Source of the DNA: Thalia democratica
Lineage: Eukaryota
Direction of reading: 5' to 3'
DNA length: 64,000 nucleotides
NCBI GenBank assembly: GCA_965202585.1
Contig: OZ241827.1
Span: 23,250,001 to 23,314,000 of the forward strand
Shown: in pieces, positions 1-64,000 of the stretch
How positions within the stretch are numbered: position 1 is the first letter of the stretch
How the letters are laid out: the number at the start of each line of letters is the position of its first letter
Position numbers and translations under genes: made by a program
Notes under the pieces: generated by a model
What the model saw: the letters and a program-made list of their open reading frames with translations, nothing else
Told to the model about the DNA's origin: nothing
The model's database searches: none

Positions 1-491
1 TACTAAAAGTTGAATAAAATATTTGAATCCTATTGCAACTGGCAAGCAGTTTATACTTGTAAGTTCACTTTTATTTAGTTTTCAAAAATTATATATTTTG
101 GATAAAAAATAAGTACGAGTTTGTGCCGTGCGTTTCCACTACTATATGAATTCAGAAGGCTTAAAACACTTCAATAAAATAAATATCCATAGAATATTAA
201 TTTATAAAATGCTTGTAGACTAAAAAAATGATTACTTGAAAGACTCGTGTTATTCCTAGAATTTTTTCTTATTTTAATAAAAAAATACTCCTGCTTATTT
301 TGATAGCTTTCATTGACTTTTTTAATACTTGGAAAACTAACCGAGCCCAAAAGCTTATTTTCCAACTAGGCAAGTGTTCAGGTTAAAACAATGTTATAGC
401 CATACAAGTTACAAAATCATCAGTAGAAATATTTTTATTTACTTCATCATCTGCCATTAAAATTAATTATTTTCAAACTCAATTTGCACAG

Positions 492-3400
492 CCTACGTTT
501 TCACCTCCTGAAGAAAGAGAGGAAAGCGATTACGTCACTGATAACGCACCTCAAATGATGAGCTCGGGTGTACGAGCTGCCAGAAGTCCCCCACAAACAG
601 CTTCACCTAGCGACCTCGTGATCGATGAAGCAGCGAACGACTCGCCAGTCGCTGAAGCCGTAGAAACTTCAGAACCGCTTCCAAGCGGCGATGACGAGGA
701 CTCGAGCCGAAAGGTTGATTACAGGCAGAAGTACAAGGTGAAGAAGAATCCCGCTGGCAGGTTCAATCCGCCGAAAGTGAGTGCCGAAAACAAGATGATA
801 AAAAACGCTGAACGGCCGCCGCTGCTTGACGATACTGAGCCTGCTAAAAAGACTTGTGCCACCACAGATAGACATGGCACCCCGTATGAGCCCAATTTTA
901 ATCCCACACCATCTAACAACGAATTGAACCCTTGTATTCCCACAAATCCTCATAATTTAAGGAGCCCACAACCGCCCATTAATTCCCATCAAGCACGACC
1001 AACGTTTCATCAGCCCGTGTGTACTCCAAGACCTCCCGTGTTTGACAATCCATCGACTGCGCATCCCCACAAGCAGCCGGCACAGGAAGCATTTCCTTCG
1101 ATGGTTAGTGAATTAAAAAAACTTGAAGAGCCTCAGTTTTTTTCGGGAAGTTTTGAACCCGTCGGAGAAAGTTTTCCAACCGGTCAACATTCTCAAGCTC
1201 CTCGGGTTTTGGTTTGCTACAACAGCTTAAGTGATACGAGACGCCAGCCTTCAGATCGGTACGCAACAGAAATGAGAAGACTGAATCATCCAAACAGAGG
1301 CGTTTTGGTAAGACCGCCTTTGAAGCGTCCTCCAGTTACAATTGATCGCCAGCCCGCCAAAGCTGCAACAGATTCGTTGGATATTGAATTTAAGTGCGAT
1401 GAAAAAATAGAACTGCCCGATATAAGCGAGAAACTACGTCGAAGGGAGCTGCTCACCAGGGCAGAAGAAGACCACGTGAAAAACAACCAGGAGTTTTTCA
1501 ACAACGTGAAAAGAATCAAAACCGAGTTCAACTTTAAAGTTGTGAGTAACTTTTTCAGTATTTTTTTTTTAGCTGCTAATCTAAAGTTTGTTTTAATTAC
1601 TTTGTTAATTTTTTGCTTAAATTTTTGCGGACGATTTCTACATTAAAAACAGATCAGCAATGTTGACCTACTTATTGTACTTAACGTATGCTTCAATTAA
1701 CTTTACAGATCGACGCCAAAACTATAAGGACTTATGAGAAGGAATGCAGGGAGAAGGGAGCCAATGCAAACCCATACAGCGCTCGCGGAATCCACATTGG
1801 AGAAGAAACTGGCGGGATCACCAACAAGCAGTTCAGGCAAGCAGTTGAATACGGAAGCTGGGAAACAGTTCGAAGAGCTCTCAAATCTCCAGCAATGATC
1901 AACATTGAACATGAAGTGAGGCATTTGAGTTTTTTAGTTTCATTTTTTCAAGATATATTTTTACTGCACATTTTTTGTTAGATTAAAAAAAAAAAGAATT
2001 GTTTATGAAGGGTTGTAATTATAGAATTTTTCTTTCAAGTTGTTATTATTTTTTTAAGTGTTTCATCTTGGTTACTTGATACTGTTTTAGGCTTAGTAAT
2101 ACTTTTCCAGATGTAAAGTGTTAAAGTTAATTATGTTTAGTAATTAATGTTTTTATTGCATATATAAATTTCTAAAATAAGATAATAGTTATAACAAAAG
2201 TATATTTTCTAAATAATATAAGTAAATTTTAAATTTGAATATTATTTTTTGTAAATAAAAGCTTTTTTAAAGTTGAAATTTATTTTACAATAACTAATAT
2301 TTTTTTAAAAGTTTTTGTCAAACATTTTGTTATTGAAATTTAAAAATGTTATAATTAATTCTATATTAATTCAAAAACTTTTAAACTATCAAAATTAAAT
2401 GAAGGTTTATGTTTGTAAATTTAAAAAAACCTAAGTATGAGTCGTCCAAGACTTATATAATTCGAAATAAAGATTCCCAAACTGGGCCAAGTTGTCTCCT
2501 TTCGGACCATTAGAGAAATTGAGTGGGCTATAAGCAGCAAAGGGACCAAAGGGTGGGCCATGAGATCATAATTAGAAACTTACACTAGGTGTTATGGTGT
2601 TGATGATGAAGAGCAAATAAAAAATGTCTTGGGAATTTTTAATAGTAGTTTTTGAAAAATCTTTTTGAAGGGGCCATAGCCTTTTTAATTTCTTTAAAGG
2701 GGGCCTTATGAAAAAAGTTAGGGAAACCCTGTTCTAAACTGATTTTATTTTCATTGAATAAAGTTTCTAGGTTTCGCTTATTAAAAAAATTCGGGTGCAC
2801 GACTATTCAAATTCGGACAATTCAAACTCCGACAATTCAAATTCTTTAAAAAAAATTGAAACAGCCACAAATAAAAAATTAATGTATATTTGTCAAATAT
2901 AAAAAATACATATGTAGGTCATATTAATATCTACAAGCCATTTTATTCTTTTTGCAAAACACTAAATACTTTTTGAGATATGGCTTGAATAAAGTAAAAA
3001 ACATAGTTATTTTTTGTAATTTTAAAATATCTTGAAAAGTATTTTAGATTTTGAAAGAAAGAAAAAAGTGGCTTGTAGGTATTTATAATATCTACATATG
3101 TACTTTTTATTTTTTAAAATTTATATTACTTATTGAGATATAGTATTTTAAATATATATTTTTAAGAATTTGAATTGTCGGAATTTGAGTTGTCCGAATT
3201 TGAATTGTCATGTAACCAAAAAATTCAGTTATCAAAGTGTCTCTGTAACGAAATTAACATTTCATTTTAATATTTTCAAGCTCATTGAATAAATATAGAA
3301 TTTTTTGTAACAATAAAAGCTTTTCCAAAACAGTTTTCATTATTCTCAAAACGAGCTTTTCCAAATTTATTTAAAATTGGATGTTGTAAAATGTTTTACG

Positions 3401-6400
3401 CAGATTTCGTGACGTGCTTCCAGTATTGAAAAAACAAACATTTTTTATTGTTAGGAGTTACATTTGTTTCAGTGCTTATAAAACGGAATTTTAGTTGCAT
3501 TTACTCGCAGTTTCGGCAGTTATTAGAGTGCTTAAAGTTAAGATGCATTTTAAACACGTTAGATTTAAGAACTAATGTTTTCATGTGTGTTTAACTGTAG
3601 TTTTAGTTAGTGTGTCGTGTGATCGTTTTATATTTGTAAATAAACTTTTGTTGACTTTTAAGTATCTTAGATGTATTAATCTTATCTAACCATATTTATC
3701 CCCATTTAGTTACCCCTAACAATTTAGATTGGTTACATCTCAACTAATAATTTCAATATATTTAGTTAAATGTTAAAAGTCTTTGGCAATATTTTTTGGA
3801 AACTTAGCGACTTTCAGTGTTTATGCTTACATGCACAGTTTTATGAACATATAAATTATTTTATTACTAAAATATAATGTACATAAATTATTAATTTGAA
3901 AAACTTTTAAACTACTATAAACACAATTTTTACAATTTAGATAGTTTTTAAATTTTTGTTTCATAAAAGTTTTAATCATTTTTTTACAGGACGAACTAGG
4001 AATGACATCGGTCTGCAAAGCTGCACAAGCAAACTATTCATGCAAGCATTCGATTGTTCAGGTTTGTTTTATTAGTTTTATAACTATTTTAAAGTGGCCG
4101 AAATGACATTTTACTTGAATTTTGTCTTTTGTTATAACTAGTGATGTACCGGACCCACAATTTCGGGTCCGGCCGGACCCGGATCCGGACTTTTTTTTCA
4201 AATTAGAATCCGGCCGGAACCGGATCCGGACTTTTTTTTTAAATTAGAATCCGGCCGGAACCGGATCCGGACTTTTTTTTTCAAATTAGAGTCCGGCCGG
4301 AACCGGATCCGGACTTTTTTTTTAAATTAGAATCCGGCCGGATCCGGATATCAGACAAAAATGGCAATATCCGGCCGGACCCGGATAGTGAGTCCCGTAC
4401 ATCACTAGAATAAACTAGCCTGAGTCAGAACGAGTTTTTTTAAAACTGAAAAAAAAAGAACTGTAATCTAACAATAAGTAGAACAGCTAGCCACAAGGTT
4501 TACAAATTTAGGTGTTATTTACAATTAAAAATCTGAAATCAAGTTCTTGACAAAATACACTAGAAAATTACAATATATTGAAAACTGGATCAGCTCAAAC
4601 TCATTCAAAATCTAAAAGAAAACTAGCCTCAGTTTTTATAAAAAACTAAACTAGCCTGAGGCAGTCCAAGATTTTCTAAAATTCTTTAAAATTTTCAAAC
4701 TAGCAGGGTTGCCACTGTTTAAGTCAATAAATCTAGCTAAAGTGACTATAAACAAGCCTGACTCAGAATAAGTTTTTTAAAAACTGAAAAAATTGCTTTA
4801 ATCTAATAATCAGTAGAACAGCTAGCAAAGGTTGACAATTTGTTAGTAAATTTGTGGACTGATTGTGGTAAACTTAACTTATTAGTACTACCCATCATAA
4901 TTAAATCCTACCTTATTTAATTAATATCTAACAAATACTAAATTCTGACTGAGACTACTTTCTATAATCAGACACGACAGTTTTGAGTGATGAATATTTT
5001 ATATAAAGCACAACAAGAAATACTAGCATATACAAAATTATTAATTACTTTGGTAACACTTTAAAAACTGGAAGTTATTTAAATCTATATCAAAAGACTT
5101 AAAAAAAAAACTAAAAATTAAATAAAACTTTTAGTAAACAAGAAACAGTAAGATTTTTAATAAAATTTTAAACTATAAACCTGGCTTAAATATTTAAACA
5201 ATTAAACACCTGTTGAAATATTCACTTTTAAAACAAAACACTACCTACAATAAGCATTCACAAAAACGTTCAAGATATTTTGTTGCTTCAAGCTACACAC
5301 CAAACTAACTAACTGCTTATATATAAACTGCCTATCATGTTCTGATGTTTTGTTGCATCAGTATTTAGTTTGAAACATTTCGTCATATGACTCTCATTGG
5401 CTCGTACATTCAACCGTATTAACTCTAAATATTCTCTTAGCTCAACTTTAAACAATAAATAATGCAAATATTCATTCCAAAGTTTTCAATTTTACAACAT
5501 AAATAAAGAGTTGCATTTCATGAAATGTTTATTTCATAGTTTAAATGTAAACAAATGTAAATTAGTCAGGTGTACAAAATGAGCAAATCACGGTAGGTGT
5601 TTAATTTTAACAGACGAAAATGACTCTTATTAATTTACAAAGGGTTTGTTTTTGAAAAAATACTTTTCAGTATGCTCTTTTTTACTAACTAGATCCGGGT
5701 CCGGCCGGATCTCTGTTAGGATCCGGCCGGACCCGGATCCGGACTTTTTTTTCAAATTAAAATCCGGCCGGAACCGGACCCGGACTTTTTTTTCAAATTA
5801 GAATCCGGCCGGAACCGGATCCGGACTTTTTTTTCAAATTAGAATCCGGCCGGATCCGGATATCAGACAAAAATGGCAATATCCGGCCGGACCCGGACCC
5901 GGATAGTGAGTCCGGTACATCACTAGTTATAACCAGCTTGAACATATTCATAACCCTAAAAACACAATTTTTAAAAAACAAGACATAATTTTTAACTATT
6001 TTTATAAAATAAGAAAAACTGTCTAATTAGGTTTACTGTAAACTTAAACGTTTAAGATTCGAATAAGATTTAAATGTGTAATATTAATTTAATTGTTTAA
6101 AAAAAAGTGGTAATTAACACTGTTGGTAATATTTTAATTTAAATTGAATTAATTTAAACATTTAAATTAATTAAACAGCCTGTCGTTTAAAAATATTACT
6201 TTAATCAAAGATATTTATGTTGTATACCATATTATATGCAAGCATGCGATTGTTCAGGTTTGTTTTGTTAGTTTTATAACTATTTGGCTAAAAAGTCATG
6301 GAGTTTTTCATACTTTTATAAAATGTTAAAAAAAAAGGGATTTTTAAAATAATACAGAATGCGATTGAATTAACAAGTTTAAAATAGATTCTTAAGTTTT

Positions 6401-9400
6401 TACTTAAAAGAAAACTAACCGAAAAAAAAAACATCTGTAGTTTTAGAAGAAATTCAAAAATCCTGGAAAAAGTATTCTAAAACCAGTGTCCACCTTGAGA
6501 TGTAGTGATCAAGTTAAATGGAATATGTAGTCTAAAATTATATAAGTAGTATACTAAATAAAAAAGGAAACAAAAACCTCATGATCTACTTTACAACTGT
6601 ATTGTTCAATTACGTAACAATGCTTTTAAACTTTTATTAAACATGCTAAAGGTTTGACCTCACATGAGCCTTGTCAGTAAGACTCCAGTAAAACATGTAC
6701 CATCGAATTCTTGCTTTTTGCAGTTGCACGTCGTTATAACTACTATATGAATGGTTTTTAGTAAAAGTTCTATTCAAAGTTGCTAGGAGCTTTTGCCAAC
6801 CAGTGTTGTTACTTTTTTGCATAAAGGAGTATTTTATTTATTCACTCTTCATCTTTTTGCTTTCGTTTTATAGGCTGAAGACCAGCTTGTGATCTTACAG
6901 TTGCTTTGAAAATTGTCTGCTAAGTTTAATAAATTAGAGTATATAGAAGAATATAGTATTTTGTGCTACTAAGTTTTTAAATAAGGAAAAATTGTTTATA
7001 TGCACAGTAACTATTATTGTCTTATAAAGTTTGTATATACTTAAAATGGGTAGCTGTCCAATTTGCACGAGCGTACGAAATTTCACGAGGGGACAAAGTT
7101 GCACGAGTGCACACAATTGCACGAAGACACATTTGCACGAGCAGACAATTTTGCACGGAGACATTTTACCACGGGTTAAATTTTTATTTTTTGATTTCTG
7201 TACAAATTTAAATTTAATTATTTCTTTTTTATTTTATTTTTTTACTATCACTGTTACCCCTAACCCTTACCCTCGGTCGGTATCTTTTTTTTTTCTCTTT
7301 TTTTTTATAATAGTTTTTGTTAGTTATTTTTCATTTTTACTATCACTTTAAGCCCTAACCCTTACCCTCAGTCAGTAACTTTTTTTTTCTTTTTAGTTCT
7401 TTTTAGATTTTTTTTCTGTTATTTTTTATTTTTTTAATATTTTTTACTTTCATCAGGGTTACCACTCTACCTGGAAACCTGGAAAAACCTGGAATTTGAC
7501 TATTCAGGAGAAAAAAACCTGGAAAAACCTGGAATTTTAACAATTTTCACATGTTATGATGTAAAATTTCGATTTGACTCGAAAAATCTATCATATAAAT
7601 AAAAAAATTTTGTCATCATCAAAATTTTTTTTATTAAAAAAAATGTTTAAATTAGCTTTACAGTATCTTATTTATATTTTTATACTTTATACTAGATAAA
7701 GTTATGCTGTATTTGAAAATAGTAAATTTTTTAAATATGTTTTATTAACTTTTCTACTAACATAGAAGTTCTGTAAAAAAAAGCCTTTTTATTTAAAACC
7801 TCTGAGATTTAAACTATATGCTCATTCAACTGAAAACTAGACATTCGATTAAAGTTTGCTAAAATCAAATTCATTATAATATGTACCAAATCATATAATC
7901 ATTAAACAGATGCTGCTGCTTGCAGAAGCCAATCCGAACCACCGAAATAAAAAAGAAGAAACCCCGCTGATGATGGCAAGTCGATCTGGTTGTCAGATTA
8001 CTGTCTCACTTTTGATAAAATTTGGCGCCAAAATTAACTGTTTCTCCCTAAACAAAGAAAGTGCTCTAACAATGGTTAGATTCCTATAAATATTTTCCAG
8101 AGTTTAATATTTAATTGGTTTTAGTTTGAGAAAATATTTATTACACATTTTAATTGATTTATAAGTAAGGCATTTCAAATTTTGGTTAGCATATAATTGT
8201 CAATGGATATGAAGAACAGGCATTATGCTCAGCTGAAAGTTAGCAGATTAATAAAAAATGACGAGTAGGAACATTCTCAGACACTAGTAGGAAACAACTC
8301 GTGCAACAATTTTAACACAACATAATACAACAACTTAACCTCAGGCGATACAAGAAAACCACTTGAAAGTAGTGAAGACGCTGTTGAGAAACGGAGCGGT
8401 GTGCATCGACGACGAGGTGAGGAAGACGGTCAACAGGATGAGACGTGCGGCCCGCAACCCGACTGAGACGCTGAGGTGGTTCGACAGCTACGTTTCAAAG
8501 TTGGTTTCATGCGTTGTGGTGTTTATATGGTGGACGAGTAGCTTTGTTTTGAAAAGAATGTGTTTGTTTTTGTGTTTTCCGACTAAAGTTTTTATCGCTG
8601 TAAAACAGTATTTTTTCCAAGCTCAAGTTTAATTATTTTTTACAGTTCAGGTGAAAAATTTACATCTTTTTTGTAATTTGAAAATATCAAACTGTTGTTT
8701 TAAGTACAACCAATTTTTATTGTATACCCGCATATTTTAGGGCTAGAATATCCATCAATGAACAAGTAGAAAAAGGAGCTAAAACACTTTTGATTATGCT
8801 AGTTGAAGAACAACCTCTTTTGCTGTGTAAAAGCCTTACAGTTTTTCAAAATAGTTTGTGGACCTTTGATTTCCATTACGACCATAGCAAGATACCTGGT
8901 TTGTTTTACAACATTTGATATTTTTTAACAAATTAAAGAAAATTTTAAACAATTAATTTTTATTTATTTTTGTTTAATTTCCAAAAAACCACAACTTTAT
9001 TTATATTTATAAGCATTATTAAACTGATGTATAAACAAAACAATATCGTAGCTATAGTTTACCTTTAAAACTTTTTTCACTACAGAAAACGCACACCCTG
9101 TGTTGTTTTGCACTCATACTAAACACGAGAGACATAATGATGAATTGAAAGCGAGTTTGCAAGAAAAAAGTTACGTGTTTTCAGTTTGTGTGGATGGTAA
9201 AACACAGACTCCATTTTACCCAACACCTACCATTAACAGGCAGAACAGAGTAAGATTTTTGTTAAATTGTTGCCACAACTAAAATCTCGATGGTAGTTAA
9301 TTGTGATTAAATTTGTTACTGACATTTAAATTAGTGGTGTAATGATAAGTATATTTTCGTATTGTTTTTAAAGTTTGTGACACCTAAGAAATTTTATTTA

Positions 9401-11032
9401 GTTTAATATAATTAAATTAATTTTGTGTAAGTGTTTTGTAAAGTTTAGATCAATAAAGACTATTAGCTACACTGATTTTCTTTTTTAAAACTCCATACTT
9501 CTTACTAAGAGAAAAACTACATAGCGTTGTTGTAAAACGGAAGTGTTTTGAAAAATTTTTGTTTCAATTGTTTTCTATAAATAGTGCCTTAACATTTTTG
9601 AGCTTTTTTTTAGCAACAAAACAATTAAAAATTTTAATTAATATAAAAAATTGCGTTTTAAAATTAGTTTTATATTTGAAACTTGTATATTTTCTAATTT
9701 ATAAAAGTATATATTTAGATGAATAACTAACCATACATTTTTACTTTATTATTATATGGTGTTAATAAGTTTATGCAATAAAAAACAATTTCAGAATGTG
9801 TTTAATTGGGGAATAACTGGTCTACAAATACCACCTAATCCTCGAAACATGCACAAGTTGACTGTAATTTCCCAAGTAGTAAGTAAAGTGTACTTTGTTA
9901 ACTATTTAATATTATTAAAAAGAGTTTTAATTAAACTAGTAGCAATTTTTAGGCAATTTTAAAGATTCACTTACTTGAATTTAGAATTTTCTCTATAGTT
10001 AGTATCATTGTATTTATCTTTAAATATTAAAATAAAAAATAATTACTCGTAGTGACCATATCACATAAAAATGCTGTCTGCTGTTAAAATATAAGAAAAA
10101 GTATGTTCAAAAAGACTTTAAATTTTAGTTAATCAATAACGAGTGTGAAGTTAGCTTGGTAGCGTTTTTCAAGAATTTTTAAAAAATGTACAAACTTTAC
10201 ACCCAATTATTTTTCTTATCTTAATGGCTAAATAAAAACTTTTTTTTATTCTAGGGAACGGTTCTTTGTCTTTAATTTAAAAAAAGTCCATTGGATTGTG
10301 GTTTGACTTTTAGTGTGGGGCCCCTTAGAAAAAAATGAGTTTTGTTATCAATTTTTACTTAGCTCGAGTTAAAAAAAAAAGTTATATTATTATTATTTTT
10401 TTTTTATATTTATATGCGAATAAACGCCACACAGATTTTTTTTTCCAACTGTTAATATTCCGTTTTATTTAGCCTTATTCCGAAATTAGGATTTCTAGAA
10501 TAAGGTCAAATTGTACAAAATATTGACAGTTGGAATAAAAAAAAGTTGTTTAGCATTTATTCCCAAATAAGTATAAATATTTAAAAAAGAAAATAATTTT
10601 TTCTATATTTTTTAAATTAAATTCGAGCTTAATAAAAATTGATAACAAAACTCTTTTTTTTTTAAGGGGCCCACACTAAAAGTCAAACAACAATACAATG
10701 ATTTTTTTTTAATTAAAGACAAGGACTTTTCTCTAAAATGAAATAAAAAGTTTTTATTTAGCTATTAAGATAAGGAAAACAATTGGGTCTTAAGTTTGGA
10801 AATTTTTTAAAAATTCTTGAAAAACGTTACCAAGCTAACTTTACACTCGTAAATCTATAAGTGCATTTGTTTTTTTATTATAAGCTTTCATTTTAACAGT
10901 CGGAAACTTTTGAAATTTGAATTTACATAAAACTAAACTATGTACAAGCTAATTAAACTTTGTGTTTTTTTACAGAATAAGGAGTCATTAGTAAATGTGG
11001 TCATCCAAATAAGGCTCGTTGAATTGATTTAA
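492..11032 (+). CDS. MPHOSPH8: MPP8/MPHOSPH8-like protein (HUSH subunit homolog), 5'-incomplete: Pro-rich linker, ankyrin repeats, C-terminal beta-rich domain
   Basis: Nine exons with AG/GT borders and consistent phases: 492-1541, 1709-1915, 3990-4061, 7910-8074, 8345-8499, 8741-8898, 9086-9249, 9795-9878, 10976-11032 (TAA). The spliced protein ...ITNKQFRQAVEYGSWETVRRALKSPAMINIEHE|DELGMTSVCKAAQ...|MLLLAEANPNHRNKKEETPLMMASRSGCQITVSLLIKFGAKIN...ESALTM|AIQENHLKVVKTLLRNGA has ankyrin repeats. The C-terminus (PVLFCTH...VFSVCVDGKTQTPFY...VNVVIQIRLVELI*) parallels vertebrate MPP8 as I recall it (ELRDAVKNGDY...; ILLFIFH...VQAVVLNDKFQLPVF...VKLLIGAYRVQLQ*). A chromodomain, if present, lies upstream of the window. 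Confidence 0.78.
2469..2731. mobile_element. Non-autonomous hAT (Buster-like) MITE, degenerate left end
   Basis: Right end ...GGGAAACCCTG. Internally similar to the copy at 54449-54666. Flanks TTCGAAAT / TTCTAAAC are a 6/8 match to an 8-bp TSD. Confidence 0.55.
2793..3217. mobile_element. MULE-like MITE with 9-bp TSD
   Basis: Inverted ends GGGTGCACGACTATTCAAATTCGGACAA and (rc) GGTTACATGACAATTCAAATTCGGACAA. Perfect 9-bp flanking duplication AAAAAATTC (2784-2792, 3218-3226). A partial copy ends at 30532. Confidence 0.75.
4139..5925. mobile_element. Composite hAT-type non-autonomous element with an internal second right end and about 1.3 kb of cargo
   Basis: Perfect 16-bp TIR TAGTGATGTACCGGAC. 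Perfect 8-bp TSD GTTATAAC (4131-4138, 5926-5933). Two arrays of ~40-bp CCGGCCGGAACCGGATCCGGACTTTT repeats (4160-4400, 5690-5910). Internal right end at 4407. Confidence 0.85.
7048..7440. mobile_element. Truncated copy of the GGGTAGCTGTC/TTGCAC MULE-like family
   Basis: Same left terminus and TTGCAC subterminal repeats as 34930-35593 and 63167-63762. Right end not found. Confidence 0.65.
7454..7690. mobile_element. Truncated CAGGGTTGCCA-family MITE
   Basis: CAGGGTTACCAC terminus and ACCTGGAAAAACCTGGAATTT repeats, as at 33753 and 54939. Confidence 0.6.
10140..10849. mobile_element. Foldback MITE with long TIRs, possibly Tc1/mariner-type, in an MPP8 intron
   Basis: Ends CGAGTGTGAAGTTAGCTTGGTAGCG / (rc) CGAGTGTAAAGTTAGCTTGGTAACG. 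Inverted homology extends about 300 bp on each side. Flanked by AA (left) and TA (right). Confidence 0.65.
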
Positions 11033-11899
11033 AAAACTTCAGAACATTTCCTTTGCTCGAAGCTCATTTAGTCTTAATGAACTACTTTCCTCAATTGTGA
11101 AATTTTTTAAGTCGTATCACTTTTATATGATTAAAAAATTATAATAGATTTTGCAGTTATTTTATACTAATTGCACACAATTTTTTTATAATAGAAATGA
11201 TGTTCGTTTTTTTGTTTGAATTTAAATTATTTTTGTTGTTGAAGTTGTAAACTGCTTGATTTATATAAGTTTTAAGTGTAATAAAGTTCTTGAAACTTCT
11301 TGTTTGACTACATTGCATTCTTTTATCGTCGACTTGAATAAATCGTTTATACGTGAGCAAAAGTCTTTTTTTTTGTTTAGAATAACTCCAAGTTTTCAGT
11401 ATTATTAGCGTAAAAAAGTTTAAGTATAAGGTAGTAATAAATTTTTTTAAATTATATACCTTTAACTGTTTTTAGATATTTTTATACTTTTTAAAATAAC
11501 TTAAATGTAAAAAGGGACATAAAAATACTTATTGCGATTAAAATAATCAAAAAAAGTTAATTATATATGACGTTTCTCTTGGTTTAATTTTGAAAATTAC
11601 ACTAGTTAGATATTTACACAAAAAGTATTCTTAATAAAATATAAGAGAAGTTTAAAATTAAACATTAATATTTTTTAATCCAGATCAACAGTGATATGTT
11701 TAAAAACAACTTGATAATTTACTTGAATTGAAAGTAAGCTTTTTATTTTAACTTGCTAAACAATCATGAAAAAATTAATCATTACCTAGGGTAATAAATT
11801 TTATATAGACTTATTTTTCTTGTATGAAATTACTGAATGGTAATTTTTGACACATTTGAAGTTTTGTATTTCTACATACTAAAATTATTGACTTCCTAA

Positions 11900-13967
11900 G
11901 TAAAAAGATAACAATGAAAAAAGAGTTTGCAAAAAAAAATCAAGTTTTCAGTTTGTGTTGATGGCAGAGTTGCGAAAAAATCTGAAAAAACCTTGGGTTT
12001 TAAACAAACATCACCAAATAACCTGCAATTTTAAACAAATTTTGCATGATAAAAAGAAAAATTTCTAAAAATCAATCTTATAGATAACTTTTTTTGTCAC
12101 TATTAACCCTGTGACAGTAAAACAGCGAGTCCATTTTATCCGACACCTATCATTAAAAGGCAGCCCAGAATAAGATTTTTATCAAGTTTTTTATTGGATT
12201 ATGTTGGTTAAAGGAGCCGGTTTTGTTAGACTTTTATTACTAACATTTAAGTTTGTAGTTTCATTTTAAGCTAAATTTTTGTATTAAAAGTTTGTAAAAC
12301 TTTATAACTAAAGTTATATAGTACTTCATTGATATTTTTATGTAGAACAATTTGTAATTTTTTGAACTATAAACATTATAAAACTATCTATACAAATTTT
12401 GTCTAACTTAAGTTTATTTCTTTTTAAAAATAAAGAAAGGTTTATAAAAAATTGTTGTTAAATGAAGTGAAAAATAAACACTCAAGTTTTTAATGTATAG
12501 ATACCATCAAGGTTAAAATGTTATGCTTTTTAACAATATATCAACTACAAATTTACATTGGTTCTAAATTAGTTCAAAAAGTTATACTGTATGCTCTAAA
12601 ATCAACTGCCTATTTGATTGTTTCTATAATTGCAAGCAGACTGGTTCTAATATATAACAATTTATGTTAATAATTATCCATATGTATTTGTGATTATAAA
12701 CTAAATGTTTTTTATAAGTTTATGCAATAAAAAACAACTTTAGAATGTGTTTAACTTGGAAAAAACTGGTCTACAAATATTACCTAATCCTCGAAACATG
12801 CACAAGCTAACTGTGATTTCTCAAGTTGTAAGTAAGTTTTTCTGTATTAAAATTTTTGAAAGTTATAATTTAGGTTAAGATTTCTACGATTAATAGAGAG
12901 ATTAAGTTTAAAAATCACTTAAAGTTCTTCAGAATTTTGTCAATTTACTGCTTGCAAAAACTACAAAAATTTACTTGAATTTATAAATGTTACTTTTGTT
13001 CTTAAAGTTGTAGAGCTAAATGAAGTTGATATAAATTATTTGAAACTTTAAAATTATAATTTTTTGAAAGCTTCCATTCTATTCAAAATATTGCTCACAA
13101 AAACCTAAAAAAAAGCTATAATATAGCAAGCTATAGTTAGAATTTTCTGGAAGTGTAACTTAAGCCTATCTAATATAAATGCTTAACCCTAAGAAAAAAT
13201 CAAATGAGATTTACATGATTTGTTTGAGCTAATATGACCCTAAATTATCCTTTAAATTGCTTTAAAGTAATCTTTGTTACTAGAGAAAATAGTTTTTTTT
13301 TCAGAAAAAAAAAACTTAATATTTTAATAAAACAACATAACAAAATGTTATCTTAACTTATACTTTATTAAACAAAAACGGTAAAATGAGTGGTCAAGTA
13401 TTTTTGTGTAGTTGTTGCAAGTCTTAAATTTTAAATAAGCTGTAGCGTTTCAAGTAATTTTAAAACTGATAACAGTAAAAACTATAGGAATTAACTTATA
13501 AAATAGTTACATAGCTAATAAAATAATTCAAGCAAAAAAAAAAATTAAACATAGTTTTAAACAGAATAGATCTAGTTTTTTTAGTCACCAAAAAAGCAAT
13601 CTTTCACTTACCAGCCCACTGTGCAGTATTGAAGTATTTATTTTATTGACTAAATATCTTTTAATTAAAAATTCACCAAAATGTATGTACTGTTTGTTTT
13701 AAGTTTTTTATAAACACCGTGTAAACATTCCTCTTACAAATTAAGCTGATGTAATTAAATTACAAATTTGGAAAAAGTATATATAACAATATGTTTCAGT
13801 CTAATAAAATTTCATATTACTACAATGTACAAATAACTTTTACGCGTGTTATAGTAAAAAAAAGTGTCTTGATAATATTTTTTCTTATAAGTTAGGTTTT
13901 TTTATATTCTAAAACAAATTAAAAAATTCTAATTTGTTTTAAATTTTTACAGAACAAGGAGTCATAA
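11900..13967 (+). pseudogene. Tandem duplicate of the last three MPP8-like exons
   Basis: The copy of exon 9086-9249 (about 11900-12180) is split by a 147-bp insertion (11965-12111) and its donor is mutated GT>AT. The copy of 9795-9878 at 12744-12827 is open with intact splice sites (NVFNLEKTGLQILPNPRNMHKLTVISQV). The copy of the last exon at 13953 reads NKES*. Confidence 0.8.
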
Positions 13968-15892
13968 GTTAATGTTGTGTAACTGAGATTTTGTAGGTTT
14001 GAAAACACTTTAAGCAAAGATATGAATCGAAAAATTGTTTACTTTTAAAATAAAATTCAACAGGTTGAATCTTTTTTTCTTACAAAAAAAGTTTTTAAAT
14101 CATAACGTTTCTGAAAATTCGTTCATTAATTGGCTTAACTAATGGTTAAAAAAGTTCAATACCACAAATTTTCATCATAATTAAAGTTTATACTTTAACT
14201 TTTATAAATTATTGAGTTAAATAAACTGTATGTTTTACTGAATTTTTTGTATGTTTTTGTCCGTATAATATTTAATATACGTAAAATGTTTTTTTTTTTA
14301 AGTTGTGACAATAAAAATACTTCTTTAGCAAATCAAAAGTAAAAGGATAGTAGACATAAGGTTACGTAAAAAATGTTATTGTTTAATGGTGTATGAAATT
14401 TAATTATCTTTAAAGGGCTTTTCAAAAGTGACAATATTGTTTATGTTTATTGCTATAACGCACAATCGGTATTGCATAAACAATCTTCTCACTTAAGATA
14501 TATCTGGTCTATTGATCTTTTTGCTACTACCGCTCTTTTAGAAAAAAGTTAAAAATTAATTGAATAGCCGGTATGTATCGTCAAGTATAGTTTTGTAAAT
14601 TATCTACTTCTTTTTTCAGAATTGTTTTAAATATAATCAGTTTTGAAAATAAACTTTAAAGAAGTTAAACCACCAGGAACTAAATTGAAAAAAATATCCG
14701 TATGTATATTATTGTACAATATATAATGAAATTGATGAAAAAAACCATAAAAGAAACTGTCTCAAACTCTTTTAAAAAACAAAAAAACAGACTCAGAGAC
14801 TTTTTGTTTTATTAAAACATTTTCAATTCTGTTGGAAACTATTTGGTTTAAGAGAAGTATAATAAAATAACAATTATAACTCATTGTATGTAAATCAAAT
14901 TATTCAACCCAGTCTAATTTATGATATCAAAAAGCAGACTACCTTTAAACCATCTATTCTAGTTTTGAACAAAATATAGTATTTAAATCCGGATGTTTTT
15001 GCTAACATCCTGCCATATTCTAATTAAAAAAAACAGATCCGGCCAGATTTTGATTTCTAAAGTAAGAGCAATTTTAGTAAACTGAAGTAAAAAAACATTT
15101 CTATCAAAAAAAATAAAAAACAAAGAATATATCTTAAAAATACAATCGCACTAAAGTTATAATAAAAAGTTTCTTTAGAAGAAACAATTATACCACCAAG
15201 AACAAACAAATCTACAGTACTTTTACACATTGTAATCTATGTATATATTCTTGGTTTATAACTAAGTTTTGGTAGCTATAAAAGTTAAAAAAAAAACTAT
15301 TTTTGCTTTTAATTAAATTTTTTTCTACCTTACTGGATCAGTAAAAGCATGTTCATTGATCGATTCATAGTAATTAGCATTGTACTTTTTTACACACTAA
15401 TATTTATAATTGTTTTGTTTGTGTACTGTTTATAATCTAAAGTTAATATTTTTTGTTCCTAAATCAATCAATATTTGTATACTTTTTTCTTTGATACAGT
15501 TGGACAATGTCTTTTGTCAGTAGACTAAACTTGGGACCATTTTGTACATAATGGGCCGGATTTTCGACATAGACTTTCGCGGGCTACTTAAATTTTCTTA
15601 AACTAATAAGCTCCTAAGTTATTTATGTCTATAGAGATAGCTCGACTGATAAGATCCAAAGTGTAAAAATTTACAATTTGAGACTGTGACTTAATTAAAA
15701 TAAACAGTATTTTGTGCCTTAGGCGGTGTAACCAAACAATTTAATGTTACCATTTTTAAATACTAATAATAGTTGTTATTTAACACCCATATATCTATTA
15801 ACATTAGTTATGAGTGTCATTTGTTTTAAAGTTTACTAAAGTTATCATGGTATATTGTTTATTGAACGACAAAAAAAGAACGTTCAAAATAC

Positions 15893-15978
15893 TTGGTCCT
15901 AAGACCTGGTGCACGAAAAAACCTTTCGGTTATCGAGTCGTACACCACTTGGACACCTTTTAACGTCATGTACAGGAC
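15893..15978 (-). repeat. Short structured interspersed repeat, SINE-like (other copies 31249-31331, 31920-32003, 35703-35780)
   Basis: Four dispersed copies of ~85 bp with shared core GTCCTGAGCAAGACGTTAAAAGG...GGTGTGCGACTCGAT(T/A)ACCGAAAGGTTTTTTGTGCACCAGGTCTTAAGAC. The GTCCT..GCAAGAC.TTAA motif resembles conserved SINE body domains as I recall them. Confidence 0.5.
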
Positions 15979-16421
15979 ATCGCTATCTACGATATCTACG
16001 CTATGTACTAACAAATAACGTATTTTTAATTATATGAATAAACAGTTTTTTGTTACCTGCTTTAAGTTAATAACATTTTAAGCTATCAAAAAAAAAAAAA
16101 AAGCTTGAGACAAAAATTTCACTTATTTTCAAATTAAACATTTACCGTAGAATTTTTTACATATTCAAATTTGCATTAATTTTTTTGAGAAAGTTTTTAT
16201 TTTCTGTTAAAAATTATAAAAAATGTTATATCATCATTTAAATGTTTTTTTCTTATATATATAATTTCTGAATTTATTACTTGTTCATGCTATTACTTTT
16301 TTAATAGTACTTATCGTATAGTTTAATAAATTGTTGAGTCGCTGAATTAATCTGCAGTACAACAAGCGAAAAAATGAATGGCGGTTTTGTAGAAAGATAA
16401 ATTGTATACATTGTCTTCTGT

Positions 16422-16653
16422 GGAACCGCTCATTTCCAACCCGCGATCAAATCCCACCCGGTTAAATCCGATAACTTCTTACCGACCAAGGGTAAGGGTT
16501 AGGGGTACCAGTGATAGTAAAAACTAAATAAACAATAAGTATAAACAAAACAACCTATCAAAAATAAAGGAATAAATAAAGAAAAAAAAAGTTTTCAATG
16601 GAGATTGTGCGCGAGTTGGGTTTGATCGCGGGTGGGAAGTGATTGCAGGTGTT
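16422..16653. mobile_element. MULE-like MITE (same family as 56697-56949)
   Basis: Inverted ends AACCGCTCATTTCCAACCCGCGATCAAA / (rc) ACCTGCAATCACTTCCCACCCGCGATCAAA. No TSD seen for this copy. Confidence 0.5.
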
Positions 16654-16734
16654 ATTGTTTTTAAAGTTAATGTTTAAAGTAATAAAGTACACAGTCAGTT
16701 TACAAAAAACAAACTTACTAAAATACTTTTGAAC

Positions 16735-16900
16735 AGCTTTTTTTTAGTGCATAACTTATTTGAAAAATATAACAAAACACATTTCATTTTTTCCTTGAAT
16801 TTATTTGAGATCTTTTGTAGTAAGTACTTACTACGAAAGATCTCAAACAAATTTAGGGAATAAATAAAATGTGTTTTTTTATATTTTTAAATAAAGTACT
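16735..16900. repeat. Long near-perfect palindrome (foldback)
   Basis: Centre TTTGAGATCTTTTGTAGTAAGT|ACTTACTACGAAAGATCTCAAA, with inverted homology extending outward. Confidence 0.7.
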
Positions 16901-18585
16901 TTTACTGAGAAGTTAAAAAAATGTAACAACATCGGATTTTGAATAGATATTTTGTATATAGTTTTATAAGACTATATCTTATATTTTTTCAACCACTAGA
17001 ACTTTAAAACTTACTGATAACTTAATTAATTGATTAATTTTTAAATATTGATAGCCTATGCTCGATTATAAATATTTATTAATTAAGACTTAAAGCACTT
17101 ATTTGTAATAAAACCATGTTATTTAATTTGTAACTAATAACTTCTGTTATTTTAAAAGGTTACCAAATTCGTTAAGGAGGAAAAAAATGTATGTTATGCT
17201 AGTTAAATCAAAAAGTTATACTTTGTGTTTCAGAAACTAATTATAGAACAATTATTTTTATCAATGTTTTCAAACTTACTTGCTTTAATTTTGTTAGATT
17301 TAATGTTAACTTTAATTGATATTTAAAAGAGTTTTACTTCAAAGATTATTGGCAATAAGCCTTTTAGTTTTTATGATTCTATAAGAAATGCTGTCTACAA
17401 CAATAATTGCTTTCAATTGGTTTGTTTATCTAATATTGTCATTTTACTGTCTATACTTTTAGTATTTTAATCATATATTAAGAAATTTGAGCTACTTAAC
17501 GTTGTAGACTATTTTTATCAGTCCAAAAATAAAACAGTTTTTATTTAAACAACAAAAAATTTAAAGTAATCTTTAACTGATTTAATGTATTCTATTTACT
17601 GTAATTGAATAATAGAAGTTATATCTTAATCAATTTGTCTTTCAGTACAATTTAACAGGTATGCACCAGTTTTATGACATTAAAACAATATCAAACTTAT
17701 AAAAATTATTTTAAAATTTAAAAAGTATTTTTATCAAATCAAGCTCGAAAAATTAAAGTCTAAGTACGGCAAAAAAGTCTTATCAAAGCTAGCAAGTCAA
17801 CATTTTTAAATATCTTGTAATGTTAGGACAGGTTTTTACAAAAAAATGTGAAATAATAATGATAAGTTTTATTTCTATAAAAAAAAAAGTTTGATTAACC
17901 TTTAAATTATAGTGTAAATAAGCTTATTGTAAAATGGTTAATAAAATTGCTGTCAATGAGTTTACTACTGATTACCTGCAAACTAGTAAGAGTTGCAGTT
18001 TTCTTACTCCGGTGGATATTGTCTTGATAAGACCATTCACTAGCGAGGAATAAAACTGAAGGTAGATTATACCAAAACACCGTTAACTAAAAGACATATA
18101 TTAAAAAACGTGATTAATATGTCAGTTCATAAAAACTTCTGCGGTTGTAGTTAACGAGCTATAGTTGCTGAGTTTAAGTAAATAAAAAAAAGGTTTGATG
18201 ATGTCCTTTTGTACTAACTGACTAAAAAAAGGGTTATAAATGAAAGTGTGAATCTACTATCTGTTTCAGCTGCTTAAAAAAAGATTTTAGAAAAACAGAA
18301 ACAATAAAATGTATAGAATTTTTGATAACTCGATGATAATTTAAATCTTTTTTAAGCTCTAAACTAAGCACCTTTAGCATTTTGCATGAGCTTGTTTTTC
18401 GGAAACATTGTTTGTACCTCAATTGAATATTAAATGGTTTAGGTAGTAACTATCGCATATTTATGTTTTTTAAGACTAAAATTTATTTGATTTCAAAACA
18501 GTAAATGTTCAAACATAGTTTTATTTTCTAAAGCTATTGGTATAATTTCAAAAAAAAAACATTAGCTATTATTTATTACCAACAG

Positions 18586-21500
18586 ACAGGGAAGATTTAG
18601 AAGATGTAGATGTTTGGATTAGGTTGAATGATCTGGACAAGTACAACTACTACCAATGGGTCGACGGATCTCCTGTATCTTATACTAAATGGTCTTTCAA
18701 CGAGCCAGATGGCGGAGTTAGTTGATATTTTTGTTTGATTTAAAAAAAAATCTATCTCAGTGATCAGCTAATGCCTTAAGAGCGTTTAACTGTTAAGCAT
18801 TTATACTAGAAACAAAACACTAGTCAACCATTCTTTATAACTGTGAACATAAACACAACAAATAATAAAATGAATATTTGTGTTTTAAATGATTATCTAG
18901 TTTTCTCAAATTTTTAGACTGTTTCTAATAAAATAAATAATAAAAAAATTTTAAGAGTTTATCTATCATAAAACTTTCATAAAAAAACTACTTATAATGC
19001 AATATATTATTTTTCTCAACCTAAACTTATTAAATGGTCAGGATCCGCAGTGCGTGAAATTTATCCGCTTGGAGGGGTACTGGTCGGACAAGAAGTGTAC
19101 CCAGCAGCTGCCCTACATGTGCAAGAAGTCCAAGCAGCTGATGGAGGACACGGGAACTGGTGACTTGCCCGTGGAAGAAGGCTGCGACCCCGGCTGGTCG
19201 GCCTATGGTCGGTTGTTGTTTTGTTTGGTCTTTCTGAACATATAGATAGTATTTTGTTTTAAACTTCCTAAAGATTTTTATTGCCTTAATTGTTATGCTA
19301 CAATCTTATTTTATATAGTTTTTGGTGTACTGAATTTTAAGAAAGTTTAATAACTTCCTATCCGCTATAATCTAGTATTTAGTCGTAAATGTTTATGGGA
19401 CATATCAAACAGAGTCTTCGTGCTACTACGTGAACACCGACGACACCATATACAGGTATGCGAGGGAGATTTGCGCTGAGAACAAAGACGGAGCGTACCT
19501 GGTCAGCATCAATGACGGTTACGAGCAAGCCTTCGTCAACTCGCTTGTTAGTTGAAGTTGTATTTGCGATTTGGTTTCTGCTTATAAGTATTGTTTAACC
19601 TTAAAATTTTAACTACTTTATCCGCTATAAAGAATTAAAGGCTTATATATTTATTGGAAAGCTGTCATACGCTTTTATTATATCGGCGTTTTATTAGTCA
19701 AAAATAAAGGTTACACAATTGTTTTGACAACATATTTTTTTTTACAAAGTATATCATTGAAATTTTCAAATAGACTATTAGCCAAGGTTTTTAATTTCAT
19801 GTAAACGAATAATAATGTAAGAAGTACGTAACAAAAGTTTTTTGTTTTATGTACTTGTTTGTAATTAAAAAACGTGTTGTGTCCAAAAGTTAAAAAAATT
19901 CAGGTGTCCGCAAAACTGCGTCCAGGTCTGAACTACACGGCGTGGATCGGGTTCGCCGGAAGAAATTTAGACGACAACATGGCTGAAATCGTTTATGAAT
20001 GGGAATCAAAGGAGCCGGTAACTTACACAAATTGGAATGTTGGACAGCCCCGTTAGATTTGTTCCATAGTTTGACGGTTGCACCAATTTTTATTATAAAA
20101 AAGTCTAAAACTTGTGGCTCAAAAGTAGAAGTCAAAAGTTAAACAGAATAAACCATTGCGAAAATTTTGGTTATACGTAAATATTTCTTACATTAAACAA
20201 AACATTTATTGTGCGTTTTCAAGAAAAGAAACACTAGGAAAAGAATTTACAGAAGTTTTAGATTTATTAAACATATTTTACTTTTAGCATAGTAATAAAC
20301 TCAAAAATTTCTTAACAATTAGAGTAAAAAAAAACGAACAACTTATTATTTTACTTCTTGAAAATTGCTTTTGTATAAAAAAGGTACGAGTTTGAAGAAT
20401 TTGAGGGCTAATGAATTAATGCTTTCAATATGAATAAAATAAATTTTCAAGCTATTTAAAATAAATTTTACCATACAAATGTTCAACAGAAACGAGGTAC
20501 GAGTGCGCGCTGCCGTTCACGTACAAGGGAGTGACGTACAACGAGTGCACGACCGACGTGCCGTCTCCGGCCAGGCAGAACGAGCCGTGGTGCAGCACCG
20601 ATGCGGAGTACAACGGTTTCTGGATGTACTGCAGCGACAAGCGGGCTGTTGCCTGCACCTACCTCGACCCCATCAACGGTTGGTTTGCTCGTTTGGAAAG
20701 CGTATTTTAAGTTTAATTACCACTTAAACTTGTAGAAATTTAATTGCATGTAAGTTTTAAAAAATTATTAAGATCATAAGTCATGATTTTTAATTATTTG
20801 ACTAAAGAAGTTTAAATGCAATTATTATTATTTTTTTTTACCGCATTAACAATTAATTTTTTTCAATAAGCAAAGATTAAATAAAATATGCATATTTTTT
20901 GACTTATGCTGGTGATTTTTATCAAAGTGTAAGCGCTATTAAATATTTATGTTAAAGAAAACAATAGTTAGGGTTTATAATGTGTTTGTCAAACCACGAA
21001 GCAATGATCTATTTTTTATTATTTTGTTTGGTACGGATACTTTAACTTATAAGATCGATACACTACTAACAGGTAAGTGGAACGTGGACTTTTGTGTGAA
21101 CGACTACCACTTTGTATGCGAGAAACCGAGGGTTGGATACCCGCAACCTTCCTACACCACCCCGGATCCCTCATTGAGTTGCCCGGATGGCTGGCTGAGC
21201 GATTCCACTTCATCCTACTGCTACATGGTGCGATAATGTTCTGAACAATATTTTTTGAATTTTTACTTGCTGTAGAGTTTGAGTAGCTGTTTGTTTAGAA
21301 ATTTCTGTTGCTTTTATTATTGCTTTTAAAGACAGCATCCGTTTGGTGAAGTCAATTTTGTTTATTTCTAATCAATATCATGAGACTTCTAAAAGTTTGA
21401 AAATTTAAATTTAATTATCAAATACTTGGAAATTTATACAAATCTTCAACTACGGCCATTCTGAAATACGTTTTGTATCGACACTAACTGCTCAAGAGTA

Positions 21501-23556
21501 TAAACATTCTATTTTATTTAAAACATCGAAAATAACTTTGTAATATTTCAACTATCAGGTGATGGAGTCTCTGGACGACGCTGACCGGAAGACGTGGCAG
21601 GAAAGCGTGGACTACTGTCGCCACTTGGGGGCGGACCTGGTGTCGGTGCACTCGCAGGAGGAGCAGGCGAGCGTGATACAGGCCGTGCAGCGGGTCACCG
21701 TCAACTCTTTCGTGTACTTCTGGATGGGGCTGAACAACCTGGTCCCCAAAGACGGATACCAGTGGTCCGACGGTCAGTTATTTTTGTGCATTTAAATGGA
21801 ATTCGGGATATTTTGAATATTTTTGAATATTTTATAAATAACCTGATAGAAAAAATACTTATTGGTTAGTATGTACATGGTCAGACTGTTGTTTTAAGGA
21901 TTTAAAAATAATTAGAGCGGTTTTAAAGATTACATAAGTTTTACGTAAGCAGATGCTTATATATACATATATATCATTAGGCTTCATAATCAACAGCCTG
22001 ACGCTGACTTTAAGTTGTTTGTGATAAATTTTTTAAATGAATATAACTTTATAAACTTATAGAGTTTAATAAAGGTTTTTATAAGAATTTATGAAAGATA
22101 TTTTAAAAAGTTTACTATACTTTTTATAGGTTATTACAAAATTTAACTTGTCACAACAATAACTCAAAAACAAATTTTAACTTATGATCATAGCTGCCAC
22201 AAACTAACAAGTTAATTTTTAAATTTTACGGATAAAAAAGTCAAAGATAATTACTTTTGTTTACTAATTTTCGTCATACAACATGTTTTTTGTGGTTTGT
22301 AATTCCAACTTAAAGTAAAAGTTATAGTTTTAGATTATTAAAAATTTAACTTTTTTTTTAGGATCTCCAACATATTACTATAGTTGGGGAGACGGGGAGC
22401 CCAATAACTTTGAAGGAACTGAAAACTGCATTGAAGGACAATTTTACGCAGGCGTTGAAAGGTAAGCTGATTTATAGCAGTTAACTTTTGTTTGTAAAAG
22501 TTACATAAAACTAACTCACATAAAATGAAAATACTGCTTGATAAAAGGATCTTATAAATATTTATTTTTAAATACGAAATACTTTAATGGAAACAATGTG
22601 GATGAACTAATGTTTGTTAAGTTATTCTGTAGGTAGCCAAAAAAAATTCGGTAAAAAAAAGACGTTCATTTTCGACGAACATCTTTGAAAAAATATAGAG
22701 AGAAAATATTTAAAAAAAAGAGCAAAAAAGCCATCCGAATTCGCCCAAACTTTAATAAACAATTTTAAATTATTACAAACATCTACAGTTTATATCATTC
22801 AATGTGATCTTAACAGTTGGAACGACATTGAATGTCAAAGCAAACGAAACTGGATTTGCAAAATAGCAAAGGGCAAGTCACCGTTAGCACCGCCCACGGA
22901 ACCATATAAAAGGGGCGTAACCCCGCGTGCGGCACCGACCAGTCATGGGTAAGTACAACTTCAAACTAACATTTAAAGAAATCAGAGCAAACAAATTTTC
23001 AATTTGAGCACGTATGCTTTTGACCAGTTTTTAAATATGACTAGAAGACTTAATTATTCAAAAATTATCTGAAAATTTTATTAACGAGTTTTTTTTATTA
23101 TAAATTTATTTCTCATAAAAATTGTTTCAAAAAAAAAAAGATAGAGAACAAACAAGAAAAAAACGCGATTTAAACCCACACGTCACACGCAGGTCAGGTA
23201 CCAAACGTCGTACAACCAGGACAAGTGCTACCTGTTTAACGACCAGTCCTCCCGCCAGCTGGTGGCAGTGCACAGCGACGACGAAAGCTTGACGCTGCAG
23301 TCCTGGACCGCAATAAGTTCCGCGTCCAGCTTCTGGATAGGACTGCCAGTATAAAAAAGTTAATACAAACTAAACGAGTCACATACAGAGGGATGGACGT
23401 GGAGCGACAGTTCTCCTTACCAGTACTCGAACTGGGCGAACGGGGAGCCGAACGGCCAGGACGGGGAGGAGTGCGTGGAGATGTACCCGTGGGACGGCAG
23501 CTGGAACGACGTGCCCTGCTACGAAACCAGGGGGTTCGTCTGCAAGAGGCCTAAAG
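18586..23556 (+). CDS. Mannose-receptor-like multi-C-type-lectin gene fragment with nested FN2 domain; 3' part disrupted (possible pseudogene)
   Basis: Exons 18586-18716, 19042-19207, 19413-19546, 19904-20051, 20490-20678, 21073-21227, 21559-21772, 22362-22461, 22817-22948, 23193-23556. Splice phases agree through 22817. Four CTLDs: WIRLND/EPD, WIGF/GQP, WMGLN/EPN/WND, WIGL/EPN/WND. FN2 motif CALPFTYKGVTYNECTT...PWCST...WMYC. Frameshift near 22921 and two in-frame TAA at 23352 and 23361. Confidence 0.85.
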
Positions 23557-23669
23557 GTTTGAAAAAATATATAGATTTTTAAGGTTTGTAGGATTTAAGC
23601 TTTGTGGTTGAGAACTTTATTTTTTGTGATAGAATTAACAAGTTTATAATATATTAGTATGATCTATAC

Positions 23670-23745
23670 TAGGGGTGGGCAACGTAAATAATTGACGGGC
23701 CGGATCCAAAAAAAAAAGTCCTCAGCGGGCCGGAGCATTTCGAAT
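23670..23745. mobile_element. Left end of a hAT (Charlie/Buster-like) MITE, interrupted by a TAGTGATCTACCGGA-family remnant at 23746-23890
   Basis: TAGGGGTGGGCAAC terminus followed by CGGGCCGG motifs. Related ends at 30699, 52894 and 61167. Confidence 0.55.
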
Positions 23746-25013
23746 TAGTGATCTACCGGATTCAGCTGGATTTATTTTTAGATCTGGATCCTAATTTTAC
23801 AATATTATTCTGATCTGGCAAAAAACTAATTTTAGACAAAGATCCGGATCCGAACGTATGCTTATTTGAAAAAGATTTGGATCCGGCCGGGTGCTAATTT
23901 ATCGTGTATTTCAGAATTTTGAATCGATATATTAATTACCAAGGTTCTCAAGTATGAAATTTTGTTTTAATTTTTATTAAGTATACATAACTATATATTT
24001 ATTATAACTCTGGATCGAATTAATACTAATTAGTCTTATAAAAACAATAATTTACTTACTAAAAAATACTCGAGCCTAATATTTCAAGCTAAAACATTAA
24101 AAAATTGTTAATTGTTCGAAAATATATATATTATTCAGAAGTTAACTAACATTACAAAATTAAACTACTACCTTTTAATTTAAACAAACTTATTAAGATT
24201 CATTACACATTTTTGCACGTATAAAAGAAACAAAACAACAAATAATTCTGATATAATAAACAGCTTTACCGTAAAAAGCAAAAAAATAAATTAAAAGATT
24301 TTGATGAAACACTTAAGGTTAATCATATATCACAGTTGTTTAAATCTAGTTGCATGAAGGTTTGGGAAAATCTGCAATTGCACTGAAATACCGATTAGGT
24401 TTGAGATTAGCTTATCCTTGTTAAAGTTAATGGTCGGAAATGTTTGTTTTCAAATGTATGAAGTTTCGAACAAAACAACTAGGTTCATGGTCATATTTTG
24501 AATTTGACAAACTTTGGCTCGTTCAATAATACATAAAATCTATCTAAAAGTCTACTAAAAGCAGCGATATTGTATGCTTGATTTAAATTTTCATATCAAA
24601 ATATTTAAAAAACAGTTAAACCTAGATAAAAAATTACTTTGACTTAAAATTCTAGTACTTTTACTTTCAAAATATCAAACATTAATGATCAACTTATGAA
24701 ACTTAACTAAGTTCTGTACTCTAAAAATAACATTATCAAACAATTCATCTAAAATACTTTTATAAAAGTACTAACATAAAATAACGAAATACTAAAATAA
24801 AAAGAGATTAATTAATACTAAACATGATAACTATAACAATTTAATAGACTTTTAGACTAAGATCAGTTTTTCTATAATGAAATTAGTACTAAACGAAAAA
24901 CTAACATATAAAACTGTCATATTATATATATAATGTAAAGTTTAAAGAGTTTAGGAGGAATAATTACACTAAAAAGAAGTCAATGAGACATTTGTGGATC
25001 ATCAAAGTTTTTA

Positions 25014-28000
25014 ACAAGTTAGGAAAAAGCTAATAAAATTTAGAATATTCACCCTTTTTAGTTGGAAGTTGTCTGGTTTTGCTATAATTGTAAATTTTCC
25101 GTACTTCGTAAAATTATCTTCTACTTCAGGACAAAATGTGATCAGACAGGATTCGGAGGTACAATTATCAGAAAGCTTCTTATACTCAACCTAATAAAAA
25201 AAGAATAGTTAAATTGATTAAATAACTTTAAAACCTACTTGATATTAATAAACCAGTTAGGATTTTACTAAATAGTTATAATATAACAGTTAAAAGTTAG
25301 GAAAAAACTAATAAAATTTAGAGTATTTACCTTGTCTAGTTGGAAGTTGTCTGGTTTTGCTATCATTGTAAATTTTCCGTATTTCATAAAATTTTCTTCT
25401 ACTTCAGGAAAAAATGTGATCAGACAGGATTCGGAGGTAGAATTATCAGAAAGCTTCTTATACTCAACCTAATAAAAAAGAATAGTTAAATTGATTAATT
25501 AATTTTAAAACTACTTCATATTAATAACCCAGTTAGGATTTTACTAATTAGTTATAATATAACAGTTAGAATTAGGAAAAAACTAATAAATTTAGAGTAT
25601 TTACCTTGTCTAGTTGGAAGTTGTCTGGTTTTGCTATCATTGTAAATTTTCCGCATTTCATAAAATTTTCTTCTACTTTAGGACAAAATGTGATCAGACA
25701 AGATTCGGAGGTACAATTATCAGAAAGCTTCTTATATTCAACCTAATAAAAAAGAATAGTTAAATTGATTAATTAATTTTAAAACTACTTCATATTAATA
25801 ACCCAGTTAGGATTTTACTAATTAGTTATAATATAACAGTTAGAATTAGGAAAAAACTAATAAATTTAGAGTATTTACCTTGTCTAGTTGGAAGTTGTCT
25901 GGTTTTGCTATAATTGTAAATTTTCCGTACTTCGTAAAATTATCTTCTACTTCAGGACAAAATGTGATCAGACAGGATTCGGAGGTACAATTATCAGAAA
26001 GCTTCTTATACTCAACCTAATAAAAAAAGAATAGTTAAATTGATTAAATAACTTTAAAACCTACTTGATATTAATAAACCAGTTAGGATTTTACTAAATA
26101 GTTATAATATAACAGTTAAAAGTTAGGAAAAAACTAATAAAATTTAGAGTATTTACCTTGTCTAGTTGGAAGTTGTCTGGTTTTGCTATCATTGTAAATT
26201 TTCCGTATTTCATAAAATTTTCTTCTACTTCAGGAAAAAATGTGATCAGACAGGATTCGGAGGTAGAATTATCAGAAAGCTTCTTATACTCAACCTAATA
26301 AAAAAGAATAGTTAAATTGATTAATTAATTTTAAAACTACTTCATATTAATAACCCAGTTAGGATTTTACTAATTAGTTATAATATAACAGTTAGAATTA
26401 GGAAAAAACTAATAAATTTAGAGTATTTACCTTGTCTAGTTGGAAGTTGTCTGGTTTTGCTATCATTGTAAATTTTCCGTATTTCATAAAATTTTCTTCT
26501 ACTTCAGGAAAAAATGTGATCAGACAGGATTCGGAGGTAGAATTATCAGAAAGCTTCTTATACTCAACCTAATAAAAAAGAATAGTTAAATTGATTAATT
26601 AATTTTAAAACTACTTCATATTAATAACCCAGTTAGGATTTTACTAATTAGTTATAATATAACAGTTAGAATTAGGAAAAAACTAATAAATTTAGAGTAT
26701 TTACCTTGTCTAGTTGGAAGTTGTCTGGTTTTGCTATAATTGTAAATTTTCCGTACTTCGTAAAATTATCTTCTACTTCAGGACAAAATGTGATCAGACA
26801 GGATTCGGAGGTACAATTATCAGAAAGCTTCTTATACTCAACCTAATAAAAAAAGAATAGTTAAATTGATTAAATAACTTTAAAACCTACTTGATATTAA
26901 TAAACCAGTTAGGATTTTACTAAATAGTTATAATATAACAGTTAAAAGTTAGGAAAAAACTAATAAAATTTAGAGTATTTACCTTGTCTAGTTGGAAGTT
27001 GTCTGGTTTTGCTATCATTGTAAATTTTCCGTATTTCATAAAATTTTCTTCTACTTCAGGAAAAAATGTGATCAGACAGGATTCGGAGGTAGAATTATCA
27101 GAAAGCTTCTTATACTCAACCTAATAAAAAAGAATAGTTAAATTGATTAATTAATTTTAAAACTACTTCATATTAATAACCCAGTTAGGATTTTACTAAT
27201 TAGTTATAATATAACAGTTAGAATTAGGAAAAAACTAATAAATTTAGAGTATTTACCTTGTCTAGTTGGAAGTTGTCTGGTTTTGCTATCATTGTAAATT
27301 TTCCGCATTTCATAAAATTTTCTTCTACTTTAGGACAAAATGTGATCAGACAAGATTCGGAGGTACAATTATCAGAAAGCTTCTTATATTCAACCTAATA
27401 AAAAAAAGAATAGTTAAATTGATTAAATAACTTTAAAATCTACTAGATATTAATAACCCAGTTAGGATTTTACTAAATAGTTATAATATAACAGTTAAAA
27501 ATTAGGAAAAAACTAATAAATTTAGAGTATTTACCTTGTCTAGTTGGAAGTTGTCTGGTTTTGCTATCATTGTAAATTTTCCGCATTTCATAAAATTTTC
27601 TTCTACTTTAGGAAAAAATGTGTTCAGACAGGATTCGAAGGTACAGTTATCAGAAAGCTTCTTATACTCAACCTAATAAAAAAAGAATAGTTAAATTGAT
27701 TAAATAACTTTAAAATCTACTTGATATTAATAAACTAGTTAGGATTTTACTAAATAGCTGTAATAACAGTTAAAAATTAAGAAAAACTAATAAATTTAGA
27801 GTATTTACCTTGTCTAGTTGGAAGTTGTCTGGTTTTGCTATCATTGTAAATTTTCCGTACTTCGTAAAATTTTCTTCTACTTTAGGACAAAATGTGATCA
27901 AACAGGATTCGGAGGTACAATTATCAGAAAGCTTCTTATACTCAACCTAATAAAAAAAGAATAGTTAAATTGATTAAATAACTTTAAAACCTACTTGATA

Positions 28001-29345
28001 TTAATAAACCAGTTAGGATTTTACTAAATAGTTATAATATAACAGCTAAAAGTTAGGAAAAAACTAATAAAATTTAGAGTATTTACCTTGTCTAGTTGGA
28101 AGTTGTCTGGTTTTGCTATCATTGTAAATTTTCCGTATTTCATAAAATTTTCTTCTACTTCAGGAAAAGATGTGATCAGACAGGATTCGGAGGTACAATT
28201 ATCAGAAAGCTTCTTATACTCAACCTAATAAAAAAGAATAGTTAAATTGATTAAATAACTTTAAAATCTACTTGATATTAATAAACCAGTTAGGTTTTAC
28301 TAAATAGTTATAATATAACAATTAAAAGTTAGGAAAAAGCAAATAAAATTTAGAATATTCACCTTGTCTAGTTGAAAGCTGTCTGGTTTTGCTATTATTG
28401 TGAATTTTCCGTATTTCGTAAAATTATTTTCTACTTTAGGAAAAAATGTGATCAGACAGGATTCGGAGGTACAATTATCAGAAAGCTTCTTATACTCAAC
28501 CTAATAAAAAAGAATCGTTAAATTGATTAAATAACTTTAAAATCTTTATGATATTAACAAACCAGTTAGGATTTTACTAAATAGTTATAATATAACAGTA
28601 AAAAGTTAGGAAAAAACTAATAAATTTAGAGTATTTACCTTGTCTAGTTGGAAGTTGTCTGGTTTTGCTATCATTGTAAATTTTCCGCATTTCATAAAAT
28701 TTTCTTCTACTTTAGGAAAAAATGTGATCAGACAGGATTCGGAGGTACAGTTATCAGAAAGCTTCTTATACTCAACCTAATAAAAAAGAATAGTTAAATT
28801 GATTAAATAACTTTAAAATCTACTTGATATTAATAAACCAGTTAGGTTTTACTAAATAGTTATAATATAACAATTAAAAGTTAGGAAAAAGCAAATAAAA
28901 TTTAGAATATTCACCTTGTCTAGTTGAAAGCTGTCTGGTTTTGCTATTATTGTGAATTTTCCGTTTTTCACAAAATTATCTTCTACTTTAGGAAAAAATG
29001 TGAACAGACAAGATTCGAAGGTACATTTATCAGAAAGCTTCTTATATTCAATCAATAAAAAAAAGAATAGTTAAATTGATTAAATAACTTTAAAATCCAC
29101 ATGATATTAATAAACCAGTTAGGACTTTACTAAATAGCTGTAATAGCAGTTAAAAATTAAAAAAAAAACTAATAAAATTCAGTGTATTTACCTTGTCTAA
29201 TTGGAAGTTGTCTGGTTTTGCTATCATTGTAAATTTTCCGTATTTCGTAAAATTATCTTCTACTTTAGGAAAAAATGTGATCAAAAAGGATTCGGATGTA
29301 CATTTTTCAGAAACCTTCTCAGACTTAACCTAATTAAAAATAACA
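25014..29345. repeat. Tandem array of 16 units of 274-278 bp (exon plus intron) with higher-order structure
   Basis: The anchor AGTTG(G/A)AAG occurs at 25060, 25338, 25612, 25886, 26164, 26438, 26712, 26990, 27264, 27542, 27816, 28094, 28370, 28646, 28922 and 29199 (variant AATTGGAAG). Variant order is A-B-C, A-B-B, A-B-C with an 826-bp period. Confidence 0.95.
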
Positions 29346-29525
29346 ATTAAGTTAAAATAAAAAATCTTTAAAGTCATTATAGTTTTTCTATTGATCTTAC
29401 TACAACCTAAATCAATTTATTATGCAGATCACTATATTTCAAGTATGACAAATAAAGTGAAGAAAACTCACTTGTTTTTGACCCAAATTTATCAGGATAA
29501 GCAACACCCATAAGCATTTTTTCAT
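25053..29525 (-). CDS. Putative secreted repeat glycoprotein: signal-peptide exon plus 16 tandem 46-codon exons; 3' end unresolved
   Basis: Exon 1 29525-29472 encodes MKKCLWVLLILINLGQKQ and ends at a GTGAGT donor in phase 0. Then 138-nt phase-0 exons at 29329-29192, 29052-28915 (acceptor AG lost), 28776-28639, 28500-28363, 28224-28087, 27946-27809, 27672-27535, 27394-27257, 27120-26983, 26842-26705, 26568-26431, 26294-26157, 26016-25879, 25742-25605, 25468-25331, 25190-25053. All are stop-free. In 14 copies the acceptor is a T-rich tract ending ATTAG (TTTTTAATTAG at 29329); donors are GTAAAT or GTGAAT. Consensus VEYKKLSDNCTSESCLITFFPEVEENFMKYGKFTMIAKPDNFQLDK. Confidence 0.78.
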
Positions 29526-32500
29526 GTTTATCAAATTTTATTAGAACACAAATACTATAAATACAAATATTGTTTAACAAAACTAATTTATCAAGTTCTT
29601 AAATCTAAGTTTTAAAAGCTTACTAAAGGCTTGCTTAATTTAAACTTTTAATATTCTAAATTGACTGAAAATAATCAATGAAGAATTGAAAATAATTATA
29701 AATTGAGTAACTTATCAAGATAATTAGTCACTAACATTTTTTCAAACAGTTAAGCATGTTTTTATAACTAAGTTATTAATAATCAATATAGTACCAATCA
29801 ATCATTATGTTGTCAAATTATATAATTATGATTATCAATAAACTTAAATAATTAATTAGTTCAAATACGAGACGAAATAAAAATTGTACGTAGAAAAAAT
29901 ACAAAGTATACTATTAATTGTTTAAATCCTTTAAAGTTTCGACTAGTACAAGGTTCTACAGCCTTGTAAAAGACGCAGGTCATTTTTCTTAGTAAAAAGC
30001 TGTTTGCAGGCGGTTTTTAATAAAAAAGGTTTTACGTAGGCCGAATTCTTTTTTTTTTTCGTTTGTTGTAATCAAAATAAAAATACTACTTTAGAAAAAC
30101 AGTGTTATAAAATAAGGTTTACGAAATAATTAAAGTTTAAAAAGTTTTACGACAGTTTAAAGTTTAATTACGCGGTTCGAGTTCTCAAAAAGATGTTTAA
30201 AGGGCCACAACTCAAAAAGTAATATATATTTAAAAAAAACTGCGTATGTACGTTTACTTAATAAATATATTACAGTTAAATATTAAGAAATAAATATTAA
30301 AAGAAAAACTTAATAATCACTAAAAAATCCTATATTTAAAACTTTTTTTAGCCATATCTCAAAAAGTGTTTAAAATTTTGCAAACAAAATTTAATATCAA
30401 TTAGACCTATGTAAGGATTTTTTTACTTTTTTTTAATACATATAACCTATTGAGTTGTTACCCTTTCAATAATTTATTAAGAATTGGAAATGTCGGAATT
30501 TAAATTGTCCGAATTTGAATAGTCGTGCACCCTAAAACACAAGTAATTAGTAACTAGATATTTTACCTAATTGTAAGTTTGAAAAAAGCTTTTTACTGTG
30601 CTCAAAAAGGTAATTTATTTACTAAAAAGTACCTCGCTAACCGCCGATCTATGCTTTGCGAGCCGATTTTTACCAAGGTCTGCATGTTGCCAACCCCTGT
30701 ACGACTAGCTCTTTTATATAAAAGTTTTAACATAATTAGCAGTTTTTGTTTTATCTACCAAATTTAAAGCTTACACTTTTAACAATCTTGTATTTACTAC
30801 TCGGTATTTATAAATATTTAAGTTAGTTTATTTATAGAAAACATAACTCGTTGTAATTGAATTTCAAAAAACGTATTTTTATTATTTATTTTGTGGTACT
30901 TAAATTTATTTTTTTATAACGTAAACATTTTAATTTCAGTATACTTAAACTCAACTAAAAAACGAAACTTGGTTTATAAGATTTTTACATAAAATTTTTC
31001 CTAATATATAACCTCGGCCATTTTAAATTGTTGTAATCAATTAATAAAGATTAAAATAGTTTAACTTTAAGTTTAAGGATTCTTTTTTATCATTTTAAAC
31101 TATCAAATATTTTACAAATTTTGAATTTTATACATTTACTTTAGACTTAAGCGTTTAACTTTAAATGTATACACAATGTAAAATGACACAAAAGTTAGGT
31201 TGAACTTTTAGTATATAAATTGTTTGTTGAATGAAAAAGCTCAAATATTTGGTCCTAGGACCTGGTGTACGAAAAAACCTTTCGGTTATCGAGACATACA
31301 CCAGGGTACAATTTAAAGTCATGTCCAGGACAAAATTTTTATATTATTTGTATATTATATTAAAAATTATACTAAATTTTTTATTAGTTCAAAAATTGGC
31401 AACAGTACTGAACACAGTACTAACTACTAACATTACTATAAAATTAAATCAATTTGTTTATTCAGTTTTTTTGATAGAAATTGTACCAGAAAGAGATATT
31501 AAACCTAAAGCCCAGTCTGATTTGCATAACTACTTAGTCAGCAAATTTAATCAGACCTTTATATTTTTTTATTCATAGCCTTATTCCCAAACACCTTACC
31601 AAAACATATTAAAAATTTATCAAAAAAAAAAAAACTAAAAATAAAACAAAAAAATGTTTTTTGCTGAATCATCAAATAAGAGTAACTATTGTTGTCACGA
31701 CTGAGCTTTAAGTTTGAAAGCATCAGAAAGTAACTCACACAAATGAAATACTATTCGGTAAAAAGCAACTCTTTAGTAACAAATAGAAACAGATTAGAAA
31801 CATTTTAAGATTTTATACAATCTGAGCCGGACCAATGGCATTAGAACTTAATTGATATGCTCAATAATGAATGACTGTTTAGGGTATAAACAAGTATTAA
31901 TGTACTCATGATAATGTACGTCCTGAGCAAGACGTTAAAAGGTATCCGTGGTGTGCGACTCGATTACCGAAAGGTTTTTTTGTGCACCAGGTCTTAAGAC
32001 TATATACTTTGGGCATACTTTTGTCGTTCATAAGACATATTGAAGTAATATTTCTATCAAAATTACGAAAAAAAGTTAACTGTAATAAGTTTTGCATTTG
32101 CTTCTAAATTCCTTTAGAGAAAACTAGAACTAAGTATCATAACAAAATAGAACAAACAAAAAAAAAAAAAACGCTTAAATGAACAGCTAGAATTAGTTTT
32201 GGCAACTATGGTTTCCCTCGTTTATTTAAATTTTATTTTTATATTTAAAGTTTTTATTATAATATCCTTCAGTTGAACAAAGGAAAGGACCTCCCAAAGT
32301 GGCCCAGGTGTTTTACTTTATGGTTCTTTAATCCACAGTTTACTAGTATAATAAGCTAGTTATTTAAGACTATATGTTTTATATACTATTAATTTTTGTT
32401 AGAATATGTTTCTTTTAGAATATTTGTTTAGATGGTCAGAACTCAGAAGCTTTGTTTTTATTTTTAAAGTACAATAAATACAATCTAAAACTACAGTACA

Positions 32501-33752
32501 CTTAAATTAGCTGATAAAGATTTATTTTAGTTTTACATTTCTACAAATATTAAAAACTAACTTAAATTTAACAAATTTTCAAAACTTACCATAATTTATG
32601 TTTTTTACTTTTAGGACTGTAACTGTATTCAAAAAATAAATGCATTTAATACAATAGCTTAAATTGATTTCATTAATTTTTTCTTGTTCTTCCATAAAAT
32701 AAAAAACCTTAGCTAGTCCAATACATGTAGAGTGAATTAATTATTAGATTAAAAAAAAATGTTTCATAAAATTATATTGTCTTATATAGAACACAAAGAG
32801 TGTAATAAGAGTTATATCTTATTTAGTTTTTATACTTTTTAAATGTTTTGCCAGTTATGATTAGTATTGATAGTTACTCTAAAACTTTTAAGTTTTACAT
32901 AGGAAAAGTGTATAAAATTTCATTAACTTCATTTTAGTAACATATTTGGAGCTGAATAATTTTTTCTAAAAATTTTATTCACGACTCTTTTAGATTAAGT
33001 TTAAAATAATTACATTAATTTAACAAATTTTCTGGCAACATATATGTAATATAAAATTTAAGTATTTATGTTATACATGTTTTTATTTAACACTTAACAA
33101 GCAAATCTAATGAAAACTTAAAAAGTTAAAAGTTATTATTGGTTGAAATAAAGTAATAGTCTTTTTTCTATAAAATTCACTATAGACTCTAACTATTACA
33201 AAGTTAAACATTAAGAAATACTTTAAACTGTATGGTTAAAAAAATATATATGTAAAATGAAGGATAATATAAAACATTTTATTCTATCAATTGATTAATT
33301 AACTTTAGAGTTAATAAACAACACTTAAGACTGAATTAACACAAATTAAAAAAAAGTTGATTGTAGAAATAAAGAAATTTTTTACAAGTCTATTCCTTAT
33401 TATGATATTTATAGTATTTTAAAAATATTTTGTTGCTATATAATTTTATTAATTATAATTATATTTTTAGATTCAAGGTTTGCTTTGAACACATAATTCT
33501 CCAAATACTTAAATCGTCTTTGATTTTGATAATAATTGTTTTTGATATTCTGAACTGGTTTTTAGCTTTTTTCAAACCTGTTATAGTTGTGTGTACAGTG
33601 AAATCTAGCATAGCTTAGTTTTTAAAAAACCATAAGTTAAAATAAGATTTTAAGATAACAAAAAAAAGAACTTTACTTAAGTTAATATTTATTAATTATG
33701 CCGTAAGTTTTAGCTTTTTACACTGGTTTATTGGCAAACCAATTATCAAAAT

Positions 33753-34141
33753 CAGGGTTGCCACTTTACCTGGAATCCTGGAAAAACCTGGAATTTGACA
33801 GTTTAGGCAAAAATAACCTGAAATTTAAGAAATTCTGAAAAAAACTTGAAAAACCTGGAACTTTGAACAAATACCTGGAATTTTTAAGAATTTTAACTTG
33901 TTCAGTTGTAAAATTTCGGTTTGACACGAAAAATTTATAATATAGATAAAACAAATTTGTCATCATCAAAATTTATTTTAATAAAAAAATACATTTTAAG
34001 TAGCTTTACAGTATCTTTTCAATCTTTTTATACTATTGAACACAGTTTTTACCTTAAATTTAACTTTACACTTAAAATAGACCCAAAAATGTGTACTTTT
34101 AAAAACCTGGAAAAAATTTGAAAAAATGACTGGCAACCCTG
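33753..34141. mobile_element. CAGGGTTGCCA-family MITE with apparent 6-bp TSD
   Basis: TIR CAGGGTTGCCA / TGGCAACCCTG. CAAAAT on both flanks (33747-33752, 34142-34147). Confidence 0.75.
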
Positions 34142-34929
34142 CAAAATACTTTAAGAAAAAAATCTACTACTGTAAGAATTGAGTATACTGTAAAAAAAAA
34201 CATATGTATGTTAAAGTCATGCAAAAATATTATTTTATAATAGACAACATGGGCGGCTGTTTCTCGAAATTTTTGTGCGGGTACCGTATTTTTTGCTCAA
34301 TAATAAAGTTTTTCTTGTAGTATTTTTGTGTTAAAACAGTGTAGAAATTAAGTAAAGGTCTGCTATTATGTTCAAGCATTTGTTTATTGTACTAATCAAA
34401 ATTTTCTGCCAAAGAGAGATTTGTAAAAGTAATGTTTTAGTATCTTCAACTGTACAGAAATTATGAAAAGTAACTTACTCTGCAAAAGTTTTGCCTCCGA
34501 AATAAGAAATAACAACTAAAACTAGAACAAATGTTTTTTATTTTAATGTTAATTATTAGAAACTTTAAAATATTGCTATTTTTTGATAAGTTTGTTTTTC
34601 TTGTCCTTTCAAAAATTTTTTTAAAGTTTGAATTTTACTTCAGCTACTTTTAAATATCTTATGTTAATAAAATCATTTATTGTAAGTAAAGTTGAATATA
34701 GAAGTTGAAATGGTACTTAAAAAAGTTATGATTTTTGCACTAAACTTTAGTGAAAAAACTAGTTGCTAAAAAAACTTAAAATTTCAGCTAGATATCGTTT
34801 TGCAGAAAATGTTGAAATGTCACTACAGAAAAGTCTTGGTCAAGTAGTTGAAATGATATGATGTTTAGTGAACTATAAGAATCAAATTTTGGAAAACTAA
34901 ATTTCAATATCTAACAGTGTCATAAAAAT

Positions 34930-35593
34930 GGGTAGCTGTCTAAATTGGACGAAGGGACAAAATTGCACAAAATTGCACGAGGATACTTTTTCACGAAGAT
35001 AACTTTGCACGAAGGGTCACTTTTGCGTGAAGACAATTTTGCACGAGCAGACGATTTTGCACGGAGACAGACAATTTTGCGTGGGTTGTTTTTTTATTTT
35101 ATTTTAATTTTTTTTTTTTTTTACTATTACTCTTACATTTACCCCTCCTAACCTTTACCCATTGTAGGTAAGTTTATTTAGTTTTAATTAGTTTTATATT
35201 TTAATTTATAATTATCTTTTATTTTTTGATTTTTTTTTGACTATCATTGTTACCCCTAGCCCTTACCCTCGGTCGGTAGCTTTTTGAATTTTTTTTGTTT
35301 AATTTTTTTTTTATTGTAATTTTTATTAATTATGTTTTTATTTTTATTCTTATTATCACTATTACCCATGAACCTTACGCTCGGTCAATAATTTTTTTTA
35401 AATATATAAAATTAATAATATTATTATTCTTTTTCTTAATTTTATTATTTTTTCTTTATTTTTTTACTCACATTCAAAAATGTAACTCGTGCGAAATTGA
35501 CTCTTTGTGCAAAATCGTCTTCGTGCAATTTTGTTCTCGTGCAACTTAGTCCCCTCGTGCATTTTTGTCTTCGTGCAATTTAGACCCGTTCCT
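34930..35593. mobile_element. MULE-like non-autonomous element (GGGTAGCTGTC/TTGCAC family)
   Basis: Termini GGGTAGCTGTC and GACCCGTTCCT with inverted TTGCAC arrays. Flanks CATAAAAAT / CGTAAAATT are a 7/9 match. Confidence 0.7.
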
Positions 35594-36236
35594 CGTAAAA
35601 TTATCATATTGAAAGACTTGCAGAATATGCTTTAATACGACCTAATTTTTTATTTTTTTACAATTTAGTTTACTGTAAACAAAAAAACGACGCACAAAAT
35701 AATTGGTCCAAGGACTTGGTGCATGAAGAACTTTTCAAGTTGCACACCTCATAGATAATTTTCAACATCTTGTCCAGGACTTTTATTAAACAAAATAAAT
35801 AAAAGTTTAAATAACAGATTTATAAGCAACTAAATGTAGTTAAACTATATTAAGTAAAATTGAACACTTTTGAAGTAAAATCTTATTTTGTAGTTCAAAA
35901 ACAACATATAATCATTATTTGTTACTTATGTGAGCATTTTTATTTGTAAACTTTAACGAAACTTAGTAAAAAAAATTATTATAAAAATAGGCTCTTTTAA
36001 AACATCAGTTTATTATGACATCACTGTTAAACTTTATGTTTAGTTCTCTTTCATCTGACAGCTAGTAGTGCATAAGCATGTGGTGAAACTTTCTCAATCT
36101 TTACACTTTATAATATCAGCATCCATTCTTTAAAATTTCAGCGAAAAAGCACCACCAACTCTTTTAGCGTGTATTTCAGATTAAACAAAGTTTTTAAAGA
36201 ACAATCTAATTTTTTCATCTTTATCTTGTTTTTCAG

Positions 36237-36254
36237 GGGCTGCACAGGCTCTAG
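36237..36254 (+). other. Candidate 18-nt micro-exon upstream of the calpain-like ORF (probably 5' UTR)
   Basis: Long pyrimidine tract ...TTGTTTTTCAG|GGGCTGCACAGGCTCTAG|GTAAGT. The next acceptor (TTATTTTTCAG, 36862) is 3 nt before the ATG at 36866. Confidence 0.5.
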
Positions 36255-36865
36255 GTAAGTAATTAAAACTCAACCTTGAAAGACAACATGGGTTCCACGT
36301 TAAAAATTAAAATTAATAAAACGACCATTTTAGTAAATTAAAAGTGATTAAAGTATATTACTTTTAGTAGTTTATATTACTATTTTATGAAATATTGTTT
36401 TGCACTTAAATCTTCTTAAGATATTTCTGTAGGTCTTATTACTTTTTATAAGCACAACTTTGTTTGTAGTTATTTGTTTTGTTGTTCTTAGTAGTTTGTA
36501 AACAAATATTTGACTATTTTGTTTCTTTAAATAAAAAACCTACACAAATATTATATATTCGTCAGCCATAAAATCGTTTCAAAGTAGGTTTTTGACGTAA
36601 ATGAAATACTACAAAATTGTAAATGATACCATAAAGTAAAATTTCTCAACCAACAGTACCGTTTATAAACTTTTACAGTATAATAGTTTTATTTTATGTA
36701 GTTCAATTCAGTACAAAATTATACTTTTTGATATATTGATATTAGAAGAAAAAGGTTAGTGAAATTAGTTTGAAATGTTATAATTGTAAATTTTGCTTTT
36801 TATGTTAAACTAGATAAAAAAATATTAGCTAATTTATAAAACCTAAAACACTTATTTTTCAGAAA

Positions 36866-38140
36866 ATGTTTAAATTGTTTAAAGTTAAATTACTAACTCT
36901 TCTCATAGCATGTGCTTTTTTGACGTCAAGTGGCCGTAGCTACGACGACACTTTTGTTTCCCGCGAACAAGAAAACAACTCTGATTACTTCATCACCGAA
37001 AAAAGCTTCAAGCAAAGCAAAGTTTTAGGAAACTGCTGCCTCGTAGCCGGCATGGCCACGTTGCCGGGCAACGCTGAGCTGCGCCACCAAGTGTTGTCGC
37101 CAAACTTCACAAAGCCACAAGAACGGGAATTCTTCCAATTCAACATTTACCGGATGGGAAAGCTCCATCGAGCGGAAGTCGACGTTAAAAGTTTGCCGAC
37201 GGCGGAAGACGGAAGCGAGCTGGTTTACTCGAGCAGCGCATACGGCGACTTGGTCGGACCCTCGCTCGAGAAAGCCCTGGTCGACGTGCACTTCGGGGGC
37301 GAGTACGATTCGTCCGAGGAGGCCCACCCCTCCACCGTCCTGACCAGCTTCACAAACGGCTACTACGAAGAGTTTCCAATCGTCTCGATTTTAGGCTTAA
37401 AAATAAGGGACGTGGTCCAACACGGGTTAAAAAGCAGCTCTCCGATGTTGGTCCAGTTTGCAAACAGGCCGGGGTTGTATGAATGGCATTGTTACACTTT
37501 GCTTGACATTAAAAACGACACTGCACAGCTGTACAACCCGCACGGCAGCTACCTTCAAATGACTGAAAGCGACTTCTACGAAAACTTGGAATCACTCGAC
37601 ATTGCTTATTACAAAAACAAAATATTCAGAATGCCGCAGCTTGAAGCTTCTTTTGAGTTCAACGAAACTTGGCCTGCGCTGCGACAGCACGAGAAAATTC
37701 GATTTGTGGAATACGACCTGGTGGTTGACGAAAACGACACGCAGTTGCTGTTTAACTTACTCGCCAAGCGTGATTCTCGTCCGGGCGTTTCTCCGAAGCT
37801 TTTCATCTTTGCCGTCGACAATGAAAACGGTGAAAAAAGCCTCCGAATGGTGCGAAATTCGGTGGTGCGTGGCTACAGAAAATCCAACGAAGAGATTTAC
37901 AGTTACACCGACTCTTTGAGAGCGACACTGAATAGCGGCAAGTACAAGGTGGCGGTCGTGCTGTCGACGTGCTGCACGTTTCGCAACAGCGCCTCTTGCG
38001 AGGAGTACTTGCGAAACGGAGGAGGCGAGTTTTTGTTCCGCCTCGCCGCTTCGAAGCGCTGTTCGGTCAGCAAGACTCAGGATAAAGACACCGAAATGGT
38101 CGAAAAAGTGCTCACCGACTATGAAGTGGGAAAATATTGA
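36866..38140 (+). CDS. Calpain-family (peptidase C2) cysteine protease with N-terminal signal peptide, single coding exon
   Basis: 424-aa ORF. QSKVLGNC57 resembles calpain QGxLGDCW; also SLEKALV..FGGEYD, WH208CYTL and LYN224PHG, giving the Cys-His-Asn triad. The C-terminal ~170 aa is beta-rich like calpain domain III. Hydrophobic N-terminus KLLTLLIACAFLTSSG. AATAAA near 38256. Confidence 0.85.
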   Translation: MFKLFKVKLLTLLIACAFLTSSGRSYDDTFVSREQENNSDYFITEKSFKQSKVLGNCCLVAGMATLPGNAELRHQVLSPNFTKPQEREFFQFNIYRMGKLHRAEVDVKSLPTAEDGSELVYSSSAYGDLVGPSLEKALVDVHFGGEYDSSEEAHPSTVLTSFTNGYYEEFPIVSILGLKIRDVVQHGLKSSSPMLVQFANRPGLYEWHCYTLLDIKNDTAQLYNPHGSYLQMTESDFYENLESLDIAYYKNKIFRMPQLEASFEFNETWPALRQHEKIRFVEYDLVVDENDTQLLFNLLAKRDSRPGVSPKLFIFAVDNENGEKSLRMVRNSVVRGYRKSNEEIYSYTDSLRATLNSGKYKVAVVLSTCCTFRNSASCEEYLRNGGGEFLFRLAASKRCSVSKTQDKDTEMVEKVLTDYEVGKY

Positions 38141-39066
38141 TGAAAGCTGAAGTTTTTCCAAAATGTTAAGCGTTGATACCAGCTGCTGGCTTATTTAAAT
38201 TCAACACTGTTTTTGTTTGTTTGCTTTTACGACTAGTAAATATGATTCGTATACTAATAAATTTTCAGTAGTTTTTAACAAATTGCAAACACTAAAATAC
38301 TGCAATTATTAGTGTTTTTTTTTGTTGTACTTAAAAACTCTAACTCATATGGCCACATTTTTAATCTTAATCTTAATATAATTTCAAAGTATGCTACTTA
38401 TAAACGTTTATATTTAGAAAAGTAAAGAAAGTTATAACTACGTGTTTAGGAATCTGCACAGTGAGCTAGCAAACGGCAGTACAATTTTTTAGGTTACCAG
38501 AAAAATAAACTAAGTGTTTACATAGTAAGTAAGAACGTTTTTACTTGTTTTGATATTTTGTTTTTTATGTCTAAGTTTTGGTAAGATGAAGTGCGGCCAT
38601 AAGATGTGTATAGAGTATTTCACAATTTTACCAAAGAATAAGGACTAGTTATCTTATGGGTCCAGCCGAATAACATCATTTTAGATCCAGATCCGAATCG
38701 GTCCAGGTCCTTATTTTAAAATAAGATCCAGATCCGGACAAACCAAAAAAAAATCCAGGTTTGTCCGGATCCTTATGTATATGTATGATAGATAACTGAA
38801 ATTACTTTAACAGTTTCAGCTCTTTCCAACTATTATTATATTGCTTAGAAAATTTTATAAGAGTAGTCTTCACGGGGTAGTTTAAAAAAGGTCTTAGGCG
38901 TATTTGAGGGAAGTTTTAAAACTTATACTAGGTACTAAGATCGACGAAAACATCGGCGAAAGTCTACAGAGCCTAAGCCTTGGCTTTCATATGCCGTGAA
39001 ACAAGCTTAATTTTAACATAATGTTATACCATACCAATTCGACCATCAGACTGTAAGCCTACGGTA

Positions 39067-39108
39067 GACTGAGACCGGTTTCGTCCTTATTAGGACTCAC
39101 AGTCAGTC
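39067..39108 (-). ncRNA. Minimal type I hammerhead ribozyme motif (Penelope-like element type), core lacking one A
   Basis: The minus strand reads GACTGA CTG-TGA GTCC TAATAA GGAC GAAA CCG GTC TCAGTC: 6-bp stem I, 4-bp stem II, GAAA, palindromic ACCGGT stem III and a GUC cleavage triplet. Confidence 0.7.
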
Positions 39109-41839
39109 ACAACTAAAAAACCTGCAGTCATCAACCAACAGTTTATCATGCTTATACAAAGCTTTATTTAAACTGTGTAACTGTACTATAAACAGTACTA
39201 CTCGGTGTATATAAAATCTTCTTTAAGTATTTCTGGTCTTTTTACTTAAATAAAATTAACACATTATTTGTTTTGCCTGCACTGCAACAAGGGAAAATAC
39301 GAGCTAGTTAATTAACGGTTTTAAAAAAATAAGTACATAATGAACTAATTATTTGTAGTTATTTTTTTAACTGTCGGAATCTGTTTAGTAAGTAAATTTT
39401 TGATAATACCTGAAAACTTTAAAACTTTGAAACACCAAACTGTTCTTTCTTTTATTTAATATTAGCGAAAAGTTATAAATTTTTTAGTTTATTTTGTCGA
39501 AGTTGTAGAACAAAACTTATTATTAAGTACTAAAAAACTAAATGTTATAAAATTAAAAAATGTTTTGTTTAGTTAAATGCTAACAAAAAATTAGCAATAG
39601 AAAAACTTTAAAAACTATCTGTTTAAAGAACCTAGTTATTAAGAACTATTTTAAATAAAAGTTTTACCTTGTATTCAGTTAAATTGTTATTAAATTCTTT
39701 ATATAACTATAAATTTTGTATTTTAAAAAAATAATCTAAATGGTTGAAAACCCCGTGTAAAATGAAACTTTAAGTTTATTTTTTTACTTTCGTTTGACAT
39801 TTTATCGATTTAGTGATACTTACATTTAATTAGACTTTTGTAAAACAATTATCTAAGTTAAGTTTTGTCAGTGATCAAGTTTAAATAGCAAAACTGTGTT
39901 TAAACAGTTGTGATTTACAGCTGATTTGAATTTAAAAAATAACAAATTATTAAATAAATAATGAATAAATTTATTTTTAAACTAATTAAATATTAGGTAC
40001 TTAATAGTTTCGTTCTAATTTTAACTTTTAGTTTTCAATTAGCTAATTAAGTCTCACATAGTCTTACATTACTTTTACTTTGACGTAACTATTATAAAGT
40101 AAACTATTAGTCTTATAATATATTGTTTACTGTAGTTATTTAAAAAAGGTTATTTAGAAAAAAAAAACTATATTAAACAGATAATACATAGTTAAGAATT
40201 TATATTAACATCTCAAACAAAATAAACACTAGTGCGAAAAATAGTTGATGCAAAAGTTGAGATATAGAACTATTTTGTTAATACATTTTTTAAACTTATG
40301 AATTAAAACATAATTTTACGATCTCGATATAACATTATAAGCTGATGTCAATAGCTTAAACTTAAAAGATCTATAAAATTAAAATAAATCTAATATCACA
40401 TAATTACTACTATATCACTTTATAAAAAAGTAATTTTTATTGTTTTATTACTTATTAAAACTCCTCGTCAAAACGACAAAAATAGATATAAGTAATACAA
40501 TTTAATCAAACAGATGAAAAAAATTTTAGCATAAGTATTTTGTTTAAACCTATTTCAATTATTTAATTGTCAAAAATTAATAACCGATAACTTAATAATT
40601 AAGTAACTTACTTTTAAGTTACTAAAAACTGTACTACAATCTATATCTAAAAAATAAATTATTATACCTAATTACAACTGTTTTTAAAGACCAGACTTAA
40701 GACATATTAATGTTTTAAATTAAATTGTTCTACAGCCTTTTAGGCTATATATGATTCCTAAAACGTTAAATCCTTTGATTAGTAAAATATTTTTAGGTCT
40801 GCAAAACTTAACTTATTATTAAAAAAAATATTCTTTTGAAAACTATTACTTATTTTTTAGTACATATTTTTATACAGTAGGTATTATTATTTAGTTTTGT
40901 TTAGGAAAATAACAGCTCTAAAAACTTACTTAAAAATTGTAAACCTTGTTTATATACAAAAATACTAGTTGTCTTTTAATTATTTCTTTTCATAGATTAT
41001 TCAACAATCTTTAACTCACTCCGACTCTTTTTATCTAGTACTTTGTTGTAAATAAGTTATAAACCACTTAGACTTTAAAAGTAGTAAATTTCTCAATTTT
41101 CAAAATAACGACTAATTAAACATAACAAATAGTAAACATATTATTTCTAAATATATCTTTAAACTTTGAAATGTCATTTGTGCTTTCTAGTTTTTATATA
41201 ATTGCGAAATAAAACTTAGTTTTGTCAAGTACTATAATAAATGAAATTTTACAACTAAATTACGTTGTAAAGGTTGTAAAAATGAAACTTTGTTTGTTAA
41301 AACAAAAAAATTGATTCGTGTCCATAAAATTGACAGTTTACTAAGTCTTGTGGAGTTTTTACTTTCTCAATTTTTGTTATTTACTCAATCAAATATTGTT
41401 TAACATAAAAGGTTTTGATAACAGTAACCAAGTACAAATTCATGTAGCAATTGTTTTAGATTAGTTGTATGAATTACTTCTTAAAAGCTATATACTCCTT
41501 TTAAAAAAATTAAGCATTATCTATTAAAATAAAAAAAAAGATATATTTAAAAATTGATCTTTTGCAGTAAAGTCCTTTACTTTCAAAATAGTTATTAAAA
41601 GTTTTGTATTGTTGGTTCACAACAGTCAGATAATATTAACAGCTGAACATTAACTGATGTTTTTATTAAAAGTATGAGTTTTACATATCAAATTTTACCA
41701 GTATACTTTACAGTTTTTAGGGAATTTTCACAAGTTTAGATAAATATTCACATTACTCTTTTAACTTCTTTAAAACAACAACTTGAAAACAATCAATCAA
41801 CCAAACTAAACTCAATAAACTTTAGATACTTGACACACA

Positions 41840-43420
41840 ATGAACATATTTCAAAGCAAATCAAGCCAAATCTCGCTCAGCCAGCTCAAGTACGAGGGGG
41901 TGATCCTAGGTGAGGGGTCGTTCGGGGTGGTGAGGCTGGCCAAGCACCGGGTGACCAGGAGGAAGTACGCGGTGAAGGTGCTTAAGCACGATCACGCGAC
42001 CAGCCAGGAAGAAAGGGAGGCGATCGACAACGAGACCGGCATACTCGAGCAGATGGACCACAGGTTCGTGGTCAGGACGTGGCACGTAAAAAGGCAGCCT
42101 AAAGCCACCTACCTGGTCATGGACTACTGCTCCAAAGGTTCATTATTGGACTACATCAACGGCATCACGGAGCCGTTGACGGTGCACCAGTTCAGGAGGT
42201 ACACGGCGCAGATGGTGTCCGGCCTGATGTACGTCCACGACCGCGACATCTGCCACCGCGACATCAAGCTGGAGAACTACGTTCTGGACGCCAGGCGCGA
42301 CGTGAAGCTCATCGACTTCGGCCTCTCGAAAGTGACCAAGCTGCGGCAGAAGGAAAGGGTGGGCACGCCGGCGTACGCGGCTCCGCAGGTGTGCGAGCAC
42401 GACTACGACCCGTTCAAGGCGGACGTGTGGGCGCTGGGCGTGGTCATGTTCTGCATGGCGCACGGTGATCGGCCCTACGACTCGGACGACTTCGACGAGA
42501 TCCTGCGGATGCACAAGGATCCGATGAAGAAGCCGCTGGTGGCCGTAGGCCACTACGACGTGGACCGGATCCTGTTCAACACGCTCAGGGTAGACGAGGA
42601 CGCGAGGTGGGGTCTGGACGAGTTGTCCGAGGTCGAGTGGCTGCATCCCATACCCTGCCTCTCGCCGTCCAGAAAGAACAGGATAGAAATGAGCAGGATG
42701 AGGAGGAAGAAGAGGGTGATGGCGGAGCAGAGGAAGCCGGTGCTCAGGAGCAAAAGTCAGCACAAAGTTGGGAAAATAAAGGTAAGCGAAAATGTGCCTT
42801 ACATGGAGATAACCAAGCAGAAAGAAAAAACTAAGAGAGGAGTCATTGAAAAGCTTAAAGGTGAAGAGTTGTGCAGTAGTAACTGTGTAGTAAAACAAAA
42901 TAAAAAAGAAAAGAGAAGAGAAAAAGAACAAAAGTTTTATAAAGAATACAAAAAAGAACCGAAAAACTCTAGACATAATAAAATGTTTAGGACTAATGAC
43001 AGGGGGCAATCTGCGTATGCATTGGACCAAAATAACCGTGTAATGACAAAGCCGCGCAGAAACAAGTTAAAAACTACAAAACAGCTCGACAACTTTTTCG
43101 AAATTTCCGAAAACAAAAGGGAATTCTTTGTGGTCATCGAAGCTTCGAAACAGGACATCCACGAAAAGTGCTTGCAGGCGCTGAGGGCAAACTTCGTCGA
43201 TTGGAAACGGGTGCGCGACTGCTACAGGTGCAGCAAGAAACTTAGCATGTGTCACGTGACCTTCCTGATGAGCGTGCGCGTTGACTTCGCCACCAGCGAC
43301 AAAGTCACGGTGAAGTTCGTGAAGAAGGACGGTTCCGACGAACACTTCTCCGTTGTTTCCAAAAAGATCTGCAAAGAGTTTTTCGGCGCTGCCAGAAGGC
43401 CGCAGAGCTGCGTTCTTTGA
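41840..43420 (+). CDS. Intronless CAMK-group Ser/Thr kinase, MARK/AMPK-related, with C-terminal KA1-like domain
   Basis: 526-aa ORF with GEGSFG, YAVK46, E65 in helix C, HRDIKLEN, DFG, GTPAYAAPQ and DVWALG. Lys-rich linker. The C-terminus VKFVKKDGSDEHFSVVSKKICKEF resembles the end of MARK KA1 domains as I recall them. Confidence 0.9.
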   Translation: MNIFQSKSSQISLSQLKYEGVILGEGSFGVVRLAKHRVTRRKYAVKVLKHDHATSQEEREAIDNETGILEQMDHRFVVRTWHVKRQPKATYLVMDYCSKGSLLDYINGITEPLTVHQFRRYTAQMVSGLMYVHDRDICHRDIKLENYVLDARRDVKLIDFGLSKVTKLRQKERVGTPAYAAPQVCEHDYDPFKADVWALGVVMFCMAHGDRPYDSDDFDEILRMHKDPMKKPLVAVGHYDVDRILFNTLRVDEDARWGLDELSEVEWLHPIPCLSPSRKNRIEMSRMRRKKRVMAEQRKPVLRSKSQHKVGKIKVSENVPYMEITKQKEKTKRGVIEKLKGEELCSSNCVVKQNKKEKRREKEQKFYKEYKKEPKNSRHNKMFRTNDRGQSAYALDQNNRVMTKPRRNKLKTTKQLDNFFEISENKREFFVVIEASKQDIHEKCLQALRANFVDWKRVRDCYRCSKKLSMCHVTFLMSVRVDFATSDKVTVKFVKKDGSDEHFSVVSKKICKEFFGAARRPQSCVL

Positions 43421-44190
43421 TTTTTGCCAACTTGTTTGCTTTGAAGGCTGTTTAGAAACAATGATTGCTCAGCTAACCAGGCTAAAATTAAGTATTCGTT
43501 ATAGTTTTCAAGAGGTGCTTCGGCCATTTGTTTGTAGAAAATAAAATGTTATTTTAGTATCAACTTTTACGTTTAATACGATATAAAATAACCTATCGAT
43601 ACTTAAGTTTTTATATAAACTTATCAGTGTATACAAGTCAAATAAAAAAGTAGCATATTAGTCAACACTAAGTCTAACATCAAAATTATTCTAAAAGGTA
43701 AATTTTATTAAGTTTTCCATAAAAGATAACGTAAAGCATAAGTTGTCTTGTTATTTTTTGTACTCAAGTTTTAAGCTACGAACTGTGTTGCTTTTTGACG
43801 ACTGAAATCAAAGTATTTGTTAATGAGATGTTTCTTGTTGGAGTTTTAATTTTGTAGTATTTTTTTGAACAAAATTATTTTAAATAGACTTTTTTAATAG
43901 TTAAACCATAGCAGAAAGATTAAAAGTAATTTAAATTTATAAGTTGTAATTTAAATATTTGTTGTTTCATAAGTAACAGTTTTATATACTGCTATGCTGA
44001 TATCTAAGTCAGCCTATCAATGCTTTTTTAATATTTATTTTGACTGTAAGTATATGCAGGTTTATTTTGAAGACTAATGTAAGTTATTTATGCCACAAGA
44101 ATTTTTAGAAACACTTTAAGAAACAATATTAGTAATTAAAGCAGTTTTTCAGATTTTTAAAAATTATAGATTATTTGGTATATATTATAT

Positions 44191-46644
44191 GGGTGGGTGT
44201 CACTTTTGCACGAAGGGTCACTTTAGCACGAGGGGACACTTTTGCACGGCGTCACTTTTGCATGGAGGGTCACTTTTGCAGTAGGGAAAACTTTTGCACG
44301 GCGACTCTTTGCACGGAGGGTCACTTTTGCACGAGGGGATACTTTTGCGAGGCGTCACTTTTGGACGAGGAGACACTTTTGCTTGGTTGTCATTTTTGCA
44401 CGCAGGGTAATTTTTGCATGGCGTAATTTTTTCACGAAGAGACACTTTTGCACGGCGAAATTTTTTCACGATGACAATTCTTACGGCAGCATTGATGCAC
44501 AATGTCACATTTTTACGATGAAAATTTTCTTACAGCGACATTTTGGCACGATGACTTTTTTGCACGGTACATTAATTTCACTTTTTGGTAAAAAGTATTT
44601 TAGCTAGTACCAAATCTGTAACATAAAAAGAAACTGAAAACTAAAATTTTATAACATACTTATATTAAAGGCAAATAATGAAAGATTTAAAATCTTAAAC
44701 AGTAAAAGTTAATGTTTGAAACAAACTAACGAAAAGATAATTTAAAATTATTTACAAAAGATACATACCAGGAACAAAAAATTTATTTTATCCAGAAACT
44801 AGGATAAAAAAATACTTTAAGTGTAGGTAAATTGTTCTAGTTTATTTTGAACTTTAATATATTAATCAACAGCTATGTCTTTTTATATACTTTACTATAC
44901 GGTTACAAGTTTATTGCCATTTTATGGACCTAGGCATCAAAACCTTGACCACTTAAACTGAAAGACACATAAAGAAAAAAATAAGAATAAACACAAATGG
45001 TTTATTTATTAAAACAAAGATAAATAATTTGATATAAAGTTTATAGGTTAACATAAAAAACAAAATATCAGTCACAAACTTATGCTCATTTACGCTTTGA
45101 CGTAGAACGATCAACATCAAAGATTTAACTGCATTGACTTACAACAAAAATAAAACCTAACGCTGCAAAGACATTAAAAAAAGACTGGTCAGATGAATAA
45201 TCATTAAATACATTGAAAAGGACTCATTTTTAAAAGAGTAAAGATGCTGCTAATAAAATTGAACTATAAACTAAGCTAAATCTTAAAATTAAGTCAACAG
45301 TTGATAAAAATTATTTATTAATTTTACTAACACAAATATAATTTAGATAAAACTTTCTTAACTTTAAACGAAGTTCTTTAACATTTTTGCAAGAAATTAA
45401 TTAATTTGGTAGTTTGATCCATTTTTCAACTGACCGATAATAAAAAAGAATTCTGCCAAGCCTCATTTTGAAATATTGCAGCGGTTGAAAACTAATATTG
45501 TATATTTTTTTGAACATAAATTTAAACTTCCAAATGTTACTCTCTCATTGGCTTATCATGATCATGCAACATTATAGAAATTAAATGTTTCAGGTTTAAA
45601 ACATGAGAAATGCGCTATTTTATTGCTCTTTTTATTCTCAAGCTGAGTTAAAAAATAAAAATAAACATCAAGTAAAATTTGAAATACCTTTACACTTCAT
45701 AAATTAACTAAATCTTTTATTTGTTTATTTATTTAACAATAGTTTAAAATTAAAATAAATTTAAAATGTTCTTTTAACAACCATATAATGCTAATTATAA
45801 TATCAAGAGAATATAAATAAAAAATAATACTCAAGATTCGTGTTTTAAAGCCTTACTAAATTAAGTTTATCTTTCTGTTTAAAAATCAACGAGATTGATA
45901 TTATTTTTATTAAATTATTCAAAATTGTTTTTATTTAATATTAGAAAATGTATATTCATCTAGTTTAATTTAAGTTAAGATTATAAATATGAATTAATGA
46001 ATTGTGGTACGTTATTATATTGTTCTACGTAAAACTTCGAATAAAAACTTTTATTTAAGAACTTTGTTTTAGCACTTACGAGGTCTTTGACCGAAACTTA
46101 GTTTGTAAAATCAATTCTTGAAAGAATAAATTTATAAAAATTTTACATTAAAATTTTATTTAAAAATTACCACTTTTTATTCATTCAAAACAACTTTCGT
46201 TTAAAAGCGAATATTATTTGAGTTGACCAAAAAAATAATTTAAATTTCTATATGAGAAAATAAAAAATAGAAGCGTGCTAAAGTTAAGTTCCGTTTAAAA
46301 TTGACTGATTGTTTAAAATTTTTGCAGTTCATAAGTATATCCAGAAAATATAATGCCGTGCGAAAGTGACGCTATGCAAAAATTATGCCATGCAAATGTA
46401 ACGTCGTGCAAAAGTTTTGACTTGTAAAAATATCGCCGTGCAAAAATGACCTTGCGTGGAAAAGTGTCTCCTTGTGCAAAAGTGACGCCGTACAAAAGTG
46501 TCCCTCCGTGCAAAAGAGTCGCCGTGCAAAAGTGACACTGTGGAAAAGTGTTCCCTCATGCAAAAGTGACGCTCGTGCAAAAGAGTCGCCGTGCAAAAGT
46601 GTCTTCGTGCAAAAGTGACGCTCGTGCAAAAGTGACCCGTTCTA
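44191..46644. mobile_element. MULE-like element with long subterminal TCACTTTTGCACG arrays and about 1.8 kb of internal sequence
   Basis: Perfect 9-bp TSD ATATTATAT (44182-44190, 46645-46653). Inverted repeat arrays at 44191-44570 and 46350-46644. Confidence 0.85.
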
Positions 46645-46910
46645 ATATTATATAGCCAGATGTTGGTATTGTTTAGTTCTATAAAACACATTTCTATGAA
46701 TGTTGGTTAGAAGCTGCTTTTTCAGTCAGTATAAATAATAGTCGATGATTAAAATAAATTTTATTGTATGTGATGCAAGTTAACAGATTGTTTCTCTGCT
46801 TCTCGTACAAAAGCTCTTGTCAGACACTTCATTACTAAATTGCTCCATATGAATACATTCATTTGAAAAATTTCAAACAAAAAATTTTTACAACACCCGT
46901 CGGTTTAAAG

Positions 46911-49900
46911 CATGGTTTCCCTATGTGGGAGATATCGCCCCCCTGGGGGCGATTTTAGTAAGTCGGGGGGCGAATTTTAGTAAAGGGGCGAAAAGGGGGG
47001 CGATTGCTAGAAAGGGGGCGAATGGGGGGTGATTTTATTATTTTGGGCTGTCATAATTTTTTTATTTTTTTTATTTTACTAAATTTTGCTTTCCATTAGA
47101 TATTTGACCCTGAGGTAAAACTTTAACAAAAAAATTCCATTTTGTTTAAATAATGTATAGATTTTATTCCGAACATGTAGATAAAAATGTAGAGTTTTTC
47201 AGAAAACGTCGAGATGAGAAAACAATACAGTGTAAAATCACAAACATGTTTTAGAAATCTGCGTAAAGTATTGAAGATGGACAATTATCTTCTTATTATC
47301 TGTCTCTCATAGTTGCTAAACAAGGACTGCCTCACACCATTGTGGATAAAACTTGATGATACAACATACGAAGAACTTGCGTTCTCCCAACTAATGGAAA
47401 CGCATAGCACAGGAAGGTTTGTGTTTGAAAAATTAAAATAGATTTTGAAGTAAACAAAATACCTTCAAAACATCTTATAGAAATTGCAACAGATGGTGCA
47501 CCGTCTATGATAGAAACGTATCGTGAATTAATAACATATTACAAAGAATTAAACCCTGGTATATATTTGCTCTTCATTGCGATATACATCACAAATATTT
47601 AGTTGCAAAAAATTTGAGCGTCCGTATTGACTCATAAAGCTTTGTGATAAAAGCTGTCAATAAATAAAAAGCATGCTTTACAAAGTCGTCTGTTTAAACA
47701 GCTGTGCAATGACAATGATGAGGTTTTTGATAAGTTGATAATGTATACAGAAGTGAAATGGTTATCGAAAGGAAACTATTTAGAAAGTTTTTGGCTGTTT
47801 TTAATTAAGCTATTAATTTTTTTTCTGAAAAGGATAAGGTATTGGCAGACAATCTTGTTAAAAAAAAAAGACATTGCTTACATGTCAGACTTATATGATA
47901 AGATAAAAAATCTGAACAAAACATTACAAGATAAAAACTTAAATCTTGTAAAAGTCAAAAAAAAGATAACCAGTTTCAGAAAACAACTTGAATTGTAAGG
48001 AAAAAGTTTCAAAAATAATAAGTTTTCACAGTTTGCAAGTTTGGAAAACTTAAAAGTGAAGATGAAGTAGAAGTATTTTCATCTCATCTTAAACAGCTTA
48101 AATGTGATATTGGAAAACTTTTTACTGACGTTTTTCAATTAAACGTACCGAAGTGGATTATGGATCCATTCACAGCAGATCTTTTTGAAGTAAACGTTGA
48201 CTTACAGGAAACTTTCTTAGACTTACAAACTGACCTTGAACTTAAAGTAACTTTTTTCAAAGAACGTTATGAAATCTTTTGGACTCCACAAAAACTAAGG
48301 TAAAAGTTTCCAATGATTTGAGAGGAAGTTAGATTGTTGTTTGTAGATTTTCCTTCTAGCTATGCTGTTAAGAAAGCTTTCAGTTCAGTTATCAACATCA
48401 TTAGCAAAAGATATAATCTAGATATTTGTAAAGGAGGTGACTTGAGGCTTTATTTGACTGATTTAGAATCAGATGTAGAAAATCTTGCAAGCAGTCATGA
48501 AGCTTAACCTTCACATTAAATTAGACTTTAGTTTCAGACATTTTTTTCTGTTAGGTCTTCAATTTCACTTGATTTTTTAAATCAGATATCTTATTTAATC
48601 TGGTTTGTATTGTATTTAAGTAGTCTTGTTATAATTACAATTTTATTAATTTATTTTTTCTACAACAGGTTTTCTTAATGCCTAGTGAATACTAATTACG
48701 GTAGACTTCCTCTTGAGTTTGCACTTTTTACCCAACAAAAAAGTGCAAAATTATAATTTCTTAAATTTAAGTTAGATAAGGTATATAACTAACTAAGTAC
48801 ATATTAACAAGGAAAAATTTTACTATACATAGTAGCTTATATAGATCAATCTTTGTTAATGAATGTTTATTTTATCTTTTAGTTGATTTTACGTTTATTT
48901 ATTACATTATTGCGTTATAACATACTGAATTTCGCCATTTAAAAAAAATTATAGTGCATTTTTGAGTTTGCACTTTTTGATTTTGTTTAAAGTGCAAATT
49001 CAAGCGGAAGTCTACTGTTTTTATTGAGTGGTATATGTTTTAAAGTTATTAATAGTTATGTTTTGAGTTGGTTAAGTTTGTAGTTTATATTTGTCGTTTT
49101 ACATTACACTAAACATTTTTATAGCATAAAATATTTGTTTAAAAGCTATTTATTTGACATATTTTTGTTATTACTTGTTTAATCAGTATAAGTAAAAAAA
49201 TATTTTTCGACTTCATAAAAGTATAGATTTGAGGTCTCTATTTGAAATGGCTTTAACTATTTCACTAAAAAGATTCTTAAATTCAGTTTTATTTTTCAAC
49301 TTGATTTATTATTATTAAAAAATCTGTATATTAAAATATTTTAAACTACTAGTACGGCTGTTTTTTGTTTTATCTTAGTTCAAAATATTTTTACAATTAA
49401 AATGTGTTGTTTATTTTAATATTTCAACCCTAACTTTTAATTTTTCACTTTTTTCCTCTGTTAAATTATTATAGGTTGATAGCTAAAAACAAATTCATTT
49501 TTCAACAGAATTAAATAAGCCATCGAAAAGACTGTTACAGTTACAAAACAAAATTTTATTCTAATAAAAAAAAAAGTTATTTTCTATTCAAAAAATTAAC
49601 TGTAAAAACTATAATTTTTATTTTTTCTAACTTAAATAAAGAAAATATAATGTTGTTAGGATTAAGGTTTAGTTTTTTAAAAGTTATTCCAAGTCAAATA
49701 CTGTTTCATGGTGTTCTACTACGAAACATTTAGTTTAGAATGTTAAAAATTACATTTTTAATTTTACAACTAACTTGCTTATTGATTGAAATTTTTAGAA
49801 ATGAAATTGATAATTTTTCTGCATTAACAGAAGCTTTTGATATATCCATTTTTTATGTGAAATAATCAACCAGCCGGTCAAACTTCCTAAAACTAGATCA

Positions 49901-50771
49901 GCAATGATGTTTTAATATTTATTTCATTATGTGTAAAATAAGCTTTTAATTCTTTTGTAGTTTTTAATCTATGTTAAAGCAATTTTAGAATATGTATGCC
50001 TATTTATAAAATAATTTAAGTACGATGCGACTTAAATAAGTTACTAAGCATTTCCGAAATTCGTTATATAAGAGATTATTATAATGTCAGGTTTTGTTTC
50101 ACTTTAGATTTTAGATGGGTAACGTACGGTCCAATTCTAGTCAAATTTCGACCCGCTAAGTAACTTGAAAACTACTTCTGCAAAACAATTAAAATTATTT
50201 TTTTTGATACTTAATACTTTGAAATACGCTTTCAATTGGTTTTCAGTTCACAATAGTACTTTCAAGATCACAATAATAGTAAATAAATTTATTACAATTT
50301 TGCTCGAGTTTTTAAATTTTCTTATATGTTAGTTTTTTAAATTATGCAGTCCGAAAGTAAGTTTTTTTAACAAGTCGACATTAGAAAGGATTTTTTAGTA
50401 AAAATGACATGTTGACTACAAAAGTTGTCTATAATTAAACTAAAGGTTTATTAATTTCAAAACAATTCATATTTAAGTAGAATTGATTACAGATTATAAA
50501 TAGCTTTTTAATATTTAAGTATTTTAATAAACTTTACTAGGCTTATAAGAAAATAGCTCTAAAATGTTTTTTTAAGCCCTGTAAATTACTTTGAACACAG
50601 CCCAAAAGTGCGTGCATAAGAAGTTTCAGACTAAATTACATTTCGAATACAATTTTTTTGGCTTAAAAGTGCGTACTCTAGAAGAGAAAAATACTTTATA
50701 AATCATGGGGGCGATTTTTTTTTAAATTTCTGAAAAGGGGGCGATTTAGTAAATGAGTTTGGCAAACCTTG
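46911..50771 (+). mobile_element. Decayed formerly autonomous hAT transposon, Buster/Charlie type
   Basis: TIRs CATGGTTTCCC / (rc) CAAGGTTTGCC. Perfect 8-bp TSD GTTTAAAG (46903-46910, 50772-50779) with central TA. GGGGCGA subterminal repeats at both ends. Confidence 0.9.
47230..48520 (+). pseudogene. Fragmented hAT (Buster-type) transposase
   Basis: Motifs across frames with stops and frameshifts: IVAKQGLPHTIV, IATDGAPSMI, SRLFKQLC, YTEVKWLSKG, IAYMSDLY..IKNLNKTLQ, PSSYAVKKAFS, GDLRLYLT...PSH*. Confidence 0.85.
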
Positions 50772-52749
50772 GTTTAAAGTTTCGTCTTCATTCTAATTTT
50801 TCACCCTAAATATTTGTTTTGAATAAAAGTTACATTTGACCTGGTACCTTTAATTTTTGTTTTTTTATTTTTTTTAGCACCGTGCAAGCAACGACTAATC
50901 ACATCAAACCACTATTTTGATGTTTTTTTTTTCATATTTGTACTTAAACGCCTGTGATACATTGTAAAAAGTTTTTATCTGCCGCGCCGATTAGGATCTA
51001 AATCTGACCACGTGCAAGGCTTCGATCATTCTGTAGCTGTGACGAGCAGGATAGGTCAGCATGTCCTGTAAATTCATAGTCCGCTAAAAAGTAACTTCCG
51101 AAGAACGTAAACGCCAACTAGCACACTAGCATCGTATTATGTTCTGCAGTTTAATTGTAATTAAAGTAGCATTACATAAAAGTTTGTATTTAATTAGTAG
51201 TCGTTGTATTAAAAAAATGCTAATGTCAAGCCGGATCTGTTGATGAGAAATCAAATAAATCACTAGTAAAAACAGTTTCGTCCACTTAGTTTTGTATAGT
51301 TTGTTATTTGTAGACATATATGGTGCAGGAGACGGCTAACTGCGGCTTAAATTTGTACTTCTTAATTTAACTTGTGTTAAATTGTACTATAGTTTTTTTA
51401 GCTTCTATCAATAAAGCTCTCACTTTAGACATAACTGACTTTAAAAAATCCTAGTCCATTTATACTAGATTCTGCCACATTTGGCTTACATACTAGAGAA
51501 ATTTTCCAACCGTTATATATATTATTAAAAAAATATACTAATGAGAAATCAATCGATAAATCAATAAAGACATTTACACAGATTCACTTACTTTGAAATA
51601 TTTTTATAAAAATAGAATTGGTACCTTTTTACTAAATATTACTTAAGATATAATTTTTTTCAGAAAAAAAACGTATCAACTGTATTAAAAACAATAACAA
51701 AAACTAATTGGAAATTAATTTGAATACAATTATAATGAAAGACAATATATGAAATTTTTAAGTCGAATAAAACTGTAATTTTGAATTGAAATATTTTTTA
51801 GAACAGAAGCTATCAAAACTTGTACTATTTTAAATATGTTTGATTTGTATTTTTTCTACTAAATCATAACTTCTTGTCTTTGAATTTGAATTGACCTTAT
51901 TAGATATAGTAAAAAAAATTGTTGTTTTTTTTTATTAATTTAGTAAACATAACCTAATTTATTTAATAAAGCAAAATATTTTACATTGTTATCAAAAATT
52001 ATTTTAGTTTAAACTAAAAAACGTCAGAATAATTTTTCAACATGAGTGGAAGGTTATTGATTAATTTTGTTTAAGTTGCTAAATAAATGTTTAACTTTAA
52101 ATTTATGTTAGATAAAGTACACCTCCGAGGTACCGTTTTATACACAACTTTTGTACTTTTGAGGTTAATCACCAAAAAAGAGCAATAATTCTTAATTTTT
52201 TTTAATTCAAAAGTAAATGAAAACATTTTATGAAATAACCAACTAAACAGAAAATAAAAATTATTCAACCAATTATCAAAGCTTTATACCTTAATTAAAA
52301 ATTAATAGCAGAAAAGAGTGCAAACTGTAGTCTCAACTTGGAATATTCTACTGAAATGTAAAGTTGAGCAGTTTTACTTAAAGTAGGTGTGAATGTTATT
52401 AAAAACTACTTTTTTTAACATTTATAAGAACAACTCACTACATATTTGGGAAGGACATCAATTTTTTACATGTCATTTTTTATGAAAATAATTATGATCA
52501 TCAAAGTTAGTTCAGCAAACAATTTTTTTGGATAATTTGAGAAAGAATTGATATAACTGACTAGAAACAGAACAAGGTACTATAACAAAAAGGTTTTTTA
52601 TTACTACAAAAATTAAAAGCCATTTTTAAAAACCTTGTTTAGGTTAAAGTCTTGAAGTTTATTTTGTTAAAATAATTTAAAAAAGGTTTTGTACAAACTT
52701 TGTAATATTTACATTGGCTTGTAGGATTTCATATAAATTTTGAAAATGC

Positions 52750-52894
52750 CTAGCGGGACGGATCATCCACTCGCGGGCCGGATAAATTTTGTCCGCGGGC
52801 CGGATTGCATTTAAATTTAAAAAATGTTTTGGGGCCGGTCATTTTGACTCCGGGGGCCTGATCCGGCCCGCGGGCCGTACGTTGCCCACCCCTA
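52750..52894. mobile_element. Right end of a hAT (Charlie/MER5-like) MITE
   Basis: GGCCCGCGGGCCGTACGTTGCCCACCCCTA terminus, the reverse complement of the 23670 left end. Confidence 0.6.
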
Positions 52895-54448
52895 TCTTAG
52901 ACGTTTGACTGTGAAGTGTGAACCATTTGGCTGCGTAAAATTTTGAAATTTTCTTCCAAACAGTTGTTTTAGTGCATATGCCATTGTAAAGATCTCAAGA
53001 GCAGTTTTTCAGTTTCATTTTTTGGTCATTTTAATTTCTTTTTATAACAAGTCAATCATGAGCTTTTTATTACTAGAAAAAAAAATTATAATTTATAGAA
53101 TTTGGACACTCGTAGTAAAATAAAAAATATACTATACTTTAATATTTAGATATTATTTAATCAGAGCTTTAATTTGTATAATAAATAACGTTTTTAATAT
53201 TGTCGTGTGGAAACCGTTCTATAGAATGTAAAAATTTTATTTATATTTTGAAAAGACAATTTTTCGTAACAAGAAAAAAAAAGAGTTTTAAATATGTTTT
53301 CAACAATTTTTTAGAATTTTTTTGTAACATAATATATTTCATTATAAAATATTTTTTGAAATTAATTTTTCAATAAAGCTGGAAAGTGGAAATACTTCTA
53401 CGATGCTTTAAAAATAACAATAATAGTGTAACTTAATTCTAATTGTGAAAAATTAGATCTACAGTTAACGAAAAACACCAAACATTTAAAGTTTCAAAAG
53501 TTGAACAATATCTATTTTAAAGTTTTAATTACTTTTTAATACCCTGTTTTAGCTTAAATTAAATGTTTTGAATTCTTTTTCTGCTTAGTTTTTTAAAGAA
53601 AATTTTAAAGTTATAAAATTAGTTTGAAATATTAGAGTTTTTTGTTTAACAGTTGCTATGCTTTCTAACTCACCAGGCAAAGATTTGTAATATGTAGAAT
53701 TTAATTTACTATAATTTTTTTTAATATTTAGTTTTACTTGCTTATCTTAAACTTCAGTATTTGTCTAGGTCTTGTCCAACCTATCATAAAAAGGAAAAAA
53801 AAAATCTTCAAAAAGGGGATGTTTTAAAAGTTTACAATTGTTGTTTATAGTAACTCTTAGTAACAGTAAACTTCAATTTGTTTTTTTTTTCAAGCTGAAT
53901 TCTCAAAAAATCTTTTAGAGACTATACTTACTTTGATATATATGACATAAAAATATCTTGTAACCTTAACAATTACCCATAATCGATTTTTATTATTTTG
54001 CATAATTTTAGATAATTTTTGAGCTTTTGTGTGGTGTGATGTTGTAGTGTCCTGGTTTTGAAAACTCTCAGAGTTGGAAGTTGCAACATTAATACCCACC
54101 AATCAACACATATACAAAAAAAAAGCCACTAAATAAACTTTAAAATACAGTAATATTAATAAATATTACAAATTTTTCTTTAATTTATTTTTGTATACTA
54201 TCAAAGTTTTATAAATAAGACTTACAAGAGTTTTTATACTTTTAATTTAAAAATACATATCAATTTTTGAGATATGTCTTCTTAAACATATTTTAAATAT
54301 TCAAATTGTCATGTAAGTGTTTTTTTAATAAGGATTTTAAATTAAACTTTTATATAAATAAGATTTAGTTGAAGTTTGTTATAGACATGTTTACACTCTG
54401 TAAATAATTTTTTTTTAAAGTTAACATATATTTGAGTTTCATTTAAAT

Positions 54449-54666
54449 CAGGGTTTCCCAAAATGGGCCAAGTTAAAGGGCCACAGGGGGAGCCACAAGG
54501 CCATAGTTTGAAACTTACATGAGATATTCTGGAGTTGATGATGAAAGGTAAAAAAAAGGTGTTAGACAGTTTTAATGCAAGTTTTTTGAGAAATGTTGTT
54601 TGAGGGGGCCAAAGGTTTTTAATTTCTTAAAAGGGGGCCCTTTGAAAAAATGTTTAGGAAAACCTG
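54449..54666. mobile_element. hAT (Buster-like) MITE
   Basis: TIR CAGGGTTTCCC / GGAAAACCTG. Flanks ATTTAAAT / ATTTAAGT are a 7/8 TSD match. Confidence 0.75.
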
Positions 54667-54938
54667 ATTTAAGTTGTTCTTTGCTATACTTTAATTAATA
54701 AAATATTATTAACATATACATATATACATGAGTAAATTTTCTCAGTATTCTAGTGTCTTCTAGTAAAAAATAAGGTTTTAATTGTATTTCATGTAAAATT
54801 TTTATAGTTTTTTTCAGAAATTACCAAGAGTAATATTTATTAGATTAGTGTAAGTTGTGATTTTTTTATTCATTAAAGGCAGAGTACCTATTATGCCCAG
54901 AGTTGCCACACAAACTCTGCCTAACTCAGGAACGTATA

Positions 54939-56052
54939 CAGGGTTGTCACTTTACCTGGAAACCTCAAAAAACCTTGAAAAACCTGGAATTGACAATTTA
55001 GGCAAAATTAAGGCCATAGGGGGGGGGGGGTCCGACTTTTTTTTTTACAAAAAATAACTTTGGATTTTATATGAAAGCTTTAAATACAAACTACAAGCCT
55101 GTTTTTATAGAATTCAAAAATATAATTTAACTTTTGAGATATTTTATTTTTTGTAAAAAGTTTCCGATACAAACGTATGGACCGCAAATTTTTTGGGGTC
55201 AATTTTCTCGGAAATTTAAAAATTCACTAAAAACCTATCTCCTCCTTCATTTTTTGACCTAGAGACTTCAAATTTTCAGGAAATGTTCCTTTTAATATTT
55301 TGAGGAATCTGAATGTTGGAATTTTTGAAATTTTGAAAAATAAAAATTTTATCCACAAAAAACTAAAAAAAAGGGTAGTTTTTTGACAAAAATTTTTTTT
55401 TACTCAAAATTAAAAAAATTCCTACAATAGATCTCTTTAAAGTTTAATGATACACATTCTGTAAAAATTTGAGAAAGATTACTTAAAAATGAAGGAGGAG
55501 ATAGATTTTTAGTGAAATAGTCTTTTTTCGCATTTTTAGTTTTTGCCTTCCATAAGGAACCTATGAACGCCCTTGCTTTGATCGCTTATATCTCAAAAGT
55601 TACTTTGAGTTTTTTTAAGTGGTTAAAAGTGTCTGATAGCTCAGATTAAATACTATAAAATAAGATCAAGTTGTAAAAACAAAGTGGACCCCCCCCCCCC
55701 CCCCCCCTATGGCCTTAATCTGGAACAACCCGGAATTTGACAAATTTTGAAAAAAACCTGGAAAAACCTGGAATTTTAACAATTTTCAGATGTTCAGTAG
55801 TAAAATTTTGATTTGACTCAAAAATTCTATCATACAAATAAAAACTTTTCTCATCATTAAACATTTTTTTATTAAAAAACATGTTTAAAGTAGCTTTATA
55901 TTATCTTTTAAATGTTTTTATACTATATAACACAGTTTCTTACCTTAGACTTAACTTTAAACCAAAAATAGACCCAAAAATGTGTTCTTATAAAAACCTG
56001 GAGGAAATTTTGAAAACCTGGAAAATTTTTTGAAAAACAAGTGGCAACCCTG
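54939..56052. mobile_element. CAGGGTTGCCA-family MITE, enlarged by a nested insertion
   Basis: Termini CAGGGTTGTCAC / GTGGCAACCCTG. Flanks CGTATA / GGTATA (5/6). Carries the 55012-55714 element. Confidence 0.75.
55012..55714. mobile_element. Non-autonomous TTAA-specific element with GG...CC ends (Kolobok-like)
   Basis: TTAA|GGCCATAGGGGGG...CCCCCCTATGGCC|TTAA, 703 bp. Second copy at 61875-62578. Confidence 0.8.
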
Positions 56053-56399
56053 GGTATAGTTTTTATGAAAAAATTACTCAGGCTAATTGAAATATTTGTT
56101 AAGTTTTTTGAAAAATAAGAATATCTGACTTGGACTTGTACAAAGCTTTTACAAATTTAAGGCTAGTTTAGAGGTTTTTAGGAATCCTAGGCTAGCCTTT
56201 ATGTCTTTTACAAATAGTTTTGTCCATTAAGTCTGTTCACTTTATTCTTAATTATAAATATCTTTAAAATTTTATGTTATTTTGAGTATCCAAGCTTGTG
56301 TAAAATAAACATTCTTGCTTAGTTTTTAGCTCATAAGACTATTTTTTCAAGTATTTCACAAACATGATAGTTTGTTGTAACCCAATATTGCTTTGGGTC

Positions 56400-59300
56400 A
56401 CTGAAGATTGCTTTTTTGCTTCAAACAGTGTCAACTCTGTGCTCCTGTCACTAATAAGTTCTTAAATTTACCATCATTTAAGACTTGAAGTTGAACTATT
56501 ATTTTTTTAATGAATTAGTGTGTTTTTTAAGTAAAAGTCTTTAGTGCAAATAAAAAAGTCAACTTAGTTTAAACTAATAGCAAAAGTGCTTATTAATTTT
56601 TTATATTCAAAAACATTTTTAGATAAAACTTGAACTAAAGTCATACAAGAAACTGCTTATGACATTTAGATTATTGGCTTTTTTCATAATTGCCAGCAAA
56701 CCGCTCAGTTTCAACCAAAACCATTTTCCATATGCACAATTCCCAGCCCACAATTTTCACCAATCAAATTCAAGAACTGCTTACCAACCAATGTTAAGGG
56801 TTAAAGGTAACAGTGATAGTATAAAAGATAAAAAAAAAGTTTGATGAAAAGAAAAAACTAATTTAAAAATTTAATAAATAATGAAAAAAAAAAGAGTAGG
56901 AATTGTGCATGGTTGGGAGCTGTGAGGGTTGAAAATGATTGCAGGTGTGAATTGTTAGTATACCAATTACCACATAACTTAAGCTCAGTAACATTTTTTG
57001 AAAAGTAGTCATTAAAGGTGATAGAAAGATTAGTGCTATTTTTTATTTATTTTAAAATCAAGTATGGGCCATTTAACCTTGAAACTAGAAAGAACTTAAA
57101 TTTTGAAACAGAACAAAAAAAAAACCTTAAGTTTTTTACTAATAAAATCATAAAGCATGGTATTTTGTAAAAAAAAGACATTAGAAAATCTGGAATTTTG
57201 ACCAACTTTTACAATTGAAATGAAGAAATTTAGATTGTAAAGAATGACTGTTAAATGCCGTAAAAATATATTTCAAAATTTTTGTTTGTTATTTAACACA
57301 TATTGAAAATCGAATTACAGTATCTTTTCAATAACTTGATTATTATTTAAAAATATTTTTTTACCTTTAATTTTATTTTTTATCTAAAAGAAACAAGAAA
57401 ACTTGTAGTTTAAAGTTTTGGAAATAAATTACAACTGTAAATAAAATTCACCCAAAGGATTTCATAAAAATCCAAAGCCACCCTGCAATTATATAACTTT
57501 TTTTATTTTGATTAACCTTTACTTATGAACTTTACCGCTCAAATTCAGGCTGAACAGACTAGTTTAAAGAAACTTTGTTTAATTTAATAAATAGCTTTAA
57601 AAGATAATTAATCATACTAAATTAAAACTTTTATTTAATCAATTAATTTTTATTAGTTTTTAAGTAGAGAAAAATCTATAAAAAAATTAAAAATAATATA
57701 CTGCAATACAATTAGCTACAATCTACATAACGGTATATGACATAACCCCTTAGATCATTGAACACAAAAAATATGTTAAGATTGAAAAAATATTAAACTA
57801 TTAATCATTAAATTAGACTGTAAGTAGTTAAATAGAATGTTATCATAGCTAAATTAGAAAATATTAAAGCAATAACCTAATTTTTTTTTAATGTACACAT
57901 AAAACTGCTAAACTATCTATAAGTCCATGTTAAGTACATTCTGATTAACTGAGAATGCTCAGTTCATACCTTTTTATTTGTTTAAGTGTCCCTGGAACAT
58001 TTAATTCTTAGGCAAGTGGTATATCTTTTTTCTTGGAGCTACCAAAACATAAACCTGCTCTTCTATTTTACTTATAGCAGCACCAATAAAATGGTCACCA
58101 ACAGGGAATCATATAATTCAAAGTTAAGTAAAATTCTACTGTAAAAAATATTTTTTTAGTTGCTAGGTTGATCATTATATCTGCTGCTCCTGCTGTCATA
58201 TATTAGATGAAGACGAGTAGTAACTTCTGCAAAAATAGTTTGATTATCTGCAGCTTGTGTATCAATTGTATATAGCCTTAGTGGTTAAATGACTCATACC
58301 TAGTGATTCAAAATAACTAAACATGCTCAACAAGAAAATGTTCCAGTAAAGAAGTAATTATTGTTTTCTTAAAACCTCCAAAGTTAAATGTAGTAGCTGA
58401 ATACTTAAAAAAAGAGGCAAATTTACACTAAGTTTTTTATTAAAGAACTTGTGACAGGGATGAAATTTTTAAAATAGTAATAAAACAACAAAAAGAAATT
58501 TTTTGAAAATTTTTAATGGTGTTTTAACACTCCATTGATTAGTTTCAAGATTTTTAAGAAGTATAATAAATAAAAAAGCATTAGTTAATATAAGCAATAA
58601 CATTGTGCTTTTAATCACAAAAAGTACTTATTAAGTACAAATAAAAGCTCAATTTTTTTTGATCCTTTGAAGAAAAATTTGATAAAAAAACATAATGAAT
58701 TATGCTGTATCAGTTTGAATAAGTTACATTGTTTCATTTTTAAAAGTAGTATACTTATTTATTTGCTACTTTAAAACCTTGACTATTGAAAACAAAGCTT
58801 ATAAATTATCAGTCCATTTTTTTAGGCTATAAATTTAAATCTTTTAATAAAAACTTTTATGTTAATAATTTTTTTTTTAGATCAAAACGGTATTTTAGTG
58901 TAACTAAAAAGAACTTTTTTATAAGTTGAAGCTAAACCAAAATTTTTAAAGTACTGCCAGTATGGAATCAACAGGTAACAAAAAGCTTTTTTAATGTATA
59001 TAAATTCTTTTGATTATTTTTTAATGTTAAGTATTTTTTAACTTTTAAATTCGATCAAAAATTAAAACTTTATAGTTTACTAAACTTATCCTAAAAAATA
59101 ATTATCTAACTTGCTTAAGACCATAAGAGTAGCTTAGTTTGTTTTTACAATAAGTATTGTATTTTATTTCAGAACTTAAGTATACAACTTTAGCTCTCTT
59201 TTATAAAATATAAAAACTTTTTTTAAACATATGGTTATTTTTATTAGAAATTAAGTTTAACATGTAGAAACGTATTGTATTTATTGGTTTTTATTAAAAT

Positions 59301-60901
59301 GTAAAGCCTTAAAGATCATTTAAAGATTAAAAGTCTACCAACAGCAAGCAACTAGAAGCTTAGTGAAAAATCAGCAAACTAAAATCAATTGTCACTCCAA
59401 GACTTTAAATGTACTTTAGACTAAATTATAAAGCAATGCTGGTTTATCTAGCTAAAATTGGCTTTGTATTCGATTTTTAAATAAGGTTGTAGTATAAAAA
59501 AATTAAATAAAAAATAGTTTTTTAAGAGCTACAATATAAATAGGAACCTGTTTTAACAACAATGCAAATTTTTAAGATGAGTTTATTTCTATACAAAATG
59601 TATCAAGCTTACTACTTGATGGTCACAGAAGTAAAATGTTTAATTATGACAATACATTTCAAGTACTTGTGAAGCAAACCTTGCTAAAAATTATCTTCTA
59701 AATAGAAAATCATAGTATTTTAAATTATTTTGGTGGTAAAAAAAAAAAATATTTACAACTTCTATCACTAGTATAACTCCAAATTTAAGTTGAATTTTAC
59801 TAGCTAGAAACAAAATCATTATTTTACAGATGAATTTAAAATTTGTTTTAAGAGACTTGTTGCCGTCCATTATTGTTTAAGGTGAGTAAGATTTGTTAAG
59901 TTACTATTTTGATGAACTGTTTAGATTAATAAACACTATGCATTTTGTTATCTGTTAATAAAATAAATATTTGCAAATAAAAATTTCATTAAACTAAGTT
60001 CACTAAAAAACTATAAATTAGATGTAAAGCTTAATTTATGGTATATTTTTTTTAACTTTGTGATTATACAATAAAAAAGCTGTTTTAAACACAATTATAC
60101 AAAGGAAGATATTAATTGGTTATTCTCGAAGTGACTAATTAATATATCTATATTTTTATATTTTATATATGCTAAAACATAAAAAAGTTGCCCACCTATG
60201 ATCAAATGATTAATTACTATATAAAGTTTAAATAAATGATTTTATCATCATTCAAAAGTAAATTAAGTTTTTTTTCATATTTTTGGTTCACTACTTTAAT
60301 TTTATTCTTAGAAACTTAAGTTTTGTTATGATCAATAAGACTAAAGTACTAATTGGACAAACTTATAGTGCTCTAACATATTGTTAATAATAACTAAAAT
60401 AATTATTTTCAGCTAAGTTTGTTTCACTACAACAATGCTTCAATGCTAAAAGCAGATTATCAGGTACAAATAAACAATAATTAAAAGTATTTATATAAGT
60501 ATATTAAACATAGATAGAAAAGTATTCAAGTGATGTATCGAATCCTGATCTTTTTATCAAACTAAGATTCAGCTACATCCAGATTTAAGTATAGTTTTCA
60601 AATAATATCTAACTGATTAGCAAATTTAAGTTTTTTAAAACTTTTAATGTGTTAGCCTGTGGTCTTTAAGGTAAAAGAAACTTGTGCACACTAAAAAGTA
60701 ATAAAAATGTTCTATGCACACAAAATTTAAAAAATCTTAAAATATCTAGTGTGAGTTTCGAAATTCCCACGAGATTTGACAAGAACTTTTTTTATACCAA
60801 TTAGTAATTTTTGCTCTTCATCATAAGCACCAGCATTTCTAATCTAAGTTTTAAAGTTTCCCCTAATTATCTAGTACATCTAAGGTCAGCAATCAGCATA
60901 T
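56400..60901 (-). pseudogene. Candidate decayed integrin alpha-like gene (FG-GAP repeats)
   Basis: Minus-strand fragments in plausible order: AGAYDEEQKLLIG|GT (60901-60798), FAEV...YMTAGAAD and DHFIGAAISKIEEQVYVLVAPRK (58290-57970), VLNDGKFKNLLVTGA (56496-56430). There are many stops and frameshifts; the similarity is judged by eye only. Confidence 0.4.
56697..56949. mobile_element. MULE-like MITE
   Basis: Imperfect inverted ends. Flanks AATTGCCAG / AATTGTTAG are a 7/9 match. Confidence 0.55.
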
Positions 60902-61874
60902 CTGAAAGTAAATCTTGACAACTTTGAAAAAGTTATAAAATTATTTTTTAATGTAAAATCAAGATCTATTTTAGGATAAAAATGTCAAAGTTAATGTTCT
61001 ACCAGAACCATAAAATAAGTATCAGACTGGATCTGGATCTAGATTTATGTGATCGGTAGATCACTAGTTATAGGTATAATTATAGTATTAATAGTTAAGG
61101 GCGTAGATGGGTCAGATAGTTTTTTTTTTACAAAATTAACAATGGGTGTTAGTTCAAAGCTTAAAGTAGGGGTCGGCAAACTGCGGTCCTTGAATGGCAA
61201 ATCTGGGGCCTGCGAGCATAGTTATTTTTAGAATAAAATGTGGCTTGCAAAAAACAATTCTACAGCCCTTAAGCATAGAAATGTGGTCAGCTGAGCAAAA
61301 ATATATTTTAAGTTATTTTTTTTGATAATTTGGTTACTTTTGATTAATTCTGTTTTAAATCCCTGAATAATATTTTAAAAGAATTAAAAAATTTTATTGC
61401 TTTTGCTTAAAAATGTGAAAAAGATAGACTAGCATATAAGTAGTGTTTTTTTTAGTTTCATAATAACTTTCTTCTTACAATAGCAATTTATGATCTGTAT
61501 AAAAGGAGTGTTGAAATCACTTGGATTCAGTAAGTTATTTATAACACCTATTTAGTTAATAAACTAAATGCAAATATTTTCCATTGTGTGCAAAAGTAAT
61601 TAACTAAAATGGCATTTCTGTACAACTTAGGTATTTTGTTGATAATGTAGTTTATACCTGTGTTTCTGTTAAAGATATTTTATTAGTATAGGTTATATTG
61701 AGTGTACACCAAAGTAATTAAAATAACATAATATTAAGTAATAAGGTTTATTTTATTTTGGTGTTGACAAATTTTAATTTGTTGTAAGCTTTCTGTGAAC
61801 TTTAAATTAATTCCTACGAATACCAATCTACACAAATACTCATTTTTTGAATCACTTTTTTGTTTAATAATTAA

Positions 61875-62578
61875 GGCCATAGGGAGGGGGGTAGAAGCCA
61901 TTTTTTGACCAAAAATAACATATAGACTTATATTATAGTAAATTTCATAATCTTTCAGATGCTTTTTTTAGATTTTAAAAATATTAAGTAACTTTTTTTT
62001 TATGACCGGTTATATAAAGGGTTGTCTTTATAAAGGGTATATAAAGGGTAACTTTAAAGCCGTTTTTCTCGAGTTTTTAAAAACGGGCTTTAAAATCTAT
62101 CTTCTCCTTCATTTTTCAAGCAATCTTCTTCAAATTTTCAGAAAATGTTCCTTACATTATGAGAAAAAAACGTTATTTGTGAATTTTAATAATTTAAAAA
62201 AAAAATTTTATGACAAAAAAAAAAGTGATTTTTTATCAAAAAATCTTTTTTTTTGAAAAAAAGGTATTTTTACTTAAAATTTTTTAAAGTCACAAATAAC
62301 GTTTTTTTGTTATTGTATAAAGAATAGACTGTGAAAGTTTGAATAAGATTGCTTAAAAAATGAAGGAGGAGATAGATTTTGAATGCATTAGTCTTTTTTC
62401 GCCCTTTTAGTTTTTCCTTCCCCATAAGGAACCTGTTATGCGGCCCGACTTTGGCCGGTCATATCTCAAAAACTAATTCGAATTTTTAAAAAGGGTAAAA
62501 AGCAACTTGAAGCTTAGTAAAAACTCTATAAAATAAGATCAACTTGTAAAAAACATGGCCTACCCCCCCCCTATGGCC
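61875..62578. mobile_element. Non-autonomous TTAA-specific element (Kolobok-like), second copy
   Basis: TTAA|GGCCATAGGG...CCCTATGGCC|TTAA, 704 bp, internally similar to 55012-55714. Confidence 0.8.
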
Positions 62579-63166
62579 TTAACTTATTAAGTCTGTATAC
62601 TGTCAATAAATATAGTTCAAATTTAAGCAAATAAACAACTAAACTTTGCCAATTAAATCTCAGACCAATTTAGGCTTTTTCCAGTGACTTGTCTCCTTTT
62701 TAGTAATTACTTTTGCTACTATTAAACTAAGAAAGGGTCACTCTGGCATAGAGCGATATTCTAGCACTGAGTGGCACTTTAGCACAAAAGTTATATTGCA
62801 CGATTCCTTTTTATGCTTGTATAACATTTGTGCTATTATGTTTAAGAATGAAAAAAAATGCAACATGTAAACTAAAAATTAAGAAACTTTAAATATTTTA
62901 CAAGTTTAAGTTTCAACTTAAACTTCGTGCTTAAGTTGTATTACTAGTAAGCATTAAACTTTTAAAAAAAGTTGTTAAGTATAAATAATAATAAACATTG
63001 ATAATTGTTTTACCTTTGTTTAGCTTTGATAACTTAATTAACTATCAAATTTTTATTTAAATCATTCCTAAAATACATATAGCTTTAAATATTGTTATTA
63101 AAAAATTTTTAAAGTTCCTCTTATTTTTATATGTTTGCGTCTTATAACTTTTTAAATACTTATCTA

Positions 63167-63762
63167 GGGAACAGCTCTAAATTGCACAAAGTTACTAAAT
63201 TGCACGAGGGTACTAAATTGGCACGAATGCACAAAATTGCACCAAGCCACATTTGCACAAGAGCACAAAGTTGCACAAGTGAACAAAATTGTACAAAGAC
63301 AATTTTGCACGATTTACATTTTTGCACGAGAGTAAAAAAATACAGAAAAAAAACTGAAAAAAAAGTTATAAAAAATGTTTTATAAAAAAAAGAAGAAAAA
63401 AAAAGTTACTGACCGAGAGTAAGGGTTTGGGTGATAGTAGAAAAAAAAAAACTAATAAAAATTATTAAAAAAAAAAGCTACCAACCGGGGTAAGGGTTAT
63501 GGGTAACAGTGATAGTAGAAAAAAAAACAAAATTAAACAAAAAATAAAAATTAATATAGAAATTAAAAAATAAATAAATAAATTTAACCTGTGCAAAAAT
63601 ATCTAAGTGCAAAATTGTCTGCTCGTGCAAAAGTATCTTCGTGCAATTTTATCTTTGTGAAATTTTAAGCCCTTCTGCAAATTAGTCTTCGTGCAAAAGT
63701 ATCTTAGTGCAATTTTGTGCAATCTGCAATTTTATACGCTTGTGCAAATTTGACAGCTACCC
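63167..63762. mobile_element. MULE-like non-autonomous element (GGGTAGCTGTC/TTGCAC family), reverse orientation
   Basis: Perfect 9-bp TSD ACTTATCTA (63158-63166, 63763-63771). Ends GGGAACAGCTC and GACAGCTACCC. Confidence 0.85.
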
Positions 63763-64000
63763 ACTTATCTAAGTTCTATATAATTTACATATAGGGTATA
63801 TACTTCGAAGGTAAATAAATTCGATTCTACAACATCTGTTTAGCTTTGTTATTATTTTAATTGTTTTAAAATTTTTAGAAACTACTTAATTTTAAGTCTT
63901 ACTTGTAGAAACTTTAGTTATAATTTTTTTAAGTGAATAAAATAATAAATATATTTAAATAAATAAATGTTAAGATCTATGTAGTTCCAAAAATATGTTT

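Follow-up and report, generated by a model that had tools for sequence, protein, structure and literature searches.

The window, i.e., the whole stretch of 64,000 nucleotides of Thalia democratica DNA that was analysed, is eukaryotic in character, with GC-rich exons (45-58% GC) and very AT-rich introns. Four exons on its + strand, here called A to D, have canonical AG..GT borders and join into a single open frame of 208 codons. The spliced frame reads ...TNWNVGQP-Q-[FN2]-SDKRAVAC...KWNVDFC...FVCEK. That is, a fibronectin type II (FN2) module lies between the GQP of a C-type lectin-like domain (CTLD) and the next CTLD cysteine, as an earlier note made from the sequence of this stretch had proposed. 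The phase-1 junctions that the note described are also there: introns B/C and C/D are each in phase 1, and exon C (189 nt) is symmetric (1-1). The features are as follows.

19042-19207, + strand: exon upstream of A, in which the preceding CTLD ends, a linker follows, and then the first cysteine (CDPGW) of the nested CTLD's long-form N-terminal hairpin; from the translation and RNA joints 18716>19042 and 19207>19413
19413-19546, + strand: exon A, the N-terminal third of the CTLD, with the hairpin cysteine (SSCYY), the helix-1 cysteine (EICAE) and LVSIND; AG/GT borders, Pfam Lectin_C 5-33 at E 0.016, joint 19546>19904 in runs X1-X3
19904-20051, + strand: exon B, with the WIGF core and PVTYTNW, ending in phase 1 after GQP and one base of the Q codon that completes the EPN-equivalent 'QPQ'; local CTLD HMM, joint 20051>20490
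20490-20678, + strand: exon C, 189 nt, phase 1-1, with the FN2 module and the next CTLD strand; homologous exon in paralogs and other assemblies
20504-20632, + strand: FN2 domain proper, with four cysteines and six conserved aromatic positions; PF00040 1-42/42, 44 bits
20633-20678, + strand: CTLD beta-3 strand, SDKRAVACTYLDPIN, with the canonical cysteine C2, in the same exon as the FN2; joined to exon D it matches Lectin_C 77-107/107 at E 0.0058; local HMM
21073-21227, + strand: exon D, with KWNV (WND-equivalent) and cysteines C3 and C4 (FVCEK), then the PRVGY..TTPDP linker, which is conserved, and the first part of the next CTLD (CPDGW..SYCY); joints 20678>21073 and 21227>21559
18183-23627, unstranded: block common to the window and a second copy, the inverted partner G000:C2:23,383,641-23,394,539; blastn

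Because the FN2 module and SDKRAVACTYLDPIN share exon C, the C-terminal junction between FN2 and CTLD needs no splice. The N-terminal junction, GQP|Q-TRYEC, is the only FN2-CTLD junction that depends on splicing.

Splicing seen in RNA

The RNA consists of contigs from environmental marine metatranscriptomes, i.e., three runs (X1, X2 and X3) from two samples of one study. The contigs are 90-99% identical to the window and lie on exons alone, depth being zero in each intron bin. The joints seen are 18716>19042, 19207>19413, 19546>19904, 20051>20490, 20678>21073, 21227>21559, 21772>22362, 22459>22817 and 22948>23193. GT..AG ends are found at joints 19546>19904, 20051>20490, 20678>21073 and 21227>21559. 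Two joints were aligned one or two bases off owing to single-letter differences, and so appear in the alignment without GT..AG ends; a T>C variant placed 19207>19413 at 19205/19412. For the two introns on either side of exon C, 20051-20490 and 20678-21073, which the earlier note had predicted, the RNA joints agree within one base.

The critical joint, 20051>20490, is present in X1 and X3, and in X2 as a loose end reading GGACAGCCCC. Record 13 of X3 (461 nt) carries exons B and C contiguously, plus 60 and 65 end letters; since these end letters match the A/B and C/D joints, the record spans A-B-C-D. No extra exon between B and C that would complete the CTLD ahead of the FN2 was found in the metatranscriptome contigs; the transcripts join GQP directly to the FN2 exon. 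The four-exon nested FN2-CTLD architecture is real and conserved.

Chance open frames are rejected on the Pfam E-value, the RNA evidence and conservation, and contamination on exon GC content and intron style, which match those of the neighbouring exons. The locus is also covered, at 90-99% identity, by X6, a DNA run whose label names a different organism.

The FN2 module and its host domain

Exon C encodes a full-length FN2 module (Pfam PF00040, E 2.2e-11, model positions 1-42/42, residues 5-47 of 62). At 44 bits, its score lies above the gathering cut-off of 22.2; with the full-length match and the four-cysteine pattern, it belongs to PF00040, and the module is as complete as had been claimed. 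It starts one residue past the 'QPQ' that replaces EPN, and exon C then continues with 15 residues of the CTLD, SDKRAVACTYLDPIN. The best sequence matches among solved structures are the FN2 modules of MMP-2 and MMP-9. The FN2 aromatic residues (PF, xY, xxY, WC, Y and W..C) align with those of the modules of MMP-9, FN1 (fibronectin), MMP-2 and PDC-109, and are kept in all homologs. Judged by these conserved aromatic residues alone, the module may bind collagen-like or other matrix ligands.

The flanks of the FN2 contain the landmarks of a CTLD in order, as follows: the long-form pair CDPGW..SSCYY, C1 in EICAE, WIGF, PVTYTNW, C2 in AVACTY, KWNV, C3 in DFCVND and C4 in FVCEK. Cysteines C1-C4 and the C0/C0' pair are in the right order in the window, and they are invariant in the paralogs and the ortholog described below. 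In Pfam searches, the Lectin_C model matches in pieces, at positions 5-33 in exon A (E 0.016) and 77-107/107 in the spliced peptide following the FN2 (E 0.0058), each alone falling below the cut-off. A local CTLD HMM was built from the six Pfam-confirmed canonical CTLDs of a second protein, P0113, and WIGF, PVTYTNW and KWNV align to it. The native sequence, with its FN2, matches this HMM as two fragments of 17.4 and 6.4 bits. When the 47 FN2 residues are deleted in silico, the flanks give one unbroken match of 35.1 bits, over positions 18-126/127, and the loop from QPQ to the cysteine is then of canonical length, plus or minus one residue. Thus, the proposal that the flanks are a single long-form CTLD, which would hold the FN2 in a loop, is supported.

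The insertion point lies approximately between Lectin_C model positions 76 and 77, directly past the EPN-equivalent. The placement of the insert in the sugar-binding loop of a CTLD whose WND has become WNV, as first suggested from the sequence, is consistent with this position and with the single CTLD that emerges once the FN2 is removed. In the window, the Ca2+ and sugar ligands are missing: QPQ stands for EPN, there is no glutamate before C2 (AVA-C), and WNV stands for WND. Because the EPN/QPD, Glu and WND ligands are absent, the nested domain is predicted to be a CTLD but not a Ca2+-dependent lectin.

Paralogs, the second copy and alternative readings

Exon C has homologs elsewhere in the same genome: an identical copy ~110 kb away, one on contig C6 (48% identical) and those on contigs C4 and C287 (43%). 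In every genomic homolog of exons B and D (C2 twice, C6, C4 and C287), an FN2 exon lies between the two, and a search of those homologs found no FN2-less version of the nested CTLD in the genome. The paralogs' exon D is 63-65% identical to that of the window. Intron positions and phases are identical in all homologs checked. Two further public assemblies have the FN2-plus-strand exon, P0103 (a Logan contig) and P0151 (ENA ERZ22157276); in the P0103 assembly, at least this exon is present. The P0151 locus, L028 (12.3 kb, 39% GC), has the gene order LCCL-CTLD-CTLD[FN2]-CTLD, the same as here, and phase-1 introns flank its FN2 exon as they do in the window. L028 is clearly from another species and is an ortholog.

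The search for paralogs and orthologs that the earlier note had called for therefore returned the nesting in C6, in C4/C287 and in L028. All ten cysteines of the CTLD and FN2, the WIG, the anchor Trp and the FN2 aromatics are invariant across paralogs and orthologs at ~40-65% identity. The ligand motifs behave differently, in that neither is conserved: the EPN-equivalent is QPQ, QPA, SPD or EPD, and the WND-equivalent is WNV, WNS or WGI, whereas the FN2 aromatics are kept in all homologs. By its occurrence in two older paralogs and in the assembly of another species, the nested CTLD[FN2] is judged to be conserved.

The identical exon ~110 kb away belongs to the second copy. Between window positions 18183 and 23627 and this copy, blastn identity is 83-92% in introns and 91-100% in exons. 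The RNA continues before 18586 and after 23556 into sequence missing from the window; these run-on exons, traced by loose-end 30-mers, are found once in the genome, in the inverted second copy at C2:23,394,646 and C2:23,383,039. A search of the window upstream of 18586 found no CTLD N-terminal exon; homology stops in an intron, 107 nt downstream of the corresponding upstream CTLD exon of the second copy. Also missing from the window copy are 45 nt that encode LTWPQSNDYCRGQGG, and with them a cysteine of a CTLD further along the array, a block of 5.3 kb with CTLD exons, and a downstream exon that encodes a trefoil domain. Upstream of the full copy, on the same strand, are more CTLDs plus F5/8-C (discoidin), kringle and LCCL exons.

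On balance, we lean slightly towards the window stretch being a truncated, damaged inverted duplicate, or an uncollapsed, deleted haplotype, of a real gene at C2:23.38-23.41 Mb. The nested domain would then be real and the locus in the window a by-product of duplication or assembly. Besides the exons and segments present only in the other copy, the RNA itself points this way, in that its variants mix letters of the window type with letters of the copy-2 type, the pattern that recombining alleles would leave. In addition, the divergence of the C4/C287 pair is at the same level as that of the C2 copies (87.8% versus 86%), so that the two C2 copies may be haplotypes that were left uncollapsed in a highly polymorphic species, with deletions in one of the two. 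The coding sequence pulls in the other direction: all 11 shared exons are open in the window copy, and over 411 codons the two C2 copies differ at 27 synonymous and 6 non-synonymous positions, giving a dS of 0.11 and a dN/dS of 0.054. A ratio this low means that the window copy has not been drifting in the manner of a pseudogene since the split. Both copies, moreover, lie inverted relative to each other within one 108-Mb contig, an arrangement seldom expected of a haplotig, although scaffolding could produce it.

A caveat is thus attached to the RNA evidence, which would stem from the full-length gene ~110 kb away, the window copy being either an uncollapsed haplotype of it or a duplicate that has been truncated. 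Between the two C2 copies, exons A and C do not differ in DNA, exon B has synonymous differences only, and exon D differs by one residue. Because exons A-D are near-identical in both copies, copy status leaves the architecture unaffected.

An alternative that bears on the architecture is that the FN2 insertion broke the fold, so that the CTLD is a relic and its flanks now serve as linkers around a free-standing FN2. The loss of the Ca2+ and sugar ligands is compatible with such decay, as is the failure of single flanking exons to reach the Pfam cut-off on their own. We nonetheless regard a relic as improbable. At ~40-65% identity, the invariant residues include the six CTLD cysteines, the WIG, the W of PVxYxxW and the W after beta-3 (WND-equivalent), and relic linkers would not be expected to retain paired cysteines; the dN/dS given above likewise argues against a relic, and the flanks freed of the FN2 still form one CTLD with a canonical loop. 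A shade less probable still is an exon C that acts as an optional cassette, the FN2 being switched in and out and the nested form being one isoform, since skipping this symmetric exon, though possible in frame, would take the beta-3 strand and Cys C2 with it and leave C3 unpaired, and since B>C and C>D joints occur in all three RNA runs (in one as a loose end) with no exon-C-skipping joint, B>D (20051>21073), among the joints listed for those runs.

The reading that we prefer, and consider quite probable, is that of a genuine domain-in-domain: a long-form CTLD that has lost its Ca2+ and sugar ligands and carries a complete FN2 in the loop between QPQ and beta-3.

Relation to known proteins and possible function

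Searches were made for proteins of the same design. In 1.84 billion representative proteins, searched as the best 150 matches or within a narrow length band, no named or described protein with an FN2 nested in a CTLD was found. Matches in this library are mostly multi-FN2 proteins; of the candidates that reach the CTLD tail, nine lack Lectin_C, and P0113 is an ordinary CTLD-then-FN2 protein. A word index of 5.8 billion proteins gave no described protein with the same nesting. Longer proteins from automatic annotation of tunicate genomes may still carry it unnoticed. In the protein searches, the nested exon is carried only by unnamed exon-level open reading frames from two other assemblies. The homologous-protein search with the exon-C open frame gave no matches; the same search with P0103 returned P0103 alone, and with the homolog alignment it returned only P0103 and P0151. 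In the JGI metagenome contigs, the 13 loci found are all ordinary FN2 proteins with no nested CTLD, and the ESM Atlas yielded plain FN2 clusters only. In the full-text literature, we found no description of an FN2 inside a CTLD, or of a foreign domain in the CTLD long loop region. These protein, metagenome and literature searches did not show the nesting, which the earlier note had not recognized from described receptors, to be already common. For what appears to be a complete, independently folding domain of another family at the sugar-binding apex of a CTLD, no report was found.

Members of the mannose-receptor family (MRC1, MRC2/Endo180, PLA2R1 and LY75) have an N-terminal ricin-type Cys-rich domain, 8-10 CTLDs, a transmembrane helix and an endocytic tail. 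The protein described here resembles them in being an extracellular protein that has both tandem CTLDs and a single FN2. It differs in that their FN2 stands on its own, after the ricin-like domain and ahead of CTLD1, whereas here it lies inside a CTLD that is preceded by at least one other CTLD. The array also has different neighbours, with a trefoil domain after it and LCCL, kringle and discoidin exons upstream of it. In the exons read, which may stop short of the gene ends, neither a ricin-like domain nor a transmembrane segment was found. With an FN2 that lies within a CTLD and not ahead of CTLD1, the protein is placed outside the mannose-receptor family.

P0113, a tandem CTLD-FN2 protein, has the same two domain types in one secreted protein, but each of its CTLDs is complete, with intact EPN and WND, before the FN2 begins. 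That is, the domains are in series and not nested.

The gelatinases MMP-2 and MMP-9, whose binding to gelatin comes from three FN2 repeats inserted in the catalytic domain, are a precedent for the FN2 as an inserted module. Their host is a metalloprotease with three tandem FN2s, and here it is a CTLD with one; the host active site is kept in the gelatinases, whereas here the insert replaces the binding site of the host.

In Endo180, the FN2 and CTL1 domains form a rigid unit, and a collagen trench spans both domains; Tyr193, Arg206 and Asp208 are the residues critical for collagen (PMC4635314). A doubly tethered FN2-CTLD unit could work in a manner comparable to this FN2-CTL1 unit.

We suggest the following arrangement. 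The FN2 would occupy the apex of the long-loop region, the site of sugar binding in a lectin, and the nested module would be one member of an array of tandem CTLDs that forms part of a mosaic extracellular protein. The CTLD, no longer a lectin but with all that its fold would require still in place, would act as a rigid scaffold holding the FN2 at both ends. The aromatic pocket of the FN2, possibly together with the adjacent CTLD surface, may then bind a matrix or mucus ligand, for instance one that is collagen-like or proline-rich. The CTLD as a pedestal is plausible by analogy, because the FN2 insertions of MMP-2 and MMP-9 are functional and the FN2-CTL1 unit of Endo180 is rigid. We speculate, from the surroundings of the array and from RNA contig depth, which is a poor measure of expression, that the product is a secreted protein associated with matrix, tunic or mucus.

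A fuller proposal, which we put forward tentatively and think somewhat unlikely to hold in all its parts, is that CTLD[FN2] is one rigid composite binding module with the FN2 pocket at the former sugar site. It would be an independent tunicate answer to the FN2-CTL1 trench of Endo180 and the mannose receptor, would belong to a lineage-specific, highly expressed family of secreted matrix or mucus-net proteins, and would be the first foreign folded domain in the CTLD long loop.

The CTLD is a much-studied binding scaffold, the long-loop region of which is known to vary more than any other part and to face the ligand. If the chimera folds as its sequence suggests, a CTLD can display a whole module, which would be relevant to protein engineering. 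The nested domain would also be a natural experiment on how an FN2 and a CTLD surface work together, as the two do non-covalently in the mannose receptor and in Endo180. The extracellular proteome of pelagic tunicates is poorly known, and it gains here a conserved family of proteins that these marine metatranscriptomes contain in abundance.

An inverted block carrying part of the CTLD gene

The contig carries two copies of a block that is at least 20 kb long and includes part of the CTLD gene with the nested FN2 module. The copies are inverted relative to each other and lie about 110 kb apart, as follows.

Window 18183-38140: first block copy
G000:C2:23,366,000-23,394,539, minus strand: second block copy

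Besides that part of the CTLD gene, the block contains a tandem array of 46-codon exons and a calpain-like gene. The non-coding DNA of the two copies is about 83–92% identical, with large indels. The diverged homologous loci on contigs C4 and C287, which carry homologs of the CTLD and FN2 exons, are 87.8% identical, a divergence equal to that of the inverted copies. The inverted pair represents one of two things, a segmental duplication or a haplotype that the assembly left uncollapsed.

The window copy and the full-length copy

The window copy of the CTLD gene looks broken at its 23193-23387 end, where two deletions lie, and the full-length copy sits in a run of same-strand exons.

Window 23193-23344 and 23345-23387: 45-nt and 5.3-kb deletions
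G000:C2:23,383,000-23,406,800, minus strand: exon run around the full-length copy (loci L023-L026)

The 45-nt deletion is in frame, and through it a later CTLD loses its helix-1 Cys. The 5.3-kb deletion has brought the N-half of one CTLD to within 43 nt of the C-half of another, and stop codons separate the juxtaposed halves. The exon run encodes several CTLDs, a kringle (E 2.4e-14), an LCCL domain (E 7.5e-12) and a weak match to F5/8 type C. A trefoil/P-type domain (E 1.6e-11) follows the CTLD array of the full-length copy and is joined to the last CTLD in RNA contigs.

Other frames and loci

Elsewhere in the window, long intronless open frames at 41828-43485 (plus strand), with an unusually high GC content for the window (58%), encode a Ser/Thr protein-kinase-like protein (HRDIKLEN and DFG, called by eye) followed by a 168-codon ORF. 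Low-complexity repeated open frames rich in 'HFCT/RGHFC' motifs, at 44174-44447, 46419-46678 and several other sites on both strands, are probably members of a dispersed repeat family. In the other species' locus L028 (ENA ERZ22157276 contig), the orthologous CTLD exons are followed downstream, at 8400-12300, by a long Lys/Glu/Arg-rich stretch with several frames open, which resembles a repeat or a mobile element inserted in that species' genome.

Two tandem FN2 modules in a single open frame lie on contig C9.

G000:C9:30,810,805-30,814,113, minus strand: tandem FN2 modules (loci L006/L007)

They are flanked by MAM-like exons (GTCDFE..DFDW motifs, called by eye). This locus is an FN2-bearing mosaic gene distinct from the CTLD gene with the nested FN2.

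Follow-up and report, generated by a model that had tools for sequence, protein, structure and literature searches.

A tandem array of symmetric exon–intron cassettes of probable genic origin behind a signal-peptide-like exon

Results

Architecture of the array

The window (the whole stretch of DNA that was analysed, 64,000 nucleotides from Thalia democratica) contains at 25011–29340 a tandem array, for which TRF gives a period of 274, 15.7 copies and 93% matches. Parsing of the array yielded, on the minus strand, 16 segments of exactly 138 nt each, all stop-free in one common frame; the introns between them are 136–140 nt long and the units 274–278 bp (Table 1). The putative coding part of each unit is divisible by three in length and, in all copies, free of indels and stops. 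The consensus module of the 46-codon exon is VEYKKLSDNCTSESCLITFFPKVEENFMKYGKFTMIAKPDNFQLDK, and an N-C/S-T sequon is present in 14 copies (copies 3–16). The GC content is 33% in the exon segments vs 18% in the introns, a contrast of 0.15 that is also found in 8% of adjacent background windows (p ~0.08).

Upstream of copy 1, on the same strand, lies a candidate first coding exon, an ATG exon of 18 codons (MKKCLWVLLILINLGQKQ) with signal-peptide-like n- and h-regions, as judged from composition and not by a dedicated predictor. Its end is in phase 0 and meets the donor GTGAGT (29471–29466), 142 nt ahead of copy 1; the encoded peptide would function as a signal peptide. When both strands of the window (128 kb) were searched for an ATG followed by a signal-like peptide and an in-phase GTRAGT, this exon was the sole match.

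The sequence-only reading had described the same unit geometry, the same number of sequon-bearing copies and the same upstream ATG exon with its phase-0 donor, all of which were recovered here, the latter with identical coordinates and phase. It had also placed AG/GT borders on every unit. This holds for the donors, GTAAAT or GTGAAT, which are intact after all 16 segments, but the T-tract-AG acceptors are intact in only 15 of the 16 copies. In copy 2 the expected acceptor has lost its AG through the deletion of 1 nt, ATTAG having become ATTG. The AGs that follow, 12 and 15 nt downstream, are both in frame and set the exon start at 29040 or 29037, respectively; copy 2 would use one of these alternative sites or be skipped.

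Table 1. Features of the array and its surroundings (positions in the window)
Feature	Position	Strand	Basis
Candidate first coding exon, ATG, signal-peptide-like	29472..29525	-	sequence reading
Candidate intron 1, 142 nt, GTGAGT...TTTAAC...T-rich...TTAG	29330..29471	-	sequence reading
16 phase-0/phase-0 exon candidates, 46 codons each, with 15 introns between them	25053..29329	-	TRF and parsing
Segment starts, copies 1–8	29329, 29052, 28776, 28500, 28224, 27946, 27672, 27394	-	
Segment starts, copies 9–16	27120, 26842, 26568, 26294, 26016, 25742, 25468, 25190	-	
Destroyed acceptor of copy 2	29053..29056	-	alignment of copies (column 141)
Three 3-unit blocks, 826 bp each (copies 8–10, 11–13, 14–16), 99.3–99.6% identical	25053..27394	-	
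Possible read-through tail of copy 16, 13 codons, then TAA	25011..25052	-	inferred
High-copy interspersed repeat adjoining the 3' end of the array	24300..25020	.	word depth, loose ends

Higher-order structure

Copies 8–16 form three blocks of three units each, with 820/826, 687/690 and 681/690 identical positions in the block comparisons. These blocks are the youngest part of the array, and the identity between them suggests ongoing or recent unequal exchange. The 16 copies encode 11 distinct peptides, four copies being identical. The copies differ at approximately 20 residues, cysteines and the sequon among them; the cysteines are not conserved, but appear and vanish from copy to copy.

Frame, indels and substitutions

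The 138-nt segment is open in three of the six frames, and in the AT-rich background of the window open stretches of at least 46 codons occur at approximately 3.5 per kb, that is, about one per unit by chance; hence the lack of stops in a segment is in itself uninformative. What exceeds chance is the combination of the open segments with the signal-like exon, together with the lack of indels in the exon segments. We counted approximately 10 distinct indel events in the 15 introns and none in the 16 exons, vs 31 and 36 substitution events, respectively (Fisher test, p = 0.001; p = 0.014 if long T-runs are excluded). Among the 36 distinct exon variants no stops were observed, with 1.65 expected.

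The substitutions among the copies, on the other hand, look neutral. Divergence is 0.060 in exons vs 0.055 in introns, and 0.044, 0.063 and 0.072 at codon positions 1, 2 and 3. The exon variants comprise 9 synonymous and 27 non-synonymous changes vs 6.8 and 27.6 under the neutral expectation, and dN/dS among the copies is approximately 0.74, not significantly different from neutrality. The codon-usage log-odds is approximately 0 bits, which places it 19th of 100 in a comparison with chance open stretches; the proposed frame has the top score of the six. A reading on the plus strand was rejected: its two open frames lack AG/GT borders and score lower.

Comparison of organisms

When the region 29254–29836 was compared with a second haplotype and with that of another organism, all 14 listed differences are intronic or upstream, and none falls in the 128 exonic bases. 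The differences listed for X3, the run of the second organism, at 29350, 29351 and 29393 are in intron 1. Between organisms A and B no differences are listed in the signal exon and copy 1, while the flanking DNA differs by approximately 3.8%. One further, unlisted difference near the end of X3 contig 21 is probably exonic, and the contrast is thereby weakened to approximately p = 0.07.

Genomic context and the 3' end

Contigs of three DNA runs cover the array at 1.5–4 times the single-copy depth; thus, the array occupies a single locus rather than being a dispersed satellite. No further copy, continuation of the array or single-copy paralogue was found elsewhere in the window. At its 3' end the array adjoins an interspersed element with a word depth of 13,000–37,000 vs approximately 55–66 for single-copy DNA. 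Loose ends accumulate at 25014/25020, homology to the array unit stops at 25011–25016, and the element itself ends at about 25020. Neither a terminal exon nor a poly(A) signal was identified for an array gene, with no AATAAA near the 3' end. If the GTGAAT donor of copy 16 were unused, translation might continue through a tail, VNILNFISFFLTC, to the TAA at 25013–25011, which is the sole nameable candidate for a stop.

Transcripts, homologues and structure

Runs X1–X3 behave as genomic DNA, the 583-bp contigs being collinear across the upstream region, exon and intron; no GT..AG joints were found in them, and the four joints seen were spurious, with sides of 21–23 nt. In the RNA runs X4 and X5, marine metatranscriptomes with only 6–8% of the words of the neighbouring stretch, depth was zero at 25061–29700. 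Both contain part of that neighbouring kinase/calpain stretch, and the X4 RNA contigs match only the high-copy element.

For three module copies Pfam yielded no families at E up to 10. A module profile had no matches among 1.84 billion protein representatives, a scan of the JGI metagenome contigs for the module revealed no relative, and the top score for the module in the ESM Atlas was 0.64, which counts as unrecognised. The sequence-only reading did not recognise the 46-residue module either. A literature search on module peptide strings and an Rfam search of the window yielded nothing. Since the protein collections do not include an annotation of this genome, the empty searches exclude sampled relatives only. 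AlphaFold, applied to one module with an 11-copy alignment, returned an uninformative pLDDT of 52. As for the neighbouring genes, the kinase in the window has its best match, at 94% identity, in a protein from a Tara Oceans metagenome scaffold, and the best match of the calpain is 75% identical.

Discussion

Origin and present state of the locus

The locus is an exon–intron cassette array of genic origin: its architecture, local origin, higher-order repeat and frame preservation are established directly. It is probably still a gene, one encoding a repetitive secreted glycoprotein, although we infer the splicing, secretion, glycosylation and current expression of the product from the sequence. 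The chances are somewhat better than even that we are dealing with a young lineage-restricted gene, or one alive until very recently, that has grown by cassette amplification. In such a gene the first exon would encode a signal peptide, and behind it would lie a 276-bp cassette made up of a single symmetric 46-codon exon (phase 0) and an intron of about 138 nt. The cassette would then have multiplied in place to 16 copies by unequal crossing-over, the latest round proceeding in 826-bp blocks of three units. If transcribed and spliced at the AG/GT borders, the locus would encode a secreted protein of approximately 754 aa that carries 14 N-X-T sequons and cysteines whose number is odd and variable. 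This could be a structural or coat-type glycoprotein of variable length whose size, like that of the products of coding VNTR genes, is set by the copy number. The hidden gene proposed in the sequence-only reading is supported in part, as to its genic architecture (the unique signal exon, donors in 16 and acceptors in 15 of 16 copies, indel-free exons, an array specific to one locus), while the neutral-looking substitutions and the lack of a terminal exon and of relatives speak against it.

The same observations bear on two readings in which no protein is made. It is possible, but rather doubtful, that the 3' part of a former gene for a small secreted protein was lost, perhaps upon the arrival of the high-copy element at about 25020, and that exon 2 of this gene, with the intron, now spreads as a local minisatellite. 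Such a relic would agree with exon substitutions as neutral-looking as those in the introns (dN/dS approximately 0.74, not significant), with the acceptor already lost in copy 2, the unstable cysteine positions, the lack of a terminal exon, the repeat adjoining the end of the array, the zero RNA depth in X4 and X5 and the absence of homologues in the searched collections. It is, however, less easily reconciled with indels being kept out of all 16 exon segments vs approximately 10 events in introns (p = 0.001 to 0.014), with 0 stops in 36 variants, and with a signal exon and copy 1 free of listed A/B differences amid flanks approximately 3.8% different; moreover, two metatranscriptomes holding 6–8% of the words of the neighbouring stretch make a very weak RNA test. 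We consider it improbable that the unit is a plain non-coding minisatellite resembling an exon and an intron by chance. AT-rich DNA easily yields T-tract-AG, GT and open frames. For each 276-bp unit about one open stretch of at least 46 codons is expected, three frames are open, the coding score is approximately 0, a GC contrast of 0.15 occurs in 8% of adjacent background windows, and neither protein nor contig collections hold relatives. But chance would have to account for acceptor, donor and a multiple-of-three length coinciding, for indels that avoid precisely the putative exon, and for an in-phase signal-like ATG exon with GTGAGT just upstream on the same strand, unique in 128 kb.

A more elaborate reading starts from the exon phases. 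As all 16 exons are of phase 0/0, any subset of them keeps the frame, and regulated skipping of symmetric exons might produce combinatorial secreted isoforms for immunity or allorecognition; cysteines and the sequon are among the approximately 20 residues at which the copies vary, and schistosome micro-exon genes (MEGs) use a signal exon with symmetric exons in this way (PMC5825161). The setting is a marine animal lineage without annotated relatives in databases. Yet no transcript of the locus was found in runs X1–X5, the 16 copies yield only 11 distinct peptides, four copies being identical, the variants are in neutral proportions with no non-synonymous excess, and the variation follows duplication of the higher-order repeat rather than position-specific diversification. 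We therefore give this reading very little credence. Equally remote is its fuller form, an expressed diversifier with an orphan 46-aa module, in which exon skipping and copy-number change by unequal crossing-over would together generate individual-specific sets of secreted glycoprotein isoforms, MEG-like or allorecognition-like.

If the young gene that we favour is expressed, it would be an orphan secreted-protein gene caught very early in its growth by exon–intron cassette amplification, at a stage where the reading frame is already protected and the amino-acid sequence still unconstrained. Such genes would escape both ORF-based and homology-based annotation, and repeat masking would delete them. 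If it is not expressed, the locus would be an ordinary local minisatellite that arose from a dead exon.

Comparison with known systems

Among the closest architectures is that of coding VNTRs of the LPA KIV-2 type, where the tandem unit likewise consists of complete exon(s) and intron with splice signals, the product is secreted (here, predicted to be) and the copies are homogenised by unequal exchange. In both cases the copies are near-identical and preserve the frame, and therefore protein length tracks, or here would track, the copy number. In VNTRs of this type the units are joined by splicing in the mature mRNA, and individuals differ in copy number. The KIV-2 unit, however, is 5.6 kb with two exons, vs 276 bp with one exon here, and the kringle is an old domain, whereas the present module, an orphan, has no recognisable fold. 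Unlike known Pfam extracellular modules, it has no significant match to curated domain models.

Schistosome MEGs combine a signal exon with symmetric internal exons of 6–36 bp, so that exon skipping keeps the frame (PMC5825161). They share with the array a signal-peptide first exon (here by composition), a run of symmetric exons with the frame kept on skipping, an AT-rich genome and lineage-restricted secreted proteins (here predicted). In contrast to the 138-bp near-identical copies of the array, their exons, 6–36 bp long, are not tandem copies of each other, and they show no sequence similarity to its module.

An ordinary non-coding minisatellite would resemble the array in its head-to-tail arrangement, period of 274–278 bp, higher-order structure and near-neutral substitutions, but would not have symmetric open segments bounded by splice sites and free of indels, directly behind an in-phase signal-peptide-like exon. 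Dispersed satellite DNA differs in being spread as many genomic copies, whereas the array has a depth of 1.5–4x and no copies elsewhere in the window.

In the NBPF/Olduvai triplets, exon-bearing units form a three-unit higher-order repeat that was amplified very recently; the Olduvai units are exon doublets in kilobase-scale units, and the proteins are known to be expressed and are not known to be secreted. The array likewise contains a three-unit higher-order repeat of exon-bearing units, and a very recent one.

Architecture of the array

Tandem Repeats Finder detected one array only (period 274, 15.7 copies, 93% matches). On the minus strand it comprises segments (n = 16) of exactly 138 nt each, hereafter modules, which are all open in one shared frame and are separated by introns of 136–140 nt. 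Each module is followed by a donor, GTAAAT (n = 13) or GTGAAT (n = 3), and is preceded, copy 2 excepted, by TTTAAC, a T-tract and TTAG. The candidate first coding exon (the signal exon), which codes for MKKCLWVLLILINLGQKQ and terminates at a GTGAGT donor, lies 142 nt from copy 1, in phase 0, and an N-C/S-T sequon is present in copies 3–16. Hence the layout proposed in the sequence-only reading, an ATG exon followed by 16 phase-0 exons of 138 nt with GT donors and sequons, is accurate except for one of its borders: the donors are retained in all copies, but the acceptor of copy 2 was destroyed by a 1-nt deletion that changed ATTAG to ATTG. The following AGs in this copy, at +12 and +15 nt, are both in frame. 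A TATA-like motif, TATTTATAG, is situated 30–38 nt upstream of the signal-exon ATG; if it is used, the 5' UTR would consist of a few bases only, unless there is a trans-spliced leader.

Features of the window (module copies are numbered from the signal exon)
Feature	Position	Strand	Remarks
Tandem array	25011–29340	-
Signal exon	29525–29472	-
Module starts, copies 1–8	29329, 29052, 28776, 28500, 28224, 27946, 27672, 27394	-
Module starts, copies 9–16	27120, 26842, 26568, 26294, 26016, 25742, 25468, 25190	-
TATA-like motif	29555–29563	-
Protein-kinase ORF	41840–43420	+	intronless, 526 aa, Pfam Pkinase 1.4e-55
Calpain-like ORF	36866–38140	+	intronless, 424 aa, Peptidase_C2 1.1e-10
Multi-exon lectin gene	18997–23582	+	several C-type lectin pieces, fibronectin type II piece (Pfam, exon ORFs)
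16–18-bp repeat arrays, core TTTTGCACG	7060–7163; 34973–35080 with 35517–35587; 44199–44471 with 46355–46640; 63177–63291 with 63591–63712
41-bp tandem repeats	4168–4349, 5716–5861		CCGG/GGATCC-rich
Similar GGATCCGG-rich sequence	23700–23950		between lectin gene and array

Chance expectation and protection of the frame

The open frame of the module carries no weight alone, since the AT-rich background of the window yields ~3.5 open stretches of at least 46 codons per kb, or about one per unit; the 138 nt are open in three of the six frames. The codon-usage log-odds, trained on clear coding regions of the window, are ~0 bits for the module; this is the highest of the six frames, but when set against chance open stretches the module comes only 19th of 100. 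The exons have 33% GC versus 18% in the introns, and 8% of adjacent background windows show a contrast at least as large.

Two features stand out beyond chance, the signal-exon site and the indel-free exons. In a scan of the whole window on both strands, an ATG with a signal-like peptide and an in-phase GTRAGT donor was found at a single site, directly before the array. The 15 introns contain ~10 distinct indel events and 31 distinct substitutions, whereas the 16 exon segments have 36 distinct substitutions and no indels (Fisher p = 0.001; p = 0.014 without events in long T-runs), runs of at least 4 being similarly common in both (exons, 4.9; introns, 5.4). The 36 exon variants include no stops, with 1.65 expected. 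Thus, with neither indels nor stops in the exons, the reading frame of the module has been protected. The 14 listed differences of two runs behaving as genomic DNA (X2, second haplotype; X3, second organism) across 29254–29836 are all intronic or upstream, with none in 128 exonic bases, a hint of constraint at approximately p = 0.07, as one unlisted mismatch near the X3 contig end is probably exonic.

Origin and 3' end of the array

In three DNA runs, contigs cover the array at 1.5–4x single-copy depth, and neither a further array copy nor a single-copy paralogue was found within the window. We therefore rejected a dispersed satellite in favour of local amplification. Copies 8–10, 11–13 and 14–16 form a higher-order repeat of three 826-bp blocks (99.3–99.6% identical), which shows recent unequal exchange; copies 1 and 2 differ by 10–15% from the remaining ones.

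The unit homology ends at 25011–25016, past copy 16, and a high-copy interspersed element starts at ~25020 (depth 13,000–37,000 versus ~60 for single-copy sequence). No terminal exon past copy 16 could be named; the sole candidate stop is reached by read-through of copy 16 over 13 codons to a TAA at 25013–25011. The element beside the array (24900–25020) is represented by three contigs, 88–99% alike, in the marine metatranscriptome X4, so some of its copies are transcribed somewhere.

Expression data and relatives of the module

Three sequencing runs (X1–X3), for which there is no library record, show the behaviour of whole-genome DNA: in their contigs the upstream sequence continues collinearly into the signal exon, the intron and copy 1, and no GT..AG joints occur. 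Two marine metatranscriptomes (X4 and X5), found via the adjoining calpain/kinase stretch and containing just 6–8% of its words, have zero depth at 25061–29700 and match the flanking repeat only, which is a weak negative.

The module had no match in Pfam, no relatives among 1.84 billion representative proteins (profile of 11 copies), in JGI metagenome contigs or in the literature, and was unrecognised in the ESM Atlas (best score 0.64). An AlphaFold model of a single module gave no recognisable fold (pLDDT 52). The homology blanks are softened, because the collections lack the proteome of this genome, and the kinase and calpain of the window also have few close matches in the protein collections.

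Gene or relic

The most likely reading of the unit is a real exon and intron that follow a real signal-peptide exon, and we consider a genic origin of the array highly probable; that it is a chance look-alike of an exon and an intron seems improbable. The substitutions among exon copies are close to neutral, which counts against a settled gene: divergence is 0.060 in exons versus 0.055 in introns, codon positions 1, 2 and 3 are little different (0.044, 0.063, 0.072), and the 9 synonymous and 27 non-synonymous variants compare with 6.8 and 27.6 expected under neutrality. Cysteines change by copy (C10S, n = 4; F20C, n = 6; Y30C, n = 4; C15F, n = 1), leaving odd totals that a disulphide-stabilised module would not tolerate. 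This neutral pattern, the unstable cysteines, the missing 3' end and the lack of RNA are what a recently dead relic would explain, and we hold it to be the less likely, if plausible, outcome. From the protected frame and the intact splice sites, we lean slightly towards an array that is still a gene, with putative expression.

If expressed, such a gene would give a predicted secreted, N-glycosylated repetitive protein of ~754 aa, whose length would follow copy number. The combinatorial isoforms proposed earlier are arithmetically possible, yet hypothetical and very unlikely. Among known mechanisms, the closest is a coding VNTR of exon–intron units, for example LPA KIV-2 (PMC11462820, PMC7613587). 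A signal exon combined with symmetric exons has its closest known parallel in the schistosome micro-exon genes (PMC5825161); the array differs from their definition in exon size and has no sequence in common with them.

Neighbouring genes and repeats

The lectin gene is convergent with the array, and its C-type lectin and fibronectin type II domains mark the source as a marine animal, one that lacks closely related annotated species. The kinase ORF (44% GC inside a 28% GC region) is possibly a retrogene or a foreign gene; its nearest proteins are unnamed and come from marine metagenomes, the first (94%) from a Tara Oceans METAG scaffold and the next at 85% and 57%, and its best named relatives, from green algae and protists, are 38–40% identical. 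The calpain-like ORF has only unnamed ENA relatives (at most 75%), in a small family of seven.

The TTTTGCACG arrays are paired in opposite orientation, 0.4–1.9 kb apart, and resemble the subterminal repeats found in non-autonomous DNA transposons. The 41-bp repeats, which form GC-rich islands amid AT-rich DNA, and the GGATCCGG-rich sequence are probably parts of another repeat family.

Follow-up and report, generated by a model that had tools for sequence, protein, structure and literature searches.

The gene that occupies positions 36866..38140 (+ strand) of the window (the whole 64,000-nucleotide stretch of Thalia democratica DNA that was analysed) encodes a compact calpain whose N-terminus looks like a cleavable ER signal peptide. 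Our preferred reading, to which we assign a probability of about 0.6, is that this peptide would take the protein into the ER lumen and onward, where it would act as a protease. The signal-bearing copies of the gene constitute a derived clade within a lineage-specific family of mini-calpains of this pelagic tunicate. Such a location would matter if true: calpains are textbook cytosolic, calcium-switched proteases.

The coding sequence, defined by the ORF, the Pfam match and the fold model, consists of a single exon of 424 codons followed by TGA, and an ORF scan shows it to be the sole long ORF at that position. A Pfam scan of the 424-residue protein returned PF00648, Peptidase_C2 (E-value 1.1e-10, 41.6 bits for a cut-off of 23.8), with no second family and no EF-hand family at E-values up to 1; NCBIfam gave no match for the protein. 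Peptidase_C2 was matched by all 36 aligned family members, and PF01067, Calpain_III, by none of the 36 at the sequence level. The family profile aligned with the calpain-1 core with an E-value of 1e-22, which places Q50 (codon at 37013-15, +), C57 (37034-36, +) and H208 (37487-89, +) onto Gln109, Cys115 and His272. These three residues are invariant in 96 family members; position 224 (37535-37, +) is N in 64 of the 96, D in 30 and T in 2, Asn224 being recognised as the catalytic residue by its N-P-x-G motif and by the match in fold, and not through a residue alignment. The sequence-only reading had described a calpain-family protease with an intact C57/H208/N224 triad, in which the residue following the nucleophile is Cys instead of Trp. 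The Pfam match, the profile alignment and the conservation across 96 sequences uphold the former statement, and the codon check the latter (C58, 37037-39, +; a second cysteine, C209, follows H208 at 37490-92, +). The gene is a real member of the calpain family and looks catalytically competent.

The AlphaFold2 model (pLDDT 87.7, pTM 0.85) comprises a core (residues ~45-250), a beta-sandwich (residues ~258-405) and a C-terminal helix. The core, as delimited by Pfam, the profile and Foldseek, is a compact PC1+PC2 protease unit (residues 45-250; 36998..37615, +) that carries Gln50, Cys57, His208 and Asn224 together with Cys58 and Cys209. The sandwich, all-beta in the model, is C2-like, i.e. resembles calpain domain III (37637..38080, +). 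The amphipathic C-terminal helix (residues 409-423; 38090..38134, +) evolves fast, with a dN/dS above 1 that was computed over 17-18 codons, too few for a firm claim. In Foldseek searches, full-length m-calpain was matched over ~400 columns (E-value 1e-16) and the cores of calpain-1, -3, -8 and -9 with E-values of 1e-9 to 4e-13 and an rmsd of mostly 2.4-3.7 A (2.4-2.7 A for calpain cores aligned over ~250 columns); the AFDB calpains and m-calpain align to query residues ~35-407, that is, to the core and the sandwich together, and the matches also include the C2-like domain of calpain-7 (2qfe). The compact catalytic domain and the absence of an EF-hand domain, both described in the sequence-only reading, were recovered; the domain III-like tail of that reading has the support of its fold (the m-calpain match) but not of Calpain_III. 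The protein ends after the sandwich and one helix.

The calpain core binds calcium at two sites, site 1 being formed by Val99, Gly101, Asp106 and Glu185, and site 2 by Glu302, Asp309, Met329, Asp331 and Glu333 (PMC4057710). At site 1, the present protein has Ser47 in place of Asp106 (Asn in most family members), and nothing aligns with Glu185, which lies opposite a gap. With the acidic ligands of this site missing, we predict that the enzyme probably does not need Ca2+ for activation. Site 2 is probably absent as well: the family alignment contains no invariant or near-invariant acidic residue between N224 and Y248.

The N-terminus is basic, then hydrophobic, as the sequence-only reading had it, and by rule-based analysis it is built like a cleavable signal peptide. 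The predicted peptide (residues 1-23; 36866..36934, +) contains three Lys, has a charge of +3, a hydrophobic core of 11 residues (h-region, residues 9-19) and a Thr-Ser-Ser-Gly c-region, with sites compatible with the -3/-1 rule after residues 21, 22, 23 and 25. It is modelled as a helix that leads into a variable linker (residues 24-44; 36935..36997, +), which bears the sequon N37 and is predicted to be disordered: residues 20-39 have pLDDT values under 50, and the region is poorly conserved in the family alignment. Codons 1-23, on the other hand, have a dN/dS of 0.15, which makes them the most tightly constrained part of the gene. Similar features recur in the 12-member subclade to which the gene belongs (see below): the sequenced N-termini of its members display an n-region of +1 to +3 and an h-region of 11-17 residues, and all but P0004 offer -3/-1 cleavage candidates. 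The branch L006/L008-L010 of the clade conforms less clearly.

The same segment could instead be an uncleaved signal anchor, which would make the product a type II membrane protein of the ER, the Golgi or the plasma membrane with its protease module facing the lumen or the outside. This arrangement recalls the sister branch L006 and L008-L010, whose h-region is 19 residues long and offers few or no cleavage candidates, and the relative P0005, which has added a hydrophobic tail at its C-terminus; more generally, the family has repeatedly evolved membrane tethers. We nevertheless consider it unlikely for the present gene, as the hydrophobic core comprises only 11 residues (15 if all uncharged residues are counted), too short for a stable span, and as a classic c-region of small residues comes next and then, in the model, the disordered linker. 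The family's habit of membrane tethering weighs against secretion and makes the uncleaved anchor a live alternative.

The sequence-only reading had proposed a paralogue count as a check. The 802-Mb genome of T. democratica turned out to contain at least 100 single-exon paralogues, most of which are devoid of an N-terminal hydrophobic segment; some display myristoylation-like starts (Met-Gly-Asn-Ala-Ile-Ser/Arg), tail anchors or N-anchors. Separate multi-exon calpain genes bearing Calpain_III are found elsewhere in the same genome. Annotated protein databases lack the family in spite of its more than 100 copies; nine look-ups of contigs encoding family proteins all led to marine metagenome DNA, in five cases from PRJEB4352 (Tara Oceans) or its run series, and yielded no cDNA bearing a leader. 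In a tree rooted on distant mini-calpains, the signal-bearing sequences form a clade of 17 members (10 intact copies in the genome plus relatives in Tara Oceans metagenomes) that is supported at 99% (SH-aLRT) and branches from within paralogues lacking a signal. The hydrophobicity of the N-terminal segment is conserved across these 17 members and several species. Within the clade, the subclade of 12 that includes the present gene can be recognised by Cys58 and Cys209, both found in 12/12 members as against 2/79 and 6/79, respectively, elsewhere in the family, and additional metagenome fragments combine a hydrophobic N-terminus with this Cys-Cys motif. The nested position of the clade fits the earlier suggestion of a calpain redirected to the secretory pathway; secretion itself is suggested by the logic of the sequence.

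The charges that flank the hydrophobic segment bear on the side of the membrane on which the protease would reside. Membrane proteins obey the positive-inside rule, and the members of the signal clade carry +2 to +3 before the hydrophobic core and -1 to +1 after it, so that the part C-terminal to the core is predicted to be translocated. The N-anchored paralogues L073, P0015, L069 and L046 serve as an internal control, for their flank charges are reversed. It is this opposition that makes improbable a second alternative, namely that the segment serves as a membrane tether for a protease facing the cytosol, or directs it to another organelle, the enzyme remaining on the cytosolic side. Such a reading would accord with the rest of the family: to judge by sequence, most members are cytosolic, several combine an anchor with a catalytic domain predicted to be cytosolic (through N-anchors with positive C-flanks, tail anchors or the Met-Gly-Asn-Ala-Ile-Ser/Arg start), and one paralogue, L018, possesses the Cys58/Cys209 pair without any hydrophobic N-terminus. 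As to another organelle, the segment is neither amphipathic nor Arg-rich, unlike mitochondrial presequences.

The five sequons previously pointed out are present (N37, N80, N217, N266 and N290), but 3.1 are expected from composition, so that their number does not exceed chance (Poisson P = 0.20) and loses its value as evidence of secretion. Sequon enrichment was likewise rejected as a mark of secretion for the clade, whose observed/expected ratio is 1.12, compared with 0.86 elsewhere. The N266 sequon alone is typical of the clade (9/16 versus 1/79).

Nor do the cysteines of the protein form a pattern that clearly points to extracellular disulfides, those of the C-terminal part being common to cytosolic paralogues. 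The pair that marks the subclade does, however, lend itself to a bolder proposal: Cys58, in lobe 1 beside the nucleophile, and Cys209, in lobe 2 beside the catalytic His, might form a disulfide in an oxidising lumen, and this inter-lobe bond might replace the Ca2+-driven alignment of the lobes in what would be the first eukaryotic calpains of the classical secretory pathway. We regard this proposal as doubtful, and the disulfide idea is weakened by L018, which has the pair without a signal. If true, it would describe a constitutively assembled, Ca2+-independent extracellular calpain operating, for instance, in the gut, the feeding mucus or the tunic, and a family whose single protease module has reached every address in the cell, in free, myristoylated, N-anchored, tail-anchored and secreted forms. 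A consideration of another kind, which weighs against secretion, is that a thiol protease would need a protective environment in oxidising seawater.

Upstream of the gene, a polypyrimidine tract followed by CAG (36851..36862, +), read directly from the sequence, ends 3 nt before the ATG and constitutes a candidate 3' splice acceptor, probably for spliced-leader trans-splicing. A (Y)n-AG element is present 2-3 nt 5' of the ATG at every examined signal-clade locus with an intact N-terminus, the comparison including loci of the same genome and metagenome contigs. In addition, the genome contains 1048 occurrences of an ascidian-type spliced leader followed by GT, compared to 22 for a control pattern; the search pattern was what we take to be the Ciona leader. 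It is this exact leader that places the host; a search for the GH6 of tunicate cellulose synthase gave no hit, either here or in the control genomes. Splicing or trans-splicing thus probably takes place in the 5' leader of the mRNA, trans-splicing being suggested by the combination of a conserved acceptor at the ATG with about 1,000 genomic copies of the leader. Since the spacing between acceptor and ATG varies from 2 to 3 nt, we argue that the acceptor belongs to the untranslated leader and that the signal is not buried behind a coding exon further upstream. The earlier description of the gene as devoid of coding introns holds for the single-exon ORF, with the proviso of this acceptor before the ATG. 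Two other readings of the upstream region were considered. A short cis-intron in the leader was rejected, the GT donor-like site ~105 nt upstream not being conserved in the paralogue or the orthologues, and a TATA/initiator arrangement is not favored, the TATA-like element not being conserved in the orthologue L013. At the other end of the gene, a candidate polyadenylation signal, AATAAA (38256..38261, +), lies 116 nt past the stop codon, at the same offset as in the 96%-identical paralogue L002. Three public sequencing runs hold the locus, all of them DNA; their contigs have genome-like coverage over the gene and the intergenic DNA, and are free of splice joints at the gene.

The course of events that we propose for the signal-bearing protein is the following. 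The single coding exon would give rise to an mRNA whose 5' end is probably formed when a spliced leader is joined in trans to the acceptor described above. Translation would begin at the ATG adjoining that acceptor. The signal peptide would insert with its N-terminus in the cytosol and be cleaved near Gly23, the protease module passing into the ER lumen and then either leaving the cell or reaching a lumenal compartment, where it would act as a Cys57/His208/Asn224 endopeptidase, probably independently of Ca2+.

In a large family with fast turnover, one may ask whether the ORF represents a duplicate that is silent or in decay and whose N-terminus has no present function. About one quarter of the family matches listed contain stop codons, including the clade members L012 and C1:74410123, and in another clade member, L011, the N-terminus has been replaced. 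The present gene shows none of this wear: its reading frame is unbroken, as are those of the 96% paralogue and of the orthologues from other species, its catalytic residues are all kept, and its dN/dS is ~0.3-0.5 (0.33-0.42 when compared with its nearest paralogue and orthologues), with the lower value given above for the signal codons. Its GC3, 0.62, is far above the mutational background, as represented by AT-rich paralogue arrays (~0.2), and approaches that of a neighbouring kinase gene (0.74). Decay is thus very improbable.

We also considered the origin of the copy, for which the sequence-only reading had suggested retroposition or horizontal acquisition. The gene and its nearest paralogue are 93.4% identical over 3.8 kb that include the flanks; this co-duplication of the flanks indicates that the copy arose by DNA-level segmental duplication and not by retroposition. 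No remnant of a spliced leader was detected in 78 loci (about 70 family loci), and no A-tract or poly(A) is visible 3' of the AATAAA at the locus. The retro-derived origin is therefore not borne out for this copy; the intronless family as a whole may still descend from a retrogene. As to horizontal transfer, the nearest relatives are the more than 100 paralogues of the same genome and contigs of eukaryotic plankton (all checked sources of close sequence relatives are marine plankton metagenomes), the C2-like domain is of the eukaryotic type, and the flanks are host-like, AT-rich and common to the orthologues. The best matches outside the family are eukaryotic calpains with domain III, bacterial proteins are absent from the 30 structural matches listed, and the bacterial C2 cluster scores lowest among the feature matches (0.81). 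A recent retrocopy or a gene acquired, e.g., from bacteria is thus scarcely credible, even though the gene is intronless, its coding GC (49%) is far above that of its flanks (0.26-0.27) and bacterial C2 homologues with signal peptides do exist (PMC4631099), for GC3 ranges from 0.19 to 0.64 across the at least 100 diverged paralogues of the genome and is higher still in the host kinase gene.

A eukaryotic clade that is conserved, kept by selection and equipped with a signal peptide of the cleavable type would extend where and how the protease fold is known to be used. It would also offer a tractable system for following the conversion of a cytosolic regulatory protease into a lumenal or extracellular one, with calcium sites and gating tryptophans lost and an active-site Cys pair gained. 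With its more than 100 copies, the family ranks as one of the larger expansions of calpains observed in an animal, and it has so far not been studied: our literature search returned no paper linking calpains to thaliaceans and none describing a eukaryotic calpain with a signal peptide, and the calpain expansion reported in Rhodnius concerns classical cytosolic calpains. In the 2015 family-wide survey, eukaryotic members are cytoplasmic or, rarely, membrane-spanning; in the parts of it drawn on here, signal peptides are reported for three bacterial homologues only, no eukaryote being named (PMC4631099).

Among known systems, the protein shares with the large subunits of the classical calpains CAPN1 and CAPN2 (MEROPS C2) a papain-like two-lobe core, the Gln/Cys/His/Asn set and, by fold, a C2-like sandwich placed after the core. 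It differs from them by an identity of only 12-20%, a core of ~205 residues instead of ~300, the lack of a penta-EF-hand domain, of a Pfam Calpain_III signal and of the acidic ligands of site 1, and the replacement of both active-site Trp (by Cys58 and His226); whereas the classical enzymes are cytosolic and encoded by multi-exon genes, it has a single coding exon and a signal-peptide-like N-terminus. Secreted papain-family (C1) cathepsins of invertebrate guts, which are signal-peptide-led cysteine endopeptidases of a lumenal or extracellular compartment, are a likely functional analogy for the signal-bearing calpain; they belong to another family of clan CA, and their inhibitory prodomain and conserved disulfides are not evident here. 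Bacterial C2 homologues (Bacteroides thetaiotaomicron Q8A0R1, Porphyromonas Tpr) resemble the protein by a core poor in calcium sites and by predicted export (PMC4631099), but their architectures are different (discoidin, PPC and others). A calpain core is likewise combined with membrane-targeting elements in DEK1, C. elegans clec-119 and the TVAG calpains of Trichomonas. The Met-Gly-Asn-Ala-Ile-Ser/Arg paralogues, for their part, resemble the N-acylated calpain-like proteins of kinetoplastids. Eight eukaryotic homologues are listed with predicted transmembrane helices in the survey (Rawlings 2015, PMC4631099). DEK1, clec-119 and the Trichomonas and kinetoplastid proteins are, however, multi-pass or tethered on the cytosolic side, whereas in the T. 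democratica protein a short signal of the cleavable type precedes a module that is otherwise soluble.

The 424-codon ORF at window 36866-38140 (+) has no long competitor in its part of the window, which is sparse and AT-rich (GC 24-29% between genes versus 49% inside the ORF). The sequence-only reading had assigned its product to the calpain family, and this assignment holds: the protein scored better than the curated threshold for Pfam Peptidase_C2 (E 1.1e-10) and was assigned to no other family by the Pfam scan, a PDB sequence search matched calpain-1 and -2 chains, and a calpain fold was obtained with AlphaFold2 from an alignment of 36 sequences, comprising paralogues and relatives. The model is confident (pLDDT 87.7, pTM 0.85). 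After an N-terminal helix (residues 2-20) and a disordered linker (residues 20-39) come a mixed alpha/beta core (about 45-250) and then an all-beta domain (about 258-405); a final helix closes the chain. For this model, Foldseek ranked full-length m-calpain first, with about 400 columns aligned at E about 1e-16, ahead of stand-alone calpain cores (rmsd 2.4-2.7 A); calpain-7 was matched as well, through its C2-like domain. The best 30 AlphaFold DB cluster matches were all calpains, aligned over residues about 35-420 at 12-19% identity, with no close relative among them. From these alignments, the modelled protein joins a calpain core to a domain III-like sandwich and has no EF-hands, in agreement with the compact core and tail proposed earlier.

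The codon positions of all previously named residues were verified. The family profile aligned with the calpain-1 core (E 1e-22), placing Q50, C57 and H208 onto Gln109, Cys115 and His272; these three residues are invariant among 96 family sequences, position 224 being Asn in 64, Asp in 30 and Thr in 2. The query keeps the C57/H208/N224 triad, as had been claimed. Calcium site 1 of the calpain-1 core is formed by Val99, Gly101, Asp106 and Glu185 (PMC4057710). In the profile alignment, Glu185 lies opposite a gap, and Asp106 is matched by Ser47 in the query protein, where most of the family has Asn. The 36-sequence alignment contains no conserved acidic residue in the short stretch past Asn224, where calcium site 2 is expected, and this site appears to be missing. 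Both Trp residues beside the calpain active site are substituted, by Cys58 (the Cys already noticed after the nucleophile) and His226. The active site is predicted to assemble without calcium.

Cys58 adjoins the nucleophile and Cys209 the catalytic His. Both occur in 12/12 members of a subclade that includes the query, versus 2/79 and 6/79 sequences elsewhere, respectively, and were seen again in further signal-bearing fragments; the family locus L018 has both and no signal. P0053 (L082:2001-3310), a metagenome relative of the signal-bearing clade, carries Gly-Asp-Cys-Cys at the nucleophile; its gene was called as two pieces (162 + 238 residues) and is either broken or intron-containing.

The paralogue count that the sequence-only reading had asked for came from searching all six frames of the 802-Mb assembly that holds the window: at least 100 family matches, with 226 first-look candidates. 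Nearly all listed matches consist of one open frame, about 390-520 codons long, and about a quarter contain stop codons. Tandem arrays lie at G000:C8 19.25-20.06 Mb and at G000:C1 3.0-5.9 Mb and 74.30-74.41 Mb; loci L008-L011 and L020-L063 sit in these C8 and C1 arrays. The same genome contains ordinary multi-exon calpain genes with Calpain_III (several clustered at C1:46.99-47.61 Mb, others at C9:35.87-35.90 Mb and on C1003). The family has few members beyond this genome: a 5.8-billion-protein index gave 7 matches, and 63 of 1.84 billion representatives matched the profile at E below 1e-30. All sampled sources of these relatives are marine metagenome DNA, mostly Tara Oceans, and the family was not found in annotated protein sources. 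Beyond the listed relatives, generic calpains match through the catalytic core only, with the exception of a few 'mini-calpains' of about 400-450 residues (P0088, P0074 and others).

How did this copy arise? The closest paralogue, 96% identical, lies 78 kb away in inverted orientation, and the two loci share 93.4% identity across at least 3.8 kb, flanks included, so the pair is a segmental duplication at the DNA level. The suggested retro-derived origin is therefore not supported for this copy; a retrogene may possibly have founded the entire intronless family. Horizontal acquisition, also suggested, is not supported either, since relatives and structural neighbours are eukaryotic and GC3 is within the host range. 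Indeed, paralogue GC3 spans 0.19 to 0.64 with the flanks equally AT-rich throughout, and a protein kinase gene of 526 codons without introns (window 41840-43420, +; Pkinase E 1e-55), 3.7 kb downstream of the query gene, has a GC3 of 0.74; a high GC3 therefore characterises some host genes and does not mark foreign DNA. All family flanks are 19-30% GC. The C8 and C1 arrays resemble them, with GC3 of about 0.19-0.25, and GC3 is 0.45-0.64 in members of the signal clade and in L016/L019, L018 and L072. Expression-linked codon usage and age are candidate causes of this split, and the high-GC3 genes are possibly the well-expressed ones. No splice acceptor is evident directly 5' of the kinase ATG. 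Upstream of the query gene, window 33591-34181 and 34773-35757 are high-copy interspersed repeats; each of the three DNA runs shows them at contig depths 100-5,000 times those of the surrounding sequence.

Most paralogues in a survey of N- and C-termini that took in 60 further paralogues lack an N-terminal hydrophobic segment. L021, L038 and P0009 start with Met-Gly-Asn-Ala-Ile-Ser/Arg, resembling a myristoylation signal. One entire array and other loci encode hydrophobic C-terminal tails resembling tail anchors (L034, L042, L043, L045, L054, L055, L057, L058, L060, L061, L063, L065, L066), and a few paralogues, among them L073, P0014 and P0015, have long N-terminal anchors. One protease module thus carries predicted membrane-targeting devices that differ by subfamily: a tail anchor, an N-myristoylation-like start, or an N-anchor with a positive C-flank. 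A maximum-likelihood tree was built on the conserved body, leaving out the targeting ends, with the distant mini-calpains (P0088, P0074 and others) as its root; it places the signal-like sequences in a single 17-member clade (SH-aLRT 99). The sister group of this clade begins with Met-Phe-Lys and is not hydrophobic, and both are nested among signal-less paralogues; L022 and L064 appear to have gained their hydrophobic N-termini on their own, in independent events. This genome holds 10 intact signal-clade copies (L001-L010), along with L011 (N-terminus replaced), L012 (stop codon) and C1:74410123 (partial, broken, TGA).

Within the 12-member subclade, the n-region charge is +1 to +3 (+3 in the query), the hydrophobic core spans 11-17 residues, and small residues occupy -3/-1 a few residues from the core in all members except P0004; candidate cleavage sites in the query protein follow residues 21, 22, 23 and 25. 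The N-anchored paralogues L073, P0015, L069 and L046 show the opposite arrangement, with a charge of +2 to +5 following the core and none or a negative one preceding it, which by the positive-inside rule should keep their protease cytosolic. Of the arguments available, this within-family difference in charge speaks most strongly for the predicted translocation of the protease domain in the query clade. The L006/L008-L010 branch, with a 19-residue core, may be signal-anchored. Over codons 1-23, dN/dS is 0.15, versus 0.34-0.49 for the two folded domains, which argues that the signal segment is translated and constrained. The signal-like N-terminus on which the secreted-calpain proposal was founded thus stands, constrained and clade-wide, and redirection to the secretory pathway is plausible. 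The five sequons (N37, N80, N217, N266, N290) were counted correctly and lose their value as evidence of secretion, 3.1 being predicted by composition (P = 0.2); only N266 is clade-typical, and the C-terminal cysteines are common to cytosolic paralogues.

A polypyrimidine tract and AG are located 3 nt 5' of the query ATG, and likewise precede the ATG at every examined clade locus with an intact N-terminus, including other species' contigs. Because the acceptor is conserved and its phase is not (AG-to-ATG spacing of 2 nt or 3 nt despite homologous encoded N-termini), it is best explained as lying within an untranslated leader; this argues against an upstream coding exon that would bury the signal segment. 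The genome contains 1048 exact copies of the ascidian-type 16-nt spliced leader with GT directly after it, versus 22 for a reversed control; the host is therefore a trans-splicing tunicate, and the family's relatives in Tara plankton make it a pelagic one, probably a thaliacean. Trans-splicing at 36862/36863 would leave 36866 as the first AUG, behind a leader of 19 nt. The leader plus GT also forms an array on G000:C26 (7129, 22214, 37299, 52384; period 15,085 bp) and occurs at L079:1501-1518; many copies may be retroelement-borne and not SL RNA genes. About 250 nt upstream (window 36566-36865) and about 1 kb downstream of the query gene align at about 79% with L013 and L074, two contigs of other species, roughly the conservation of the coding region, reflecting either near-neutral divergence or conserved regulatory sequence.

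Taken at the sequence level, the query gene belongs to a signal-bearing clade in a large, undescribed, lineage-specific mini-calpain family. No paper that our literature search turned up deals with calpains of thaliaceans or describes a signal peptide on a eukaryotic calpain. According to passages in Rawlings (2015, PMC4631099), eukaryotic calpains are cytoplasmic, eight being predicted to span the membrane, and signal peptides are attributed to three bacterial homologues only. In contrast to the cytoplasmic or membrane-spanning eukaryotic calpains described there, the query clade has a signal-peptide-like N-terminus, and its predicted topology is unusual among calpains.
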